From positions 2,925-66,924 of the forward strand of contig JANQEN010000251.1 in the NCBI GenBank assembly GCA_028278335.1: 64,000 nt of DNA. Reading direction: 5' to 3'. The translations under genes were made by a program, and so were the position numbers. Under the pieces are notes generated by a model. The model did no database searches, was not told the origin of the DNA, and worked only from the letters and a program-made list of their open reading frames with translations. The stretch is from Chitinivibrionales bacterium. Lineage in GTDB: Bacteria > Fibrobacterota > Chitinivibrionia > Chitinivibrionales > JANQEN01. Shown here one piece after another: positions 1 to 64,000 of this stretch; within the stretch, counting starts at the first letter, position 1; each line of letters opens with the position of its first letter.

Positions 1-1542
1 TGGTGTTGTTCGTGTAATCTGTGGTTTCGGCGTCGGTTTTGGTTTGGGCTTTGGTGTTGTAACTCGCGGTGTTGGTTTCGGTGCTGGAGCAGCCTTGCTG
101 AGCACAAAATGTTTTTTTACAATGCCACCGGTATACTCAAAGCTCATTGTCTTTTCTTTATAGCCACTCTTACCTACCTCAACTTCTACACTACCGTATA
201 CCGAAGGGTCTTTCCACGTATAGGGGGTAGTACCTAAAACGCGACCATCGGACTTCACAATTGCTCCAGTAGGGTAGGAAGTTACAATAATTCTCTTGAC
301 GCTTGGTTGTGGTTTTGGTGTTGACACAACCTTTTTTGTTTTTTTAACTGGCTTGGAAACATACTTTTTCTTTGGTTTTGCCCTTGGCTTAGGTTTTGAA
401 ACACGTTTCGGTGGAGTTTTAACAACCTCTTCTACAACAGGCTCTTGGGTCTCTTCCTCTGCAGCGATCTCTTCACCTTCACCAGTTTCACCCTCTTCGG
501 AAGGTTCACCCAGTTGCGGCACCTGTTCAGAGACCGGCTCAACAACCTTGGGAGGAGTTTTATCCGCTTTTGTAGCAGAAGACAGCGTAAGCATATAATA
601 GGCGCCACCGCCAATAGCCATAATAACCAAAAGTAAGACAAACACCAAAAGGGGTGTTTTTTTCTTTTTAGGGGTAAATTTATCGTCAAAAAAACGATCC
701 TCTTCTGTCAAATCGGTGGTCAACTTCTCTTCCCGGTCAACCGGTGGTCTCATATCACCGCTATAAGGTTTAAACCCACGCACTTCCGGCTCTTCTGGTG
801 GTATTGGTGCTGCCGGTGTTTTAGCCGGTTCAAATTCAGGCATAGCTTTTTTGGGCTCAAAGGTCGGCATGGGCGGTTCTTTGACCTCAAAGGTTGCCTG
901 CTCAGGTGCAGCAGGAGGCTTTATTACTGGTGGAGCCTGCATGACTGGCGGTTGTTGTGGTGGAGGCGGTGGTGGCGGAGGCGGAGGTGGTGGTGGCGCC
1001 GCAGGGGTTGGAGTTGGAGCTGCCTGTGGAGGCGGTGCCATTGAAGCAATCGGTTCCTCACTCTCAGAGCCAACCGGTTTAAAGGCCTTACCCATTTCTG
1101 AACGAAAATCCTCAAACTCAGACATCGGTTTTTGAGGATCTGCCTCGGGTTGATAATCTTTAACTGCACTGGTATTAACTGCAGCGGTCTGTTGAATAAT
1201 TTCGTCAGAGGCTCGTTTAAGTTCCTCTTCGGTATCATAGATCCGTAAGAAATTCTCAACTCCTGCCCGATTAAGAATACGGCTCACCTCATCATTGGGT
1301 GAAAGCAATGTTAAATGGCCATACACTTTCAACACTTGATGATTGAGTTTGATAAACTTGTTGATTGAATCAGAATAAAGATAATCAACATCGCTGAGAT
1401 CCAACGCAAAATTACGTTTACCAGATTTAATGAGGTTGTCAACTGTCTCTTCCAGCATATTAGGATCAAATAGTTCATCTCCCTCTTTTACGGGAACTAT
1501 AATCTCAAAAAGGCCGCTAGTTTTAGTAGTGAAGTTGATAAT
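1..1542 (-). CDS. STAS (anti-sigma-antagonist-like) / proline-rich / TM / PEGA-domain protein; C-terminus cut by window edge
   Basis: Open minus-strand frame from position 1 up to a TAA at 1570-1572. It is not in the ORF track because it runs off the edge. My translation: ..NFTTKTSGLFEIIVPVKEGDELFDPNMLEETVDNLIKSGKRNFALDLSDVDYLYSDSINKFIKLNHQVLKVYGHLTLLSPNDEVSRILNRAGVENFLRIYDTEEEL (STAS-like), a long poly-Pro tract, a TM helix (LLVFVLLLVIMAIGGGAYYML), a K/P-rich linker, then IIVTSYPTGAIVKSDGRVLGTTPYTW (PEGA-like). The first in-frame ATG is at 1458, so the complete STAS fold needs a non-ATG start (for example ATT 1542). The start is uncertain. Confidence 0.7.
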   Translation of the reverse strand, partial: MINFTTKTSGLFEIIVPVKEGDELFDPNMLEETVDNLIKSGKRNFALDLSDVDYLYSDSINKFIKLNHQVLKVYGHLTLLSPNDEVSRILNRAGVENFLRIYDTEEELKRASDEIIQQTAAVNTSAVKDYQPEADPQKPMSEFEDFRSEMGKAFKPVGSESEEPIASMAPPPQAAPTPTPAAPPPPPPPPPPPPPQQPPVMQAPPVIKPPAAPEQATFEVKEPPMPTFEPKKAMPEFEPAKTPAAPIPPEEPEVRGFKPYSGDMRPPVDREEKLTTDLTEEDRFFDDKFTPKKKKTPLLVFVLLLVIMAIGGGAYYMLTLSSATKADKTPPKVVEPVSEQVPQLGEPSEEGETGEGEEIAAEEETQEPVVEEVVKTPPKRVSKPKPRAKPKKKYVSKPVKKTKKVVSTPKPQPSVKRIIVTSYPTGAIVKSDGRVLGTTPYTWKDPSVYGSVEVEVGKSGYKEKTMSFEYTGGIVKKHFVLSKAAPAPKPTPRVTTPKPKPKPTPKPQITRTTP

Positions 1543-1588
1543 ATCCCCCCTTTGCGAGATATTAAAAGATTATATGTTTAGGGAATAA

Positions 1589-1662
1589 TACGCCAGGCGG
1601 GATTCGAACCCACTACCTTCGGCTCCGGAGGCCGACGCTCTATCCAGATGAGCTACTAGCGC
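1589..1662 (-). tRNA. tRNA-Arg (anticodon CCG)
   Basis: Reverse complement GCGCTAGTAGCTCATCTGGATAGAGCGTCGGCCTCCGGAGCCGAAGGTAGTGGGTTCGAATCCCGCCTGGCGTA folds as a cloverleaf: 7-bp acceptor stem, GCTC/GAGC D-stem, TCGGC/GCCGA anticodon stem with loop CUCCGGA, and a GGTTCGAATCC T-arm. No CCA is encoded. Confidence 0.9.
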
Positions 1663-1897
1663 ATAATTTTCAATTCTAACATTATATAATAGTACGCAAC
1701 TAAAAATATAATAATATAATTTTGAATTTGGAAAGAAAATGTTTTTTAATATTAACCATTCTATAATATACATGAAAATATTCTATTGTTCCAAGGAACC
1801 AAAATCAAATTAATGACTTACTACGATTTAATCATTACAAAATTTATAAGTTTAAAAGCTAATTATTTAAAATCCTCCAGAATCCCCCAAAAAAATA

Positions 1898-4066
1898 TCA
1901 CTCAGCTAAATGCTGAGAAAGCCTTGAATATCGTTGCAGTGCCTGATTATTATTAACACCAATGGCAAAGGCCTTTGTCATTCCCACCAGGATACAAAGT
2001 GCTTTTGCCCGTGTTAAGGCTGTATAGATTAGGTTCCTCTGAAGCATGATAAAATGCTGCGTCATGATTGGCAGGATAACTGTGTTAAATTCACAGCCTT
2101 GACTCTTATGGATGCTGATGCAATAGGCATGCACCAACTCATCCAAATCTTTGAGCTGATAGGATACACTCTTCCCATTGAAACTGACGAGCAAACCCGC
2201 ATCCTCTACAGCATCGATCACAAAGCCAATATCTCCATTAAAGACATTGTTATCATAATTGTTGTGAATCTGCATCACCTTGTCACCCACTGCAAAGGTG
2301 GTATCACCACGGGTTACTCCTTTTCGATTGGGATTCAACCGTTGCTGAAGCACTGCATTGATTGATTGCGTTCCCAATATTCCCCGGTGCATCGGTGACA
2401 GCACTTGAATATCTTTTACCGGATCGATTTGGTATCGATTGGGTACCCTTTTTACAACAAGATCCACAATCGTTTCTAAGCACTGTTGCGGTTCCTCTTT
2501 GGAAAGAAAAAAACAATTATCCTGTTCCTTATTTGTAAAGATCGGTACCATCCCATCAATGATCTCATGGGCAGCAGTGACGATTCTACTTTTTGCGGCT
2601 TGGCGAAAAATCTTGGTAAATACCACATGGGGAATGATCCCACAAGCAATCATATCTGCTAACACATTGCCGGCCCCAACCGATGGCAATTGATTGCTAT
2701 CACCCACAAAGATTAACGTTGCATGCTTTGGAATGGCACTGAGAAGATCACGCATCAAAAGCGTATCAATCATAGATACTTCATCACAAATAAGAACATC
2801 CACCTCTAAAGGATTCTGACTGTTCCGAGTAAAGGGGTTGCCACTCTTTTGCGGGTTATATTCGAGGAGCCTATGGATGGTTTTTGCTTCTAAACCCGAT
2901 ATGGAGCCCATCCGTTGGGCTGCTCTACCTGTGGGTGCGGCCAAGGCAATACGTAGACGGCAGTCTCTAAAAAAGGAGACTATCACTTGAAGCGTGGTTG
3001 TTTTTCCTGTACCAGGGCCTCCAGTAATGAGTATCATGGTGTTTTTAATTGCCCTATGAACGGCTTGGATCTGTTTTTCATCTCCCTGCCAGCCTGTTTT
3101 TTGCGAGTAACTCTTAAGCCAAGGCTCTATTGTTTTAGCCTGTTCTGGAGAAACGAGGCGCTGTTGGTTAGTAATCTTTTCCCGTAGCTTTTTTGCAACA
3201 GCCTTTTCCGCATGAAAGTAGAGTGGTAAATAGAGCCTCTCCTCCTCATTGATAATCACACGCTCCTGCACAATATGGTCTAGAGAAAAAATAACCGCCT
3301 CTTGGGGTATCTCCAGCAGTTGGGCGGCACGGTCAACCACCTCATTTTTAGGTACATACACATGGCCCTCTCCAGAGGCCTCTTGAAGCACAAATATGAT
3401 CCCCGCCTTAATTCGTCGATAGGAGTCTTCACTAAAGCCCATTTGCTTTGCTATGGCATCGGCCTTTTTAAAACCGACTCCCCAAATATCATCGATTAAT
3501 TTATAGGGATTTGAGGAGATTACCTCCTTGGCCTTCTCTCCGTAGGCCTTGTTGATTTTGTGTACCATGTTGAGGGAGATCCCAAACTCCTGAAGAAAAA
3601 GCATGAGTGTTCGAAGGTGACTCTCTCGTCCCCAGGCTTTGACAATACCTGCAAGTCGCTTTTTCCCAATCCCAGGGACCTCTCGAAGACGTTCAGGCTC
3701 ATTGTCTAGAATATCGAGGGTTTTATCACCAAAGGTATCCACAATCAAAGTTGCCCGAGTCTGGCCTATCCCTGGAACCAAGCCAGAACTTAAGAGAAGA
3801 TGAATTCCCCCTTTAGATGTTGGACGGACCAGTTCAAAGGCCGAGACACTAAATTGTGGCCCATATCGTTTGTCAACAACCCACTCACCCTTTGCGGCTA
3901 TTGACTCACCCGATTCAACTGATGGAATAATTCCTACACAGATATGGCTCTTCTGTGAGGACTCTTCAAGAAGGCGAAGAACAGTAAAACCATTTTCTTC
4001 ATTGCGATACGTTATGCGCGACACAACACCGGTTATCTGTTCCATAGATACTGATGTTTCTTTCAC
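1898..4066 (-). CDS. recD2: ATP-dependent RecD-like (RecD2) SF1 DNA helicase
   Basis: 722-aa ORF. It has an N-terminal OB/HhH region, Walker A ITGGPGTGKTT, DEVSM (Walker B) and C-terminal motifs SIHKSQGCEF / YTALTRAK typical of RecD2. Confidence 0.9.
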   Translation of the reverse strand: MKETSVSMEQITGVVSRITYRNEENGFTVLRLLEESSQKSHICVGIIPSVESGESIAAKGEWVVDKRYGPQFSVSAFELVRPTSKGGIHLLLSSGLVPGIGQTRATLIVDTFGDKTLDILDNEPERLREVPGIGKKRLAGIVKAWGRESHLRTLMLFLQEFGISLNMVHKINKAYGEKAKEVISSNPYKLIDDIWGVGFKKADAIAKQMGFSEDSYRRIKAGIIFVLQEASGEGHVYVPKNEVVDRAAQLLEIPQEAVIFSLDHIVQERVIINEEERLYLPLYFHAEKAVAKKLREKITNQQRLVSPEQAKTIEPWLKSYSQKTGWQGDEKQIQAVHRAIKNTMILITGGPGTGKTTTLQVIVSFFRDCRLRIALAAPTGRAAQRMGSISGLEAKTIHRLLEYNPQKSGNPFTRNSQNPLEVDVLICDEVSMIDTLLMRDLLSAIPKHATLIFVGDSNQLPSVGAGNVLADMIACGIIPHVVFTKIFRQAAKSRIVTAAHEIIDGMVPIFTNKEQDNCFFLSKEEPQQCLETIVDLVVKRVPNRYQIDPVKDIQVLSPMHRGILGTQSINAVLQQRLNPNRKGVTRGDTTFAVGDKVMQIHNNYDNNVFNGDIGFVIDAVEDAGLLVSFNGKSVSYQLKDLDELVHAYCISIHKSQGCEFNTVILPIMTQHFIMLQRNLIYTALTRAKALCILVGMTKAFAIGVNNNQALQRYSRLSQHLAE

Positions 4067-4228
4067 CGAAACAAAACGGTAAAAAGGAGTATGGAGAAAT
4101 GAAAAAAAGAGAGATAGAACTATACTCTATCCCTCTTGAGATTTTTGCCTGATCTAAAGCAGCTTTTTGAAACTAAGACACTGTGGCAGGTTCCATTCAA
4201 AAGCCTTCTTTAAAAAACACAGGTCACA

Positions 4229-4324
4229 TTATACTTTACGTTTTTTATGTCTATTGAGGCGTCTACGCTTTTTTCGCTTGTGTTTAGCGATTTTGGCCTT
4301 TCTGTGCTTTTTAACGCTTGCCAT
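4229..4324 (-). CDS. 31-aa highly basic micro-protein, ribosomal protein bS22 / AURKAIP1-COX24-like
   Basis: Not in the ORF track (<60 aa). ATG 4324 to TAA 4229-4231 gives MASVKKHRKAKIAKHKRKKRRRLNRHKKRKV. The M-[AG]-S-V-x-KK..RK...KHK.RK..RR pattern matches the bS22 small basic protein family. Confidence 0.55.
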   Translation of the reverse strand: MASVKKHRKAKIAKHKRKKRRRLNRHKKRKV

Positions 4325-4775
4325 TAAATAGAGTCCCTTTCTACAGTTAAGTGCTACCCAAATTAAAAACAATTCCAAAATATCAAAAATTTGGGCTCTG
4401 TAAAATGAGTTGTGCCAAAGGCATTGTCAAGAATGATGCAATCAAAAATAAAACAGACAGATCATGTAATCATAACTTATTAATAACATATTTGGCGAAA
4501 ACATCTCTATTTTAATACACCTCGTACGAGCGTTGAAAATTAAATCCTTTCCCTTGCTAACTAACATAGAGAATCATATTTTTGATCGAACGTGCAATTT
4601 TCTTGTTTCTCCAATAAACTTAGGAGCAGGAAAAAATCCTGGTTAGTAGGTCATTCTTCCAGTGATTGAGCTATCATAACCCCCAAGGACCCCTTTTCCT
4701 GAAATGTAATAATCATAATAGAAAATTGAAAACTGATATTCTAGTTAAGGAAAAAAATAGGGAAACTAAACTGCT

Positions 4776-7670
4776 ATGCCTAGATTGTTCGACCTCCTTT
4801 CAGACCGCTCTGATAAGGAGGCATTGAAAAAGCTTCAACAAAAAGCAATAAAACATAAAAAAGGTTCATCCCAGGGAAAAAGGATTGCATCTCGGAATCC
4901 CTCTCAAACCGCCAAAATCCGACTTCCCAACTATGTTGCCTTGGATGTGGAAACAACCGGTCTGGATCCAAAGCGGGATCGGATTATTGAGATTGGTATA
5001 GTACGTTTTATCAATGGAAAACCACGGGAAGAGTACGCCACCTTTGTTAATCCCGAACGAGCAATTCCACCGGCTATATCGGAGTTAACCGGAATTACAG
5101 ACCAAGATGTTGCCTCTGCACCATTATTTAAGGAGATCATGGAAGAGGTTTTGGAGTTTATTGGTAGCCTTGCCTTTTGTGGCCATCAGATAGATTTTGA
5201 CTTCTCCTTTTTTAATTCAGAGCTTAAGCGGGCTCATCATGATCCGATTAGAAACTGGCAATTAGACACAGCATCACTATCACGCCTACTCCTGCCAAAC
5301 CTTCCCGGCTATAGCCTAGGTCAAGTTGCAAAAAGTCTCTCTATCACTTTGGATCAGGCCCATCGAGCACTTGACGACGCCCGTGCTTCCGGGTATATCG
5401 CCTTAAACCTCATACCAAAACTCGAATCAATTCCTCTGCGATCTCGATCAATCATGGGTCGCTTTGCTCCCCCTTCAATGCTTAAGACCATTCTTAACCA
5501 TTCAATAAAACAGGTAGATATTCCCGCGAAAAAAATTCCGGTTCTCATTAGTAAAAAACAGGAAAAGCTTTCTCTACCAAAGGAACCAGACAAACTTGAC
5601 AAAGAGATTGTATCTCACTGCTTTTCACAATCGGGAGAGCTATCCCAAGCTATTCCCAACTATTCTTGCCGAAGCTCTCAAGAAAAAATGGCTACCATGG
5701 TAACTGATGCGCTCAATGAACAGTGCCATTTTATTGCTGAAGCTGGCACGGGTACGGGAAAATCATTGGCCTATGTGGTGCCTGCTGCATTGTGGGCTAA
5801 AAAGAATAATTGTCGCGTGCTTATTGCCACCTATACCAAAAACCTCCAGGATCAATTGGTGCAAAAGGAGTTGCCGGTTGCAAAAAAAATCGCCGGTAAA
5901 GAGTTCCGTTACTCCCTGTTGAAGGGGCGATCCAACTACCTATGCAGACTTCGTTGGAATCGTTTTTTAGCCGGTGAATTGGGCAACCTCTCCGCGCGGG
6001 AACGACTGGGGATTTTACCACTTATCAAGTGGGCCGAAGAGACTACCTGTGGGGATATCGAAGAGCAGAATCAGTTCAACCGGAAGTGGTATCCTAAGGT
6101 ATGGTCGCTTATCTCAGCGGAATCTCAGGGATGCCTTAAACGACAGTGCCCGCTCTTTCAGTCCTGCTTTTTGCAGGCTGCTCGATATAAGGCACAGACA
6201 TCACATGTGGTGGTCATTAACCATGCTCTCTTTTTCTCAGAGATCTGCTCTGAATCATCCTTTTTGGGAAAAATGGGACCAATTATCTTCGATGAAGCAC
6301 ACCATATAGAATCCTGTGGGCATAAACATTTAAGAAGTGAGCTGGATACCAATCGTATCAATCGCCACATTGAACTCTGCAACAATCTTACAAAATCACT
6401 TGACATAAAGGACAGCACCGAAGAATCTCTTGCTTATCTAAAAAAGTATAAAACTATTCTTAAGCGATACCGAAAAAACAGCACTCAGTTCCTTCAAGAC
6501 ATTGCAGCATGGGCCAAAGATACAAGTAAAGAGAGTGGCACATCAATGGGAGACAACTTCTTTCAGATTGCCTATAGGGACAATCCCTTTAGTGCGCAAT
6601 CGGGCCTCTCCGGTTTTCAATTGGTGCTTAAGGATTTAATAGATTTTCTCTACACCAGTCACCAATTCTATAGTGATAAAGAGGAGGAGGCCTTTGAGGT
6701 TCTTCTGAGTGACATTACGGGATGCCTTGATCAAACCTCTCAGCTTAAGGCAGATACCGCTTACTTGACAAGTGCACTTACTGAGGACCATGTCTTTTGG
6801 ATCGAGGGTGACACCCGTAAGGGATGGATAAAATTATGTGGTGTACCCCTGGATGTGGGAAACCTGCTCTATTCACTCTGGAAACAGAACAATCACGCCT
6901 TGATATTCACGTCGGCTACGCTGCTCATTTCCGATTCAACGGAATATTTTAAAAAGAGAGTGGGCCTTATTAAAGAACAGGATGAACGGACCTTTAGTGA
7001 ATCCTTTAAAAGCCCCTTTGCCCAGGACCAGATGCTTACCTGTGCATTGGCAAGTGATCTTGCTCCAGACAGTGCAGGGTATTATGACTATGTAGCCCAG
7101 ACTGTTGTCATGCTCAGCGCCTCCTTTAACAAAAATATTCTGGTACTCTTTACCGCCAATACTATGTTGGAGAGGGTTTACTCGCTTTTGCGTAAGTCAA
7201 AGGAGCTTCCCGCAGATCGAACGATTCTTGCACAGGGTTTTTCCGGAACCCGCGCATCGCTTTTAGAACGGTTACAGGAATCTCAGGGATGTATTCTTTT
7301 GGGAACCAACAGCTTTTGGGAGGGAATAGACGCTCCTGGAGAGGCCTGTGAAATGGTTGTTATGCCACGACTGCCCTTTATTGTACCATCCCACCCGCTG
7401 ACCCAGGCACTGAGTGAGCGTATCGCCCTTAATGAGGGAGATGCTTTTTTCAACTATCATGTACCAGAGGCTCTTACCCGTTTTAGGCAGGGAGCAGGGA
7501 GGCTCATTAGGACCGTAAATGATCGTGGGGTTTTTCTCGTCCTTGACAGCCGACTCATCACAAAATCCTATGGAAAAATATTTCAACGTTCCTTGGATAA
7601 TGAATTTGAAATTATCCCAAACCATGAGGCTATGCAGGAAAGAATTTCTATATTTTTCTCTCAAGCATAA
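4776..7670 (+). CDS. dinG: DinG-family helicase with N-terminal DnaQ-like 3'-5' exonuclease domain
   Basis: 964 aa. The N-terminus has ALDVETTGL..IIEIG (ExoI) and HRALDDA (ExoIII). Then comes the Rad3/XPD-type helicase with AGTGTGKS (Walker A), FDEAHH (DEAH box), Cys residues in the Fe-S region and C-terminal FWEGID / RFRQGAGRLIR. Confidence 0.9.
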   Translation: MPRLFDLLSDRSDKEALKKLQQKAIKHKKGSSQGKRIASRNPSQTAKIRLPNYVALDVETTGLDPKRDRIIEIGIVRFINGKPREEYATFVNPERAIPPAISELTGITDQDVASAPLFKEIMEEVLEFIGSLAFCGHQIDFDFSFFNSELKRAHHDPIRNWQLDTASLSRLLLPNLPGYSLGQVAKSLSITLDQAHRALDDARASGYIALNLIPKLESIPLRSRSIMGRFAPPSMLKTILNHSIKQVDIPAKKIPVLISKKQEKLSLPKEPDKLDKEIVSHCFSQSGELSQAIPNYSCRSSQEKMATMVTDALNEQCHFIAEAGTGTGKSLAYVVPAALWAKKNNCRVLIATYTKNLQDQLVQKELPVAKKIAGKEFRYSLLKGRSNYLCRLRWNRFLAGELGNLSARERLGILPLIKWAEETTCGDIEEQNQFNRKWYPKVWSLISAESQGCLKRQCPLFQSCFLQAARYKAQTSHVVVINHALFFSEICSESSFLGKMGPIIFDEAHHIESCGHKHLRSELDTNRINRHIELCNNLTKSLDIKDSTEESLAYLKKYKTILKRYRKNSTQFLQDIAAWAKDTSKESGTSMGDNFFQIAYRDNPFSAQSGLSGFQLVLKDLIDFLYTSHQFYSDKEEEAFEVLLSDITGCLDQTSQLKADTAYLTSALTEDHVFWIEGDTRKGWIKLCGVPLDVGNLLYSLWKQNNHALIFTSATLLISDSTEYFKKRVGLIKEQDERTFSESFKSPFAQDQMLTCALASDLAPDSAGYYDYVAQTVVMLSASFNKNILVLFTANTMLERVYSLLRKSKELPADRTILAQGFSGTRASLLERLQESQGCILLGTNSFWEGIDAPGEACEMVVMPRLPFIVPSHPLTQALSERIALNEGDAFFNYHVPEALTRFRQGAGRLIRTVNDRGVFLVLDSRLITKSYGKIFQRSLDNEFEIIPNHEAMQERISIFFSQA

Positions 7671-7744
7671 TTCACCTCTTACCGGGGCTGGATATAAAAC
7701 AAAAGAGAAGTATGATTTGTTACCATGATTTATACTTGTAGAAT

Positions 7745-8257
7745 ATGATGAAACAACTTCTTTTAATTAAACAATCCTTGCTATTTGTAAGCGCCTTAGT
7801 TTTTATAGGGTGTGGTGTTTATACGTTTCAAGGCTCGTCCCTTCCCAGTTACTTGAAGACTGTTGATATACCTCTTTTTATCAACAGCTCTCTTCAATCG
7901 GGGATTGCCGAGGTGATCACCGTGGAATTACAAAATAACGTACAGGAAAATCGCATTTTAGAAACCGTTCCCGATAATGGTGATGCAACCATTAATGGAA
8001 AGGTTCTTAGTTATAAAAACCATCCCTACATTTATGGGAGCCAGGCAAATCGACAGGTAGAGGTCTCCTCCTATTCTGTCACCATCTCTGTTGAGGTTGA
8101 GTTTTTAGACAACCAAAAGGATAAGCCCCTTTACAAAGGTGTTATCACCGAGGATGGGGTCTACAACTTTGAAACCGAAACTGAAGAGGATGGACGAAGT
8201 AGGGCAATTAAAAAAATAATTGAACGAATAATGCAAAATTCAGTGCAGGGTTGGTAG
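7745..8257 (+). CDS. Lipoprotein, LptE-like (LPS-assembly lipoprotein family)
   Basis: 170 aa with a lipobox (VFIGC). Length and the alternating pattern (KTVDIPLFINSS..., ...GKVLSYKNHPY..., YSVTISVEVEF) resemble FCB-group LptE-family proteins. The assignment rests on recall, not a search. Confidence 0.5.
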   Translation: MMKQLLLIKQSLLFVSALVFIGCGVYTFQGSSLPSYLKTVDIPLFINSSLQSGIAEVITVELQNNVQENRILETVPDNGDATINGKVLSYKNHPYIYGSQANRQVEVSSYSVTISVEVEFLDNQKDKPLYKGVITEDGVYNFETETEEDGRSRAIKKIIERIMQNSVQGW

Positions 8258-8282
8258 TACTCAGAAAGGATTAAAAAGCACT

Positions 8283-9113
8283 ATGCAGTTTCTAAAAATG
8301 GAAGGATTGAGTAACGACTTCATTGTCACCCATGGCCTGACTGAGGATATTCTATCCCGTGCTATAGAAAAGGCACCCTTGCTTTGTGATCGTCGCAGGG
8401 GGATTGGGGCCGATGGCATTATTTTTGTCCTTCCTGGGGAATCAGATTCCGCTGATTTCCAAATGCGCATAATCAACTCCGATGGTAGTGAACCTGAAAT
8501 GTGTGGCAATGGTATTCGCTGTTTTATGGTGTACACCCATGCAATGAGCCTTACCCAAAAGAACAGCCTCTCAATAGAGACCAAGGCCGGGTTAATAAAA
8601 ACAGAGTTTTTTAACGAAGAAATCAAGGTTGATATGGGGTCACCGATTTTAGCTGGAGAAGAAATCCCCACAACCATGCGTGGTGGACCACTGTTACAGG
8701 TGCCCTGTGAGGTTGATGGAAAAGAGTACCCTATTACCCCAGTCTCAATGGGCAACCCTCATGGAGTACTCTATGCTGACTCGCTTGATGATGATCTTGT
8801 TTTGGGAGTGGGCCCAAAATTAGAGTCACACCCCTTCTTTCCCAACAAGGCAAACATTGAATTTATCCGTGTTGTCAACAATAGCGAAATTGACATGCGG
8901 GTTTATGAGCGGGGTTGTGGTGAAACCATGGCCTGTGGCACCGGCGCCTGTGCTGCAGCTGTATCAGGTATATTAAATAAGAAACATGACAATCGTGTTA
9001 CGGTTCATCTTTTAGGTGGTGATTTGCTTATAGAGTGGGATGGGAATACAGATCACTCAGTTTTTATGACAGGCCCTGCCCGGATTGCTTTTCGTGGAGA
9101 GGTTGACCTTTAG
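8283..9113 (+). CDS. dapF: Diaminopimelate epimerase
   Basis: 276 aa. It starts FLKMEGLSNDFIV and has the two catalytic Cys motifs (EMCGNGIRC and ETMACGTGACA). Confidence 0.92.
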   Translation: MQFLKMEGLSNDFIVTHGLTEDILSRAIEKAPLLCDRRRGIGADGIIFVLPGESDSADFQMRIINSDGSEPEMCGNGIRCFMVYTHAMSLTQKNSLSIETKAGLIKTEFFNEEIKVDMGSPILAGEEIPTTMRGGPLLQVPCEVDGKEYPITPVSMGNPHGVLYADSLDDDLVLGVGPKLESHPFFPNKANIEFIRVVNNSEIDMRVYERGCGETMACGTGACAAAVSGILNKKHDNRVTVHLLGGDLLIEWDGNTDHSVFMTGPARIAFRGEVDL

Positions 9114-9124
9114 CAGAGGGTGCC

Positions 9125-9448
9125 TCAAGCCAAAAGATCTATTACATCGCCTAGCATTTCATCTTGAGTCTTTGCAACTCGAACATTAGCCTTTAGGTTC
9201 TGCTTATTCCGGATCTGCTCTACGCTCTCCTTAGCCAAATCAGTATTTGACATTTCACCGCTTCTATTTGGAGTTTTAGTGATGTGACTTATTCTGGTCC
9301 CCCGCGGTTTCGCCTCTGTTTGATGAGCAGTAGATTCTTCAAAACCTTTAGTGTTGATATTGGCAATATCATGGGCAGAAATGTCCTGCCGAGTGATTGT
9401 ACTCTTGATACCGGAAAGCGAAGGAGAAAAGGATATACGCATAAACAC
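9125..9448 (-). CDS. Short flagellar basal-body rod-type protein
   Basis: 107 aa. It carries the N-terminal rod signature (ISAHDIANINTKGFE) and a C-terminal TDLAKESVEQIRNKQNLKANVRVAKTQDEMLGDVIDL segment like the rod/hook C-terminal helix. Confidence 0.6.
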   Translation of the reverse strand: MFMRISFSPSLSGIKSTITRQDISAHDIANINTKGFEESTAHQTEAKPRGTRISHITKTPNRSGEMSNTDLAKESVEQIRNKQNLKANVRVAKTQDEMLGDVIDLLA

Positions 9449-9597
9449 CTCACCATAAAAATGTGCTGGTATACTTTAATTATACTGGCAATTTGCTAAA
9501 AAAACAATTGAAACAGGGTGAAAGCTTAGATCGGCGCACACCAATTGTGGACCAACGCCTCTCAGTGTCTATCGCATATGATCCAATTGCAATTTTT

Positions 9598-9868
9598 ATA
9601 GAAACAGCCATTTAACTATTATAATCAGAGAGTATTTATCTAGAAACAGAGCCCATCAGATCTAGAGGCAATGGGTAATCGATCTAGAAACAGAGCTATC
9701 AGTTCTAGAAACAAAGGGCAACTTGGCTAGAAACAGAGATGAACCTATCTAGAAACAGGGACATAAACTTTAGAAACAGAGGGTAACGTATCTAGAAACA
9801 ATGCCCTCAAGATATAGAAACAAAGGGATTTTTAGTATAAACAGAGCCACTAAGGCTAGAAACAGCCC
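9598..9868. repeat. Phased motif array: 13 units of (C)TAGAAACAGAG at 21-22 bp spacing
   Basis: TAGAAACA cores start at 9599, 9620 (degenerate), 9641, 9663 (degenerate), 9685, 9706, 9728, 9750, 9771, 9793, 9815, 9836 and 9857. About 11-12 nt are conserved in each unit, and the intervening ~10 nt are unrelated. Two inverted, degenerate copies (CTCTGTCTAG, CTCTGTTTTG..CTAG) lie at 9921-9948. Confidence 0.85.
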
Positions 9869-10099
9869 CACCTAGCATTTTACATACCTATTGGTATATC
9901 ATTGAGTTAGGATTATTTTACTCTGTCTAGCTCTGTTTTGCTTGCTAGGATGGGTGTTTGTCAAATCAGTACGGCTGGCTCCTTTTGATTGATGATTGGA
10001 TTTGGAATTAGCTGCAAAGGATTTGTAAAGTGTGGAGTTTGAAGTGACTAAAGTGAGCTACAGTTAGAAACCTTGAGAAAAATATTGAACATATAATGT

Positions 10100-10700
10100 T
10101 GTAGATTTGCTGCTCAGCCGAAAATGCAGTCGTGCCGGCATCTGCTTCGCGATGCCACACATCACTCGCAATGAAGTTGTATTAGGAAGGAATGTTTAAA
10201 CTAGCCCATAGGGCTTAGACATACCAGCCTGGGCCATCGGCCCAGGTATAAAGACCACTATAAATACATTCGGCCTGGAGGGCTGAAACAATTTAGGAAA
10301 AAGCAAAGTTCGCCCTCTTCGAGGACGATGGATTTGCAATTATCTCATACCCCAGGTTCCTTCGTCACCAGGGGCTACTCAAGGTTATACCCCTTCGGGG
10401 ATAATAAAAATGAGCTCTTCATATCGAAATATTAGATTGCGTCGCTTCGCTCGCAATGACAAATACGGTTTGACCTTGATCAATCTTTTAATTTTTTGAG
10501 TTAGCCAGGCGGAAGGTGGCCGAAGGCCAGTCCGAGCATAGCGAAGACCGACTGGAAGGTAGCCTGGAGCCACGGCGGCCCGAATGAAATGAGGGCAACT
10601 CCCAAATGATTTTAAAACTTTTTCAATAAAAGCACTGAGAATGCACTCAAACGTTTTGAACAAGATTCCCGCTAAAAGTATGCGGGTATGACAGCTTAAG
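10100..10700. repeat. Patch of short GC-rich hairpin (REP/MITE-like) elements in a non-coding stretch
   Basis: Hairpins read directly from the sequence:
- AGCCC-ATA-GGGCT (10203-10215).
- CCTGGGCC-ATC-GGCCCAGG (10228-10246).
- CCTC-TTC-GAGG (~10314-10324).
- CCCC-TTC-GGGG (~10389-10402).
- Nested CCAGGC...CCAGTC...GACTGG...GCCTGG (10506-10568).
- CCCGC-N9-GCGGG (10668-10686).
There are also two CTCGCAATGA copies (~10169, ~10452). Confidence 0.6.
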
Positions 10701-10833
10701 ATCTTAATAAATAAGCATACATGAGTAGTTATGTTAGATAAAAAAAATAGCCCTATGAGATCGTCTTAATAAAAATTATTTTTTGTGCACTTTACAAGCC
10801 GTTCAATTGTTGATAAGGTGCGTGTTCGGTACT

Positions 10834-12090
10834 ATGGATACCCTCATAATTTTAGGTGTTTTAATTCTGTTGGGAAAGTTGGTCTCTTTTTTAAGTGAAA
10901 AGATCAAGTTGCCTGCAATCACTGGCATGATACTTTTGGGTATCCTTCTTGGGCCAACGGTGTTTGGTTTGATAGAAAAGGATGACATAACACCAGAGAG
11001 GATTCACCACCTCTTTAAAGAGGCGGAGGAAAAACATGAACATCCAGAAAGTCTCATGGAGATCATGCCTAAGCAGATAACCTATGAGATTGTCCATTTT
11101 CTTGCGCTAATCGGTGTTATACTCCTGCTTTTTTCCGCTGGATTGGAGACTGATCTCAATGTGTTGATCCGAGCAGGAAAGGTTTCATTTCTTGTGGCTA
11201 TGGGTGGGTTGATAGTTCCATTCTTCTTTGGCTTTGGGCTTTCCATGCTTTTTGATTCTGATAATATTCAGCGGGCGCTCTTAATTGGGACACTACTTAC
11301 AGCCACCTCGGTTTCGGTGTCAGCAATGTCCCTTATGGTGCTCAAGAAGATCCAGTCCAGAGAGGGTACCACCATTCTCACAGCCGCGATCATCGATGAT
11401 GTAATAGGGATAATTATTCTATCATTAGTTTTAGCCATCATTAGTGGCAATCGACAGGAGTTGATTTTTAGTATCATTGCTATTGCCGGCTATCTTGTGA
11501 TTTCTGTACTCGTGGGTATGTATATGGTCCCCTTTATAATGAATTTTTCAAAAAAGATGAATGTTACCCTCAGTGTTACTGCGGTTGCCTTGGCTTTGAT
11601 GTTTATTTTTGCTGGCGTTGCTGAGGTGTCAAAGGTGGCCAGTATTACCGGAGCCTATCTTGCAGGGCTCTTTATCAGTCGAACCCAGTTTAAAAGCATG
11701 GTCTTTGAACGAATAGAGATCATTGGCCACTCCTTTTTTATCCCTCTCTTTTTTATATTTATTGGGCTTCAGGTTAATCTACGAGAGGGTAACTATAATT
11801 GGTTTTTTATTGTGCTTTTTGTTTGTACTGCAATTATTGGTAAAATTATTGGTTCTGGTTTCATGGCACGAGTGAGCGGATTTCCCGCTAAAAGTGCTTT
11901 TACCATAGGAGCTGGTATGGTTCCCCGTGGCGAGGTTGCCTTGGTTATTGCATCTATCGGCATGAGCTACGCAGGATTAATCGATACGAGCACCTTTACA
12001 GCAACAGTCATATTAGTTGTCATTTCATCCTTTATCACCCCAATTCTTTTAGAGAGGGGATTTAAGTCAAAGGAGGCACCCCATGCTTAA
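10834..12090 (+). CDS. Cation:proton antiporter (CPA2 / Kef-type Na+(K+)/H+ exchanger family)
   Basis: Polytopic membrane ORF (~12 TM) with the N-terminal KLPAITGMILLGILLGP motif typical of the Na_H_Exchanger family. The track ORF begins at TTG 10783. I prefer the in-frame ATG at 10834 (MDTLIILGV...). Confidence 0.85.
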   Translation: MDTLIILGVLILLGKLVSFLSEKIKLPAITGMILLGILLGPTVFGLIEKDDITPERIHHLFKEAEEKHEHPESLMEIMPKQITYEIVHFLALIGVILLLFSAGLETDLNVLIRAGKVSFLVAMGGLIVPFFFGFGLSMLFDSDNIQRALLIGTLLTATSVSVSAMSLMVLKKIQSREGTTILTAAIIDDVIGIIILSLVLAIISGNRQELIFSIIAIAGYLVISVLVGMYMVPFIMNFSKKMNVTLSVTAVALALMFIFAGVAEVSKVASITGAYLAGLFISRTQFKSMVFERIEIIGHSFFIPLFFIFIGLQVNLREGNYNWFFIVLFVCTAIIGKIIGSGFMARVSGFPAKSAFTIGAGMVPRGEVALVIASIGMSYAGLIDTSTFTATVILVVISSFITPILLERGFKSKEAPHA

Positions 12091-12898
12091 GTCGTTGGTA
12101 GCAAAAGGTGGCATTCTTCTCAATGTCGACTTTGCAACAAAGGAGGAGCTCTTTGCAGCTATTGCAGAGGATGCGTTTAATCGTGGGCTTGTTTCCTCGA
12201 AGGAGGAGTTTCAACAGGGACTGCTCGATAGAGAAGCACAGATGAGTACCGAGCTTGAAAAGGGTGTTGCCATACCCCACGTTAAGATGACAATTGTACC
12301 GGATATCTTTGTCTATGTAATAACATCGCAGCGGGGTATAAAATTTGGTGGCCTTGGCTCTAAGGTCAAGATTACCTTTCTTATTGGGGCACCAAAGGAT
12401 TCTCAGCACTTTTTAGATACCATGGCTATGGTTGCGCGCTTTTTACAGAAGAAAGAGCTTAAAGATGCTTTGATTGCTGTTCAGGATGAGCAGGAGGTAT
12501 TGACGCTATTGGAAAGTGCCCTTGGCGTTTCAGAGAGCCGTGAGGAGGGTAGTCGAAACTTACATGGGCTCTTTTTAACCCTCAATGACAAAGAGTCAAT
12601 AGAGACAGCCATGAAGCTTGCTGTTGAGCTGGGGGTAAAGGGTATTCAGGTATTTGATACGACCAACGCTGCTGCAAAGATCGCCTTGAATTTCCCCTTT
12701 CTTTCCTTCTTTGCTTCCCGTAATGAGCAGATCGCCTCGCGAACTATGTTTGGCGTTGTTGAGTGCGAAACAGTGGTACAACGATTACATGCCCATCTTA
12801 AAAAGGAGGACATTGATATTCAAAAACCAGGGGCTGGTCTTTTATTCTCCTTTCCATTAGGAGTGGTTTTTGGTGGGGTGGATGCCGATTATCTGTAG
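12083..12898 (+). CDS. PTS EIIA(Fru/Ntr)-type domain protein with uncharacterised C-terminal domain
   Basis: 271 aa. The N-terminal ~145 aa look like PTS_EIIA_2 (..STELEKGVAIPHVKM.. with the conserved His, then FLIGAP). The C-terminal ~120 aa are unassigned. The start overlaps the antiporter stop (ATGCTTAA). Confidence 0.7.
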   Translation: MLKSLVAKGGILLNVDFATKEELFAAIAEDAFNRGLVSSKEEFQQGLLDREAQMSTELEKGVAIPHVKMTIVPDIFVYVITSQRGIKFGGLGSKVKITFLIGAPKDSQHFLDTMAMVARFLQKKELKDALIAVQDEQEVLTLLESALGVSESREEGSRNLHGLFLTLNDKESIETAMKLAVELGVKGIQVFDTTNAAAKIALNFPFLSFFASRNEQIASRTMFGVVECETVVQRLHAHLKKEDIDIQKPGAGLLFSFPLGVVFGGVDADYL

Positions 12899-13017
12899 CA
12901 AAGTTTCGGTATATTTTGGAAAAAATTATTTTTGAAAATGTTATCCTATAGCAACAAATGTATTAGCTAATCGTAGTGGTAATTACGATATTATTTAAAA
13001 CAGAACGAATGTAAAAA

Positions 13018-13518
13018 ATGAATAACCTCTATAACAACAATCCAAATTTACAAAAAGTGTATCACACCACCAAGGTTGTTAGGAAACCTATCACTGGTAT
13101 AGTCTCAGGATATCATCAACTCCCCTATATATTTGTCTCCCCCGATGATGAGGACACCTCTAAAACAATAGAGATCAGTGGAAAGATTAATGTATCCCCA
13201 AAATTTGTTATCACTCCCTCCATGATGGGTGATCATTTTGGTGAGATATTCGATCCAGAAACCTTTGACGAGGACCTTCAGGGGCGGCTGTTTAGCTTTG
13301 CCTATGGATCGAAGAAGAATCTTAAAGTTGAAAGCGAATATTTTAATATAAAGAGTTTTCAGGAAAAACCCGATGAACATATTAACAGGGTGCATGATAG
13401 GCTGCTCATGCAGGAGAATATAAACACAGGCCTCATATCTGGCCCTCTCTTTAAATATTATCCCGTATCCCTTGATCGATTTATCTCTGAAATAATTGAT
13501 CGCGAATTCAATGTTTAG
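13018..13518 (+). CDS. Hypothetical protein
   Basis: 166-aa ORF with balanced composition. The antisense 150-aa ORF looks like junk. I recognise no family. Confidence 0.55.
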   Translation: MNNLYNNNPNLQKVYHTTKVVRKPITGIVSGYHQLPYIFVSPDDEDTSKTIEISGKINVSPKFVITPSMMGDHFGEIFDPETFDEDLQGRLFSFAYGSKKNLKVESEYFNIKSFQEKPDEHINRVHDRLLMQENINTGLISGPLFKYYPVSLDRFISEIIDREFNV

Positions 13519-13535
13519 GTAAAGGAGATACTGCT

Positions 13536-13733
13536 TTGGGAAAATTTGAACGACCACAATATCTTACAGCACAGGGTCTTCGCCGAAGGACCAAAAACCC
13601 CTCAAAAAACAAAAATACTCAAACTGGTCGTGAGATAATCCCCGGTGTTTATATTGATAAACATAAAAAGGGGCTTAGTAAAGAGGCTGCTAAAGTCATT
13701 GCAATGGCAATACGGGGGATGTTAAAAGGATAG
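13536..13733 (+). CDS. Small basic hypothetical protein (TTG start)
   Basis: 65-aa ORF packed tightly between neighbours. It has a non-ATG start and no recognisable motif. Confidence 0.3.
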   Translation: MGKFERPQYLTAQGLRRRTKNPSKNKNTQTGREIIPGVYIDKHKKGLSKEAAKVIAMAIRGMLKG

Positions 13734-14182
13734 TGTGGATCTTTAGTCTTTATCGATTGTATACAGCCATTGCCGGTGCTGTTTTTTTCTATCTTTTTGT
13801 TTATCCCAGTATTTGGTTGTCCATTCTTACATTCTTTTTTATCCGTTTCTTATGGTTTTTTATTGAAAGGACCATTAAAAAAGTACAGATAAACAAACTG
13901 TTTTTCCAGCACATTGCTCTGTTTAAACAGGAGTATGGCCCCTATGGTATTCGATTGGCAAACAAAGCGGAACAGAATTGGCGCATAAAAGAGAGCTTGA
14001 GCGAAGTCTTTGTATCGGATATAAAAAAATTAGAAACCGCTGTGAGTCATTTAGAAGCGATGGATGCCCTGTTTAATGCTGGTATGCGACCTGAGGGTGA
14101 TGAGTTTCTTATGCATGATTTAAAATTGAAATATGGAAAGGCTCGACTGGAAAAAGAGAAATCGAAACAGACGAACAATTAG
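13733..14182 (+). CDS. Hypothetical membrane protein
   Basis: 149 aa with a GTG start. It has two N-terminal hydrophobic helices and a charged helical C-terminus. Confidence 0.5.
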   Translation: MWIFSLYRLYTAIAGAVFFYLFVYPSIWLSILTFFFIRFLWFFIERTIKKVQINKLFFQHIALFKQEYGPYGIRLANKAEQNWRIKESLSEVFVSDIKKLETAVSHLEAMDALFNAGMRPEGDEFLMHDLKLKYGKARLEKEKSKQTNN

Positions 14183-16155
14183 TCCTCTCGTAACCATCCC
14201 TTTTTTGTAGCCACACGAATAAAGGCATCGATAATCGAAGGGTCAAACTCTTTGCCTTTGCTTCGCAATAGTCTATCAACAGCCTCCTGTTTTCCCAGGC
14301 TATCTCTATAAGGTCTGTTTGAGGTCATTGCCTCAAAGGCATCTGCCACATGGACAATGCGGGCGCTGAGGGGGATCTCTTCTCGTATAAGTCCTGCTGG
14401 GTAGCCACTGCCATCATAATTTTCATGATGGTGCAAGATCAAGGTGTAGAGGTCATGCAAAAAGGGCACATCCTTTACAATGTTGGCGCCTAAGGTACAG
14501 TGTGTTTTCATAACACCGTCAAATTCTTGCTCAGTTAAGGGACCGGGCTTGTTAAGGATATTTCCAGGAATACCGATTTTTCCTATGTCGTGAAGTAAGC
14601 CTCCATCGCGGATTGTGCCGATTGTTTTTGCATCAACATTCATCTCTAAGGCAATTGCTTCGGCAATATTCATGACATTCTCTGAATGCCCGTGGGTATA
14701 GGTATCTTTGGCATCCACTGCAATTGCCAGTGCCTTGATTGTCCGAATGTAGTTTTCCTTCATGTCACTGTAAAGCTTTGCGCTGATGAGTACGGTCCGT
14801 GTTTGACGAATGATACTCTCCATGAGAGCCGATTTCTCTTCATTGATTTCTATTCTGTTCATTGCGCAAATCATAAGAGCACCAAAATTGAAATCTTCCC
14901 ACACAAGGGGGATCACCTGTGTGTATTCAAAGGGTGGGTCAATTTTAGTTCCATTTGCAGGAGCAATATCAAGGAGGACCGGTTTGACTCTTTTTTGAAG
15001 AACACCCGACTGTGTGATACTATTGTACTCGTCTGTAGTCCGAGAAATAAGCTCTTTGAGTGTGTTAATCTCAATATCGCCCCGCTTCCAATAGAGGAAT
15101 TCGTGAAAGCGTTTCTTGATATCTAAAAATCCAATGACATCAATGGCAAAATGCTCTCGCACTGTCTCAAAAAGGTTCTTGATAACATCGCTCAATTCTA
15201 CCAGTCCCACAAAATGTTGAGAATAATTGCATATGAGTGAAAGTTCAGAGACCTTTTGTTTCAAGGAGTTGTACAGATTAGCATTATTGATTGCTGTGCC
15301 TGCCTGCGAGGCTAACACTTCTAAAATGTTTCTATCAATTTCCGTAAAGGGAGGATGGTTTTTTGATCGATTGAGGTTTATAACGCCAATGAGTTCTTCA
15401 TTTGCCTTAACCGGTACTGATAGGATATATCCTTCGGGCAGCTTACTTAGTGGTAGGTGTGCTATTTCATCGGGGATGTTGTTGCCAATCAATAAGCTTT
15501 TTTCATTCGCCACAACCCACTTTGAAATTGGCCATGAAGAGGTGTCGTCAATGCGAGTAAAAATTGAATTTACTAAAATTCCCTTTTGCCGTTCTATACT
15601 GAGAAGGTTATTGTTCTTGTCAACTAGCAGTATGGAGGCTTTATCTGCTTTGAGTGTTTCAACACAGAATTGAAAGGTAACATCAAGAATTTTGGGAATA
15701 TTGTGGGTGTTGGAAATGGTGTTTGAGATACTGTGAAGTGACACCAATTCTGTAAGTGCGGTATTCTCATTTCTAAGATCTAAGGCGTTAATCGCTTGGG
15801 TTACCTTAGACTGTAACATTTCTAATTGAAAGGGTTTAGTCAGGTAGTCGTAAGCTCCATGATGCATCGCCTCAATAACGGTGTTCATGTCCGGATAGCC
15901 GGTGGTAATTATAATAGGGGTTAGGGAGTCAAATTTTCGGACCTCTTTAAGAAAATCGAGTCCCTTCATAACGGGCATTCGGACATCGACAATTGCTAGA
16001 AGGGGTTTATGCTCTTTAAAAAGCTTTAGTCCAGTTGCACCATCTGCAGCAGATACTGTTTGATAACCAATTTTTTCAATGAATCGTGAGACTGTGTTAC
16101 GGATGGTTTCATCGTCATCCACAATGAGAATCGTTTTATCTTGCTGTTCTATCAT
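14179..16155 (-). CDS. Response regulator with GAF-like regions and HD-GYP domain (c-di-GMP phosphodiesterase type)
   Basis: 658 aa. It has a receiver (ILIVDDDETIRN...AIVDVRMPVMKGLDF...TKP), central GAF-like segments and a C-terminal HD-GYP (LLHDIGKIGIP ... HHHENYDGSGYPAGL). Confidence 0.88.
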   Translation of the reverse strand: MIEQQDKTILIVDDDETIRNTVSRFIEKIGYQTVSAADGATGLKLFKEHKPLLAIVDVRMPVMKGLDFLKEVRKFDSLTPIIITTGYPDMNTVIEAMHHGAYDYLTKPFQLEMLQSKVTQAINALDLRNENTALTELVSLHSISNTISNTHNIPKILDVTFQFCVETLKADKASILLVDKNNNLLSIERQKGILVNSIFTRIDDTSSWPISKWVVANEKSLLIGNNIPDEIAHLPLSKLPEGYILSVPVKANEELIGVINLNRSKNHPPFTEIDRNILEVLASQAGTAINNANLYNSLKQKVSELSLICNYSQHFVGLVELSDVIKNLFETVREHFAIDVIGFLDIKKRFHEFLYWKRGDIEINTLKELISRTTDEYNSITQSGVLQKRVKPVLLDIAPANGTKIDPPFEYTQVIPLVWEDFNFGALMICAMNRIEINEEKSALMESIIRQTRTVLISAKLYSDMKENYIRTIKALAIAVDAKDTYTHGHSENVMNIAEAIALEMNVDAKTIGTIRDGGLLHDIGKIGIPGNILNKPGPLTEQEFDGVMKTHCTLGANIVKDVPFLHDLYTLILHHHENYDGSGYPAGLIREEIPLSARIVHVADAFEAMTSNRPYRDSLGKQEAVDRLLRSKGKEFDPSIIDAFIRVATKKGWLRED

Positions 16156-16474
16156 GTACTTAGATCCCGCCTGTGTCTTATTTAGGTTGTAACAGTCTTA
16201 CAACTCCATACTCTTAAAAGATAATATAAATATCCCAAAAAAGGTGCATGTAATGCGCTTATTAAAAAAGCAATCGGAATGAATATGTGTGTGGGATAAA
16301 ACAAAATATTTCTAATCTTTTTTTCAAGCAAGGGCACCTATGACATCCAAGCAATTAAAGTGCTCTTGATGAGATCAATATTCTTTGAAATAGCTATCCC
16401 GTCGGGTAGTGCTTATATAGTATACCATTGTAATATGAAATTCATCAACTTATTTACTCAAGTAGGATTGGAAC

Positions 16475-17440
16475 TCAAAAAGAGAGTGAATCCATCAGAT
16501 TTGCATACTGTATTCGGAGATCCTGGACCTCCCGTGACCAGAACTCATCAGATCCCCAATTGGGAAACCGAGAGCGAAAGAGATAATCCGATTTTTGCAT
16601 ACTACACCATGCAGTAAAGTAGATCATGCGCATAGCCCGTAATCCTTCTATGAGGGGGATTGATCGATAATCAAATTCGCGAAATTGTGAGTATCCCTCT
16701 AAAAGAAGATCAAGATACTTTTTACTTGCCGGATAGTGATCTGGTAAGAGAAGCCAGAAGTCTTGGATAGGTGGTCCGTTCATCATATCGTCAAAGTCGA
16801 TAACCAAAAGTCCTTCATCAGGACGATGCAGGAAATTACCAATATGAAAATCTCCATGAATTCTTATTGTCTCAAGATTTTTAAAATAGGAGGTAATGGT
16901 ATCAACAATTCTTGTACAGATATTGGTGTAGGGCTCAATCCACTTAGGTGTGATTGCCTCTTTTGCCAGTTGTGCAACATACTGGTTTGTGGTTAATTCA
17001 GGTAAAAGACGGAGCCGAGAGGAAGCAGACCTCTTTTGCCCGGCATTATGGATTCTACCTAATAGGGTTCCCACCCGTTGCCAATTATCTTCGTTCTCTA
17101 AGTCGTACTGACGACCTGCTTTTTTTGGAAAAATGGCAAAGGTAATATTCTCTAGCTGGGCTAAGCTCTTTCCATTTGTCAGTTTACAGGGACACACTAC
17201 TGGTATGTCTATTTCTTCGCAATCAAACATGAAATCATGCTCGTCCTTGAGTGCTTTATCTGACCAGCGGCCTGGTCTATAGAATTTTACAATGTAAGAC
17301 TGTTGATTGGTGGATTGAATCTCATACACTCTGTTTATATAACTAGGAAGAGATCGGGCCAGTCCAGTAAGCTTTTCCCCTAAGGCATCTTCTAGTGCTG
17401 GTAAAAATAGATTCGGTGTAAGGTCTGAAAAATTTTTCAT
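16475..17440 (-). CDS. srkA: Stress-response Ser/Thr kinase SrkA (YihE/RdoA family)
   Basis: 321 aa with an aminoglycoside-phosphotransferase fold. Motifs: SYINRVYEI, VKFYRPGRWS, IHGDFHIGNFL, LVIDFDD. Confidence 0.8.
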   Translation of the reverse strand: MKNFSDLTPNLFLPALEDALGEKLTGLARSLPSYINRVYEIQSTNQQSYIVKFYRPGRWSDKALKDEHDFMFDCEEIDIPVVCPCKLTNGKSLAQLENITFAIFPKKAGRQYDLENEDNWQRVGTLLGRIHNAGQKRSASSRLRLLPELTTNQYVAQLAKEAITPKWIEPYTNICTRIVDTITSYFKNLETIRIHGDFHIGNFLHRPDEGLLVIDFDDMMNGPPIQDFWLLLPDHYPASKKYLDLLLEGYSQFREFDYRSIPLIEGLRAMRMIYFTAWCSMQKSDYLFRSRFPNWGSDEFWSREVQDLRIQYANLMDSLSF

Positions 17441-17550
17441 ACTTTACAAATATAAATTTTTTAAAGCAATCAATGAGATGGAAAAGCAGATCTGACTGTA
17501 TGGGTTGGTAGTTTGAAACGTATTCTATTTGTATGGGGTAAGTCTATGAA

Positions 17551-19308
17551 CTATGTGTTTAGCTGCTTCCACATATCACCATAGGCTATCTCAAGGCTTT
17601 TAGTGAATTGAGCACCATTGCATATGGAAGATTGTGCCAAGGTTGCACGAAGTGCTGAGCGCAATTTTGCAAGCGGCTTTACATCACCAGCCAAAAAGGT
17701 GGCAAGGGATACATATCGATCAATGTCAGAGGCGATCATACCGGAAAGTCCAATACGAGTGAGAAGACTATGACCTACTCTTCCTGCATGTGCTTTTCCT
17801 GTTAAGGTTATTACCGGTACTCCCATCCAAAAAGCTTCGCAGGTTGTTGTTGTTCCGTTATAGGGAAAGGTGTCTAAGGCAATATCAACCGATCCATAAC
17901 AGGCAAGATGTTCATTTAATGATCGAGAATACTCTGAAAAGAGCAGCCGGTTTGAGTCAATTCCTCTGTTGTTAAAATGATTTACATAGATGTTTCTAAC
18001 CGATTCATCATTAAAGGGTTTGGTTTTTATCATAAGCTTTGCTGTAGGAATTGCTTTTAGAATCCTGCTCCAAACATCAATAGTTTCCGGTGATATTTTT
18101 GGTAAGTTGTTAAAGGAGCCAAAGGTAACAAAACCGTTTTTAATGGCAGGTAATTCTGAAACATCGGGAGAGTTTTGAGGAGCAACATAGCAAAGAAATC
18201 CATCAGAAAGATGGAACAGTTTTTCAGTGTAGTAGGGTGAATCTATTTCTGGGTCTGCCCACTGATCGGTAAGTCTAAAATCAATGGTCGAAAGGCCAGT
18301 TGTGTTTGGGTAGCCTAAGTATGTTACTTGCATAGGAGCGGGTTTGCGAAGAAAGAGTCCCATGCGGTTGTTGCCCGAATGACCTGCAAGATCTACTAAT
18401 ATATCAATAGCATCATTTTGGACCATGGAGAATACTTCATCATTGTTTTTTCCTACTATTGATCGCCAGATGAGTGGGAACTGTTGTAGGTGGAGTGTGA
18501 CGGGATCCGGTTTTACAACATCTGAATAGCAGAAGATAGAAAACTGTTCGTAATCATGGTTTCTTAATATGGGCTCTATATAATAGGCAACAGAGTGGGT
18601 TTTAAAATCTGCTGAAACATAACCAATGCGTAGATGCTTTTTGTTGCTGTCCTGAGATTTGTGTTTGAAAGGTTGGATATTTTTTGCAGTGGCAACGCGC
18701 TTTTCCCATTGAGTGTGCTCAAAAAATATTTCCTCCGATGGTCTGTTTGAATAGCAAAGCCCGAGTAGTAGATTTGATCCTGCAGCTTCGTTTCCTGGGT
18801 CAATTTCTAATCCCTTTTTGTAATAGGAGATAGCCTCATCAAATCGTCCGGAATCCTTTAAAATATTTCCTAAATTGACATAAGGCTCTAATCGAGTGGG
18901 GTCAAGGGTGATGATTTTTTTTGCAGCGTCTTCTGCTTCTTGATTTTTACCCATTATGTGCAGGGCTGCAGAGGAGTTGTTGAGTGCATCAATATAGTTC
19001 GGCTTTAAGGACAATGCCTTCTGGTACTGTTCTGTGGCCTTTTGATATTGAGCAAGCCTTTGTAATACAAGACCATAATTATAGAAAAAATGTGGATCTT
19101 TAAATCCCAACGTATCTACAAGATCAAAATGTTTTATTGCCTCTGTAGATCTGTTTTCAGTGGATGCAACAAGACCTAAGATGTAATTTGCAGCTATATT
19201 TTCTGGCTCTTGTGAAACTATGCTATCTAAAATTTCCTTTGTTTTTGCAATATTTCCTTTAGAGTAGCTCTGTTTCGCCTGATTCAATAGCTTATCAATC
19301 TTGTTCAT
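17551..19308 (-). CDS. TPR-repeat protein fused to GT41 (SPINDLY/OGT-like) glycosyltransferase
   Basis: 585 aa. It has N-terminal TPRs. The C-terminal motifs are IGYVSADFKTHSV, VDLAGHSGNNR, YLGYPNTTG and LDTFPYNGTTTTCEA. It is a paralogue of 22431-24176. Confidence 0.85.
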   Translation of the reverse strand: MNKIDKLLNQAKQSYSKGNIAKTKEILDSIVSQEPENIAANYILGLVASTENRSTEAIKHFDLVDTLGFKDPHFFYNYGLVLQRLAQYQKATEQYQKALSLKPNYIDALNNSSAALHIMGKNQEAEDAAKKIITLDPTRLEPYVNLGNILKDSGRFDEAISYYKKGLEIDPGNEAAGSNLLLGLCYSNRPSEEIFFEHTQWEKRVATAKNIQPFKHKSQDSNKKHLRIGYVSADFKTHSVAYYIEPILRNHDYEQFSIFCYSDVVKPDPVTLHLQQFPLIWRSIVGKNNDEVFSMVQNDAIDILVDLAGHSGNNRMGLFLRKPAPMQVTYLGYPNTTGLSTIDFRLTDQWADPEIDSPYYTEKLFHLSDGFLCYVAPQNSPDVSELPAIKNGFVTFGSFNNLPKISPETIDVWSRILKAIPTAKLMIKTKPFNDESVRNIYVNHFNNRGIDSNRLLFSEYSRSLNEHLACYGSVDIALDTFPYNGTTTTCEAFWMGVPVITLTGKAHAGRVGHSLLTRIGLSGMIASDIDRYVSLATFLAGDVKPLAKLRSALRATLAQSSICNGAQFTKSLEIAYGDMWKQLNT

Positions 19309-19321
19309 TGATACGCACGTG

Positions 19322-19951
19322 TTATGGTTGAAGATAATTATTTGTTTGAAGCCAGCTGGAGCACTCTTCCTCGATTTGGATTACTAATTCTTTAGGTAAG
19401 TCATTATACCAGCTTCCATGTTTTCCGTTGGTGATGTGTCCCTTGTGGAGAAGGTTTTCAAGATTGTAAGTGCCATTTGTTTTTGTACTTTCTCCATAGG
19501 TCATTGATCGAATGTTTTCGATAATTTCTGGAATGTTTGGATTTGGTATTTGTAAAATTGATGCAATTTCACTAATGGTCGACTTTTGCGATTCTATCAT
19601 AGTTTCATATCGCATCGAGTAGTGAGCGCACTTTTTCCAGAGGGCATCATGGTTAATATAGGTTCGGGCCTGTTCTATTGATGGCTCTGAGTTAAATTTC
19701 CTTTTAAAGCTGGCTAAAGCATCTCGAATGTCTCTAAAGGAATAAAAAATATACGTTGCCTTTTTTGCAATAACCTCTTCAAAGTTATGGATTTTCAAAA
19801 TGACTATATCATGGTCCTTAAATGTATTGAAATCACCGATCCATCCAGCTCCGATATCGAGGCTAGTTTCTTGCATAAGTAAACGAATGACATTGTATAA
19901 CCATGTGCTTCCTGACCGTGGCATTCCTGCTGTAACAATTAAATTCTTCAT
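19322..19951 (-). CDS. Sulfotransferase family protein
   Basis: 209 aa with an N-terminal PAPS 5'-phosphosulfate loop (GMPRSGSTWLYN). Confidence 0.7.
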   Translation of the reverse strand: MKNLIVTAGMPRSGSTWLYNVIRLLMQETSLDIGAGWIGDFNTFKDHDIVILKIHNFEEVIAKKATYIFYSFRDIRDALASFKRKFNSEPSIEQARTYINHDALWKKCAHYSMRYETMIESQKSTISEIASILQIPNPNIPEIIENIRSMTYGESTKTNGTYNLENLLHKGHITNGKHGSWYNDLPKELVIQIEEECSSWLQTNNYLQP

Positions 19952-19957
19952 AGTATG

Positions 19958-21370
19958 TCACTTTGTAAGGTTAAAACGTTCATGAATTAATGAAATTCTT
20001 CGTTCAATTTTGGGGATATGAAAACCTAAATCAATAATCTTTTGTAATATGGGCAATGAGTTTTTTCCAGTATAGTATGAAGAAAAAGCATGAAGCATTT
20101 CATATTGGTAAAGCATTGAGGCAATAGTCCATGTTATAAGAGAATCCTTGGGAGGTATAGATTCAAAGGCTTTCGAAACAGGTATAAATGGTTCAAGGTG
20201 GAAATGAGGAGAGGCGTTGTTGAAGGAGTTTAAAAGTTTTGATAGACTTTGTACAGCCTCTGCACGTCTGCCTAAATCAAATGCTATTCTGGCTAATGTT
20301 AACTGACGAGATATTGTTGGGGTAAGTTCAACTAAGGATTTACACTCCTTTAATGCTGTGGTAAGAAGAGCTATCTTGGCTGGCAATGAATGTTTTTGAC
20401 TCATGGCTTGAGCATAGCTGTTTAAAATCCTAAAATAGCTATTTTGTTCAGAACTTTTTTCTTGATTAAAAGAAGATATCCAGTGTGATAAAACTGATGT
20501 GCTGTAAGGAAAATTTTTTAAGTAAGCACTCCATCGTAGCTGGTCTTGATTTGGTGGTAATGTGTTGTCGAGCACCTCAATTGGTGTTCGAATAAGCATT
20601 CCCTCTTGCTCTAGTTCTTTGGCTTTTTCTTCCTTGCAACAGAATAGATTTAATTGAAATACATCAAATGTTTTATTTGGGTCAAAGGGCACCAATATAT
20701 CAAGTTGAGGAATTAAATGGAAGCATTGAAAATTGAGATCATTAAATTTGTTAATTAAGGGCCAATTAACAACGTTGCCATGTTTTAGCTCAAACATTAT
20801 AAGTGGCGAGATAGATGAAAGGAGTTGTCTGCCACCTTCGAGGATTTTTACCTCCTCTCCTTCGGCATCAAGTTTTATGAAATCAATATTATCCCAAGGA
20901 AATTTGCTAGCACACTCGTCTAATGTTGTCAGTGTAATTGTTTCGCTTGAATTGTGGCTGTCTCTATTTGAACTTAAACTATTCAATTCAGCATTGGGAC
21001 TTGTGAAGAAAGTGGCAGTTCCACAATGATTAGAAAGGCCCTCTTTGATAAGTGTAATATTTTTGAAGTTGTTGGTCTCTATGCTTTTTTCTAAAAAGGA
21101 AGCAACCTGTGAGGTAGGTTCAAATGACCAAATTCTACCCTTTTCCTGTATTTTGTTTGCTAATGTCAGAGTATATAAGCCGTAGTTTGCTCCAATGTCA
21201 ATAATGTTACTTTTTGGGTTAATTACTTTTCTGAGGAACTTTATTTCATCCTCAAACCAATCCTGTTGTTCCTTTAATATATAAGGAGTCATTAATTGGA
21301 TGGAACCGGGAACGACAATTTGCGTGTTGTCAACTATTGAAAGCGTTTCGGGTGGTATTGTATGTGTCAT
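19958..21370 (-). CDS. FkbM-family methyltransferase with helical C-terminal extension
   Basis: 470 aa. Motifs: IIDIGANYGLYTL, FEPTS, IDFIKLDAEGEE. The C-terminal ~200 aa are helical and TPR-like. Confidence 0.75.
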   Translation of the reverse strand: MTHTIPPETLSIVDNTQIVVPGSIQLMTPYILKEQQDWFEDEIKFLRKVINPKSNIIDIGANYGLYTLTLANKIQEKGRIWSFEPTSQVASFLEKSIETNNFKNITLIKEGLSNHCGTATFFTSPNAELNSLSSNRDSHNSSETITLTTLDECASKFPWDNIDFIKLDAEGEEVKILEGGRQLLSSISPLIMFELKHGNVVNWPLINKFNDLNFQCFHLIPQLDILVPFDPNKTFDVFQLNLFCCKEEKAKELEQEGMLIRTPIEVLDNTLPPNQDQLRWSAYLKNFPYSTSVLSHWISSFNQEKSSEQNSYFRILNSYAQAMSQKHSLPAKIALLTTALKECKSLVELTPTISRQLTLARIAFDLGRRAEAVQSLSKLLNSFNNASPHFHLEPFIPVSKAFESIPPKDSLITWTIASMLYQYEMLHAFSSYYTGKNSLPILQKIIDLGFHIPKIERRISLIHERFNLTK

Positions 21371-21658
21371 TAAATGCTCAAAAATTACAAATTAAATATG
21401 CTAATTGAATGTGCACCAGAAAGGTAAATGCTCGTTTGTTAATCATACACACGTTAATCATATCATTATATAGTTACAATGTAAAGCAAATAGTCTAATT
21501 GTTACATTTTGTTTTATAATGAGTTAGGCATACCGATGTTAATGAGGATGAGAGGTTTTGGATATCATATAGTAAATTTTGTTGTTCTCAATAAATTGTT
21601 ACAATGATATAATTAGAACAACATTTATTTCATACTTGTAAAGGAAGGAATACAATTT

Positions 21659-22357
21659 ATGGATACAGTCTTTGATAGTGAAGGTTATATGGTGATAAAT
21701 GAGGTTAGAAAGGCTTGGCTATTGCAGGTTTTAAATGAATTGCCCTTTGGAAATCAGCTTAAGACAGCATTAGATGTTGGTTGCGGAGCAGGTTACTTTT
21801 CTGAAATACTTCGTGACAAGGGTATGGAAGTAAGCGGTATTGATTTGCAAGAGGGTAATATTAGAGAGTGCAGAGAACGATATCCTGAGATGAAATTTAA
21901 CACAGTGAATTTAGATCAACCCTTTGAAGAGACCGGTCCCTATGATTTGGTTCTTCTCTTTGGCATTTTGTACCATTTACAATCACCACTTCAAACGATT
22001 CTTAATCTTAGGAACATGATAGGTCGAGTTGGAATCGTTTCAACAAGAACTGCATCAGGTGATTCCATGGCATGCTATCTGCATCATGAGTTTGAAGGTG
22101 CGGCACACAATACGGCCCGCGTTACTGCAGTGCCAACGCTGGCAGCCTATGTTCGTATGTTTAACTATGCAGGATTTGATTATGTGTATGTTCCAAAATA
22201 TCAACCAAACCATCCTCAATGGATAATGATACGAAATGGTCAGCGATATAGCTTTATTGTATCCAAAGAGCCTATTGAAGGTACAAATTGGCAATTGGTA
22301 AAAGCACCCAATTTCATAAATAAATGGGATCCCATCTTGATCCCAGCAAAGGTTTGA
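21659..22357 (+). CDS. Class I SAM-dependent methyltransferase
   Basis: 232 aa with motif I ALDVGCGAGYFSE and the post-I acidic residue (GIDL). Confidence 0.8.
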   Translation: MDTVFDSEGYMVINEVRKAWLLQVLNELPFGNQLKTALDVGCGAGYFSEILRDKGMEVSGIDLQEGNIRECRERYPEMKFNTVNLDQPFEETGPYDLVLLFGILYHLQSPLQTILNLRNMIGRVGIVSTRTASGDSMACYLHHEFEGAAHNTARVTAVPTLAAYVRMFNYAGFDYVYVPKYQPNHPQWIMIRNGQRYSFIVSKEPIEGTNWQLVKAPNFINKWDPILIPAKV

Positions 22358-22430
22358 AAGTACCTACTCACTTCTTTATTGGGGTTATTTGGAAAGTTAC
22401 TCTCAAAGGTACGATGGGAGTCTGATCACA

Positions 22431-24176
22431 TTAAGATTGCATGATCAATTGATATGAATGTTCGATTGCCTCTGAATGAGACCGTGCATTACAGAGTTGA
22501 GATTGTGTAAAACTCTTTTTTAATGTATTATGATATGATTCTAACGTTGAAGCGTTCTTTGCAAGATTTTTTGCGGTGCCAATATATTCTTCAACATTGG
22601 GTGTGATGAGGTCTGTACACCCAATTTGGTTCAAAATACTATATCCAACCCTTCCCCCATGTCTATCGCCCTTGAGCGTGATAACAGGCCTTCCCATAAA
22701 GAGCGCCTCACAGGTGGTTGTGGTACCATTGTAGGGAAAAGTGTCTAAGGAAATGTCAATTAAGTTGTAACAGTTTAGATGTTCTTCAAGGTTGTATGAG
22801 TGACCCATAAACAGTAATTGATCAGGCTCAATGTTGTGTTTTACAAATTGTGATTTAAATTGATGAATAACGTGAGGATCATTGAATGGCTTTGATTTTA
22901 TTACTAATTTTGAATTGGGAACATTTCTTAAAATTGCAGCCCAAACTGAAATGGTTTCTTCACTGACTTTTGGTAAATTGTTAAAGGAACCAAAAGTAAT
23001 ATACCCATTTTGTTTAAAAGGCGAAGCAGGGGGTATGTTGGAATCTAAATCAGGTGGTCGATAGCATAGAAAGCAACGAGAAAGTCGAATTAACTTTTCA
23101 GTATAGAATTGGTCCTGATCCTCAGGATCAGCTAGTGCATCGGTAATTCTAAAGTCCATTGTAGAAAGACCGGTGGTATTTGGGTATCCTAAATAGGAGA
23201 TTTGGATGGGCGCTGGCTTTTGCAGAAATAGAGTAAGCCTATTTCGACTGGAGTGACCAGCTAGATCAACCAGGATATCAATACCATCGGCATTAATCAT
23301 AGAAATCACTTCTTGATCAGAGATGTTATAAATCGGTCGCCAAACATGAGCATGATTCTTAATACGCTCGGTTGTTGAATCAACTATGGAACAGTCGTGG
23401 TAACAATATATGTGAAATTTTTTTTTGTCATGATGCTCAATAAGTGGTTCGATGAAATAACCCACTGAATGGATCCGGAAATCAGCAGAGACATAACCGA
23501 TTTTTATAGGAGACGTACTTTCTCGAATAGTTTTTCTTTGAGAGGGAGTACTGTCTTCCCTCATTCTTTTTTCCCATTCTCGGTGGAGCTCAAATACGCT
23601 ATGTTGATCCAAGGTTCGATAATTACAGGCGAGTAGAAAATTTGATGACACGGTGTTATCATTTGGTGAAATGGAAATGGCTTTTTTATAATATGTCAAT
23701 GCCTCAGTTATTTCTCCCTGATCCTTACAAAGATTTGCAAAATTATTGATAATATTTGAATTTGCCGGTTCCAATTGAATAGCTTTGCTGCATAGCTTTT
23801 TTGCCGTTGAAATTTGGCCCATTTGACCAAGGATCCCTATAATATTTATTATGGTAGGAATATGGTTGGGCATTTGGGAAAGAAGGGAATTAAATATTTT
23901 TAGTGCTTCCGAATAATGCCCTATTTCCAACAGGACCGATCCATAATTAAATGTCCATTGGGAGTTATTATTTGCACTGGAAGCCTTTTTTAGATGAGGC
24001 AGTGACTCAAGAGCTTGGCCTTTAGAGAATAAACTTAATCCTAAGAAATAGGAAGCTTCTATATGTGATGGATCTAAACGAATAATCTTATTATAGAGTG
24101 TAATTGCTTTGTCATATTCTTTTTGCTCAAAGGAAGAGCGAGCTGATTCTAGTAAATTATTTGTTTGGTCTTTCAT
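22431..24176 (-). CDS. TPR-repeat protein fused to GT41 (SPINDLY/OGT-like) glycosyltransferase (second paralogue)
   Basis: 581 aa. It shares the architecture and motifs of 17551-19308 (IGYVSADFRIHSV, VDLAGHSSRNR, YLGYPNTTG, LDTFPYNGTTTTCEA). Confidence 0.85.
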   Translation of the reverse strand: MKDQTNNLLESARSSFEQKEYDKAITLYNKIIRLDPSHIEASYFLGLSLFSKGQALESLPHLKKASSANNNSQWTFNYGSVLLEIGHYSEALKIFNSLLSQMPNHIPTIINIIGILGQMGQISTAKKLCSKAIQLEPANSNIINNFANLCKDQGEITEALTYYKKAISISPNDNTVSSNFLLACNYRTLDQHSVFELHREWEKRMREDSTPSQRKTIRESTSPIKIGYVSADFRIHSVGYFIEPLIEHHDKKKFHIYCYHDCSIVDSTTERIKNHAHVWRPIYNISDQEVISMINADGIDILVDLAGHSSRNRLTLFLQKPAPIQISYLGYPNTTGLSTMDFRITDALADPEDQDQFYTEKLIRLSRCFLCYRPPDLDSNIPPASPFKQNGYITFGSFNNLPKVSEETISVWAAILRNVPNSKLVIKSKPFNDPHVIHQFKSQFVKHNIEPDQLLFMGHSYNLEEHLNCYNLIDISLDTFPYNGTTTTCEALFMGRPVITLKGDRHGGRVGYSILNQIGCTDLITPNVEEYIGTAKNLAKNASTLESYHNTLKKSFTQSQLCNARSHSEAIEHSYQLIMQS

Positions 24177-26619
24177 CGTGCAAGTTGGTTAGTGTAGGTG
24201 AAGAAACAGAGTTCGATTTTAATATAGTATACAGCTCCTGTATATGCTTTGGAACTTCATTTAATTCTTCTTCAGTATATTTATTATGATTTAGCGAGCT
24301 GTCAAAAAAACCTTCAATAGTGCAAAGCATCTTCTCCTTTGAAAGAGGTGATTTTAGCATTGTAATTATGTTATACAGATCATTACCAAGATTATGAGTA
24401 AGACTATCATAATTGACAACTGTCACAGGAATAGATTCAATTGAATCTATGAGACGAACATTATATTCATACCAAAGGTTTAAGCCAAATTCTAAGGGAA
24501 AATGGTTTCGCTTTTTTAGTGAGTGTGCAACACCAAGAGGGTGTCGAAAGCAGATTATCACCGATTTTAATCGAGGACAAAATTGTTTCCATGTGTCTAA
24601 GGTAAGGCATAGTCTCGGGTCTTTAATAATTGTCCCTTCAAAGGAGTTATTAAAGCTTGTGATATGCATAGCAAGAGCCTCACCAGCTTTATATAGATTG
24701 TTTTGTTGTGGAAGCTCAAACCAAGAGCCATTTGATTTTTGAAGGATGTTTTCGTTTATCATCACTACAGAGTGGTTTTCAAAATGACCTTTAACATTAT
24801 CAAATTTTGGTTTGTTTTCATTTAATAGATTTTTTTCAGGACCAAGTGAGAACCCACATTTACCTAAGAGACCAGCTATACTGCTTGTTCCACTTCTATG
24901 CATCCCCGTTACTGCTATGATCTCAGATTCCTGTTTCTTAGTTGCTTTTTGCATTTGTGAAGTATTTTTGGAATCGCCTTCTTGATTTATTATGTGTAAA
25001 AGTCCATACTTTGCCATCCATAAAAGGATATAGTTTATTGATTCAATTACAGCACCTTGGCCAAAGGTTTTATGAATCTCTTGAACCTGCGTAGCTTTAG
25101 CAGATGTTTTAATAAGGATGTTCAGCGCTAAAGTATTGTCTATAAGAGGACTAATATCCGTATAAGGCAGTGGTAAAGAGAGTGTATCTATAGCCTTTTG
25201 TCCTGCATCAGTTAATGAACAAATATTTGTGCTTTGCAAAATATGAGTGGGATAATGGGAGAACTGATGTGTGTAATTTGTCCGGAAAGGATTTTCTGGG
25301 CATTCAACGTGCTCAGATAATTTAACAGATTGGGAGAAGAGGTCCTCCCATAGGATTTCATAATCCTTAATAATACTTTTCCAAAGATAGGAGTTTTTTA
25401 CAACCTTACAGGCATTATTTCCAATTGTTTTTTGAAATTCATTATCCTCTATTAATTTGTTAAGACTATCAAATAGTTGTTCCGTATCAATGACCATACA
25501 TTGCGAGAGCATTAGTTGCATTGTGTCAAAGTTCATTAAATCAGCTAGCTCTGACGTTGGTAACGTGTCAGTCCAAAGAGTGTTGATTTTAAAACCTGTT
25601 TCATTATGACTCACCAACTCACTATATCCGTTTAAGTCAGAAACGACAACCGGCAGTTGTGATCCCATAGCTTCAATGATTGATATACCAAAGGTTTCCT
25701 GTAAATTATCACTGAGCGAAACAAAAATATCGGATGCTCCATAGATTAGTTTCTTTGTGGTATCATCAAAATTCGTAATTAAAAAAACAGAATCTTCAAT
25801 GCCACATTCACAAATTATTTGACTAATCAGAGTTTTTTCAGATGTTGAAGCTCCACCAGCAAGAATTAAAGAGAGCGGGATTGTTGGATTGTTGTCTTGG
25901 AGTCTTCGAAATGTTTTTATGAGTGGATAAAGATCAGCCTTAGTTTGTGGTGATAAACGTCCTAAGTGAAGTAGCACAGTGTTGTTTTCTGGAATTGATA
26001 AAGACTTTCGAGACTCCATTTTACCTGTTTTATTTAGGAAGTTTTCATCAATGCCTAGGGGAATGATTGTAGTTTTTCCTTTGAAACTAATAGAGATATT
26101 ATTTCTAGAGAAGGTTTTAGAAAGAGAGGAAAAAATGTTTTGCACTACTTTTTGACCTGACTTACTTGAACAAATAATGGTATCGTAAGGCAAAAGGGGA
26201 GCGTTACACATTTTCAATCCGTGATAATTGGTTTCAATTCCATTGAGAGAGTGGATTAATCCTGTAATGGGGAACTTATTTTTAGCATATTTATTTCGAA
26301 GATAGACCAAACCTGGAAAAAAGTAACCCCACCCTCCTAGGTGGAACACATAATACTCCTGAATTCGAATTTGGTCAACAAGGTGATTCAACAGGTACAA
26401 TTTTATCTTACTTTTTTGACTTTGAGGAATATCTTCCTGTAATAGTCTGTTTTTTGTTAGATTGTAATGGGATACATTAAGGCAGAAGATATGAAATTCA
26501 TCAAAGCTGCTATAACGTATTAAGGCTTTAAAAAAATCATAATTTGCAACATGGCGGCCTAACTTTAAGCTTGTCTCTTTACTTTCGACAAAGGGATATA
26601 CAGAACCAAATATTTTCAT
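24157..26619 (-). CDS. GT4-type (GT-B) glycosyltransferase fused to C-terminal sulfotransferase domain
   Basis: 820 aa. The GT-B C-terminal half includes ETFGISIIEAMGSQLPVVVSD (E-x7-E region). After ~aa 570 comes IIAVTGMHRSGTSSIAGLL (PAPS loop), followed by a sulfotransferase-like tail. Confidence 0.75.
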   Translation of the reverse strand: MKIFGSVYPFVESKETSLKLGRHVANYDFFKALIRYSSFDEFHIFCLNVSHYNLTKNRLLQEDIPQSQKSKIKLYLLNHLVDQIRIQEYYVFHLGGWGYFFPGLVYLRNKYAKNKFPITGLIHSLNGIETNYHGLKMCNAPLLPYDTIICSSKSGQKVVQNIFSSLSKTFSRNNISISFKGKTTIIPLGIDENFLNKTGKMESRKSLSIPENNTVLLHLGRLSPQTKADLYPLIKTFRRLQDNNPTIPLSLILAGGASTSEKTLISQIICECGIEDSVFLITNFDDTTKKLIYGASDIFVSLSDNLQETFGISIIEAMGSQLPVVVSDLNGYSELVSHNETGFKINTLWTDTLPTSELADLMNFDTMQLMLSQCMVIDTEQLFDSLNKLIEDNEFQKTIGNNACKVVKNSYLWKSIIKDYEILWEDLFSQSVKLSEHVECPENPFRTNYTHQFSHYPTHILQSTNICSLTDAGQKAIDTLSLPLPYTDISPLIDNTLALNILIKTSAKATQVQEIHKTFGQGAVIESINYILLWMAKYGLLHIINQEGDSKNTSQMQKATKKQESEIIAVTGMHRSGTSSIAGLLGKCGFSLGPEKNLLNENKPKFDNVKGHFENHSVVMINENILQKSNGSWFELPQQNNLYKAGEALAMHITSFNNSFEGTIIKDPRLCLTLDTWKQFCPRLKSVIICFRHPLGVAHSLKKRNHFPLEFGLNLWYEYNVRLIDSIESIPVTVVNYDSLTHNLGNDLYNIITMLKSPLSKEKMLCTIEGFFDSSLNHNKYTEEELNEVPKHIQELYTILKSNSVSSPTLTNLHDERPNK

Positions 26620-27152
26620 TTTATCTCCGCAAATAAATAAAGATTGCCTATGTTAAGGCATGCCATTTAATGATCTTATACTCTTTTGGCAATATGCCTT
26701 GTTTATTGTTAAGCCCAAATTGAGTAATAAAAGGAAAACGAACGCACGCTTTGATATTGACCAGAAGTAGACCTAGTAATTTGATTATATTCAAACACAT
26801 AAAAAGAAGTTGAGACTTTCTGACCATAAGCTTCGCACAAAAAGCTGTGAATCCCTTAAACCTATTGAAATAAAAATATTTTACTTTTGCATCTTCATAT
26901 CCGGCCAAGTATCGCTTAAAGATTAATAATTTTCAAACAATATAATAATTATATGATATTTACCTGTGCAATTGTATGATTTTTAAATAGATATCAAAAT
27001 GAAGCAATGAGATTGGAGATCATAAAATAGAGATGTCTCTTTTTACAAAAGGTACGAGCGAACCCTTTGGCAACGCCTTTTAGGATTTTCTAAGGCAAGG
27101 AGCTGGACATACTTTATATAGAACTCAAATGAGACCATGTGTATTAAGAACG

Positions 27153-30100
27153 TTATAATTGGACACTTGCCAAATTGTACTTTTCTACTTGTTCCTTTTT
27201 GCCACCCTTTTTGAGATATTTTCGAATGAACTTTTTGGCTTCTTTCTCATTCTTTAACTCATATTGATAGATGTTTGCTATTTGTAAATAGGCATCAATA
27301 TGATTTTTTCCACCATTTTCCGCAGCCTTGGTATAAGCTGCAATTGCATTGTTAAATTGGCCAAGGATCTTAAACTCAAAGCCGAGAAGTGAGTGAAGAC
27401 TGGCATCATTAGGAACTGAAGCAAGCCCCTTCTGAATTATCACAACAGCTTTTTGATGTTTTTGTTGGCGACTCTTTATGTTGGCAATAAGCAAATAGGA
27501 GTCAGGGATGTGAGGGAATGTTTCCATAATGTTTAAATAGGTCTCAATAGCTGAGCTTTCTTGACCAATCCCCTCGTAGGCTTTACCCAAATCCAATTGC
27601 AAATAAGGGTTGTAGGGGTCTTTTGCTATGGATTTACTAAAATCAATAATGGCATCATTAAAATTGCCTTCTGCAAGATTCAAACGTCCTATGCCTGCAT
27701 AAGCTTCTGCTATTTGGTTGTCAAGTCGTAAAGAGACACTATAGGATATTCGTGCCGCTTCAAAGTTGCCCTTTGCCTCGTGCATTTCACCTTCAGCAAG
27801 GTGGTCCCAGACAGTTTTTTTGTCTCGATTCCGCTTTGCAGCGAGTTCTTCTACTTTGGCAAATTTTTCTTGAAGAATGTAACTATGAATCATCCGGTAG
27901 TATACTTCATTGTTATGAGGACTTTTTTTGTATACTTTTTCAAAAACCTCTCGAGCATCGTTGTATCGGTAGCTTAGCATGAGGGCACTGCCCAGTTTTA
28001 TCATAAGTTTTTCGTCAAAGCCAGCGATTGAGACAGCCCGTTGCAAAAAGCCTACGGCCTTTGCACATTGTAAATCTTCAAAATAGATGTCACCGAGTAA
28101 ACTGTAGCAATCTGAACAGGTTGTATCTAAGGCAATTGCCTTAAGAAGAATTTCCTTTGCCTCGTCAAGTCGATCAAACTTTTTATAGAGAAATCCCGCA
28201 CAGCTAAGTATTTCTACGTTCGTGGAATCCAAGACTAAAGCATCACCAACTGTTTCTAACGCTAAGTTGAATTTGTCTAAGGCGATGTTAACTTTAGCAT
28301 ATTGGGCAAGATAATGGGCGTTAAAGGCATTGTCTTTCATGGCTTTTTTTATAGCCAACAGAGCTTGTTCGGTGTTGCTGTTCGCTAATAAATAGACACT
28401 GTAAAAATAGAGAGCCTCCGTGTGATCGGGGTTTATTTTTAGTGCTTTTTCTATGTAGGGAAAGGCTGTTGGGTAGAGCCTTTGCTCCATGTAGAATTTC
28501 CCTAAAAGCATAAGTACATCAGCGTTATCAGGTGCATGGGTCAAAGCTTGTTTAAGGTGAGAAAACCTACCATTTTGGTTTCCTGTTTGCGCATAAACTT
28601 CAGAGAGCATCACATGTATTTCAAGATTGTTAGGTACAATTCTACAGACCTCTTCTAACCGGATGATAGCTTCAGTTGTTTTTCCTTGTGCATAAAGCAG
28701 CTTTCCTAATTCGAGCTGTGCATGGTGATTTTGTGGTTGAAGTGCAATTAATTGCTGTAAATATTTTGATAGTTCTCCTTTATTGTCCAATTTTCTATGT
28801 GCGGTAATGAGATGTTCTACAATTTCGCTATTTAAACTATCTATTCTTACAACCTTCTCAAGCAAGAGAACTGCATTGGGATAGTCCTTTGTTTGGTAAT
28901 ATGTTTTTGCGAGGCTAACAATGATCCTCAGTTCCTCGGGATTAATTCTATAGGCCTTTACATAGTGGGGAAGCGCCTTTGTGAAACTCCCTCTTTTATA
29001 GTATAGTTGGCCAATTTCGTAAAGTATAGTATCATTGCTAGGATAACTGGTTAAATACTTTTTATAATTTTTAATTGCTTCTACTCTATCATTTTGTTCC
29101 TTGCACACCTCTGCCAGAGCACGATAAAGACTGGCATCGGTTTTTATATTCCCAATTGCTTCTTCCAATGTAGAACGAGCTGCTCCCCAATTTTGAGACT
29201 TTCTATACAGTTTTACCAGGATTGAGTAATTGCGTGAATCTTTGGGGTGCTTGATAATATTCTCAGTGAACTGTTGTATTGCTAATTCATTCTTGTTCAA
29301 TTGTTCCAATAGGACAGCAACGTTATATAAGTAGTCTGATTGTTGTTTTCCCTTTGAAAAGGATGCACAATTCCTGTAAGTCTCAATTGCGCTTTCTATA
29401 TCGCCAATTTTCTCATGGGATCGCGCCAACTTTTCTAAAACAACAATATTTCTACCGTCTTTTTGCAAAGCCTTCTTAAACCAAGGAATTGCCTCGGAGA
29501 ATTTTTTACCTACATAGTAGGCTTTTGCAAAAAGGATACGATCAGTACCCTTTTTAATAGATGATTGGGGGATCTTTTTAAGAATACTTATAACCGATTC
29601 AAAGTTTTGTGCCTCTCCTTCCATTCTTGCCAAATGAATATAAACATCGGGGTTGTTGTAATCACGTTTGACAAAGTGACTAAATGCATGGCGTGCACGC
29701 TTGACTTCGTTACTTTTTTCAAATAAAAAACCAGCTTTGGCTAAATAGTCTGTATACTTATCATTGTTTAGTTCAAAGAGCTTTAATCCGATCTCAGCAC
29801 ATAAGACCCATTTTTTATTGTCATAATAGAGGGAATATAAAGTTAAAAGGCACTGTTCATGCTTTGGGTCTAATGTTTGACACTGGTTGAAATACTCCAT
29901 TGCCTTTGCTGTTTGGTTATTAATTAAAAATCCCACTCCAATATGGTAGAAGATGTCACTGTTCGGTTTTCCCAAGGAGTAGGCCTTTTCAAGATTCGCT
30001 TCAGCCAGTTGTACCCTTTTAAGATGTAATTGAGAAATCGCACAATAGTAATAAGCATTACTATTAGTATTATCCAAAGTGAGTAACTGTTGATACTCTC

Positions 30101-32000
30101 TTGTTGCAGCGTTATACTCCTTGGATTTAAAGTAAATTGTTGCAATCCGCCCTTGAATATAGGGATCTTTTCGCTTAAAATAGCGGGCTTTTTTATAATT
30201 TTTCATAGCGTTGGTGTAGCTCTCTTCTGCAAACCATGCGTCACCCAAATAGCGATACACCTCGGGATTTTCAGGATTTTGCTTGAGTACTGATTTAAAA
30301 TTGGTAATTGCAGCACCCACATCACCTTTTTTAAGATATAGAAGTCCTAAGGAAAGCTTTGTGTTGGTTGTGTCGCCGGAAATTGCCAAGGAGTGGTTTA
30401 GCATATAAAAAGCTTTGTTAAAAAGCCCCTTTGCATTGTACAAACTTCCCAGGGTAAAAAATACCTCGCTATCCTTTCCTCCCTTATTGATATAGTTTTC
30501 TAAGTGGAATAGAGCATTTGCTGTATCATTTAAAATTGCACTGGTTAGACCAAGTCGCTTTTGAATCTCCAGATTGTCGGGGAAGTGATTTTCCGCTTTG
30601 GAAAGTGATTGATAGGACTGCTGATATTCCTTTGATTTGTCCCACATGTCAACTGTCATCATAGTCAGTTTGAAGTCTTTTGGATCTTTTACCAAAGCTT
30701 TTTCATAGATTGAGGCTGCTTCCTTATATTCTCCACATAGACAATGAATATCACCAATCAATCGATACGGTTCAGATGATTGCGGCATTAGCTTGGCACT
30801 AACTTTTAAAGATTTTATTGCCTCAGCATATTTTTTTTGTAGGGAAAGAGCTTTGCCCTTTTCTAAATGAGCAGAAGCATTGTTTGGGTAAAGCATAAAG
30901 ATTTTATTACAATACTCAAGAGCTTTACTTGGTTGCTTTTGTTGATTCCAGTCTCGTGCAAAGAAGAGCAGTGCCGACAATTCATTTTTATTTTTTGCAA
31001 GAATTACACTGTAGGCTTTTCTTGCTTTAGACGATTTTCCCATGGCTTCTAAAGCAAGTGCACCTTCAAGCATCAGTGCGGAAGTGATGATTTTCTTATT
31101 TTCAGCGTTAGCTGCACAGGTCAGGGCAACTGAATGGTTGCCACTCAGTCTGCTGGTTTTCGCGTAGTGAAGGTATAATTTGGCATGATTAGGAAGTATC
31201 TCCAGGAGTACCCGAAACAGCTCTGCTGCTTCGACATTTTTTTGAAGTTCCTCTGAAAATTGAGCTGCCGTATACTGGGCTAAAAGATTGTGAGGATCTC
31301 TTTTGACAATTTGATGTAATGCTTTCTGAGAGGTTTGAAGATCCTTTCTTGTCGCAGAGTACCGTCGTTGGACAATTTTTCCAAGAGTTCCAATGTCGTA
31401 CAGGTCTTTAGAAACAATACGTACTTTAAAAAAGCGACCAAGATTTTCTTGATTAAATGTAATCCCAGCTTCTGTAAAACTCCATAAGATACAAGAATCT
31501 AGAGTGCTTGACAGATGATCAATGGTGAAATCTCGTTCAAAGGAATTATACTGTTTGCTTTTTTTTACGCTACTGATTTCAGCGTAGTAATGAACTCTTT
31601 TTCCATCCTTATTAAGCTCATAGTTTTGTTGGAGAATATGTGTAGCGCCTAATTCCTTTGCAATTTCAGAATAGGGGATTAGGTCAATTTGTGATGGATC
31701 ACTGACTTTACTCATGACTGATTGATATACTTTTTGTGGAGGAATAAGCTTGACGGTATGGTTGGCGCTAATCCGAAAGTGAAAATAGCTTTCCAATAAG
31801 CCCTTAAGCCAAGTATTACTTTCCGAAGGATTTTCTGAAGCGTTAATTGGTATGGCTAACAAAAGGTTGATTGAATTTTGAGTGGTTCCTACTGTTTTTT
31901 GCTTTGCTGGTATCAAAGAGACTGTGACAAAAAGTATTAAGGCTAAGCTAAAAAAATGCTTCATGTTAGAGATCCTGAAGGTTAAGCGCTTAAATAACAT
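27153..32000 (-). CDS. Giant TPR-repeat protein (secreted/periplasmic)
   Basis: 1615 aa, almost entirely TPR-type A-x-x-Y/F-x-K-A-L repeats. The signal-peptide-like MKHFFSLALILFVTVSLIPA begins at the second Met (31964), which may be the true start. Confidence 0.85.
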   Translation of the reverse strand: MLFKRLTFRISNMKHFFSLALILFVTVSLIPAKQKTVGTTQNSINLLLAIPINASENPSESNTWLKGLLESYFHFRISANHTVKLIPPQKVYQSVMSKVSDPSQIDLIPYSEIAKELGATHILQQNYELNKDGKRVHYYAEISSVKKSKQYNSFERDFTIDHLSSTLDSCILWSFTEAGITFNQENLGRFFKVRIVSKDLYDIGTLGKIVQRRYSATRKDLQTSQKALHQIVKRDPHNLLAQYTAAQFSEELQKNVEAAELFRVLLEILPNHAKLYLHYAKTSRLSGNHSVALTCAANAENKKIITSALMLEGALALEAMGKSSKARKAYSVILAKNKNELSALLFFARDWNQQKQPSKALEYCNKIFMLYPNNASAHLEKGKALSLQKKYAEAIKSLKVSAKLMPQSSEPYRLIGDIHCLCGEYKEAASIYEKALVKDPKDFKLTMMTVDMWDKSKEYQQSYQSLSKAENHFPDNLEIQKRLGLTSAILNDTANALFHLENYINKGGKDSEVFFTLGSLYNAKGLFNKAFYMLNHSLAISGDTTNTKLSLGLLYLKKGDVGAAITNFKSVLKQNPENPEVYRYLGDAWFAEESYTNAMKNYKKARYFKRKDPYIQGRIATIYFKSKEYNAATREYQQLLTLDNTNSNAYYYCAISQLHLKRVQLAEANLEKAYSLGKPNSDIFYHIGVGFLINNQTAKAMEYFNQCQTLDPKHEQCLLTLYSLYYDNKKWVLCAEIGLKLFELNNDKYTDYLAKAGFLFEKSNEVKRARHAFSHFVKRDYNNPDVYIHLARMEGEAQNFESVISILKKIPQSSIKKGTDRILFAKAYYVGKKFSEAIPWFKKALQKDGRNIVVLEKLARSHEKIGDIESAIETYRNCASFSKGKQQSDYLYNVAVLLEQLNKNELAIQQFTENIIKHPKDSRNYSILVKLYRKSQNWGAARSTLEEAIGNIKTDASLYRALAEVCKEQNDRVEAIKNYKKYLTSYPSNDTILYEIGQLYYKRGSFTKALPHYVKAYRINPEELRIIVSLAKTYYQTKDYPNAVLLLEKVVRIDSLNSEIVEHLITAHRKLDNKGELSKYLQQLIALQPQNHHAQLELGKLLYAQGKTTEAIIRLEEVCRIVPNNLEIHVMLSEVYAQTGNQNGRFSHLKQALTHAPDNADVLMLLGKFYMEQRLYPTAFPYIEKALKINPDHTEALYFYSVYLLANSNTEQALLAIKKAMKDNAFNAHYLAQYAKVNIALDKFNLALETVGDALVLDSTNVEILSCAGFLYKKFDRLDEAKEILLKAIALDTTCSDCYSLLGDIYFEDLQCAKAVGFLQRAVSIAGFDEKLMIKLGSALMLSYRYNDAREVFEKVYKKSPHNNEVYYRMIHSYILQEKFAKVEELAAKRNRDKKTVWDHLAEGEMHEAKGNFEAARISYSVSLRLDNQIAEAYAGIGRLNLAEGNFNDAIIDFSKSIAKDPYNPYLQLDLGKAYEGIGQESSAIETYLNIMETFPHIPDSYLLIANIKSRQQKHQKAVVIIQKGLASVPNDASLHSLLGFEFKILGQFNNAIAAYTKAAENGGKNHIDAYLQIANIYQYELKNEKEAKKFIRKYLKKGGKKEQVEKYNLASVQL

Positions 32001-32069
32001 TTCCTACCTATATTGTTTTATTGTTCTATAATAAAGTTTCCCATATTTTCATAGATTTATCAATAATAA

Positions 32070-32102
32070 AGAATAAAAGCGGAAAGAAATATTCCGCTTT
32101 TT
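32070..32102 (-). terminator. Intrinsic terminator (bidirectional-looking) after the REC-like gene
   Basis: The stem AAAGCGGAA / TTCCGCTTT (32076-32084 / 32092-32100) is flanked by A- and T-runs. Confidence 0.6.
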
Positions 32103-32154
32103 AATCCTTTTATTAACAGGGTGTTATACTGGTAACCGTTACAAGCTATCCCAA

Positions 32155-32931
32155 TTATTGTTCGGTTAAGTGAGCTGCAATGTCACCATATTGAATAAAA
32201 TCGGTTATTGAGCTTTTGTGCATGTGAAAAAACTCTTCAAGTCGTTTATAAGTGTTTGATTTTAGTAATACTTTTGTCTTAGGATGTGTACCATGAAGAA
32301 ATTTTTCATAGTAAGTAAAAGCATCATTAAACATATGAAATATTGAAAGAATAATTTTTGCATTGGCACCAAGATTATTTTTCCAAATGTATCGGAGGGA
32401 ACGATCGGTTATATTCATTAGTTTGGCCCATTTTGAAACTAAATCAGGATTCTTGAGAAAGAGAATTTCCGTTGAAAGAGATAGCGAATCACTGTTTGGC
32501 TTATACTTTGGATTGATTATATTCAACAGAGAGTGTTTGATTACCATTTTAATGAGACTAAACATTTTAAAATCATCACCCTTTTCAGCAATATCCTTGG
32601 CACCGTAAGCGTGGGCAAGAAAACCTTTTTTTGGTGATACAGAGCCAGTCGCCACAACAAAGGGTATCCGTGCGGCATACTTCTTAATAAGATAAAAATC
32701 CTCCTCCTCCTCGCTGTTCATGCCAAAATCACAGATACAAAGATGGATTCGGTCAGGAGAAGTTATAATAGTTTCTGCCTGTTGGGTTGATGAAGATTTT
32801 AATACATTAAAAACGTTTATTTTTTTAAAAATATTCTGATATTCACTGATATATTTAGGATCATTATCAATAATCAGAACATTTATAAGCCTATTGAGGT
32901 AGTAAAAGGGTATATGTTCACTAGTTGCCAT
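32155..32931 (-). CDS. Receiver(REC)-like domain protein with unassigned C-terminal domain
   Basis: 258 aa. VLIIDNDPKY ... HLCICDFGM ... PFVVATGS follows the CheY-like beta-alpha pattern. The C-terminal ~110 aa are helical and not recognised. Confidence 0.6.
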   Translation of the reverse strand: MATSEHIPFYYLNRLINVLIIDNDPKYISEYQNIFKKINVFNVLKSSSTQQAETIITSPDRIHLCICDFGMNSEEEEDFYLIKKYAARIPFVVATGSVSPKKGFLAHAYGAKDIAEKGDDFKMFSLIKMVIKHSLLNIINPKYKPNSDSLSLSTEILFLKNPDLVSKWAKLMNITDRSLRYIWKNNLGANAKIILSIFHMFNDAFTYYEKFLHGTHPKTKVLLKSNTYKRLEEFFHMHKSSITDFIQYGDIAAHLTEQ

Positions 32932-33021
32932 GGCGTTTCCCTTGGGTACCTGCTTAAGCCCCGATATTGGGTAAATAAACGTTTTTAACTTATGTATCTA
33001 TCATGAATTAGTAACAGAGTA

Positions 33022-34197
33022 CTAATGATGAAAAAGTCGAGTCTTTGTAAAGGCCATCACCATATCATACTGATTGCACGCTTCGATTACAACATCGTCA
33101 CGAACTGAGCCTCCAGGTTGCACTATATAGGAGACACCACTCTGCTTTGCGCGATCAATGTTATCACGAAAAGGAAAGAATGCATCTGATCCTAAGGAGA
33201 CTCCAGTAACAGAATTAAGATATTCCCGTTTTTCCTCTTTGGTAAGTTTTTGTGGGACCTCTTCAAAGTTCTCTTTCCAGCTTTGCTCTTCAGCTTCTGT
33301 AAGGGTATCTTCAAAATATTGGTCGATGGCATTATTTTGCTCAGCTCGCTTGACAGAGTCTTTAAATTTTAATGCCAATGTTGCAGGATGTTGTCGTAAA
33401 AACCAAAGATCTGCCTTTGCGCCAGCGAGGCGTGTGCAATGGACACGGGATTGCTGTCCTGCACCAACACCAATTATTTGGCCATCATAGGCATAGCAAA
33501 CAGAATTGGACTGAGTATATTTTAAACTAATCATGGCAATTATCAGATCTCGTTTTGCCTCTGAAGGAAGCTCTTTGTTTTGCGTAACAACATTTTCAAG
33601 TAATTCGAATCCTGGGATGAGGTCATTTCGCTTCTGTTCAAAGGTAACACCAAAGATTTCTCGCTGCTCTAACTCTGGTGCAACGTAATTTGGATCAATC
33701 TTAATAATATTATATTTACCATTCCTTTTCATCTTTAATATTTCTAATGCTTCATCTTCGTATCCAGGAGCTATGACTCCATCAGAGACTTCTCGCTTTA
33801 AAATTTTTGCTGTCGGAACATCAACAACATCACTGAGTGCTGCCCAATCACCAAAGGAGCTCATTCGATCTGCACCCCGTGCGCGGGCGTAAGCCGTTGC
33901 AAGTGGGCTAAGCTCTAAATCTTCAACAAAGGATGCTTTTTTTAAGGCATCGTTCATTGGAGTAGCAACTGCAGCTCCCGCAGGACTCACGTGTTTAAAA
34001 GAAGCCGCTGCAGGGAGATCTAAAACTTGTTTGAGCTCCTTTACAAGTTGCCAAGAATTGAGCGCATCACACAAATTAATATAGCCGGGACTCCCATTGA
34101 CAACCGTAAGAGGAAGGTTATTATCTTTAGTAAAAATACGTGCTGGGTTTTGGTGTGGATTACATCCATACCGTAATGTAATTTCATTGGTATTCAT
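33022..34197 (-). CDS. AICAR formyltransferase-domain protein (PurH C-terminal domain only)
   Basis: 391 aa. Motifs: [43 protein letters not shown]. There is no N-terminal MGS/IMP-cyclohydrolase domain. Confidence 0.8.
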
Positions 34198-34200
34198 TAA

Positions 34201-35544
34201 TTAGTCCTTTTGTAAATTATTGTTATTAATAAGTTCAATTCGATTTTCAATGATCCACTGCTTTGCTTCATCATATGATGATATTTTTTCTTCTAATTGT
34301 AAATCATACAGTTTCTGTAAAATAATTCCAAAAAGAGGCCCCGGAGTAAATCCAAGCTGGATTAGATCCTTCCCACTAAGGAGTGGTGGTGGTTGCATGG
34401 CCTCTTTTTTAATCGCCTTACGTTTATCCTTAAGGAAATCGTAATTATCGATCATTCCATGACTGGCAAGGCAATCAGCTCGATGGAGTTCTAGCTCATC
34501 GTTGATAGTTTCACGAGAAAGAAATTTTTTTAAGGTGGAGAGACGCATTTTTTGGACATTCATAAAGTTCATATGGTTGTCTACACAGGCATAGACCTCA
34601 TTGATCAACTGGTTTGAACATTTGAGACGTTGTAAAATACTCTTTGCTAAGGTTGCACTCACTCGATGATGGTTGTTAAATCGAATGCGGTCGCTTTTTG
34701 ATTGGGTCTGTGGCTTGCCTATGTCATGAAGTAGGGCACTCCACATAACGGTCTGGGTTGGCTTTTTAATATGAGCGATGGTCAACTGAGTATGAGTATA
34801 GACATCTCCCTCTGGATGAAATTCTTTTGGTTGCTCTATTCCTTTTAAAGCGTCAATCTCTGGAAGTACCTCTTTTAAGAGTCCAGATTCGTCAAGAAGG
34901 GTTAATGCCTTCTCAGGATTAGGACCGAGGAGCATCTTGTTAATCTCTTGAAAAATTCGTTCCTGAGAGATTGATTGTATATGGTGCGCATTATCCTTGA
35001 TAGCTTTCCATGTTGCCTGTTCAATGGAAAAGGAGAAGCGTGCTGCAAATCGTATGGCTCGTAAAAGTCGTAGGTAGTCCTCTTTAAATCGATCCTGTGG
35101 TTCTCCAATTGTCCTAATTATCTCTTTTTTTATATCTCTCTTACCATCTACGTAATCGATTATGGTATCTTTGATTGGGTCGAGAAAAATGCCATTTATT
35201 GTAAAATCTCTTCGTTTTGCATCGGTCTTAGGATCTGAAAAGGTGACCTGTTTTGGATGTCGGCCATCTAAAATGCCATGGTCACTTCTGAAAGTCGCAA
35301 CTTCAAATGATATCCCCTGTTCAACGACTAACATCACACCAAAATGTTCTCCAATACCAATAACTTTTTTAAACAGTTTTTGGATCACCTTTGGGATAGC
35401 ATTTGTAGCAATATCAATATCATCACTATCCTCTATTCCCATCAATTTATTTCGAACATACCCGCCAGCAAAAAAAGCATCATACCCATTCTTTTTCAGA
35501 TGGGCGGTAATATCTCGAGCAATTTTTTCTTTTGAAGGTTTCAT
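34201..35544 (-). CDS. cca: CCA-adding tRNA nucleotidyltransferase (with HD domain)
   Basis: 447 aa. It has the pol-beta NTase head (FFAGGYVRN...DIDIAT), RRDFTING and the HD motif LLHDIGKP. Confidence 0.82.
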   Translation of the reverse strand: MKPSKEKIARDITAHLKKNGYDAFFAGGYVRNKLMGIEDSDDIDIATNAIPKVIQKLFKKVIGIGEHFGVMLVVEQGISFEVATFRSDHGILDGRHPKQVTFSDPKTDAKRRDFTINGIFLDPIKDTIIDYVDGKRDIKKEIIRTIGEPQDRFKEDYLRLLRAIRFAARFSFSIEQATWKAIKDNAHHIQSISQERIFQEINKMLLGPNPEKALTLLDESGLLKEVLPEIDALKGIEQPKEFHPEGDVYTHTQLTIAHIKKPTQTVMWSALLHDIGKPQTQSKSDRIRFNNHHRVSATLAKSILQRLKCSNQLINEVYACVDNHMNFMNVQKMRLSTLKKFLSRETINDELELHRADCLASHGMIDNYDFLKDKRKAIKKEAMQPPPLLSGKDLIQLGFTPGPLFGIILQKLYDLQLEEKISSYDEAKQWIIENRIELINNNNLQKD

Positions 35545-35764
35545 AGTATTTATACAATAACCAAAATTTATTTGCAGTTAATAGGTCCTAAAAATATATC
35601 TTTTTATAGCTACATATTTATTGTATGGGCAAGATGTATTGGTTTATATTTAATGAACAGATATTTGATGCATTTATATATATGCTGGGTAAGTATATCA
35701 AATATCTCTTGATACGACATATTCTTTTACAAAATAACTAAAAGACTTTCTTCAAGGAGGGTTG

Positions 35765-36802
35765 ATGAGATACGCGGGTAAGGCTATAATTTGTTTGATA
35801 TTGTTATCTATGGTGATGTCCTGTACTACAACCTATGAAGCCAAAGGTAATAAGGCCTATAAAGCTTCACAAAAAGCTGTTGGTGATGAGCAACGAAAGC
35901 TGCAAAAAGAGGCCTATATTTTTTATCAAAATGCCATTAAAAAGCATCCTGACAAGATATCTAATAGACTTAGAAACCGTTATTTTGATATTACCCTCAT
36001 TCGAGCAAACATGATTCTTGCTGAAGGTACTGCTGATTTGGATGCACTTCCTCTTTTTATGAAAGATCTTGATGGTATGCTCACACCGGATGTTTCCAAT
36101 GAAAATAAGGAGAAGTATGCTGGATTTTTAGCAGCAATTGCCGATTCCAGTCTTTCAAAGAGAAAGCTTTATAAGGGACTTAATTTATTAGATAGAGCTA
36201 TTGAGATTGCGGTAAATAAAGCTAAATTTGAAGAGAAGAAGAAGAGCATCCTTGATAACTTTGCCAAAGAAAATTATGAAGCCGCTGAGATTGAGATGAT
36301 TAATGGTAAAACAAATGAAGAATCTGAATCACTGGTTCGCGCTGAATTTTTAGCTCAGGTTGCATTATTATACGATAAAAAGTATCCCGGTGCAGAGGAG
36401 CTTTTAAGCAATTTACGCAAAGAAAATAGAGGAACCTATTCTGCCTATGAGGCGGTTGTTATGGATAAGCCTGATACAACAATTTTTGATCAGGTAAATA
36501 AATATGATATTCTTCTTGCAATACCCGATGCAAAGATGACTGGCAGAGGCGCACTTTTGGCAGTAGAAATGTACAACTACTCCTGTAATCCGCAACGTCT
36601 TCGACCTCGAAATTACATCTTAGAGGATGTAAATGGAAAGCAATTTAGAGCGTTAAAAACTTCAAAGATCGATAAAGAGATTGTTGATCAAGAGCATGAA
36701 GTTAAAATGAAGCTTCGTTTCCGCACTGCTGGTGCAAAGATCAAAAAGCTTGTCTTTGAGAGTGATAATAAGGAGCATGTCTCAGAGAAGTATTTCTTTT
36801 AA
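35765..36802 (+). CDS. Hypothetical lipoprotein
   Basis: It has a signal peptide plus lipobox (LLSMVMSC) and an AAGGAGG Shine-Dalgarno site just upstream. The track start TTG 35762 is one codon upstream of the ATG. Confidence 0.7.
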   Translation: MRYAGKAIICLILLSMVMSCTTTYEAKGNKAYKASQKAVGDEQRKLQKEAYIFYQNAIKKHPDKISNRLRNRYFDITLIRANMILAEGTADLDALPLFMKDLDGMLTPDVSNENKEKYAGFLAAIADSSLSKRKLYKGLNLLDRAIEIAVNKAKFEEKKKSILDNFAKENYEAAEIEMINGKTNEESESLVRAEFLAQVALLYDKKYPGAEELLSNLRKENRGTYSAYEAVVMDKPDTTIFDQVNKYDILLAIPDAKMTGRGALLAVEMYNYSCNPQRLRPRNYILEDVNGKQFRALKTSKIDKEIVDQEHEVKMKLRFRTAGAKIKKLVFESDNKEHVSEKYFF

Positions 36803-36827
36803 TCTGAGTTTACATAAGTCATTGAAT

Positions 36828-36861
36828 AAACCCGCCCATTCTTGATCGGCGGGTTTTTTTT
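36828..36861 (+). terminator. Rho-independent terminator
   Basis: AAACCCGCC-N11-GGCGGGTTT followed by a T-run (TTTTTTTT). Confidence 0.85.
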
Positions 36862-36905
36862 GTTCTCCCATTAAGTTTTTGATGTAAATATTCGATAATT
36901 AGAAT

Positions 36906-37613
36906 ATGAGACTTCTGAGATTAATTCAGTTGATGATCTTCGTGATCTTCTTTGCCTGTTATGGAGCAAAGCCACCAGTGGGATTTCAAAATGCACTCTG
37001 GGGTATGTCACCACTACAAGTTAGAAGTGCTACTGGGGCATCATCCTGGAATACCATTCCTGTGGGAGAAATATTTCCTCCCGATTTAGGTATTCAAATA
37101 TTTGGTTCACCAGCTACTATTGCAGGATATCCAGCTTCCGTAAAATATTACTTTTTTAAGGAACGGTTTTTTCAGGCAACAGTAGCATTTAACTTTGATC
37201 ACCTTGCCTCTTTTGACTTTAACTACAACGTATTTATTAGTATAGATAAATATTATAGGGCAATTCATGATCAGACCTTAACCTTTGTTGATGATATCTA
37301 TCAATTGCTTCGGAAAAAATATGGCAAAAAGCTGCCAATCTTTAAGGGACTCGATCCTCGACATGTATTTAAACATACCGATAACTATATTAAGCAGGAG
37401 CTCTGGAACCTTCGCTATCATCCCTCTGAATATTACAAGCGAATAGTATCAGCAGCCTATGCACGGTGGGACTTTCCAAAAACACGGGTCCTCTTTTCAA
37501 TAAATATTTCTGCTAAGGATAAACGTTTTGATTACCAGTTGTCTCTGACCTCCTTGGATTTAGAACGGAAAATCAATGAATTGAAAGATGCTCTACGAAT
37601 GGAAGGGTTATAA
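36906..37613 (+). CDS. Hypothetical secreted protein
   Basis: 235 aa with an N-terminal signal-like helix. I recognise no family. Confidence 0.6.
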   Translation: MRLLRLIQLMIFVIFFACYGAKPPVGFQNALWGMSPLQVRSATGASSWNTIPVGEIFPPDLGIQIFGSPATIAGYPASVKYYFFKERFFQATVAFNFDHLASFDFNYNVFISIDKYYRAIHDQTLTFVDDIYQLLRKKYGKKLPIFKGLDPRHVFKHTDNYIKQELWNLRYHPSEYYKRIVSAAYARWDFPKTRVLFSINISAKDKRFDYQLSLTSLDLERKINELKDALRMEGL

Positions 37614-37807
37614 ACTGAGTGCCATTATACTATGGTGATTGTTTGTTGGAATTTCATATTCGTCCATCTTTATATAAATAATAATTAAAATCAAAGAAAA
37701 TTGAGATTTCTGGATTTCACTCTTGTTAAATTGGTTTATTCATTTTAACATATTATTTTGAAATATTTGCACCCTTATTTTAATCCAAATTTGTAGTAGA
37801 GGAATTA

Positions 37808-38074
37808 ATGATGGCAAGAATTGGAAAAAAGCAGCTTGAGAAATTACAGAAAAAGTATAAAACCGATGAAGCAGTTGCAAAGCTTTATGGTTTGACGCGT
37901 CAAGGTATCCACAGGTTACGAAAAAAATATGCCATTCCTTCAATTAGTGACAAGAATTCCGAAAGGAATCAAATAATAAAGAGACTGAAAACCCAAGGGC
38001 ACTCTGCTGTAGCATTGGCAAAAAAGTATAGTATTTCAACTACTCAAGTGTATCGCATACTCAATGATTCATAG
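37808..38074 (+). CDS. Small DNA-binding protein with two HTH-like segments
   Basis: 88 aa. EAVAKLYGLTRQGIHRLRKKY and SAVALAKKYSISTTQVYRILN both look like helix-turn-helix units. This is the first gene of the plus-strand block of the RiPP-like locus. Confidence 0.55.
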   Translation: MMARIGKKQLEKLQKKYKTDEAVAKLYGLTRQGIHRLRKKYAIPSISDKNSERNQIIKRLKTQGHSAVALAKKYSISTTQVYRILNDS

Positions 38075-38131
38075 AACATAATTTAAGTTCTACTTCTTAG
38101 ACCCTATTTTATAATAGGCCTTTAAATTCCT

Positions 38132-38944
38132 ATGGATATTTCCCCAGAAAATAAGTGGTCAATTACGCAAGTGATATATCAAGAGATTCTTGATGAGATC
38201 TATTCACACTTTGAAACAATTAAAGTAAGGTATATGCCAATAAAGGGGGCCTATTTATTATACAGTGGGTTGGCAGACAAAATGCAAAAGCGTTCTATCA
38301 GCGATATAGATCTTCTGATTTGTGAAGAGGATAAGCAAAAGGTCTTTAATTTTTTTGAATCTCTTAGCAACATAGAGGTTAAAACAAACTTTGCAAATAA
38401 TTACAGAACAACCGAAGCTGCATTTTGGTATACTTTGGGGGAAGTACGTATAATTGTCGAGTTGCACACAGAGCTAAATGTTACTAGTAGATTTTACCTT
38501 CCCACAGAAGAACTCTTCCAACGGTCAATAGCTAAGGATCAGTTTGTGCGAGTTCCATCTCTTGAAGATAGTCTTCTCATTTTTTTATGCCATTTGCAAA
38601 CTCACATTACCTTTGAGTTTAAAGAGACAAATTTAGAAGAGATTCATCTCTTATCTGAACAAAAAGGTTTTTCCTGGACGACTTTCTGGGCTATAGCAGG
38701 AAATACTGGTATTTTACCCTTTCATTATTTTATTCTTAGAATATATGAAAAGGCATATCTTACCAATGTTAATAGCCCAAAACGATTTCTATATTCTGAT
38801 TTTCTTGTTATACTTTTCAATTGTAACATATATACTTTCAGTCCACAGTGGATAAAACGCTTACTCTTTGAATTACCTTTTGTCATGAATCCTTGGTGGT
38901 TAATTAAACAAAAAATAGGAAGAGGGAAGAAAAAACACATATAA
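38132..38944 (+). CDS. Uncharacterised nucleotidyltransferase family protein (NTP_transf_5-like)
   Basis: 270 aa. YMPIKGAYLLYSGLADKMQKRSISDIDLLICEED gives the G-x(n)-R-x-x-x-DIDLL pattern of that family. Confidence 0.65.
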   Translation: MDISPENKWSITQVIYQEILDEIYSHFETIKVRYMPIKGAYLLYSGLADKMQKRSISDIDLLICEEDKQKVFNFFESLSNIEVKTNFANNYRTTEAAFWYTLGEVRIIVELHTELNVTSRFYLPTEELFQRSIAKDQFVRVPSLEDSLLIFLCHLQTHITFEFKETNLEEIHLLSEQKGFSWTTFWAIAGNTGILPFHYFILRIYEKAYLTNVNSPKRFLYSDFLVILFNCNIYTFSPQWIKRLLFELPFVMNPWWLIKQKIGRGKKKHI

Positions 38945-38945
38945 T

Positions 38946-39806
38946 ATGAATGTCGAAGAAACTATAAAAACGATACAACCAAATCAACGTTTTAATTCGA
39001 ATGTGATGAGTTCTTTTTTTGGGGCACTTAGAAATATAGTTCTCTATAGGGACCTTGTTTTTCAACTCTTTAAAAGAGACTTTTTTGCGGTGTATAAAAA
39101 ATCTTTTATAGGGTATGCTTGGATTGCCATCTCTCCTCTTGCCAGTATTATATCCTGGATTTTTCTTCATAGTACTAATATCATCAACCCCGGTGATGTT
39201 GGTGTTCCCTATCCCATATACGTTTTAATTGGTACTATGATGTGGGGGCTATTTATGGGTGTGTTTAGTTATGTGATGAATACCATGGATATTTACCGAT
39301 TTATGATAATGAAAGCTACATTTCCTCATGAAGTTCTTTTTACAGCTCAGATCCTCATTCGATTAAGTCAATTCGCTCTTTCATTTTTAATCACTGTAAT
39401 TGTTCTCCTATTTTTTAAAGTAATCTCTCTGGTTGGACTGTTATTGTTCCCAATTATTCTTTTGCCTTTAGTTCTCTGTTCCATAGCATGTGGTCTTTTT
39501 GTCTCTATTTTATCGGTAATTTCCTATGATTTCAAACGGATTGTAATGGCTGCAATCGGATTAGTGATGTTTATCACTCCTGTTATTTACTCGATTGAGG
39601 CAATTCAAAATGTTTGGATAAAAAAGATGATTCTTCTCAACCCATTGACCTATCTTATCTGTTCTGCCCGTGATATTATTTTGTTCAATAGAGTATATGG
39701 TCTTAATCATTTTATCCTAAGTTCATTGGCTTCGCTTGTCCTCCTTGTGATTTCATGGAGAATATTTTATGTATCAGAAGATAAAATAGTTGAGAGGATG
39801 ATATAA
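38946..39806 (+). CDS. ABC-2 type exporter permease (Wzm/TagG-like)
   Basis: 286 aa with six predicted TM helices and an ABC-2 layout. It sits immediately upstream of the ATPase gene (2-nt gap). Confidence 0.8.
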   Translation: MNVEETIKTIQPNQRFNSNVMSSFFGALRNIVLYRDLVFQLFKRDFFAVYKKSFIGYAWIAISPLASIISWIFLHSTNIINPGDVGVPYPIYVLIGTMMWGLFMGVFSYVMNTMDIYRFMIMKATFPHEVLFTAQILIRLSQFALSFLITVIVLLFFKVISLVGLLLFPIILLPLVLCSIACGLFVSILSVISYDFKRIVMAAIGLVMFITPVIYSIEAIQNVWIKKMILLNPLTYLICSARDIILFNRVYGLNHFILSSLASLVLLVISWRIFYVSEDKIVERMI

Positions 39807-39808
39807 AA

Positions 39809-40582
39809 ATGTCTCATGATCCCACTAGGCAAATCAATCTTTCAATTAATGATGTTTCAAAAAAGTTTTGTAAAAATTTAAAAAGAAGTCTGGTGTATGG
39901 TATCCTTGATGTGGTAAAAAGCTCCTTGGGAATACGACCAGATACCAAAATATTACGCAAAGATGAGTTTTGGGCTGTAAACAATCTTTCAATAGATGTT
40001 GATAAAGGTGACGTTCTTGGTGTTGTTGGCAAAAATGGATCCGGTAAAACTACCCTGTTGCGAATGCTTGCCGGTATATTACCGCCAGACACGGGCAGTG
40101 CAAAAATAACAGGACGCCTATCTTCACTCTTGTCAATGGGGATTGGATTTCATCCTTATATGACAGTTTTGGAAAATATTTATATTAACGGTACAGTCAT
40201 GGGAATGCGACGAAGAGAGATTGATGAACGACTTGATTACATCGTTAGCTTTTCCGGGGTTGGTGATTTTATTCATGCCCCAGCTGGAGCACTTTCTACT
40301 GGCATGAACGTAAGGCTTGGTTTTTCGATTGCCCTGGCTGTTCAACCAGATATTTTTTTAATTGACGAGGTGTTGTCTGTTGGCGATCAGAGTTTTAGGA
40401 AAAGATGTGTTGAGGAAATAAAAAATAACTGTAAACAGACAATAGTTATTTTTGTTTCCCATAATATGGATATGATCAGGCAACTTTGTAATCGAATAAT
40501 TGTAATGGAAAAAGGTGTGATTGTTTATGACGGAAAGAATGTCGCTGAAGGTGTTCAATTCTATGACTCTCAAAAAAACTAA
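39809..40582 (+). CDS. ABC exporter ATP-binding protein (Wzt/TagH-like, no C-terminal extension)
   Basis: 257 aa. Walker A GKNGSGKTT, signature LSTGM, Walker B IFLIDEV, H-loop SHN. Confidence 0.88.
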   Translation: MSHDPTRQINLSINDVSKKFCKNLKRSLVYGILDVVKSSLGIRPDTKILRKDEFWAVNNLSIDVDKGDVLGVVGKNGSGKTTLLRMLAGILPPDTGSAKITGRLSSLLSMGIGFHPYMTVLENIYINGTVMGMRRREIDERLDYIVSFSGVGDFIHAPAGALSTGMNVRLGFSIALAVQPDIFLIDEVLSVGDQSFRKRCVEEIKNNCKQTIVIFVSHNMDMIRQLCNRIIVMEKGVIVYDGKNVAEGVQFYDSQKN

Positions 40583-40692
40583 ATCAGATATCTTCGCAGG
40601 ATCCGATTTGAGTAACAAGAATATCATCCACTGAAAAAACCTTATTAAATCGAAATTGATAAAGAAAATGCTGAAAAGAGCACAAGCCCATT

Positions 40693-42513
40693 TTGTCAAA
40701 GAAATCAAATAAATCAACGAATAAGGGTGTTGTCCGCCAAGCTTTCTATACTGAAGTAGTTTCTACCTTACAAGACTATTTCGGTGAATTGTCGATTCCT
40801 TATATGCCAATAAATGGTTTTTATTTTTTTTCACAAAATCAGAGCAATGATTTCATTCCAGAAAGCCTATTCGAATCAGTCGACGTAGTAATTCTTCAAA
40901 AGGATTTCGCTAAGGCAGTTGCCTTTTTTAGAGGACTTGGTACTACAACGAAAATTGCTGAACTTCCATCAAAATATGTATTTGCACTATCAATTGACGG
41001 TGTGGGAGTAATTAGAGTTGAATTAATTATTCAAGTAATTTTTCCTTTAAATGGTACCCTTTCTGCAGAGGAGCTTTTTTCGAAGAGCAATGAAAAAGGA
41101 TCACCATTAACGTCGTATCCCTCTTCGGAAAATGCGCTCTTACTTCTTGTTAATAAAGCTTTTCATTTTGCTGACCAATTAATTGATAAAGAGATAATCC
41201 TTAACTCTTTTACATTATTAGATTCTCCAAATTTTAACAAAAAGCAATTTGAAAAATTAATCATCAAATTTTTACTTGGGCAATTTTTTATATATCTCAA
41301 TAATATTTTATATAAAAAACAAAAGGTAACCCTAGTCAATATTAAAATCGGTCTATACCCCAAAATTTTAACACTTTGTAGGATGTATAAAATCTACTCA
41401 ATAGTACCAAGAATTTTGAGAAAGTTCATTTATAAGGCATTATTAACAGATAAACCTTTTAGGTATCTGTTTAATCATTTAGTAAATGGGATGAAGAACA
41501 GAACTGTTGAAAAATTAAACCATTTGTATAATAAAATGATAAATATCATTGCGCGAAAGTATATAATCGAGAATGAGAATACTGTATTTAACACAATTAT
41601 GGCCTCATCAAATAGAAGGTTAGGAGAATACTCATTAAATTTTGCCATAGATGAGGAGTTTATCATTGGAACATCCTCCGGATTGTGGTATCTTAAATGT
41701 GATACTCTTTATCAATTGACCTTTGCCTCAAGCTATGGGGTTACCTATGATGGTAAGCGCTGGTATGCAAATCAAAATCTTGGTCAATTTAGTAGAATTA
41801 TCTCCTTTGAAATTGATTGTGAAGGAGAAAGACCAATAATTTATAATCCACAATACCTTTGGTTGGGATTACCAAAAAGTATACATCAAATTGATTATTA
41901 TGATGGGACGATTTATGTTGTTGATACCTTAAACAATCGGATTATTACTATTGACAAACAAGGTAAGAAACAGTTCTACTCCCATAAAACAGAAAGTAAA
42001 AGGCCCTCTGTCAACAATCATTTTAATTCATTATTTTTAACTGATTCATTTATATACCTTTGTGCTCACAATGGCACATTAAAACCAAAAAGATACTCAG
42101 AAATATATGTGCTTTGTAAAGAAACAATGAAACTCTGTAATATCATTACCACTACTGCAGGAAATGCTCATAACATTCTTTTGAAGAATGAATGTTTATT
42201 CTATTGTGACTCACTTGCTGGAACATTGATGCAAGATAAAAATGATCTTTTTAAAGCTGAAGATACATTCTTACGGGGACTTGCCTATTCTGAAAAATCA
42301 ATTGTTTTAGGGGGCTCTGGATTTGCCAGGCGAGATGCACGAACATCCACTGATGGTGCTCTTTTTGTACTTACCCCTGATTTTATCCTGAAGTATTCAG
42401 ATACACTCAATCATATTGGCCAGATATACGAAATCCGTTGTGTCAATGGCGACTATGGGTTGTCAGAGTATTCAAAAAAGAATGCAAGGCTAATGTCAGC
42501 AGTTTCTGTGTAA
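40693..42513 (+). CDS. NTP_transf_5-like N-terminal domain (degenerate acidic motif) fused to DUF4915/TIGR03032-like beta-propeller-type domain
   Basis: 606 aa with a TTG start. The N-terminus is paralogous to 38132-38944 (..SIPYMPINGFYFF..), but DIDLL is replaced by VDVVIL. The C-terminal ~280 aa (..YVVDTLNNRIITID.., FLRGLAYSEKSIVLGGSGFARRD.., IYEIRCV) resemble the family often found beside sulfotransferases. The assignment is by recall. Confidence 0.55.
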   Translation: MSKKSNKSTNKGVVRQAFYTEVVSTLQDYFGELSIPYMPINGFYFFSQNQSNDFIPESLFESVDVVILQKDFAKAVAFFRGLGTTTKIAELPSKYVFALSIDGVGVIRVELIIQVIFPLNGTLSAEELFSKSNEKGSPLTSYPSSENALLLLVNKAFHFADQLIDKEIILNSFTLLDSPNFNKKQFEKLIIKFLLGQFFIYLNNILYKKQKVTLVNIKIGLYPKILTLCRMYKIYSIVPRILRKFIYKALLTDKPFRYLFNHLVNGMKNRTVEKLNHLYNKMINIIARKYIIENENTVFNTIMASSNRRLGEYSLNFAIDEEFIIGTSSGLWYLKCDTLYQLTFASSYGVTYDGKRWYANQNLGQFSRIISFEIDCEGERPIIYNPQYLWLGLPKSIHQIDYYDGTIYVVDTLNNRIITIDKQGKKQFYSHKTESKRPSVNNHFNSLFLTDSFIYLCAHNGTLKPKRYSEIYVLCKETMKLCNIITTTAGNAHNILLKNECLFYCDSLAGTLMQDKNDLFKAEDTFLRGLAYSEKSIVLGGSGFARRDARTSTDGALFVLTPDFILKYSDTLNHIGQIYEIRCVNGDYGLSEYSKKNARLMSAVSV

Positions 42514-42520
42514 AATCCTT

Positions 42521-43378
42521 ATGAAACCACGAACAATCATTCTCCTAAGTGCGCCACGATGTGGTACTTCAGCAGTACATTCGGTCTTTAATAAGCACCC
42601 CGAGGTCCATGCATTTTTTGAACCAAATTTTTGGAGTTTGGCTGTTCATGCATTAGAGGGACGACCTGAAAAACTTAAGCTGCGTTTCAAAAGGGAATTC
42701 TCTTCTATTGTGTTACCAACAACCTTTACTGAAGAGTCGATATTTGCTTTATGGGATTCAATTCTTGAAAGATATGGTCCAATAGTGTTTGAAAAAACCC
42801 CCTTTTATTTAGCAAATGAAAAAGCATTGTCACTGATCAAGAAGTATCGAAATATGGGAAACGATGTTAGGTTTGTTGGGCTAATTCGTGATCCTCGCGA
42901 TGCCATTACAAGTCAACATGAGTTGTGGGGTGGTGCTCTTTTTAAAGCTAAACTAAAGAACCGTGAAGCGTTTTGGCTAAAGAAGTTTAAGACTTTAAAA
43001 AGTCTACAAAAGGAGTTTGATGATTTTCCTCTATTTCGCTATGAAGACCTTGCTCAATATCCTGCACAACATTTCCCAAGGATGTTTGATTTTTGTGAGA
43101 TAAGAGATGAACCATCAAGCTATACACACCTAAAGCCAGTTAGTGTAGGACGATACTTTGTATCGATAAATCCAGCGGTTCGTCGATGGAAGATGGGTGA
43201 GGAGTTTAGAGCACATCTAAATCACCTTGGTTATATCCACAACCCATTGACAATCAAAAGATGGCTCTATTTGTTTTTTTCTGGCGTATTGAATGAATTG
43301 AAAAGATTGTGGAATGTTTTTCTAAAAAGAAGAAAGCGAATAAAAAGAAGAAAAACTGTACCAAGTACGAGCAATTAG
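42521..43378 (+). CDS. Sulfotransferase family protein
   Basis: 285 aa. It has the PAPS loop LLSAPRCGTSAV and a second motif LIRDPRDAITS (3'-PB-like), with a lysine-rich tail. Confidence 0.75.
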   Translation: MKPRTIILLSAPRCGTSAVHSVFNKHPEVHAFFEPNFWSLAVHALEGRPEKLKLRFKREFSSIVLPTTFTEESIFALWDSILERYGPIVFEKTPFYLANEKALSLIKKYRNMGNDVRFVGLIRDPRDAITSQHELWGGALFKAKLKNREAFWLKKFKTLKSLQKEFDDFPLFRYEDLAQYPAQHFPRMFDFCEIRDEPSSYTHLKPVSVGRYFVSINPAVRRWKMGEEFRAHLNHLGYIHNPLTIKRWLYLFFSGVLNELKRLWNVFLKRRKRIKRRKTVPSTSN

Positions 43379-43548
43379 GAAAGAGTCGCTGTCGTTCCAC
43401 CACATTCACAATCATAACCCAAATGTGCAAAGTCGACATATCCAGCGGGATATAGGAGGTCGCCAGGTCCAACATCACACCCTGCATGCATCATTTCCAC
43501 AACAAAGGGTTCTGTTTCAATTTTTGGTTTTTCGTAGGGTTTTTTCAT
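43375..43548 (-). CDS. Candidate RiPP precursor peptide (57 aa), unannotated
   Basis: ATG 43548 to TAA 43375-43377 gives MKKPYEKPKIETEPFVVEMMHAGCDVGPGDLLYPAGYVDFAHLGYDCECGGTTATLS. It is the last cistron of the kinase-PqqD-rSAM-S24 operon. It overlaps the S24-like ORF by 32 nt, and its stop overlaps the convergent sulfotransferase stop. It has a leader-like N-terminus, a Cys/Gly/Tyr-rich C-terminus and a C-terminal Ser. Confidence 0.6.
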   Translation of the reverse strand: MKKPYEKPKIETEPFVVEMMHAGCDVGPGDLLYPAGYVDFAHLGYDCECGGTTATLS

Positions 43549-44026
43549 TTTTTGAATCCAGTTTATAGAGTAGAGAGTTTAGTTTGTTTCTAAATCGTTC
43601 TTTCTTGAACCGTACTTTATTTTCTTTAATATATATCCAATTAATTAATCTAAAAAGAAAAAGAATTCTCCAGTTTTGTTGATATTTTGCTTCTCCAATA
43701 ATAGCATTTAATTGTACAATTTCAACTTTTTGAGAATAATCTCCAATAAAAAAGGCATTGTTTTTTATAATATTAATTAGACGATGGAGGAGGAGTTGAT
43801 TTTTATAAATAAAAAGATAGCATTGCCCCTTTTTTAGTGAATGCTTGCTTTGAGTCACTACAACTGTTGTTCCATTAGTATACAAAGGCCACATAGAGTA
43901 ACCTTTTACTGTAATTGAGCAATCATTTTTGCCATCAAATAGAATGTGTTTAACAAGCTTTGGGCTTTCTGAAATCATCAATTCACTTGCTATATTGATT
44001 GTGTAATTGCTCGTGCATAGTTGCAT
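43517..44026 (-). CDS. S24/S26-type (LexA/signal-peptidase-like) serine peptidase homologue
   Basis: 169 aa with the GYSMWP nucleophile motif followed by a beta-rich core. The internal Met at 43978 (MISESPKL) would remove the 37-nt overlap with the rSAM gene and may be the true start. Confidence 0.65.
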   Translation of the reverse strand: MQLCTSNYTINIASELMISESPKLVKHILFDGKNDCSITVKGYSMWPLYTNGTTVVVTQSKHSLKKGQCYLFIYKNQLLLHRLINIIKNNAFFIGDYSQKVEIVQLNAIIGEAKYQQNWRILFLFRLINWIYIKENKVRFKKERFRNKLNSLLYKLDSKNEKTLRKTKN

Positions 44027-45045
44027 ATTTGATTTGAGACATTTTTAAACTGACCAGACTCTGTATGTATTTGTCCTAAACAGATATTACAAACCTTGCT
44101 ATGTTCACAGGTATTACAGGGACAAAGATCTGATCTTCGAAGGTCCTTTAATTCTTGTAATACCGTGGAGTCTTGGATTAGATCGTAGAAAGAGCCCTGT
44201 TGAAGAAGATTTGTAATTTTTAAGTTTCGAAAAGCATTACAGGGATAAATATCACCATTTACGCCGACACAAATGTTCTTATATATACCTTTACAAATCA
44301 ACAACTCATTATTAGGTACAGTTTTGTTTCTTATGTTTTGAAAATGATTCTTTTCGTGTTCTAAAAAAGTTTCAGGTGCATTGTTACAAATTGTTTGATA
44401 AAATGAATGGGTAGTGAATCTTTTAGTTTCCACTGATTGACATATATCTTGAGTGATTATTTTATGCAAGCCAGAGCGAATAGTATATCCTTGCTTTTTA
44501 AAAAATGTATATGTTTCTTTGAACTCCTTTAAATTAAAATCTAACAAATTAAAGCCAAAATGGATATATACCCCAGCATCCTTAAGTTTTGATGCTGTTT
44601 CTAACATTTTTCTTTGTCCTTCATCAACTCCCAGGTATTTGTCATGTAAATCAGCATGGTGTGAGAAAAGGGAAAACTGAAGACTTGAGATATAGGATTT
44701 GTGATTTATTAAAAATTCAATATGCTTCTCAGTTAATAAGGTGCCATTAGACAGAATACTGATATGCCAAAAATCTTTTTTGATTGCATATTCAAGTATT
44801 TCTAGAATGTCATCTCTAATAAAGGGTTCTCCACCAGTAATCACAAGGGTCGCAATACCAGCCTCAGTTAGTTTGTCAAGTATGCCAAATGTCTTTTCTG
44901 TAGATAAATCAGGTATGTTTTTCTCGGATATATAACAATAGTTACAACAAGCATTGCATCGATGTGTTATTTCGAAGGTTGCACTGGAATAAAAGTTTTG
45001 CAATCCAAGGGACAGCAATTTTCTGCTAATGCTGTTTTCTTTCAT
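43990..45045 (-). CDS. Radical SAM / SPASM-domain peptide-modifying enzyme
   Basis: 351 aa. It has CNACCNYC (CX3CX2C), the GGEP motif (ITGGEPF) and a C-terminal auxiliary-cluster region GDIYPC ... CPCNTCEHSKVCNIC ... C. Confidence 0.88.
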   Translation of the reverse strand: MKENSISRKLLSLGLQNFYSSATFEITHRCNACCNYCYISEKNIPDLSTEKTFGILDKLTEAGIATLVITGGEPFIRDDILEILEYAIKKDFWHISILSNGTLLTEKHIEFLINHKSYISSLQFSLFSHHADLHDKYLGVDEGQRKMLETASKLKDAGVYIHFGFNLLDFNLKEFKETYTFFKKQGYTIRSGLHKIITQDICQSVETKRFTTHSFYQTICNNAPETFLEHEKNHFQNIRNKTVPNNELLICKGIYKNICVGVNGDIYPCNAFRNLKITNLLQQGSFYDLIQDSTVLQELKDLRRSDLCPCNTCEHSKVCNICLGQIHTESGQFKNVSNQICNYARAITQSI

Positions 45046-45055
45046 ATTAAGAATT

Positions 45056-45316
45056 CTATGAAAAGGATATAATATGCTTTTCTTCTAACTCCTTAATAAA
45101 TTCCCTCACATCTTTTAAAGCTGAGGAACTGTCAATTTCATAGTGCTGAACAATTGCATTCGCGATCTCTAACTCATTTTCTTTAGTTGAAATTTGTTCC
45201 CAAATGAAGCTTCCCACTTTATTAAAAGTGTGGATCCTAGAAAGCTTTCGATCGAAGATAAAGATCTCTTCACCAATTCTTTTTATTGAGAGGCTGTCAC
45301 CTATGGTTATGTTCAT
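45056..45316 (-). CDS. PqqD-family protein (RiPP recognition element-like)
   Basis: 86 aa. ..IGEEIFIFDRKLSRIHTFNKVGSFIWEQI..EIANAIVQHYEID...ALKDVREFIKELEEKHII is the classic PqqD winged-helix pattern. Confidence 0.85.
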   Translation of the reverse strand: MNITIGDSLSIKRIGEEIFIFDRKLSRIHTFNKVGSFIWEQISTKENELEIANAIVQHYEIDSSSALKDVREFIKELEEKHIISFS

Positions 45317-45327
45317 ACCATTTCTTT

Positions 45328-46245
45328 CTATATGAAGGTGTCAATTTTATCAATCATATCAACTCCTAAATTAAAATATAAATTTTCCATATCGATCTTT
45401 TTACATATTTTCTCAGTATTTTCAATCATCAATTCACTAAAGGACTGAGAAGTAGGAAAAGTATAAATGTTCTTAAAAAGAGATTTGAATCTTTCTGAAC
45501 GGGGGAGAGTTTCTGTGCTATTCGCATCACCTCTCTTTAAGAAAAAGATTTTTTTTAAAAAGGCTGATGTTTTGTTGCAGTAGACCAATTTTTGAGCGGT
45601 AGTAAATGGTGTTGAATAAACTTTGTAATCATTTTTCTCGGGCATTATGATGTTGTATTCATCATTTAACAAAGTCCATTTCTTATGCAATAAAAGACCT
45701 ATTGTTGTTTTACCAATATTAGATGGGCCACAAAAAATGATTCCTTTTCCTTTCCTATCAGATAAGGCTGAGCAGTGATAGGGAATCCCTCCCCTTTTTA
45801 AAGCTAGTAAGGAGCTAATGAGTTTAAGGGCTCTTATTATTTGAAAATCTATTGAATCATCTTCAGAATGATTGGAAATATGAAGATATGCCTCTTTTTG
45901 ATTCCAAAAGATTTTATAGAACCAATGATTTTTTTGAAATAAAAAAGATTCTTCGTCTTCATGGTAGAGTGTTTCAAATCTTTTTTCTGATTCACATTCC
46001 TTGATAAATTTACTATTTGGAGGTAAAATTTTTACCGTAAAATCAAAATTATTGCTTTTTAGTGATTTGTAGGTATTAATTATCTGCTGCAGATATGGCG
46101 ATTTTTCAACGGACTTACTTTGGTCTATTATTTTAAGTGGAATGGTTGCAATAGCTATAATCATACAATATAAAGGAAAACTGCAATTTTTTAAGCATCT
46201 TAATTGTGGTTCTATTGAAAATAATTTATGATAGCCTATTTCCAT
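45328..46245 (-). CDS. HprK-related (HPr kinase C-terminal-like) P-loop kinase
   Basis: IPYHCSALSDRKGKGIIFCGPSNIGKTTIGLLL matches the HprK-like H..A....G.G....G.SG.GKS/T core. The track ORF begins at TTG 46278, inside the flagellin terminator hairpin. I place the start at ATG 46245 (MEIGYHKL), but this is uncertain. Confidence 0.75.
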   Translation of the reverse strand: MEIGYHKLFSIEPQLRCLKNCSFPLYCMIIAIATIPLKIIDQSKSVEKSPYLQQIINTYKSLKSNNFDFTVKILPPNSKFIKECESEKRFETLYHEDEESFLFQKNHWFYKIFWNQKEAYLHISNHSEDDSIDFQIIRALKLISSLLALKRGGIPYHCSALSDRKGKGIIFCGPSNIGKTTIGLLLHKKWTLLNDEYNIIMPEKNDYKVYSTPFTTAQKLVYCNKTSAFLKKIFFLKRGDANSTETLPRSERFKSLFKNIYTFPTSQSFSELMIENTEKICKKIDMENLYFNLGVDMIDKIDTFI

Positions 46246-46247
46246 TG

Positions 46248-46285
46248 AATAAAAACGGGTTTGATCCATATGGACCAAACCCGTT
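46248..46285 (-). terminator. Intrinsic terminator / attenuator hairpin downstream of flagellin
   Basis: On the minus strand: AACGGGTTTGgTCCATATGGAtCAAACCCGTT (a near-perfect 32-nt palindrome, 46254-46285) followed by TTTATT. Confidence 0.7.
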
Positions 46286-46309
46286 ATGTTTATATAATGT
46301 AAAACAGTT

Positions 46310-47464
46310 TTAGCCTAACAAACTCAAAACACTCTGAGGTCGAATATTCGCTTGAGCAAGCATACTAGTTGCTGTTTGAGTGATGATTTGATTTTTTGTA
46401 AAATTTGCAGTTTCGCCAGCAAAATCTACATCTCTTATAATACTCTCAGCAGCTTGTTGGTTTGCTTCCGAAGTCAGAAGATTGTTTGAAGTATGCTCAA
46501 GTCGATTGATTGTCGCGCCGATATAAGCACGCATTCTATTGATTCGTTCGATTCCTGTATAGTTGGTGTTGGTCGCATTTGTTACTAGAGCTCCTGCAGT
46601 TGGATTTGTTGTGTCAGTTCCATCAATCACCTCAAGCAATGTTTGCAACTTATCTTGAACGGTTTCACCAAATCGCTGTTGCATTGGAGTTAGAGCCGGG
46701 ATTGGTGGATCTGGATTATCAAATGCATTAGTGGTTTCTGCAAATCCTGTAAGATATTTTATAAATTCTCCACCAATCTGAGCATTCTTAAAAAACAACC
46801 CGGTAGAATCCATTTGTCCTAGCTGAATGGTTATAAGGTTTTTGGCTGATTTATCAAAGCTGTTCAATTGGGCACCAGTATTTAAAGCATCTGAGTCATC
46901 TGTTGAGTAATTTTGACCCACCATCATATTGAAGTGTGTTGCCTTTCCATTGTCATCTGCACCAAATACAGCATCGCTAGTATCATCCCAGATTGTTCCT
47001 GCTACTAGAGATCTTTTTGGGTCTCCATTAGCGGAATCAGCATCGTCAAATAAAGCAAAAAGCCTCATTCCATTATAGTTTGTAACCTGTGCAATCCTAT
47101 CCAATTCTCTTGTTAGAGCTTCGAATTCTTCACCCATATAATTGCGCTCTATTTGAGTGTATGTATCATTTTTTGCTTGGACAACAAGCTCGCGCATACG
47201 TTGCATGATATCAGACTGTTCATTGAGTGCACCCTCCGCAACATTAAGTAAAGCAATAAAATCCTGGGTGTTATTCATTGCCTGACCCGCTCCACGTACT
47301 TGAGTTCGCAGATTCTCGGAAATACCCAGACCCGCTGCATCATCGGATGCTCGGTTGATTCGGAGTCCAGTGGAGAGTTTCTCTAAAGATTTGGACATTG
47401 ATCGGCTCGATTTGAAAAGGGAGCCTTGGCTGACCATTGACGCTATGTTGTGATTTATTCTCAT
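46310..47464 (-). CDS. fliC: Flagellin
   Basis: 384 aa. The N-terminus is MRINHNIASM...LSTGLRINRASDDAAGLGISE. The C-terminus is ..INRLEHTSNNL...ESIIRDVDFAGETANFTKNQIITQTATSMLAQAN. Confidence 0.95.
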   Translation of the reverse strand: MRINHNIASMVSQGSLFKSSRSMSKSLEKLSTGLRINRASDDAAGLGISENLRTQVRGAGQAMNNTQDFIALLNVAEGALNEQSDIMQRMRELVVQAKNDTYTQIERNYMGEEFEALTRELDRIAQVTNYNGMRLFALFDDADSANGDPKRSLVAGTIWDDTSDAVFGADDNGKATHFNMMVGQNYSTDDSDALNTGAQLNSFDKSAKNLITIQLGQMDSTGLFFKNAQIGGEFIKYLTGFAETTNAFDNPDPPIPALTPMQQRFGETVQDKLQTLLEVIDGTDTTNPTAGALVTNATNTNYTGIERINRMRAYIGATINRLEHTSNNLLTSEANQQAAESIIRDVDFAGETANFTKNQIITQTATSMLAQANIRPQSVLSLLG

Positions 47465-47466
47465 AC

Positions 47467-47546
47467 CAACATCCTTGTTGATAGTGGAGAATGATATTTT
47501 GTATCATCCTTGAACCTCAGGAAACCCCGATTTAGGGGCATCCTGC
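47467..47546 (-). promoter_or_regulatory. Flagellin 5' leader with three CsrA-type GGA motifs (one in a hairpin loop over the SD)
   Basis: Minus-strand motifs: GCAGGATGC (47538-47546), TCAAGGATGA (47504-47513) and CAAC-AAGGAT-GTTG (47467-47480). In the third, AAGGA serves as the Shine-Dalgarno site 7 nt before the ATG. Confidence 0.5.
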
Positions 47547-47867
47547 TTATTATTTAAATCGGCAAATTATCAGGGGCACTTCAATTTTTTCTTTTGTAAC
47601 ATAATCTAAAAACTGCTGCTCCTTTGATTGTTTTATACCGTATCTAAAGTATCGGAACAAAATAAAGAAACTTTAACATTTTTATTCAATAATGTTTGCT
47701 ATGTTTTGTAATCCCTTGATTTATAATAAGAAATCTTGCCATATCTATTTTAAGTTTTTGATAAGTTTTCAAGAGGTGTTTAACTATACAAACTGTTTAT
47801 GGCCATAACTTAGTTTTCAAGATACAATAAAGAGAAACAAATAAATGGAGTAAGGAATAGAAAAGAG

Positions 47868-48356
47868 ATGGAAGGACAATTTCATACAAGTGTGTTTAAA
47901 GATGCGAATCAGGTGCAAAAGCATCTTGAACCATTTCGAAAAGAGGGCAAAAGAGTGGTCACCACCAATGGCTGTTTTGATATCCTTCATGCTGGGCACG
48001 TACACTATTTATATGAGGCAGCTTCTCAAGGGGATATTTTAGTTGTTGGAATTAATAGTGATGCCACAGTACAAAAGCTAAAAGGGAAGGAGCGACCCAT
48101 TCAAAAAGAGCAGGATCGTGTTTCTGTTATGGGTGCTCTTAAAATGGTTGATTGTACCTTTATCTTTGAGGAAGATGATCCAAGAGAATTCATCAAAATT
48201 ATTAAGCCAGATATTCATGTAAAAGGTGGAGATTATTCAAAGGACATATTGGAACGATCAATTGTTGAAGAAAATGGCGGAAAAGTAGTAATTGTCTCAT
48301 TTGTTGAGAACAGATCAACTTCTACTATCATTGAAAACATTAAAGGGAAAAGCTAA
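47868..48356 (+). CDS. Cytidylyltransferase-fold adenylyltransferase (RfaE domain II / HldE C-terminal-like)
   Basis: 162 aa. Motifs: VVTTNGCFDILHAGHVHYL (HxGH) and ..RSTSTIIENI (ISTT-like). Confidence 0.8.
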   Translation: MEGQFHTSVFKDANQVQKHLEPFRKEGKRVVTTNGCFDILHAGHVHYLYEAASQGDILVVGINSDATVQKLKGKERPIQKEQDRVSVMGALKMVDCTFIFEEDDPREFIKIIKPDIHVKGGDYSKDILERSIVEENGGKVVIVSFVENRSTSTIIENIKGKS

Positions 48357-48549
48357 TTAAACCTATTTTGCATTAATTTTTATCGCTTCTGTCAAAAAAG
48401 TGATTTAGAGTCATTTTTCTATATTATATATTATCTACATAATAGTTGAATTATTGAGCCGAATTGTTCAGTAATTGATTTGATGATATAATTATAGTAG
48501 TAAATTCCAAACATATATACCCGGTGCTGCACTTTCGTGGAGAATCTCT

Positions 48550-51500
48550 ATGGCCCTTGAAACAGAAATGTCCATTTCAGTTCTGGAAGAGAAGTTAAAA
48601 AGTAATCCCCTTTCTTTGATTTTTTCTCGCCTCGCCGATTCCTATAGAAAAAGTGGTGATGTTCAGAAAGCGATTGAAATCTCTACAGAGGGATTAGAGT
48701 CACATCCCGATTATGTCACCGGTAGAATTATTTTGGGCCGATGTTATTTAGAACAAGAAAATTTCAATGACGCCATAAAAGAATTTACCAAGATATGCAC
48801 ACTGGACAGACGTAATCAAATAGCAATTAAGATGCTTGCGGATGTTTTTTCTAAACAGGGTATGGAGGAAAAAGCCGGTGATCTTTATCAAATGTTGTTG
48901 AGGATGGATCCTGATAATCCTTCACTTATTCATTTGGCCAGCGTGTTTGCTGGTACAGGAAGCACTGATGTCTTTGAAGTTTTAGGGATTGAAGATTTTG
49001 CTGCCCCTTTACCAATCAGCAAAGCTGAGGTTTCAGAAGAGGACGTTGAGCAAGAATTAGAGGCTTCTCTTGACGAGGCTCCTCTGGAAACTGCCCCGCC
49101 AGAAGCCACTCCCACTCTTTCTGCAGAGGAAACTTCGGAATTTCCACCACTTGAGCCGAGCTTAGAGGATCAAACCCCACAAGAACAACAGCTCGAAGAA
49201 ATGCCATTGGATGCACCGGAAATCCCAGGACAAGAGGACTCCAGTCTAGATAATCCTGAGGATAAAATGGAAGTGTTAGAAAGTGATACTGATAAGGTCT
49301 CTGAAGGGGTTGTTGCGCTTGATTTTGAAGAGCCTTCTGACTCTGGAAAGGAAGAAGAGGAGTTTACTTTAGAGCCTAAAGAGGATGGTGATCCCTCAAT
49401 CAAGGAGATCCATACCCTTCAAACTATGGAACCAGAACAATCCGAAGAATCATTAGAAATTGAAGATAGTGTTGAAGTGGTAGAGCCTTCGGCTGATGAG
49501 TTGAAAGAAGATGAGTTGAAAGAAGAGGAGTTGAAAGAAGAGGAGCTGAAAGAAGAGGAGCTGAAAGAAGAGGAGGCTCTTCAAGCTCCCGAAGAATTAG
49601 GGGAAGAGCTAGCTATTCCATTGCAGAGTGAAGAAGAAGGTGTTGAAGATCTTTTGAATCCCCAGGAATCAACTAAAGATCTTCCAGGTGAACTCCCACC
49701 TTTACAGCCAGCAATAGACATTGAAGAGGAATCAACAACCAGTGATGAACTGAGCGATAGAATGGATTCAATGTTTGGTGAGGAGGAGTCAATCGAGGAA
49801 TCACTTCCTGAAGCCATTGAACCGATTGAGGAGTTAACCACCAAAGAAGTAGAGCAACAATTGGATTCAGAAGTACAGGATAGTCCTGAAATTCCTGAAG
49901 AGGATGATTTATCTGATCGTCTGGAGGACATGTTTAAAGAGGAGTCTACCGAGCCAAAAATTCCAGAATTTGATCTTCAAGGCTCGAATGAAATGCTTGA
50001 AGAAGTTGAACTCCCACCGCTTGAGGAGGAGAAGTCTCAAGAGGACGGCATACCTGCCCTTCCGCAGTTTGATACGGAAGAGGAGGAAGGAACAGACCAA
50101 TTTATACTAGATGAAACGATTGAATCGGAAGATAAACCTGAGTTAGAAGTACCCATTTTAGAGGACGATCCTGTAGAATCATCCATAGAGAGTGATGTCC
50201 CAATCCAAAATGAAGCCTTGAACGAAGAGGTGTTGACAGAAGGGATAATGACTCAGGAAGTTGAAATAGAGATTGATGCGCCTATTGAAAGCGAACAGCC
50301 CTTTGATAAGGCAACTGAAGTCTTTGAAGTTGAACAACAGGAATCTTTAATAGAAGATATATCTACTGAGCAAGATGATCCAATTGGCACTGATGATGAA
50401 ATTGAAGCAGAGGAAGAGTCGGAACAAACTAAGATTATTAGCTTTGGTGAACAGACATCCTTTGAGACTCCGGAACCATCTCAAGATATTCCAACTATTG
50501 ACGAGGAGGGGACCGAAGATTTAATTACTGATGCAACTGCAGTTTTTGATAGGGAGAAAATAAAAGAGATCGCCTCTTCGGTGAGTGATGAAATTGAAGT
50601 GTCCGCAGAATCACCTATAAGTAGTGAAGTTATGTCCCGATTAGATGAAATGTTTGCCGATGAAGAGGGAAAATCTGAAACAAGTCAATTGCAAAAACCA
50701 GAGACGAGCCTCTATGAGTTTACAAAAACAGAGGAACTATCAGAAGAGACAACTGAGGAAAATTTACCCTCTGGAAAAGACGTGGCCTCACATTTTGATG
50801 AAATATTTTCACCTGAACAACCAAAGGAAGAGGAGTCTTTTGAGCCTTTACCATTAGAAAATGTTGAGGAGAGCGAATTGGTCAGTGAGTTTTATGAGGA
50901 AACTCAGGAGCCAGTAATAGAACCTGAAACACCCAGTGCATTGGATGAAGATTTTGAACTCTCCGAGGATGAAGTTCAAAAAATTGAGCAAGTCACAAAA
51001 GAGATCGATACTATTGAAGATGATACACTTGACATAATTGATGGCGACCTATCCTTGGATAACCTTGATCTTGACACTCTTGACGATGAGGATGATTTAG
51101 AGCTTACCACTGATTTTTATACTGAGGAGGGAGATACTGCTGATTCTTCTGAGACAGCCATTGACATTGAAACAATTGAGTCTAAAGATGAAGCTGTTAT
51201 TGAATCAGATTCAGATACTGAAGAGGAATTGAAAGAAGAGGAGCCTGTTGCATTTGCTTTAGACTTAACAAATACGGAACAAGATCAGATTGAGAAAGTC
51301 GATCCACTCTTGGAGGATGATTCCTTAACCGATCATTCTGCTGTTGATGCGATTCCTGATGAGCCAATAGAGGAAGAGAGTGCTGTGCATGGAGAATTTT
51401 ATACTGTTGCTGGAGACGAAGCTGTACCCGAACCTGAGGATGTTCCTCAAGTTGAAGAAGCTATCCAAGAGGAGGTAGAAGAGGAGGCTCGTGAAGACAC

Positions 51501-51921
51501 GGTTAAGGAAAGTGACTTTTTAGGGGTTGAGGAAAAGCAGGTCAAAATTGATTCAATGCAGCAGGATGATTTTATTAAAGGTAAAGCTGAATCAATTCCT
51601 GATCATGTTCTTACACCAACCTTGGCTGATATCTACTTTCAACAAGGACAACCCTATTTGGCAGTACAAATTTACAAAAGGTTATTAGAGCGGGACCCTG
51701 ACAATGACCGTATGGCTGAACGCATCGAAGAAATCGAGAAGGATATTAAGGAGCGTGAAGAACAACAGGAACTGGCAACTCTTGCTGGAGAAGCTCAAGT
51801 GACCAGAAAGCGGGGGCGTCCTAAAAAGAAAGAAGATGAAGGAAAAAAGCGACCGCTTAAAGGTGTGCGTATTAAGAAAAAAGTCAAAGCCAGGATAAAT
51901 AAAAAAAAGACCTCCGATTAA
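48550..51921 (+). CDS. Large acidic protein with TPR ends, E/D/P-rich disordered core and basic tail
   Basis: 1123 aa. It has N-terminal TPRs (~aa 1-130). A ~850-aa low-complexity E/D-rich region includes (ELKEE)x5. A C-terminal TPR follows (LADIYFQQGQPYLAVQIYKRLLERDPDN), and the tail is K/R-rich. Confidence 0.8.
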   Translation: MALETEMSISVLEEKLKSNPLSLIFSRLADSYRKSGDVQKAIEISTEGLESHPDYVTGRIILGRCYLEQENFNDAIKEFTKICTLDRRNQIAIKMLADVFSKQGMEEKAGDLYQMLLRMDPDNPSLIHLASVFAGTGSTDVFEVLGIEDFAAPLPISKAEVSEEDVEQELEASLDEAPLETAPPEATPTLSAEETSEFPPLEPSLEDQTPQEQQLEEMPLDAPEIPGQEDSSLDNPEDKMEVLESDTDKVSEGVVALDFEEPSDSGKEEEEFTLEPKEDGDPSIKEIHTLQTMEPEQSEESLEIEDSVEVVEPSADELKEDELKEEELKEEELKEEELKEEEALQAPEELGEELAIPLQSEEEGVEDLLNPQESTKDLPGELPPLQPAIDIEEESTTSDELSDRMDSMFGEEESIEESLPEAIEPIEELTTKEVEQQLDSEVQDSPEIPEEDDLSDRLEDMFKEESTEPKIPEFDLQGSNEMLEEVELPPLEEEKSQEDGIPALPQFDTEEEEGTDQFILDETIESEDKPELEVPILEDDPVESSIESDVPIQNEALNEEVLTEGIMTQEVEIEIDAPIESEQPFDKATEVFEVEQQESLIEDISTEQDDPIGTDDEIEAEEESEQTKIISFGEQTSFETPEPSQDIPTIDEEGTEDLITDATAVFDREKIKEIASSVSDEIEVSAESPISSEVMSRLDEMFADEEGKSETSQLQKPETSLYEFTKTEELSEETTEENLPSGKDVASHFDEIFSPEQPKEEESFEPLPLENVEESELVSEFYEETQEPVIEPETPSALDEDFELSEDEVQKIEQVTKEIDTIEDDTLDIIDGDLSLDNLDLDTLDDEDDLELTTDFYTEEGDTADSSETAIDIETIESKDEAVIESDSDTEEELKEEEPVAFALDLTNTEQDQIEKVDPLLEDDSLTDHSAVDAIPDEPIEEESAVHGEFYTVAGDEAVPEPEDVPQVEEAIQEEVEEEAREDTVKESDFLGVEEKQVKIDSMQQDDFIKGKAESIPDHVLTPTLADIYFQQGQPYLAVQIYKRLLERDPDNDRMAERIEEIEKDIKEREEQQELATLAGEAQVTRKRGRPKKKEDEGKKRPLKGVRIKKKVKARINKKKTSD
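49495..49575 (+). repeat. 15-bp in-frame tandem repeat (~5.4 copies) encoding (D/E)ELKE
   Basis: The units are gatgagttgaaagaa x2, gaggagttgaaagaa and gaggagctgaaagaa x2. Confidence 0.9.
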
Positions 51922-51949
51922 TGAAATGGCATTGGAATAAATATATTAC

Positions 51950-53026
51950 ATGACTCTAAATTACAGGATAATCTATCTCCGTCAGCTCTTAAAAGGTCAT
52001 AATCTTCATCATATACTTATTACCGATAATATTGATGTCCAATATGTAAGTGGATTTAAAGCATCCAATTGTTTACTCCTTGTATCAAAACGATCCCAAA
52101 GACTTATTACTGATTTTCGGTATAAAGAGGCGGCAACAAAATTTTGTTCTAATTCGAAGGTGTGGCAATTTGTACAAATTTTTCAACAGGGAATTAGTTG
52201 CCTTGCACCATGGATTAAAGCTGGACAACGGGTAGGTATTCAGGACACCGTTATGTCGGTGAGTGCCTTTGATTCGTTGAGAAAAACCTTTAAAGGAACA
52301 AAATTTGTTAAACTGGGAAAAGAAATATCCAACACGGCACTGGTCAAAGAGCCCCAAGAGATTCGGGCGATTCGAAAAGCTGCATCAATAGGAGATCAAT
52401 CCCTTATGCAACTTGTCAATCGTATAAAGCTTGGGATGTCAGAAAAGCTTGTTGCCAAAATGCTTGTGGATATCTGTAAAGAGAATGGCTCAGAGGGTTC
52501 TCCCTTTGATACAATTGTTCTATTTGGATCTCGTACGGCTCTTCCCCATGGCACACCTTCGCCTAAAAAGTTAAAACAGGGTGATTTTATACTTTTTGAT
52601 TTTGGGTGTATGGTAAAGGGATTATGCTCTGATATGACACGGACTTTTGTATACGGAAAAGCAAAGGCAAAACAGAAAGAGTTATATTCTATTGTAAAAG
52701 ATGCTCAAAAGAGCGCTGTGTCACTGGCAAAACCTAATGTGCTGGGAGGTGACATCGATCATGCTGCGCGCTCTATTATCACTCATGCAGGATATGGAGA
52801 ATATTTTGGTCATGCCACCGGACATGGGCTCGGTCTTCGTATCCATGAGAATCCTCGCATTAGTAAGTGTGATAAAATGGTTATAAAAAAAGATATGGTC
52901 TTTACTGTGGAACCAGGTATTTATATATCAAGTTTTGGCGGAGTGAGGATTGAGGATACCATTGTAATTACAAACACAGGTTCACAATCATTGACAAAAA
53001 CAACTCGAGAATTGGTTACGCTATAA
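51950..53026 (+). CDS. M24-family Xaa-Pro aminopeptidase/dipeptidase
   Basis: 358 aa. Metal ligands appear in DFGCMVKGLCSDMTRT, HATGHGLGLRIHE, VEPGIY and RIED. Confidence 0.85.
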   Translation: MTLNYRIIYLRQLLKGHNLHHILITDNIDVQYVSGFKASNCLLLVSKRSQRLITDFRYKEAATKFCSNSKVWQFVQIFQQGISCLAPWIKAGQRVGIQDTVMSVSAFDSLRKTFKGTKFVKLGKEISNTALVKEPQEIRAIRKAASIGDQSLMQLVNRIKLGMSEKLVAKMLVDICKENGSEGSPFDTIVLFGSRTALPHGTPSPKKLKQGDFILFDFGCMVKGLCSDMTRTFVYGKAKAKQKELYSIVKDAQKSAVSLAKPNVLGGDIDHAARSIITHAGYGEYFGHATGHGLGLRIHENPRISKCDKMVIKKDMVFTVEPGIYISSFGGVRIEDTIVITNTGSQSLTKTTRELVTL

Positions 53027-53056
53027 TAAACAGAGAAACGAAAAGAGTGCTATATA

Positions 53057-53515
53057 ATGTTTTTACGATTATTCCTGCTTTTTACCATAATTCCCTTTAT
53101 AGAAGTGGTGATTCTTGTTCGAATAGGAAGTTACATTGGATTTTGGCCAACCATTTTATTAATCATTGTAACAGGAATTGCTGGGGCTTACCTTTCTCGA
53201 CTTCAGGGGTATAAAATTATTATGGAGCTTCGGGCTACTATACAGGCTGGGCGTATCCCCACACAAAAGATTTTTGAAGGTATTGCCGTGCTTATTGCCT
53301 CGGTGCTGCTTATTACGCCAGGAGTGCTCACCGATCTCTTTGGGTTACTGCTTTTACATCCAGCCTTTCGCATTTATTTGATTCAATCAATTAAAAACCA
53401 TCTAGTAAAAAGAGGTTTTTCGCACACCCAACATGAAGAAAAGCCTCCAAACAAAAATTTTACTTCACAAAAATCAAATATTGAAGATGCTGAGTTTGAT
53501 GAAATCAATGATTAG
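53057..53515 (+). CDS. fxsA: FxsA-family membrane protein
   Basis: 152 aa. The pattern is FLLFTIIPFIEVVILVRIG...ILLIIVTGIAGAYL...PGVLTDLFGLLLL. Confidence 0.8.
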   Translation: MFLRLFLLFTIIPFIEVVILVRIGSYIGFWPTILLIIVTGIAGAYLSRLQGYKIIMELRATIQAGRIPTQKIFEGIAVLIASVLLITPGVLTDLFGLLLLHPAFRIYLIQSIKNHLVKRGFSHTQHEEKPPNKNFTSQKSNIEDAEFDEIND

Positions 53516-53553
53516 ATATTTTAAATTGATTATTAAGTATTCTTTTTTGAAGC

Positions 53554-54426
53554 TTAGTGTATAGCGAGATTTCGAAGTTCTTCAATAATTGAACAAGGAG
53601 TATATCCTTTACTAAAAGCAAAGGAACTATCTAAGGAGACATCTGGAGGGCGAGGTGCTGCCATTGCTACCTCTGATTGTAAAACTGGTTTGATAAGCGA
53701 TTTGTCAAAGTGAAAAAGCTCAGTAAGAAGCAGTCCAAAATCATATCGAGAGATCCTCTCTTTTCCCCCAAGATGGATAATACCGGTGGTGGATCCAAGG
53801 AGATGTAATAATCCCGATGCAACAGTTTGTGCACTTGCTGGGGTTCTCACTTCATCTGTGAATAGAGTAATTGGTTTGCTTTCTTTTAAAGATTTTATCA
53901 TTGGCTGTAAAAAGCTTTCCGAGGTCGGCGAGGGATTGCCAAACATAAGCGGGAGTCGACACACTAGTGCCCTTTTATGGTTGCTAAGAATTAACTGTTC
54001 TGCTTTTGCTTTATGTTCTCCGTAGACACTTATGGGAGAAACAGGAGATTGCTCATTGTATGGTGGATTTGTTCCATCAAAAACCAGATCAGAGGAGGTG
54101 AAGAGAAAGGTGATATCCCTTTCTGCAGCAAGTTTTGCGAAGTAGGCTGGTGCTGTTACGTTTATTACATATGACACATCAGGATTATTTTGGCAAAAGT
54201 TTGGATTGGATGCAGCAGCTGAGAAAATGACCGCATCTGGCTGAACTTGATTAAATAGGCGGTCAATGTCCTGTTTTTCAAAAAGGTTAGAGCCAATCAT
54301 TGAGCACCCGGAGATTTCAAGTGGATTTTTGAAGTAGGTCCCAATTACATGCCACTTCTTTTTTGCATGGTTACAAAGGTTCCATCCTAAAAAACCACTA
54401 GCTCCGAGGATCAACAATTTGTTCAT
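53554..54426 (-). CDS. SDR-family NAD(P)-dependent sugar-nucleotide reductase (RmlD/dTDP-4-dehydrorhamnose reductase-like)
   Basis: 290 aa with a Rossmann motif LILGASGFLG and a YGEHK catalytic Y-x3-K. Confidence 0.65.
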   Translation of the reverse strand: MNKLLILGASGFLGWNLCNHAKKKWHVIGTYFKNPLEISGCSMIGSNLFEKQDIDRLFNQVQPDAVIFSAAASNPNFCQNNPDVSYVINVTAPAYFAKLAAERDITFLFTSSDLVFDGTNPPYNEQSPVSPISVYGEHKAKAEQLILSNHKRALVCRLPLMFGNPSPTSESFLQPMIKSLKESKPITLFTDEVRTPASAQTVASGLLHLLGSTTGIIHLGGKERISRYDFGLLLTELFHFDKSLIKPVLQSEVAMAAPRPPDVSLDSSFAFSKGYTPCSIIEELRNLAIH

Positions 54427-54440
54427 GATTGACTTGAAGG

Positions 54441-55748
54441 TTAAAAAATAATGTAATACAGACCACTTAAGAGCAGTGTTGCAATAAAGATAGTTAGAGC
54501 TGGTCCGATTAAATAACGATAGGTGTGGATCATACGGGATTTAAAATATTCATTGGTTACCACAAAGCAGATATGAACTGGTGAGAGAATCATACCCACA
54601 AATCCAATCCCATAGGAAAAGGTGGTTGTGGCAATGAGCTTGTTCAAGGGTGGATCAGCACCCAACAGCTCAAAAACTAAAGGGAAGCTGGCTCCAACAT
54701 AGGCAAAGGCAATACCGGTTATAATGCCAGATATGAGTGGTAGAAGAATCATCACTAATATAATTGGAATCCCTAAAGTATTGAACTCATTGCGCATGGT
54801 GGTGACTAAGTTATGTGCCTGATCTTGACCAAGGGGAAGTTTAAGCGATGTGTAAAAGAGTTGAACTCCTATGACTACGAGGAGAAGGGAGACTGTTTTT
54901 TTTGAGGTAAACATTTCCAAGGAATTTTTTAATAATGTTTTATTATTTCCAATAATCAAACTAAGAGCCAGTAGAAGGCCTATGAGCATGGCAACTAAAT
55001 TAGAAAGTGATTTTGAAACACCAATTTTTGGTAGTAGAGCTGAACCGCTAATTGAGATTATCACGAGCAATAAAATTGGACCGACTGTTTGGGCAATGTT
55101 TTTTAAATCGGGTTTTTTAGTAAAGGTTTTTTTCCCTTTTCTTTTAACACGCTTCAATATGAAAAAGTAGCCACTTATAATCGCCACAGGAGTAAAGGGT
55201 ATCATAGTAAGATAGTACATACCTGAAGAGACACCTGATAGGGCGATAGCCAAAATTACTCCCGGATATAGGGGCCACCAGTATTCCCAGATGTGTCTAA
55301 ACCAGTAATTGATGGCAACAATGTGAGGTGGTTTAAAGCGATTTTCCCGGTCTACAGATTTAACCAGAGGTGCAGAAAAGAGTGCGCCACCTGGCATTGG
55401 TAGTAATCCAACGAGGGCTGGTAGACCACCTAAAAGCATCTTTTCGTTGGGTAACCACTCTTTAAGCGCATCTATGGTCTTTTTCATTCTGCCCGATTGG
55501 GAGAGCACTTCTGTAAAAAAAAGTAAGGCAAGAATTACCATTATTAATAAGTAATTTTGCGGTTGTATAAATCCCTTTACCTGTAAGAAAAGTCCAGAAA
55601 CACCAGCGCCAGCCCAACAGGTTAAGATGGTTGAGTACAGTATCATTGACCAGCCCAAAGGAAGGCCAATACGATAGGTGATTAAAATACTAATAAAAAC
55701 TATTCCGACTTTTAAGAAGGCAGGAGTTGACAAGAGAAAATCGATCAT
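54441..55748 (-). CDS. Polytopic integral membrane protein (transporter-like, family unassigned)
   Basis: 435 aa and strongly hydrophobic throughout (>=10 TM). It has a central basic loop (KRVKRKGKK). It may be DUF401-like, which I cannot verify. Confidence 0.7.
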   Translation of the reverse strand: MIDFLLSTPAFLKVGIVFISILITYRIGLPLGWSMILYSTILTCWAGAGVSGLFLQVKGFIQPQNYLLIMVILALLFFTEVLSQSGRMKKTIDALKEWLPNEKMLLGGLPALVGLLPMPGGALFSAPLVKSVDRENRFKPPHIVAINYWFRHIWEYWWPLYPGVILAIALSGVSSGMYYLTMIPFTPVAIISGYFFILKRVKRKGKKTFTKKPDLKNIAQTVGPILLLVIISISGSALLPKIGVSKSLSNLVAMLIGLLLALSLIIGNNKTLLKNSLEMFTSKKTVSLLLVVIGVQLFYTSLKLPLGQDQAHNLVTTMRNEFNTLGIPIILVMILLPLISGIITGIAFAYVGASFPLVFELLGADPPLNKLIATTTFSYGIGFVGMILSPVHICFVVTNEYFKSRMIHTYRYLIGPALTIFIATLLLSGLYYIIF

Positions 55749-55802
55749 TGCAGTATAGAAACTTTGCAGCCTTTCATAGGTGGGATGTAATTCCTTGCTA
55801 GT

Positions 55803-56261
55803 TCATTTTTTTCGGAGACTCAAAGGTTTTGCCAATATTTCTGACCACACTACTGCTTTTTTCAATCCTTCAAATCGTTCGGTCCGAGATTTGGTTACCA
55901 TTGTTTTTTCTTTTGAGGAATCATGGCTGTGAGTATCAAGCTTTGAAATGTCAATTTTAGCAGACTCCACCGGTAGCTCACTCTGTCTTTGCTCAATTGA
56001 GGTCTGTCTTTTTTTAGCTTGTTCTTTCCGTTTAGCAACCTTTTTGCTGACCGCAGCTTTTTTAGTTCTTACCGGTTGTTCCAGCTCCTTAAGAACCTTT
56101 TCAACGCCACTTTGCAGATCCCGAAGAGAAAATCCCCTTTGTTTAGGTTTATTTTTGTCCTGAACAGATGATTGCCTTTGCCCCTTTTTTTTCTTTGCTG
56201 CATTGGCAATGATTGCCCAGACTATAAATACTATAATAGGAAGAACTTTTTCAAAATCCAT
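55803..56261 (-). CDS. Hypothetical single-pass membrane protein, lysine-rich
   Basis: 152 aa with one N-terminal TM and a K/Q/S-rich low-complexity remainder. Confidence 0.5.
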   Translation of the reverse strand: MDFEKVLPIIVFIVWAIIANAAKKKKGQRQSSVQDKNKPKQRGFSLRDLQSGVEKVLKELEQPVRTKKAAVSKKVAKRKEQAKKRQTSIEQRQSELPVESAKIDISKLDTHSHDSSKEKTMVTKSRTERFEGLKKAVVWSEILAKPLSLRKK

Positions 56262-56337
56262 GTTTTACCTTACTATACATTATAAAGGGGATACAGCCTT
56301 CTTCCATAGGGAAGGAGACTGTATCTATTATTTGCTG

Positions 56338-57327
56338 CTATTCGCTTTCCTTATTATCTCCCTCGGGTTCCTTACCAATTGAATCGCGCATTTTAGTGTC
56401 TGCCATAACATTTTTCATGTTATAGTAGTCCATGACACCAAGATTGCCCTTTCTAAAGGCTTCAGCCATGGCCAGAGGAATTTGTGCTTCAGCCTCTACA
56501 ACTCGAGCGCGCATCTCTTGCACCTTAGCATTCATTTCTTGCTCAGCGGCAATTGCCATTGCGCGACGCTCTTCAGCTTTTGCCTGAGCGATCTTTTTAT
56601 CTGCTTCAGCTCGGTCTGTTTCCAGCTCTGCTCCAATATTTTTGCCCACGTCTACATCAGCAATATCAATGGATAAGATCTCAAAAGCTGTTCCCGCATC
56701 TAATCCTTTTTCTAGTACTCGCTTTGAGATGGTGTCGGGGTTTTCCAGTACTGCTTTATGGGTAACTGCAGATCCAATAGTCGTAACAATACCTTCACCA
56801 ACACGGGCAAGGACCGTCTCTTCTCCAGCACCACCAACCAAGCGGTCGATATTAGCGCGAACAGTCACGCGGGAGATAGCCTTTAGCTGAATACCATCTT
56901 TCGCCACAGCAGCAACTAAAGGTGTCTCTATGACTTTTGGATTAACACTCATTTGGACAGCCTCGAGTACATTTCTTCCAGCAAGATCAATGGCTGCACA
57001 GCGATTGAATTGTAAATCGATATTTGCTTTATCAGCAGCAATAAGGGCTTGAACCACCCGCATGACATTTCCACCCGCAAGAAAGTGAGATTCAAGGTCA
57101 TCGGTACTGATTTGAATGCCCGCTTTTACAGCCATAATTTTTGATTCAACAACCAACTTAGGGGGTACTTTTCTAAAACGCATAAATACAATATTAAGAA
57201 GTCCAACTTTTGCGCCCGATACTAATGATTGAAACCAAAGTGATACGGAACCTAAGGCAAAAAGGAGAAAAAGGAGAAGGATAAATCCAAGAATTCCCAA
57301 TAAAACTGTGACTACGGGTGTGGGCAT
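56338..57327 (-). CDS. floA: Flotillin-like protein FloA (UPF0365/YqfA family)
   Basis: 329 aa. It has an N-terminal TM, then [26 protein letters not shown]... and an EA-rich coiled coil, matching the B. subtilis YqfA-type sequence. Confidence 0.88.
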
Positions 57328-57359
57328 AAAAACCGCCTTTCAATTTAGTTATATAGTGA

Positions 57360-57839
57360 TTAAATCTCTTTGTTTTTAACTACAATTGTATTGCCAGTAA
57401 TCGAAATAATTTCTATAGTAGCACCTTTGCTGATATAATCTCCAGAGGAGACAACATCATAGCGCACATTGTCAATCTCTACTCTTCCGGCCGGCCTAAG
57501 ATCATTAATGACCATACCCTCTTTACCAACCAGCTTTTCTAAGGAGAGGTCCTGAGAAGTCACACCCTCTTTCTTGCCAAGAGTCTTTTTTAAGGCAACC
57601 GGTGAATAGGCAAGGATTTTAATGCCAATTAAAATGGCAATAGGAATAGTAATAATGTCGGCACCGACAAAAATAAATCCAACTTCCTTAGGCATGGTGG
57701 TAAAAACCAGGTAGAGCGAGTACCCGAAGACACCACTGGCACAGATTGTTAAAATCCCTCCAGAGGGCAGAAGGAACTCCGCAAGGATTATAATTACGCC
57801 TAAAACTTGTAATGTAATAGGGACCAGAAGATCACCCAT
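57360..57839 (-). CDS. NfeD-family membrane protein (C-terminal OB-fold)
   Basis: 159 aa with three TM segments and a C-terminal beta-rich G..G.V...L.P.G.V.....YDV.S.G..I..G..I.. pattern. Confidence 0.65.
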   Translation of the reverse strand: MGDLLVPITLQVLGVIIILAEFLLPSGGILTICASGVFGYSLYLVFTTMPKEVGFIFVGADIITIPIAILIGIKILAYSPVALKKTLGKKEGVTSQDLSLEKLVGKEGMVINDLRPAGRVEIDNVRYDVVSSGDYISKGATIEIISITGNTIVVKNKEI

Positions 57840-59313
57840 GCTTTTTACTCCTCAAAACAGTTATTCGATTTCCATTGATATCTGATATAGTAATTGACTC
57901 ATCTTTATCAATCATGTCTCCATCAGCAATTACATCATATACACGGTCGTCAAATTTTGCCATTCCTGAAGGACGAAGTGGTTTGACGACAATACCATTA
58001 TCCCCAACAGAAAGGGACAGTGTTGTCCCACTACTGCTGCTTGAGTTCGCCAGGGTGCTTGAAAGGTAAGGGCCAGAGACGACTTTAGACAGATGTGGAA
58101 AAATGAAGATGAAGAATATGACAATAAGCGAAACCGAACTTACCACGCTTATCATTATCATAAAGAGATTTTTTACCAATAATTCTTTTTGCCAGGGCAT
58201 CTCTGGTTTGGGGATGACAAAATCCTGAAAGGATAAAAGCATACCAATGGCAATAAATGCTATGCCGGCAATTCCAGTGATACCAAAACCAGGAATAACA
58301 AAAACCTCTGCTGCAAGAAGTAAAAGGCCTATTAATAAAAGGAGCATCTCAGTATAATTGGCTAATCCCACCATATATTGACCACCGAAAACTAGCACCA
58401 AACAGAGGAGACCCACAATGCCTGGAATACCAACCCCCGGTGTTTTTGTTTCAATATAGACACCGGCAAGTCCTAGTATAAGAAGGAGTGGTGCAATGGA
58501 TCCTAAAAATCCAACAAACTTTTCTGACCAGCTTTCTTCGATGTAAACAATCTCCTTTGCAGCAATTCCTAATTTGTCAATAAGATCATCAACACCATCA
58601 ACACTGGCCGAGGAAAAGCCAAGTTCCTGTGCTTCCACGTCATCCATGGTTAAGAGTTCGCCCTTTTTCACCACGGTCTTTTTTGTTTTAATTTTTGCCT
58701 TAAGAGATGGTTCCATGTCTTGAAGGCCAAGTGAATCAACATAGAATGTTGTATCTGCAAGGACGATTTTAAAAACAGTAATTTCTGCAGTTACCATAGA
58801 CTCGGCAAGGGTGGAGGGGTAGTTGTTACGTTTTGCCAAGGCCCGAAACTTCGCCCGAAGGGGCGATTGAAATTTTTCGCCCAACATTTTAGGGCCATCC
58901 TGCCCCATTGTCAAGGGAGCGCAATCACCAATAGTCGTGTTGTTCTTCATAGTGAGTTTACTACAGGCAAGTGCGATAAGAGCGCCCGCTGAGATTGCGC
59001 GTTTTTTAACATATGCTATGGACTGCCCCTTGGGGATAGTCAGCAATGTATCAACAATGTTAAGGGCAGCATCGACTCTTCCGCCGAAGGTGTCCATTTC
59101 TAATAAAAAAAGTGGATTTTCAACGGAACTATGGCCTCGAATGGCGCGACCAATAAATGCAGCCATTGCTGGATCAACCTCTCCAGAAACAGGAATGACT
59201 ATCACTGTTTGCTCATCAGCTTTGGAAGGGTTTGTAATGGTAGAGTCTTCACCGCATAGAGCCAGGGAAAAGTGCAAAAGTAAAGTAGTAATCAGTATGT
59301 GTAGTGTTTTCAT
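57832..59313 (-). CDS. NfeD-like membrane-bound ClpP-class serine protease
   Basis: 493 aa. It has a signal peptide, a ClpP-like N-domain (..MDTFGGRVDAAL.., ISAGALIALAC), a TM bundle and a C-terminal NfeD OB domain. Confidence 0.7.
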   Translation of the reverse strand: MKTLHILITTLLLHFSLALCGEDSTITNPSKADEQTVIVIPVSGEVDPAMAAFIGRAIRGHSSVENPLFLLEMDTFGGRVDAALNIVDTLLTIPKGQSIAYVKKRAISAGALIALACSKLTMKNNTTIGDCAPLTMGQDGPKMLGEKFQSPLRAKFRALAKRNNYPSTLAESMVTAEITVFKIVLADTTFYVDSLGLQDMEPSLKAKIKTKKTVVKKGELLTMDDVEAQELGFSSASVDGVDDLIDKLGIAAKEIVYIEESWSEKFVGFLGSIAPLLLILGLAGVYIETKTPGVGIPGIVGLLCLVLVFGGQYMVGLANYTEMLLLLIGLLLLAAEVFVIPGFGITGIAGIAFIAIGMLLSFQDFVIPKPEMPWQKELLVKNLFMIMISVVSSVSLIVIFFIFIFPHLSKVVSGPYLSSTLANSSSSSGTTLSLSVGDNGIVVKPLRPSGMAKFDDRVYDVIADGDMIDKDESITISDINGNRITVLRSKKHG

Positions 59314-59573
59314 ATTTAAGAAAATACCGTCTTTTTAAAATAGAGTGTTAATTTGTATTTTTAATTTTGCTATATGAAAAAATAATAATTATTTTGAAAT
59401 AACTCCGTATGAAAGCTTTAGGGGACGGAACATTTTTATCTCTCTTTAAAATAGTAAAAAACAGAATTATAGAAAGCGAAAATAACTAAAAAAACAATAG
59501 AAAATAATGTTATCGCAATTGAAGCGGTTAAATGATTAAACACTGAAACTGAACTTTTTCATATATCATTACT

Positions 59574-60416
59574 ATGCAGACTAAACCGGAAGAACTCTAT
59601 TTTAGAGACATAAATAAGTACAAGGTTCTTACCGATGAAGAGGAACGCACCTTAGTTAAGGCAATCCAAAAGGGTAAGCCGGATGCCGCAAACAAGCTTG
59701 TGACCTGTAATCTTCGTTTTGTGGTCAGTATTGCCCGACGCTATCGAGGTCGTGGATTAAGCTACTTAGAGCTTATCAATGAAGGAAATATTGGACTATT
59801 AAAAGCAGCAAAGCGTTTTGATATAAAAAAGAATGTAAAGTTTATTTCCTATGCAGTGTGGTGGATCCGTCAATCAATTCAGAAAGCCGTTTTTGAGCAA
59901 GCCTGCACAATAAGAATCCCATTGAATAAAATTGCGCTCGTCAATAAGTTTAAAAAAGCCTTGAGTGCTAACAAAGGCAATTATAATAAAACGATAATGA
60001 TCGAAGAGTTCAAGCAATACGAGCAAGAGATCGTTGATGTCATGGATAAGAGCAAGGGGCTCTCTTTAGACACACCAATTTCCAGTGAGAATAACAGTGA
60101 CGATAGCATAAAGACGCTTCAGGATGTATTAGGTGAGGGGCCGAATCAAGATGAAGAGAGTGAGCGCCGGGAGCTTTCTGAGATACTTGAAAGTGTCATG
60201 CACAATATTACTAATCGAGAAGAGCGTATCCTTCGTATGTATTACGGCTTAAACTTTTCTCGTCAATTTACCCTTGAAGAGATTGGCAATGAGCTAAGTC
60301 TTACCAGAGAGCGAGTTCGTCTGATTCGAGATCGATCTTTGCGTAAACTGTTTAAAAATCAGAATTCTCGAAAAAAATTAGCGCCCTTTATGGAAAAAAG
60401 CTCTGGTAGAGATTAA
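59574..60416 (+). CDS. RNA polymerase sigma factor, RpoD/sigma-70 family (short, no region 1.1)
   Basis: 280 aa. Region 2 is NLRFVVSIARRY..GLSYLELINEGNIGLLKAAKRFD, followed by YAVWWIRQSIQ. Region 4 is LEEIGNELSLTRERVRLIRDRSLRKL. Confidence 0.85.
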   Translation: MQTKPEELYFRDINKYKVLTDEEERTLVKAIQKGKPDAANKLVTCNLRFVVSIARRYRGRGLSYLELINEGNIGLLKAAKRFDIKKNVKFISYAVWWIRQSIQKAVFEQACTIRIPLNKIALVNKFKKALSANKGNYNKTIMIEEFKQYEQEIVDVMDKSKGLSLDTPISSENNSDDSIKTLQDVLGEGPNQDEESERRELSEILESVMHNITNREERILRMYYGLNFSRQFTLEEIGNELSLTRERVRLIRDRSLRKLFKNQNSRKKLAPFMEKSSGRD

Positions 60417-60580
60417 AATCCCTTTTTTTTAATACGCTCTGCTCATTCCATACATATTATTGAACATTCTTAAAAAGAGTTAGCAGAAGTGTCCCTATCC
60501 ATTTATATTTATTTTTATGGAATAGAGAGGAAATTTCCTGGAGTGTATTCTTTCTTGATCATGTAAGGAAAAGAAGCGCC

Positions 60581-62764
60581 ATGACAAAATCTGAATCACA
60601 CAAGATAAGTGCGGCCAAAGAGCATCTTGAAAAACAGATCGATCTATTGCATGATGAGAATCGTCGTCTTAAAAGTTACACCAATAAATATCTCAAAGAA
60701 AAAGTGTTGATTGATGAGCTCATGGAGAATATTCCTGATCAGATTTTCTTTAAAGATATTAAGAGTCGGTATACTTTGATTAATAAGAGTTGTGCTGAAA
60801 AATTTGGTTTAGAAAGCCGGGCTGCTATAATTGACAAAACAGATGAGGATTTTTTTGAGAAGAAGTATGCCCGCTCTTGCCATGCTCAGGAAGAAAAAAT
60901 AATACGCACTGGTAAACCCCTTATTGGCAAAGAGATGTTGGAAATATGGCCTGATGGTCGAGAAACCTGGACCCATATCACCAAAATGCCGCTCTATAAT
61001 AAAAAGGGAATTATTTCAGGAACCTTTGGTGTTTCACGGGATATCACCGATATGAAGCATATGGAGCATTTGCTTCAGGTGCTTATGGATAGTATTCCCG
61101 ACGCAATCTTTTTTAAAGATCAAGAGAGCCGATTTATCCGCATTAATAAAGGATGTGCCGATGTATATAATTTGGCAGATCCCTCAGATGTTCAGGGGAG
61201 GACAGACTTTGACTTTTTTCCTCAGGTTGTGGCGCAGCAGTGGCGGGTTGAGGAGAAAAAGATCATGGAAACAGGCAATCCTGTAATCAATCGGGAATTC
61301 TATGAGCTTGCCAAAGACAGCGAAGAGCGATGGCTTGCCACAACAAAAATGCCCTTGCGTGACAAAAAGGGAATTGTCATGGGTACCTTTGGCATTGCCC
61401 GAGACATTACAAAATTTAAATTAGCTGAGCGAGCACTCCAAATCTCAAATGAGAAACTTGAGAAAAAGGTGAAAAAGAGGACCGCTGAATTACAAATGGT
61501 AAATGAGGGTATGAAGGTTCGGATTCAGCAGCTGAATTACCTTAACAGTAAAGCACGCTTTTTCGCGCAGCTTGTTGATCGTGATGCTCTTTTATCAGCA
61601 ATTTATTATGCCTTTTTAGAGCGTTTTCCCGATAGTGAGGTTCACCTCTGCACTGTGCGTGACGATGGGTTTCGCACGGCCCTAAGTACTGAACGGCTAT
61701 CATCGGAGAATCTTTTGGAATCCTGTCGAGAGGCAATTCAATTCAAGGAAGAGGAGAGTGAACGAGATATTCTTTTTACAGAAAACTGGGAAAACCATCA
61801 AGAATTAAAGGACGCTTTTAAGGATCGTTTTGAAGAGCTTCCCTGTTACTTAGAGATCCCTCTTTTTTCTGATAAAAAAATACGGGGGATTGTTCAAATT
61901 TTTGCACCATCTCGGGTTGGAGATATATTTGATCAGGAGAAGACCTTGCTTCACACCCTTGCTTCTCAAGCTGCGGTGTCCCTCGATAATGCAAATAATT
62001 ATGTTGAACTACAGGAAAAGACCAAGCTTGAAAGTGAATTAGAAATTGCCCGAGATATTCAGAAGAAATTCATGCCCCATGATCCAGTAATTCCCAATAT
62101 TGTTATTAAAGGTGTCTGCATGCCAGCCAAGGGGGTTGGTGGAGATTATCTTGATTACTTCCAGAATGAAGAGGGAAATTGGGTTATTGTTATTGCTGAT
62201 GTTTGTGGGAAAGGCATTCCTGCAGCTTTGGTAATGACTACTTTGCGGGGTATATTTCGCGCTGAAGCCAGGAGGCATACCTCTTCAAAAGAGCTCATTG
62301 TTGCAGTTAATAATATAATAGGTAATGATTTACGGACTGATCGATCTTTTATCACCTGTTTAGTCATGATTCTCGATCAAAAGGGTAATGCCATGAACGT
62401 TACCCGTGCTGGTCACCCTATGCTTATCTCTTTCTCTACTCATACCAAGCCAAAGCTGATTCCCTCTGAGGGAATTGCACTTGGATTGATCCTCAATGAA
62501 AAGTATGAATCTTTTCTGGAAGAGGTTTCTATTGATCTTAAGCGGGGGGACAAGTTTTTGGGTTATACTGATGGACTTGATGAGGCTATGAACAGCAAAC
62601 AACAAAATTATGGATTGGATCGCCTCTTTGCTCTATTAGAGTCCCATGATTCTGTAGCTCCAGAAGACCTTGTAGCCTATATCCTTGACGATATAAGACG
62701 ATTTTGCGAAGCACAACCACAGTCAGATGATCTTACCCTCTTTGTTATGGAGAAGGTTCTTTGA
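60581..62764 (+). CDS. PAS-PAS-GAF-PP2C (SpoIIE/RsbU-type) serine phosphatase
   Basis: 727 aa. It has two PAS units (..IPDQIFFKD.., ..IPDAIFFKD..), a GAF-like middle and a C-terminal PP2C (GGDYLDY...DVCGKGIPAALV...GYTDGL...SDDLTLFV). Confidence 0.85.
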   Translation: MTKSESHKISAAKEHLEKQIDLLHDENRRLKSYTNKYLKEKVLIDELMENIPDQIFFKDIKSRYTLINKSCAEKFGLESRAAIIDKTDEDFFEKKYARSCHAQEEKIIRTGKPLIGKEMLEIWPDGRETWTHITKMPLYNKKGIISGTFGVSRDITDMKHMEHLLQVLMDSIPDAIFFKDQESRFIRINKGCADVYNLADPSDVQGRTDFDFFPQVVAQQWRVEEKKIMETGNPVINREFYELAKDSEERWLATTKMPLRDKKGIVMGTFGIARDITKFKLAERALQISNEKLEKKVKKRTAELQMVNEGMKVRIQQLNYLNSKARFFAQLVDRDALLSAIYYAFLERFPDSEVHLCTVRDDGFRTALSTERLSSENLLESCREAIQFKEEESERDILFTENWENHQELKDAFKDRFEELPCYLEIPLFSDKKIRGIVQIFAPSRVGDIFDQEKTLLHTLASQAAVSLDNANNYVELQEKTKLESELEIARDIQKKFMPHDPVIPNIVIKGVCMPAKGVGGDYLDYFQNEEGNWVIVIADVCGKGIPAALVMTTLRGIFRAEARRHTSSKELIVAVNNIIGNDLRTDRSFITCLVMILDQKGNAMNVTRAGHPMLISFSTHTKPKLIPSEGIALGLILNEKYESFLEEVSIDLKRGDKFLGYTDGLDEAMNSKQQNYGLDRLFALLESHDSVAPEDLVAYILDDIRRFCEAQPQSDDLTLFVMEKVL

Positions 62765-63414
62765 AAACCCTTGCTGTTCAAGAACTACAATTTGATCATG
62801 AGAGACCATCCGTTGAAGAGATTAGGAATGCCTTAGATCTTTCCTGTGAAAAAAATCTACTAAATTGTCGAAACTGGCCTCAATATTCCTATAATCCAGA
62901 GGTCACGTTTCGTATAGGTTACGGATTACCAGGAATTGCAATTGAGTATTCCGTTACTGAACAAAATGTACAGGCAACAAATACAAAAATTAATTCAATG
63001 GTCTGTGAGGATAGCTGTGTTGAATTCTTTGTTTCTCCTGTAAAGGACGGGATTTATTATAATTTTGAGTTCAACTGCCTTGGCACACCAAGACTCGGTT
63101 GGGGTACCAATCGCTCTAACAATCAACTTGTTGACCCAAAAATTGTGCAAACAATTACACGAGATGCATCATTGGGTAGTGCCCCCTTTAGTGAACAAGA
63201 GGGAACTTTTACCTGGCAGTTGCTTGTGGTGATTCCCTTGAGTACCTTTGTAAAACATACACTTGAATCGGTGAAGGGCATTACCATGTATGCCAATTTT
63301 TATAAATGTGGCGATTTTCTATCAAATAAACATTACCTAAGTTGGAATCCCATAGGTACAGCAGTACCCGATTTTCATGTTCCCCACTGTTTTGGTAGGC
63401 TGCGTTTTTGTTGA
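62761..63414 (+). CDS. Hypothetical protein, possibly carbohydrate-binding family 9-like
   Basis: 217 aa with a 4-nt overlap with the upstream gene. The segment ..CEDSCVEFFVSP...YYNFEFNCLG.. resembles CBM9-like/DOMON-type proteins. Low certainty. Confidence 0.45.
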   Translation: MKTLAVQELQFDHERPSVEEIRNALDLSCEKNLLNCRNWPQYSYNPEVTFRIGYGLPGIAIEYSVTEQNVQATNTKINSMVCEDSCVEFFVSPVKDGIYYNFEFNCLGTPRLGWGTNRSNNQLVDPKIVQTITRDASLGSAPFSEQEGTFTWQLLVVIPLSTFVKHTLESVKGITMYANFYKCGDFLSNKHYLSWNPIGTAVPDFHVPHCFGRLRFC

Positions 63415-63514
63415 GATATATCGAAAAACTGCAAATGCTTTATAGACCAGACTATTGGAAAGAGCTATTTTTTTTCTGTCAATATACATACCAGAATAAA
63501 TAAGGAAATAATCT

Positions 63515-64000
63515 ATGTGTTGTCTAGGTAAGAGTATACCAAAATTGTTTTATGCTGTGGGAGTTGTTTTATTACTATTAACCTTTTTTCATTGTGATAC
63601 GGAAGACAACCCAAAACAGTATCCTACATCAGTCTTTAACTTTGATTCTTTAAAATCTGTTTCCCAATCCTTTGTTCCTGCTATTGGAAAGCTTAGAGGA
63701 CGATTAGCGATCCCCCTTTACCATGGCTCTCTTTCTTTTAATCCAATCATTAATCCTCAAGCGCTTTGCCCTTTTTTTGAAGGCTTGGTTCGTATTGATC
63801 CTGCTACAGGAAAATCTATCCCCCATCTTGCGGAAAAATGGGAGCCAACACAGGATAGCCTCACCTGGAAGTTTTTTCTCCGAAAAGGTGTGCTCTGGTC
63901 TGACTCAACACCTTTTTCAGCATATGATGTACAATTCACTTTTGATGATTTGATCTTCAATACAAAGATTCCCAATAATGTTGCTCTCCGTCGATTTCAA
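63515..64000 (+). CDS. ABC transporter substrate-binding lipoprotein, family 5 (peptide/nickel type), 5' part only
   Basis: ATG 63515 opens an ORF that runs to the window end. The translation is MCCLGKSIPKLFYAVGVVLLLLTFFHC (lipobox) ... FFEGLVRIDPATGKSIPHLAEKWEPTQDSLTWKFFLRKGVLWSDSTPFSAYDVQFTFDD, a typical SBP_bac_5 N-terminus. Confidence 0.75.
   Translation, partial: MCCLGKSIPKLFYAVGVVLLLLTFFHCDTEDNPKQYPTSVFNFDSLKSVSQSFVPAIGKLRGRLAIPLYHGSLSFNPIINPQALCPFFEGLVRIDPATGKSIPHLAEKWEPTQDSLTWKFFLRKGVLWSDSTPFSAYDVQFTFDDLIFNTKIPNNVALRRFQ

Follow-up and report, generated by a model that had tools for sequence, protein, structure and literature searches.

The locus and its phased array

The window, i.e., the whole stretch of 64 kb that was analyzed, originates from an uncultured Chitinivibrionales (Fibrobacterota) bacterium in a coral metagenome, and its context includes housekeeping genes (DapF, LptE, a tRNA). 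The left flank of the feature under study comprises genes for a DinG-like helicase-exonuclease, LptE, DapF and a small Flg_bbr_C protein, while a Na+/H+ exchanger (from 10834), an EIIA-2 protein and further genes make up the right flank. Exact protein entries were looked up for three of the right-hand genes, and none was on record. Both gene blocks are separated by the longest internal gap of the window (9443-10833). A preliminary description of this DNA had reported a non-coding stretch of 1.3 kb here. The stretch is present, but its true span is 1.39 kb and its right half consists of REP-like repeats. The Flg_bbr_C gene is an orphan, located apart from other flagellar genes, and has a good sigma-70-like promoter of its own (TTGTTT, 17 nt, TATAAT) around 35 nt 5' of the ATG.

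Words from the REP-like repeats reach a depth of up to 10,330 in the sequencing run, compared to 21 for the genome. As these elements do not recur elsewhere within the 64 kb, much of this depth may stem from other community members. A structured RNA at 10130-10620 was considered and rejected, since the depth of the TTCG-loop hairpins in this region makes them better read as high-copy REP-like repeats. An independent Logan assembly of the run stops at 10239 and restarts at 10578, and positions 10258-10293 are carried by one 170-nt contig only, with a depth of 6. It is within these repeats that the left and right gene blocks are joined, at a point that coincides with a synteny break in relatives. 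Given that the assembly is interrupted 290 bp past the right side of the array, both the adjacency of the two blocks and the lack of a gene to the right carry a caveat.

Table 1. Coordinates of the element, its surroundings and the matching contigs (positions in the window)
Feature	Position	Strand	Remarks
Gene of the 105-aa Flg_bbr_C ("rod-like") protein	9125-9442	-	Pfam
Left edge ("leader")	9596-9639	+	Two degenerate first units, recognizable in two paralogs
Phased array, 13 co-oriented units	9598-9867	+	12-nt core CTAGAAACAGAG plus 9-10 nt spacer, 21-22 bp pitch
Starts of 12-mer cores 1-7	9598, 9619, 9640, 9662, 9684, 9705, 9727	+	Direct reading
Starts of 12-mer cores 8-13	9749, 9770, 9792, 9814, 9835, 9856	+	Direct reading
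AT-rich spacer between array and inverted copies	9868-9920		GC 30% overall, 23% for 9878-9920 (43 bp)
Degenerate inverted unit copies, two to three, with indels	9921-9960	-	Reverse-complement reading
Non-coding tail	9961-10077	+	Homologous in paralogous copies
REP-like GC-rich short palindromes	10104-10158, 10204-10247, 10312-10401, 10420-10473, 10492-10617		TTCG or CGAA loops
619-nt contig, matches	9626-9693, 9815-9981		100 nt between instead of 121 nt
598-nt contig, matches	9771-9794, 9813-9911, 10022-10065		
19,871-nt contig, match	9792-9886		8 differences, 2 gaps
564-nt contig, match	9626-9660		

The thirteen phased, co-oriented motifs of the preliminary description are confirmed; the starts given there are each one position higher and denote the T of TAG. 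Read from unit 1 to unit 13, the cores deviate from CTAGAAACAGAG by 3, 3, 0, 4, 0, 1, 0, 1, 1, 2, 2, 2 and 2 mismatches. Exact cores (n = 3) and cores with one (n = 3) or two mismatches (n = 4) thus leave units 1, 2 and 4 as degenerate, with three or four mismatches. The consecutive intervals are 21, 21, 22, 22, 21, 22, 22, 21, 22, 22, 21 and 21 bp, and this uniformity (12/12 either 21 or 22 bp) supports the claim that the motif is presented at a pitch of two helical turns. Autocorrelation within the array accordingly peaks at 21/22, 43, 65 and 87 bp. At lags 10-11 it does not rise above background, by which half sites of the OmpR/PhoB type with an 11-bp sub-period were rejected. A quasi-crystalline pitch, in which selection would have spread the 21s and 22s evenly, was also rejected, as 148 out of 210 arrangements do as well. 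Nearly all information of a unit resides in TAGAAACAGnG, i.e., positions 2-10 and 12 of the 12-mer. Each of the ten high-information core columns keeps one base in at least nine of the 13 units, and the ten best of the 22 columns are contiguous (combinatorial probability of 3.7e-4 in a post hoc test). That only some 11-12 nt of each unit are conserved is therefore borne out, in the form of a single uninterrupted block of about 11 bp. The separate Logan assembly of the run contains the array with 100% identity.

The array is real and under selection. With at most two mismatches, the core is matched 19 times in the whole 64 kb, compared to 6.05 ± 2.4 times in shuffles, and none of 100 shuffles reaches 19. 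Ten of these matches fall in 9640-9867. When scored with a weight matrix, the array units obtain 14-21 bits, and only one site of at least 14 bits is present outside the array in the 64-kb window (both strands, 128 kb). The tetranucleotide CTAG is avoided in the genome (62 seen versus 116 expected). A number of 11 out of these 62 occurrences lie within 9640-9948, a local 39-fold excess.

The spacers were presumed to be unrelated between units, yet they fall into two alternating classes, which are CCCATCAGAT-like and GGTAACGTAT-like: spacer similarity at offset 2 amounts to 0.475 versus 0.358 in shuffles (p = 0.003). Overall spacer identity across the array is around 37%, and TRF reports a 43-bp period with 80% matches. 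This alternation and the 43-bp period indicate that the array expanded as blocks of several units were duplicated, after which the core was kept. Hence, the earlier argument against simple tandem-duplication decay holds in part: the array did grow by duplication, but uniform decay alone does not give a pattern in which the core is retained. As the spacers drifted while the core columns stayed, core and pitch have been selectively retained.

Additional parts surround the array (Table 1). On the left, similarity of at least 80% stops at around 9618 and does not extend further; the loose ends of paralogous contigs that match the left edge are TTTAAGAAACAGTCATGTCATTTTAATATA and TTTAAGAACCAGCCATTTCATCTTAATACA. 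A small hairpin (ATACC-TATT-GGTAT) is found inside the AT-rich spacer. The inverted copies that had been noted after the array are real, but they contain indels and reach 9960. The reverse complement of 9919-9960 reads CAAACACCCATC CTAG caagca AAACAGAG CTAG ACAGAG TA. Together with 9860-9877, the inverted copies form an imperfect long dyad around the 43-bp segment of 23% GC, and the DNA fold of this dyad (9860-9960) has a z of -2.9. The tail contains a lone TTAGAAAC at 10064-10071, and the depth within 10022-10077 (including 10043-10064) is about six times that of the genome.

Paralogous copies, relatives and collections

The Logan contigs of the run were compared with the region at 80% likeness, which yielded further contigs with matches to parts of the element and with dissimilar flanks. 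These contigs (619, 598, 564 and 19,871 nt) are 80-90% alike to the element. Depths of 22.6, 25.4, 23.1 and 23.5 were found for the paralogous contigs, compared to 21.2 for the contig of the window itself. The 30-nt loose ends past the matches are still recognizably homologous and carry motif-like words. Besides the copy in the window, the same genome contains homologous loci of equal depth at no fewer than three places, and the number of additional copies is probably four or five. The search for further arrays that the preliminary description had proposed is thus answered positively within the same genome (at least three loci). As the array, AT-rich spacer, inverted copies and tail recur, they compose one dispersed repeat of around 480 bp (about 9596-10077). 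More generally, an array that seems unique in a single window can belong to a dispersed family, which becomes visible at a relaxed identity of reads or contigs.

The paralogs also allow the constraint on the core to be assessed independently of the comparison within the array. The differences listed between paralogs affect 13 out of 42 eligible spacer positions versus four out of 49 core positions (Fisher p = 0.007), in a small test on 91 positions, for which the paralogs were represented by these listed differences and by 30-nt loose ends. Three of the four core changes occur at the low-information positions 1, 10 and 11. This bias towards the spacers supports a constraint on the core. Together with the contiguous block of about 11 bp and the 21/22-bp intervals, it upholds the earlier notion that selection acts on a short motif rather than on the whole unit.

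The nearest homologues of the flanking proteins are found in Chitinivibrionales and Chitinispirillaceae (Fibrobacterota), with an identity of 50-61% for the small Flg_bbr_C protein and 59-70% for the exchanger. In these relatives, the Flg_bbr_C gene is preceded by 90-230 nt and then by a histidine kinase or another gene. In three of the loci (L112, L114 and L117), this gene follows either a MASE6-PAS hybrid histidine kinase or a 1072-aa protein. TetR/RND or other genes lie 5' of the exchanger with gaps of 138-328 nt, and the gene order on the right-hand side is wholly kept. The upstream region of neither flanking gene contains a phased array in the relatives compared. With the array absent 5' of both genes, the element is located at a synteny break. 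The conservation in relatives for which the preliminary description had suggested to look is thus not observed at the syntenic places. That description regarded absence from close relatives, together with a lack of enrichment of the motif elsewhere and of specific binding in extracts, as evidence against a functional array. The first part applies, whereas the second is countered by the further arrays in the same genome. By sequence comparison, the element is lineage-specific, with the reservation that these relatives are distant and hence give little information on recent conservation.

Genome, metagenome and viral collections were scanned for TAGAAACA occurring three times at a 21-22 bp pitch, and viral contigs also for a two-unit pattern. 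Among the matches listed from these genome, metagenome and viral scans, no homologous array is present; these matches, several hundred in number, are ordinary whole-unit tandem repeats, many of which are coding. Likewise, BLAST gave no match for either the array or the tail against 72,556 plasmids and none for the array against 50,697 phages, and a search of the literature on the motif and on orphan iteron-like arrays retrieved nothing relevant. The element is thus multi-copy in its own genome and absent from the relatives and known collections that were compared. Six metagenome contigs (L141, L147, L164, L199, L214 and L237) carry unrelated arrays of 21-22 bp units, ATAGAAACAGGGTTGTTTCAC. These units are palindromes (GAAACA..TGTTTC) that are phased like the array described here, but with the whole unit conserved.

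Candidate explanations of the array

Plasmids build origins and centromeres from phased arrays of short sites. Well-known iterons are those of the R6K gamma origin (seven 22-bp repeats), P1 incA (nine repeats) and RK2 oriV (17-mers on a 22-bp pitch). The array shares with them co-oriented units at a pitch of about 22 bp that are conserved in part, and an AT-rich segment and inverted partial repeats nearby; its 13 units agree with the definition of iterons as at least three helically phased direct repeats of 17-22 bp. In addition, a minimum of the cumulative GC skew is located at around 6.5 kb, inside the DinG-like gene and 3 kb to the left of the array, and the true right neighbor is not certain, given the gap that begins in the independent assembly 290 bp past the array. 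Nonetheless, it is highly improbable that the array serves as iterons in the origin of a plasmid or phage, as a partition centromere (perhaps the relic of an integrated replicon) or as a chromosomal origin, as the preliminary description had considered for plasmid origins and centromeres. A Pfam search over the 64 kb (ORFs of at least 150 aa and small intergenic ORFs) returned no Rep, ParA/B, DnaA, integrase or transposase domain, in line with the earlier remark that no rep or par gene is associated. A rep gene is thus lacking next to the array, up to the assembly break on its right, and there is no par operon alongside it either, with no ParA, ParM, TubZ, ParB, ParR or ParG domain in the window. 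DnaA boxes with at most one mismatch occur 26 times in the 64 kb versus 19.6 expected, and not once in 9449-10780; a DnaA-box cluster as in oriC is therefore missing, and the AT-rich 43-bp segment by the array is without such a box. The stretch of negative skew is no longer than 5 kb, and the skew dips in a similar way once more at 55-57 kb. Moreover, a single locus on a plasmid, phage or chromid would be expected, whereas the array has housekeeping chromosomal neighbors, at least three further loci in the same genome and no similarity to plasmid or phage sequences. About 11 bp are conserved here, compared to 17-19 bp for the two-domain Rep proteins of iteron plasmids. Since the array is chromosomal and several loci occur in one genome, it would not be a replicon's own origin or centromere. 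With both the partner genes and the single-locus replicon context lacking, it may work in the manner of iterons or centromeres while belonging to neither family. As a separate observation, the + strand is G-rich from around 6.5 kb to 55 kb whatever the gene orientation, and there is too little sequence on the left for an origin call.

Other known systems resemble the array in part. Tandem-repeat centromeres, such as R1 parC (10 repeats of 11 bp), pSK41 parC (20-bp repeats), F sopC (12 repeats of 43 bp) and pBtoxis tubC (12-bp repeats), also comprise many phased direct sites in some 10-13 copies, onto which a cooperative filament of adaptor proteins is loaded. However, the present array has no adjoining NTPase and adaptor genes, is not on a plasmid and occurs at several loci. 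E. coli datA and the six DnaA-box clusters of Bacillus subtilis are dispersed clusters of initiator sites, which are similarly intergenic, numerous and without a gene of their own, serving a protein that is encoded elsewhere. They consist of irregularly spaced DnaA boxes, whereas the array is strictly phased, with a motif that bears no relation to TTATCCACA. Transposon ends with multiple transposase sites (the 22-bp TnsB sites of Tn7, Mu, Tn402) and bacterial MITEs and BIMEs share with the element the dispersed non-coding copies (80-90% alike here), the direct sites of around 20 bp and the position among interspersed repeats. Several dispersed copies with unlike flanks, as are typical of MITEs, are indeed found. 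On the other hand, 13 sites lie on one side, compared to three to four per transposon end, no convincing terminal inverted repeats or target duplications are seen in the window copy and no transposase is found in the 64 kb. Two further classes were rejected. A CRISPR array requires repeats of at least 23 nt and spacers of at least 20 nt, as opposed to a 12-nt core with 9-10 nt spacers; no cas domains were found, and the best Rfam CRISPR-DR match scores 19 bits versus a threshold of 35 (E = 1.4). A ToxI-type array of a type III toxin-antitoxin system does not fit units of 21-22 nt that are half variable, and no downstream ORF of at least 40 aa is present on the + strand. The minus-strand gene downstream of the array in this comparison is the Flg_bbr_C gene, which occurs without the array in relatives.

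The array may also act as RNA, or not act at all. A family of sponge sRNAs, in which the array would be transcribed, each unit would offer a single-stranded motif to an RNA-binding protein and the paralogs would be sibling sRNAs, is conceivable yet unlikely. Known sponges include CrcZ and CrcY of Pseudomonas, with A-rich motifs, and CsrB, with roughly 18 GGA motifs. Like CsrB/RsmZ and CrcZ, the element measures a few hundred nt, contains many copies of a short motif that alone is conserved between variable linkers, and has several paralogous non-coding siblings in one genome. The core AGAAACAGA can be read as three A-R-N triplets, of the kind that Hfq binds with its distal face. This fit is, however, post hoc for one of many motifs compared, with a chance of about 1% per motif. 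No stable structure is predicted, as would hold for a single-stranded sponge: the RNA fold is not significant on either strand (z = -1.1 and -1.6 for the array; z = +1.7 and +0.1 for the tail, 9950-10215). A TATAAT at 9620-9625 in the conserved left edge accompanies a promoter-like match at 9595-9622, but promoter-like matches as a whole remain at chance level (4 versus 4.8 in shuffles) and a terminator is lacking after the array on both strands, which sets the element apart from the known sponges. GGA is not conserved in the units, which argues against a CsrA sponge, and sites in DNA more typically show such a strict 21-22 spacing and a core with CTAG. The sole public run with the locus is a DNA run (the coral metagenome), and no RNA run contains it. 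Rfam gave chance matches only (gathering threshold for the whole window; E up to 10 for 9400-10900). Conserved RNA hairpins between CCC- and GGG-type spacers were rejected, as pairing occurs in only two out of five unit pairs and the z of the fold is not significant. A neutral minisatellite in a decaying selfish repeat, shaped by slippage or unequal exchange in a repeat-rich "junkyard" with the core as a by-product, is judged quite unlikely. It would agree with the duplication history that is still present in the spacers, with edge units that are more degenerate than the central ones, with the variable array length of the paralogs (as in the 619-nt contig), with a lineage-specific locus that adjoins REP-like repeats at a synteny break and with the lack of a partner gene and of a known homologue. 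Yet, uniform decay does not yield ten contiguous near-invariant columns beside near-random ones, differences between the paralogs are four times as frequent in spacers as in cores, and the cores of the central units are intact although their spacers have diverged.

Our preferred explanation, to which we assign a probability of somewhat less than one half (around 45%), is that the element is a dispersed, lineage-specific repeat whose working part consists of phased sites for a DNA-binding protein that is encoded elsewhere. A contiguous block of one helical turn, a CTAG-containing core, a two-turn pitch and an AT-rich dyad favor, as far as can be judged from the sequence, an array of sites at the DNA level. 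Each 11-bp core TAGAAACAGnG, spanning one helical turn, would be recognized by one subunit of a protein that binds DNA sequence-specifically, and, owing to the 21-22 bp pitch, neighboring sites would lie on almost the same side of the helix. In such an arrangement, we propose that the 13 sites can load a cooperative protein filament, which the 23% GC spacer and the distal inverted sites may close or pair. What we infer is a function of the motif at the DNA and not the RNA level, cooperative binding and the nature of the putative binder. The binder may serve the element family itself, in mobilization or maintenance, and any effects on the promoter of the neighboring rod-like gene would be merely incidental. 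Such an element-serving role is favored by the dispersed and lineage-specific character of the family and its location with other repeats at a synteny break, whereas a host regulon is less favored, as other promoters in the window have no single sites close by. Some observations weigh against the preferred explanation. No candidate binder linked to the array was found in the 64-kb window, the lack of strong single sites elsewhere in the 64 kb leaves no sign of a regulon, and comparative support comes from the paralogs only, with no homologous array in the collections searched. Nor did the window copy show terminal inverted repeats or target duplications that would prove mobility.

A bolder variant, which we deem very unlikely, is that the copies are genome-wide loading pads for a filament-forming protein, or chromosomal iteron decoys that titrate the initiator of a cognate plasmid or phage. 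Loading pads would imply a chromosome-organizing, segregating or titrating system in Chitinivibrionales that uses phased 11-bp sites instead of ParB/parS or DnaA boxes. Iteron decoys would imply that the cognate plasmid or phage is excluded by titration of its initiator. In general, a gene-less, multi-copy family of chromosomal arrays would indicate an unrecognized DNA-binding system, an unusual mobile element or a new sponge RNA, here in a barely sampled phylum (Fibrobacterota, with the Chitinivibrionales).

Other features of the window

A region of low GC content (33-38%) extends over 16475-47464 and ends at a flagellin gene (46310-47464, minus strand). Among its products are GT41-TPR glycosyltransferases, sulfotransferases, FkbM and other methyltransferases as well as an ABC-2 exporter, and the region resembles an island for flagellin glycosylation. 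At 37808-38074 (+), an 88-aa protein with two helix-turn-helix motifs (HTH_3-like and resolvase-type HTH_7) is encoded. It is the only lone small candidate binder in the window, located 28 kb from the array and without a link to it. Consecutive genes for a peptidase S24-like, a radical SAM and a PqqD-like protein are located at 43517-45316 (-), the usual trio for RiPP-type peptide maturation. Finally, a near-perfect 15-bp tandem repeat of 5.2 copies (GAGTTGAAAGAAGAG) occurs at 49498-49575, in frame within the gene of a 1123-aa TPR protein.

Follow-up and report, generated by a model that had tools for sequence, protein, structure and literature searches.

Introduction

In paeninodin, an HPr-kinase homologue reportedly phosphorylates the C-terminal Ser, and in pseudomycoidin, a nucleotidyltransferase is said to further decorate the phosphoserine. 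The lasso nucleotidyltransferase PsmN presumably belongs to the NTP_transf_5 family, as assigned in the original prediction for the locus described here. The kinase, the nucleotidyltransferase, and the sulfotransferase constitute the tailoring set of phosphorylated lasso clusters (reviewed in PMC8498205). Sulfotransferases accompany kinase-bearing lasso clusters (PMC8498205, PMC4289311), and B2-nucleotidyltransferase fusions are also known (PMC8498205).

Here, we analyzed an 8.5-kb locus within a 64-kb stretch of DNA (the window) from a Chitinivibrionales-like bacterium (Fibrobacterota). Its RiPP recognition element (RRE), HprK-related kinase, NTP_transf_5 enzyme, and sulfotransferase parallel the phosphorylated-lasso tailoring set (PMC8498205); however, a radical SAM (rSAM)/SPASM enzyme and a signal-peptidase-like protease replace the cyclase and the B2 protease. 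The minus-strand block resembles the SynChlorMet cassette that Haft defined in silico, with scores below every NCBIfam cutoff. The cluster is related to that cassette but lies outside it. The system had been called unclassified, which does not wholly hold: the kinase belongs to Pfam ScmC, and the minus-strand block is SynChlorMet-like. No characterized member or described product of the ScmC/PqqD/rSAM peptide family was found.

Results and Discussion

Layout and conservation of the locus

All 11 genes lie at the positions given in the original prediction (37808-46285; Table 1), and independent gene calling on the source contig gave the same set. HMM searches, structures, or motifs confirmed the families of nine of the ten enzymes and regulators, with three labels amended. 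As proposed, the two blocks are convergent, such that the stop codon of the sulfotransferase gene overlaps that of the peptide gene at 43375-43378.

Table 1. Features of the locus, with the matches or evidence for each
Feature	Position	Strand	Evidence
Small HTH regulator (HTH_7/Mor-like) opening the plus-strand block	37808..38074	+	Pfam HTH_7 2.6e-9
Canonical NTP_transf_5 nucleotidyltransferase-fold enzyme	38132..38944	+	Pfam PF14907 2.2e-19
ABC-2 (Wzm-like) permease	38946..39806	+	Pfam ABC2_membrane 3.7e-11
ABC ATPase, TagH/Wzt-like, 257 aa	39809..40582	+	ABC_tran 2.4e-19
Fusion of degenerate NTP_transf_5-like domain (~aa 11-267) and beta-propeller (~aa 300-600)	40693..42513	+	phmmer, AF2
PAPS-type sulfotransferase	42521..43378	+	Sulfotransfer_3 2.1e-13, Sulfotransfer_1 1.8e-8
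Precursor peptide, 57 aa	43375..43548	-	Conservation, pN/pS, leader and Cys pattern
Signal-peptidase-like Ser/His peptidase (clan SF; Pfam S24, closest to S26B SEC11/SipW)	43517..44026	-	Peptidase_S24 1.8e-7
Radical SAM/SPASM peptide maturase without its own RRE	43990..45045	-	Radical_SAM 1.2e-21, SPASM 3.4e-4
Discrete PqqD-like RiPP recognition element	45056..45316	-	PqqD 6.6e-15
ScmC-family HprK/PEPCK-fold P-loop kinase	45328..46245	-	NCBIfam, Pfam, motifs, AF2/Foldseek
Intrinsic terminator of the upstream flagellin gene, parting it from the kinase operon	46254..46285	-	14-bp stem with 7 GC pairs, then T tract

The strong terminator hairpin (46285-46254) comes after the flagellin stop codon, so that the kinase gene would start at ATG 46245, as originally given, or, more likely, at ATG 46164, which aligns with the starts of kinase homologues. 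Besides the adjacent flagellin gene, a GT41/FkbM island was observed 20 kb off.

Four further Chitinivibrionales-like contigs show synteny with the locus (L002, L009, L017, and partly L003, which ends before the junction of the two blocks). The full 11-gene order is present in L009 and L017, and in L002 as far as its shorter contig extends. Both blocks are kept stop-to-stop in the window, L002, L009, and L017, despite protein identities of ~43-60%. The arrangement is far beyond chance; ScmC identity in L002 is only ~43%.

Precursor peptide

The 57-aa precursor consists of the leader MKKPYEKPKIETEPFVVEMMHAG and the core CDVGPGDLLYPAGYVDFAHLGYDCECGGTTATLS, with Cys24, Cys47, Cys49, and the C-terminal Ser57. 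It shared 75-81% identity with the three closest orthologues (L002, P0008, and L009), compared to ~43% for the kinase (L002), and pN/pS was 0.12-0.19 with synonymous sites saturated. Purifying selection marks the 57-aa ORF as a genuine gene; together with the lasso-like YxxPx(L/I) type of its leader motif (YxxPxI), this bore out the proposal that the locus is of the RiPP type and encodes a real precursor. In L017, the three Cys residues and the terminal Ser were retained, and the remainder of the core had diverged.

Such conservation of the core is unusual for an antimicrobial and could instead indicate a signal or cofactor. The peptide would then give rise to an intracellular cofactor or dedicated signal, comparable to PQQ and mycofactocin, rather than a secreted natural product, and the kinase and NTP_transf_5 enzyme would give transient activation and no stable decoration. 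We regard this as improbable. The conserved core beside diverged enzymes, the resemblance of the rSAM enzyme to MftC and PqqE, and the fixed chromosomal position beside housekeeping genes in all relatives are consistent with such a role, whereas the dedicated ABC-2 exporter and regulator, the lack of a partner oxidoreductase in the locus, and the cores of sister groups whose enzymes are the same (L004, L010, P0012, and P0013), which are hypervariable as is typical of secreted bioactive RiPPs, argue against it.

Proposed maturation enzymes of the minus-strand cassette

The discrete PqqD protein, which would bind the leader, matched Lasso_PqqD_Bac (1e-8) and ScmD (3.7e-4), both below the cutoffs. 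For the rSAM enzyme, whose sequence contains the SPASM Cys pattern, the nearest named models include AlbA (1.2e-24), StsB, and ScmE (4.7e-25); its scores against rSAMs of heme and mycofactocin pathways (AhbD, 2e-26; NirJ; MftC) were just as good, with every match below the cutoff. Its closest PDB sequences were SkfB (1.3e-13) and CteB (9e-6), both of which are thioether-forming. The enzyme would cross-link the core through the three invariant Cys residues, and the likeliest cross-links would be thioethers from Cys to carbon, as in sactipeptides or ranthipeptides.

The peptidase, predicted as S24-like, indeed matched Pfam Peptidase_S24, but it resembles SEC11/SipW (S26B) more closely than LexA-type S24 enzymes. 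It matched the archaeal signal peptidase I model (1.6e-6), and its closest solved structures were SEC11C and SEC11A (1e-5), with the Ser, His, and Asp motifs aligned; the motifs GxSMxP, HR, and GD were invariant. Comparison with homologues indicates that its true start is probably an internal Met at ~43978. We propose that this cytoplasmic peptidase would cut off the leader near the conserved ...HAG/C junction.

The kinase ORF (45328-46278) matched NCBIfam ScmC (6.3e-13) and HprK_rel_A (0.009), and a precomputed match assigned it to Pfam ScmC (PF27840). Related ScmC members also matched the HprK_rel_A, HprK_rel_B, and HPr(Ser) kinase models. Its Walker A motif is GPSNIGKT, and an invariant Asp (D206) lies in the LNDEY segment, which we take to be the "DD" motif of HprK. 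The protein has a PEPCK/HprK-superfamily fold with a P-loop: Foldseek searches with its AF2 model (pLDDT 72) gave ATP-PEPCK as top matches (E 1.7e-9). The kinase had been labeled HprK-related; its fold agrees with this, and the family name was amended to ScmC. By analogy with the HPr-kinase homologue in paeninodin, it would phosphorylate the hydroxyl of Ser57.

This set of features could also belong to an ordinary phosphorylated lasso cluster with its cyclase and B2 protease elsewhere in the genome: the PqqD protein is closest to lasso B1 models, the leader bears the lasso-type motif, the tailoring set matches that of kinase-bearing lasso clusters (PMC8498205), and the clade core C-x-V-G-P-x-D places Asp at +7 relative to Cys24 (+8 counted from residue 23), a spacing that would formally allow a macrolactam ring. 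However, the leader lacks Thr at -2, this Asp is not conserved across the wider family, and the rSAM/SPASM enzyme and three invariant Cys residues are integral to the operon. The claim that the lasso core is missing was also upheld: the 64 kb contained no Asn-synthetase-like cyclase among ORFs of at least 430 aa (the 606-aa fusion protein gave no Pfam match) and no B2-like ORF, and neither cyclase nor B2 was seen in the 10 kb flanking each side of the L009 locus or in the L017 stretch covered. A lasso origin is thus very improbable, and a Cys-cross-linked, Ser-phosphorylated peptide remains the preferred product.

The wider ScmC family

A census revealed ~30 more distant loci carrying ScmC with PqqD, usually with rSAM. 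The cassette they share consists of PqqD, rSAM, ScmC, the S24 peptidase, and the peptide; NTP_transf_5 may be present or absent. The protease varies among S24-like, B2-like (L006 and L007), and C25 (L008 and L013) types. NTP_transf_5 often adjoins or is fused to the S24 peptidase (L005, L010, L030, L038, and L039), mirroring the lasso B2-nucleotidyltransferase fusions (PMC8498205).

Common to the family peptides are a K-rich N-terminus, the motif YxKPx[LIV], a junction conserved as ..AVLxGC, and three Cys residues. Nine of 12 groups (17 of 21 tabulated peptides) end in Ser or Thr (binomial P 4.7e-5 versus the core Ser/Thr content), the exceptions being L007, L008/L013, and L030. These termini, beside ScmC-type kinases, lend independent support to the predicted C-terminal phosphorylation. 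Some ScmC loci without rSAM (L026 and L030) nevertheless encode Cys-rich peptides, indicating that the Cys residues could form disulfides.

Plus-strand block

L009 and L017 carry orthologues of the HTH regulator at the equivalent place. Two NTP_transf_5 proteins had been predicted. Both are homologous (phmmer 1e-17 to 1e-19 for the N-terminal half of the fusion), but only the canonical enzyme retains the KG...SDIDLL (G, DxD) motif, the first catalytic Asp of the fusion being missing in all four orthologues. The canonical enzyme would add sugar or nucleotide-derived units to the Ser phosphate, as reported for pseudomycoidin. The C-terminal half of the fusion models as a beta-propeller (AF2 pLDDT 79; generic propeller matches, E ~1e-9), distantly DUF4915-like, with homologues matching DUF4915 weakly. 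The sulfotransferase contains PRCGTS and RDPRD motifs and showed weak similarity to the CurM sulfotransferase; together with the fusion, it may further decorate the peptide. The ABC-2 permease matched galactan Wzm of NCBIfam (3.4e-9), and the ATPase, which has no C-terminal carbohydrate-binding extension, matched TagH (5e-49) and Wzt (3.6e-48), all below cutoffs. This pair would export the product or give self-protection.

The nearest relatives of the sulfotransferase, ABC-2 pair, and propeller sit in glycan loci (for the stand-alone propeller relatives, glycan or teichoic-acid-like loci), and none of these genes was found in the surveyed ScmC loci beyond the window clade. We therefore only infer their link to the peptide, both for decoration by the sulfotransferase and propeller and for export by the ABC-2 pair; these four genes may serve a non-peptide substrate. 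The two blocks could accordingly be neighboring independent modules, the minus-strand cassette making a cross-linked, perhaps phosphorylated, peptide, and the plus-strand block leaving it untouched and building or exporting a sulfated glycan or teichoic-like polymer, or modifying the flagellin glycan. Besides the clade restriction, the similarity of the ABC pair to TagH/Wzt and Wzm, the stand-alone propeller homologues in a nonulosonic-acid/glycosyltransferase cluster (L015/L016) and in an archaeal locus that also encodes an arylsulfotransferase, glycosyltransferases, and a glycerophosphotransferase (L041), and the nearby flagellin gene and GT41/FkbM island point in this direction. Nevertheless, NTP_transf_5 is a recurrent, even fused, partner of ScmC/PqqD/S24 in unrelated lineages and also recurs in lasso clusters (PMC8498205), sulfotransferases accompany kinase-bearing lasso clusters too (PMC8498205, PMC4289311), the plus-strand block has no glycosyltransferase, sugar-nucleotide, or lipid-carrier gene, and the blocks stay joined in all four contigs showing both. 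Independent modules are therefore unlikely, though a serious possibility.

Conclusions

The best explanation, to which we assign a probability of roughly 60%, is a RiPP cluster for a Cys-cross-linked, Ser-phosphorylated, further decorated, and exported peptide, with every step being predicted. The original reading of the locus was largely supported and, as an overall verdict, partly supported. The locus is a genuine conserved RiPP biosynthetic gene cluster, in which the minus-strand cassette represents the local version of a widespread environmental family and the plus-strand genes, except NTP_transf_5, represent a clade-specific add-on. Its product is probably a small ribosomal peptide cross-linked via three Cys residues and phosphorylated on the last Ser, which perhaps carries an extra sugar or sulfate decoration.

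Gene organization and conservation of the locus

All eleven genes that the original prediction had placed in the locus were recovered, both in the ORF list and in independent gene calls on Logan SRR20820740, a public contig that contains the window. HMM searches also bore out the families proposed for them, namely HTH_7, NTP_transf_5, ABC2_membrane, ABC ATPase, Sulfotransfer_3, Peptidase_S24, Radical_SAM/SPASM and PqqD. The observation itself was therefore confirmed; the interpretation built on it, a RiPP-like system with lasso-type tailoring, was supported largely, but not in full.

Features of the locus with the profile matches that support them
Feature	Coordinates	Strand	Support
HTH_7	37808-38074	+	HMM search
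NTP_transf_5	38132-38944	+	HMM 2.2e-19
ABC2_membrane	38946-39806	+	HMM search
TagH/Wzt-like ABC ATPase	39809-40582	+	HMM 5e-49
606-aa NTP_transf_5-like/propeller fusion	40693-42513	+	
Sulfotransfer_3	42521-43378	+	HMM 2.1e-13
Peptidase_S24	43517-44026	-	HMM 1.8e-7
Radical_SAM + SPASM	43990-45045	-	HMM search
PqqD	45056-45316	-	HMM 6.6e-15
Kinase-like protein	45328-46278	-	NCBIfam TIGR04249 ScmC 6.3e-13

The two gene blocks are convergent, and the stop codons of the sulfotransferase and peptide genes overlap at 43375-43378. No terminator lies between these genes, which are separated by 3-4 nt in the related loci L002 and L009. Transcripts of the two blocks must therefore overlap, making antisense interference possible.

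The full locus, including the HTH gene, was also found in L009, an ENA contig assigned by its submitter to Chitinivibrionales, an order within Fibrobacterota; there it is flanked by genes for flagellin, a CCA-adding enzyme, a TPR protein and an M24 peptidase. The locus is likewise present in L017, a GTDB MAG, and in L002 up to the contig's limit, and partially in L003. In the window and these four relatives (hereafter the window's clade), the flagellin gene (46310-47464 in the window) lies directly upstream of the kinase operon. A strong, GC-rich terminator hairpin of 14 bp (46285-46254) follows the flagellin stop codon, indicating that the kinase operon is its own transcription unit. This terminator ruled out flagellin as a substrate or co-transcribed partner, and the adjacency, being confined to one clade, is not independent evidence.

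The G+C content of 37800-46300 is 0.32-0.36, compared with 0.37-0.45 in most of the window, although the chromosomal position is conserved among relatives. At 48550-51921, a gene that adjoins the locus in L009 as well encodes a TPR protein of 1123 aa, whose acidic, low-complexity middle region is very long and contains (EELK)n repeats. On the minus strand, 16475-26619 encodes an APH-like phosphotransferase, two TPR + GT41 glycosyltransferases (17551-19308 and 22431-24176), an FkbM methyltransferase (19958-21370) and an 820-aa GT1 protein. This run resembles an island for the glycosylation of protein, possibly of flagellin, and lies approximately 20 kb from the flagellin gene.

The predicted kinase belongs to the ScmC family

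The local Pfam copy gave no match for the kinase-like protein, whose best NCBIfam match was the model "SynChlorMet cassette protein ScmC" (HprK_rel_A, 0.009). A precomputed match to the newer Pfam family PF27840, "ScmC", was found for this protein and all its relatives, and related kinases also matched the HprK_rel_A, HprK_rel_B and HPr(Ser) kinase models. The protein contains a Walker A motif, GPSNIGKT, and an invariant Asp206 in an LNDEY segment, which we take to resemble the "DD" motif of HprK. Foldseek searches with the AlphaFold model (pLDDT 72) retrieved ATP-dependent PEP carboxykinases (E 1.7e-9, TM ~0.5); PEPCK and HPr kinase belong to one fold superfamily. With the PF27840 match, the HprK/PEPCK-type P-loop and the modeled fold all present, the protein is a predicted kinase of this HprK-related family, in agreement with the HprK-like kinase originally proposed. 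Its gene starts at ATG 46245, as first annotated, or at ATG 46164, and the latter agrees with the starts of the homologues.

Word-index homology searches returned very few homologues, four for the kinase and three for the propeller. Exhaustive HMMER searching yielded 12,863 representatives of the kinase superfamily at E <=1e-3 and 5,343 at <=1e-10. The window's own kinase clade is rare, only one other representative scoring >300 bits in that search, and as none of its members reaches any NCBIfam cutoff, it is a clade without a curated family name.

The radical SAM enzyme, PqqD and the peptidase

The SPASM cysteine pattern is complete in the rSAM enzyme, which lacks an N-terminal RRE. Among solved structures, the thioether-forming SkfB (1.3e-13) and CteB are closest to it, and the named models nearest to it (AhbD/NirJ2, ScmE, AlbA and StsB) all have cutoffs far above its scores; the AlbA, StsB and PapB models matched at 1e-24 to 1e-12, each below cutoff. 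PqqD scored 35 bits against lasso_PqqD_Bac, for which the cutoff is 80. A defence system combining a viperin-like rSAM with a kinase was considered and rejected: PADLOC returned nothing specific, matching only the rSAM core to pVip and the ABC ATPase to generic ATPase models, and the SPASM domain, PqqD and the conserved peptide speak against it.

The peptidase had been called S24-like, which holds for its Pfam match but not for its nearest solved relatives, the human signal-peptidase catalytic subunits SEC11C and SEC11A. The GxSMxP, HR and GD boxes, invariant in five homologues, align with those of SEC11 and supply the Ser, His and Asp that define S26B, pointing to a soluble Ser/His peptidase of the SEC11/SipW (S26B) type. 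Unlike SEC11 and SipW, it has no N-terminal membrane anchor evident on inspection of the sequence.

A conserved precursor peptide

The window peptide is MKKPYEKPKIETEPFVVEMMHAGCDVGPGDLLYPAGYVDFAHLGYDCECGGTTATLS. Its orthologues (in L002 and L009, and the related protein P0008) are 75-81% identical to it, compared with only ~43% for the L002 kinase. Synonymous sites are saturated (pS ~0.75) and pN is 0.09-0.14; judged by this substitution pattern, the 57-aa peptide is a real gene. In the more distant L017 peptide, MKEKYEKPVIETENFTVEMMQAPCTVGPDDTQYLTSYVSFSGYNCACTTTNYNSS, the leader, all three Cys and the final Ser are retained, and the residues preceding that Ser differ. The leader contains YEKPKI, which matches the YxxPxL element bound by lasso-type RREs, and there is no Thr at -2. 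In this clade the core reads C-x-V-G-P-x-D with Asp at +7 or +8, so that it is formally lasso-compatible; this Asp is not conserved in the wider family. Reading 'VLAGC' as a lipoprotein lipobox was rejected on sequence inspection, as the segment before it is charged and lacks a hydrophobic signal core.

A widespread cassette with an exchangeable protease

Approximately 30 further loci were collected by a kinase-profile search of genome and metagenome collections and a peptide-profile search of the protein database, and their genes were surveyed with HMMs built from the found sequences, plus Pfam checks. A cassette of PqqD, rSAM, peptide, ScmC and S24-like peptidase recurs among them, and the family as a whole extends over Fibrobacterota, Omnitrophota, WOR-3, Anaerolineae, candidate-phyla-radiation bacteria and many metagenomes. 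An NTP_transf_5 gene frequently comes next (loci L010, L038 and L039), or NTP_transf_5 forms one protein with the S24 peptidase (L005 and L030); in L004, L025 and L028 the fusion partner of the peptidase is a GNAT domain. In L006 and L007 a lasso-B2-like transglutaminase stands in for the protease, and in L008, L013 and L014 a C25 peptidase does so; L021 combines a C25-like protein, encoded upstream of the kinase, with an S24 peptidase encoded downstream. In L005, L006, L026 and L030, the kinase, PqqD and NTP_transf_5 are present and an rSAM gene is not visible. Co-occurrence of the kinase, rSAM and NTP_transf_5 extends across loci, but the sulfotransferase, like the ABC-2 pair and the propeller fusion, is confined to the window's clade in this census.

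Two unusual proteins were observed in these loci. In L005, a Candidatus Gottesmanbacteria MAG in which rSAM is absent, 7547-8020 (minus strand) encodes a 157-aa protein in which the same leader motif, KKPYKTPKI, is joined to an intramolecular-chaperone domain of the Peptidase_S74 family. It lies between two ScmC paralogues and near the S24::NTP_transf_5 fusion, these accompanying features being at 6719-7546, 9668-10471 and 12095-13423. In L029, a 2654-aa ORF with an S24-like segment (8383-16344) directly follows ScmC in a PqqD-rSAM-ScmC cassette.

The family's peptides share a lysine-rich N-terminus, YxKPx[LIV] and a conserved ...AVLxGC junction, after which the core is often hypervariable and contains three Cys. 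A C-terminal Ser or Thr was present in 17 of the 21 tabulated peptides (9 of 12 sequence groups), an excess over the 19% Ser/Thr content of the cores (binomial P 4.7e-5).

Comparison with known peptide-maturation systems

Kinase-bearing lasso clusters encode an HPr-kinase homologue whose phosphorylation target is the C-terminal Ser of the linear precursor, together with a nucleotidyltransferase, frequently a fusion with the B2 protease, that extends the resulting phosphate by one or two hexoses; a sulfotransferase is present in some (PMC8498205, PMC4289311). The present locus resembles the paeninodin and pseudomycoidin clusters in its discrete PqqD-type RRE, YxxPxL-type leader, HPr-kinase-related kinase, precursor ending in Ser and NTP_transf_5-type nucleotidyltransferase, often fused to the leader protease, as well as in the sulfotransferase that some of them carry. 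Unlike them, it has an rSAM/SPASM enzyme and a SEC11/SipW-like serine peptidase, and a peptide with three invariant Cys and without the Thr at -2. The transporters also differ, lasso peptides using a fused McjD type and this locus an ABC-2 two-component type. As originally noted, the lasso core is missing from the window: Pfam detected no Asn-synthetase-like macrolactam synthetase among the ORFs of at least 430 aa in the 64-kb window (the 606-aa fusion had no Pfam match at all), and an HMM from the L006 and L007 B2-like proteins found no B2-like ORF in six frames, the S24/S26-like peptidase occupying its place. Nor was a lasso cyclase seen within 10 kb of the L009 locus. With neither cyclase nor B2 protease found in the 64 kb, the reading as a lasso cluster was rejected.

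The trio of HprK-related ScmC-type protein, PqqD homologue and rSAM/SPASM enzyme is shared with SynChlorMet, Haft's in-silico cassette (TIGR04248-04251), for which no described product was found in the literature searched. SynChlorMet is defined by ScmC, ScmD, ScmE and ScmF above their cutoffs and has two rSAM/SPASM genes, whereas our locus has one and scores far under the equivalog cutoffs (ScmC 48.7 vs 125, ScmD 20.7 vs 100, ScmE 88.3 vs 400). It additionally has the S24-like peptidase, NTP_transf_5, sulfotransferase, ABC-2 pair and an identifiable precursor.

With the AlbA, SkfB, CteB and PapB systems, the locus shares an rSAM/SPASM maturase and an RRE acting on a Cys-bearing precursor, but its RRE is a separate protein and its maturase falls under every sacti-/ranthipeptide model cutoff. 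We know of no sacti- or ranthipeptide described with kinase, NTP_transf_5 and sulfotransferase tailoring and a signal-peptidase-like protease. We rate the locus as an RRE-dependent rSAM RiPP system, itself a known kind, which by analogy would combine the workings of a sacti/ranthipeptide-type rSAM system with those of the tailoring half of phosphorylated lasso clusters. In keeping with the original statement that no characterised member was known, no paper on the product or biochemistry of this architecture was found in the open-access literature and bioRxiv, a scope that leaves room for a report in a subscription journal.

The plus-strand genes and a model for the product

Two NTP_transf_5 proteins had been predicted. 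The stand-alone one was confirmed; the N-terminal half of the 606-aa protein is homologous to it (phmmer 1e-17 to 1e-19), yet the first Asp of DxD and the preceding KG are lost in all four orthologues, so that this half is probably catalytically degenerate. The C-terminal half gave a confident beta-propeller model (pLDDT 79), with which Foldseek retrieved generic propellers and no functional lead. PDB sequence searches with the stand-alone NTP_transf_5 and the sulfotransferase gave nothing informative. Homologues of the propeller half match DUF4915 weakly. Stand-alone homologues (30-37% identity) occur at L015 5908-6849, among two NeuB genes, a CMP-sugar synthetase and glycosyltransferases of the L015/L016 nonulosonic-acid cluster, and at L041 9884-10930 in an archaeal locus (Hodarchaeota), near arylsulfotransferase, GT1, GT2 and glycerophosphotransferase genes. 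This suggests that sugars or polyol phosphates are the substrates of the DUF4915-like propeller.

These glycan settings of the propeller, together with the TagH/Wzt/Wzm-like character of the ABC pair, would also fit an independent glycan module, merely conserved beside the RiPP cassette and not using the peptide as its substrate. We consider this unlikely, though a serious contender, since NTP_transf_5 is joined to the cassette across phyla, the plus-strand block has no glycosyltransferase or sugar-nucleotide genes, and the stop-to-stop junction is kept wherever a contig is long enough to contain both blocks (the window, L002, L009 and L017).

We favour a model in which the peptide is the substrate. 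PqqD would be the leader-binding RRE, and the simplest reading of the rSAM/SPASM enzyme with three invariant Cys would be thioether cross-links. The swappable protease position may serve leader removal, and the ABC-2 pair is a plausible exporter. By analogy with kinase-bearing lasso clusters, the precursor would undergo C-terminal phospho-tailoring, and independent comparative support for that analogy comes from the prevalence of Ser or Thr at the peptides' C-terminus and from the fusions of protease with NTP_transf_5. We tentatively propose, with a probability of roughly one in five, an rSAM-cross-linked peptide with a C-terminal phospho-serine to which a sulfated chain of the glycosyl- or polyol-phosphate type is anchored. 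The NTP_transf_5 enzymes, together with the DUF4915-like propeller and the sulfotransferase, would assemble this chain, and a TagGH/Wzm-Wzt-type transporter would export it, making the product in effect a peptide-primed teichoic-acid-like glycopolymer. More broadly, this proposal treats kinase, RRE, NTP_transf_5 and protease as a portable unit for C-terminal tailoring that was paired with lasso cyclases and, independently, with rSAM enzymes.

If the general model of a cross-linked, C-terminally phospho-tailored peptide holds, the locus would represent a widespread RiPP family without a characterised member, with a precursor signature of K-rich N-terminus, YxKPxL, AVLxGC, three Cys and C-terminal Ser/Thr. 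Kinase and peptide signature together would then be ready for use as a genome-mining query. The known leader proteases would gain a soluble member, a SEC11/SipW-like signal peptidase, and the S24::NTP_transf_5 and S24::GNAT fusions offer a handle on NTP_transf_5, an otherwise uncharacterised Pfam family. C-terminal phospho(glyco)sylation would, moreover, not be tied to the lasso fold but would be modular and reused with other scaffold-forming enzymes.
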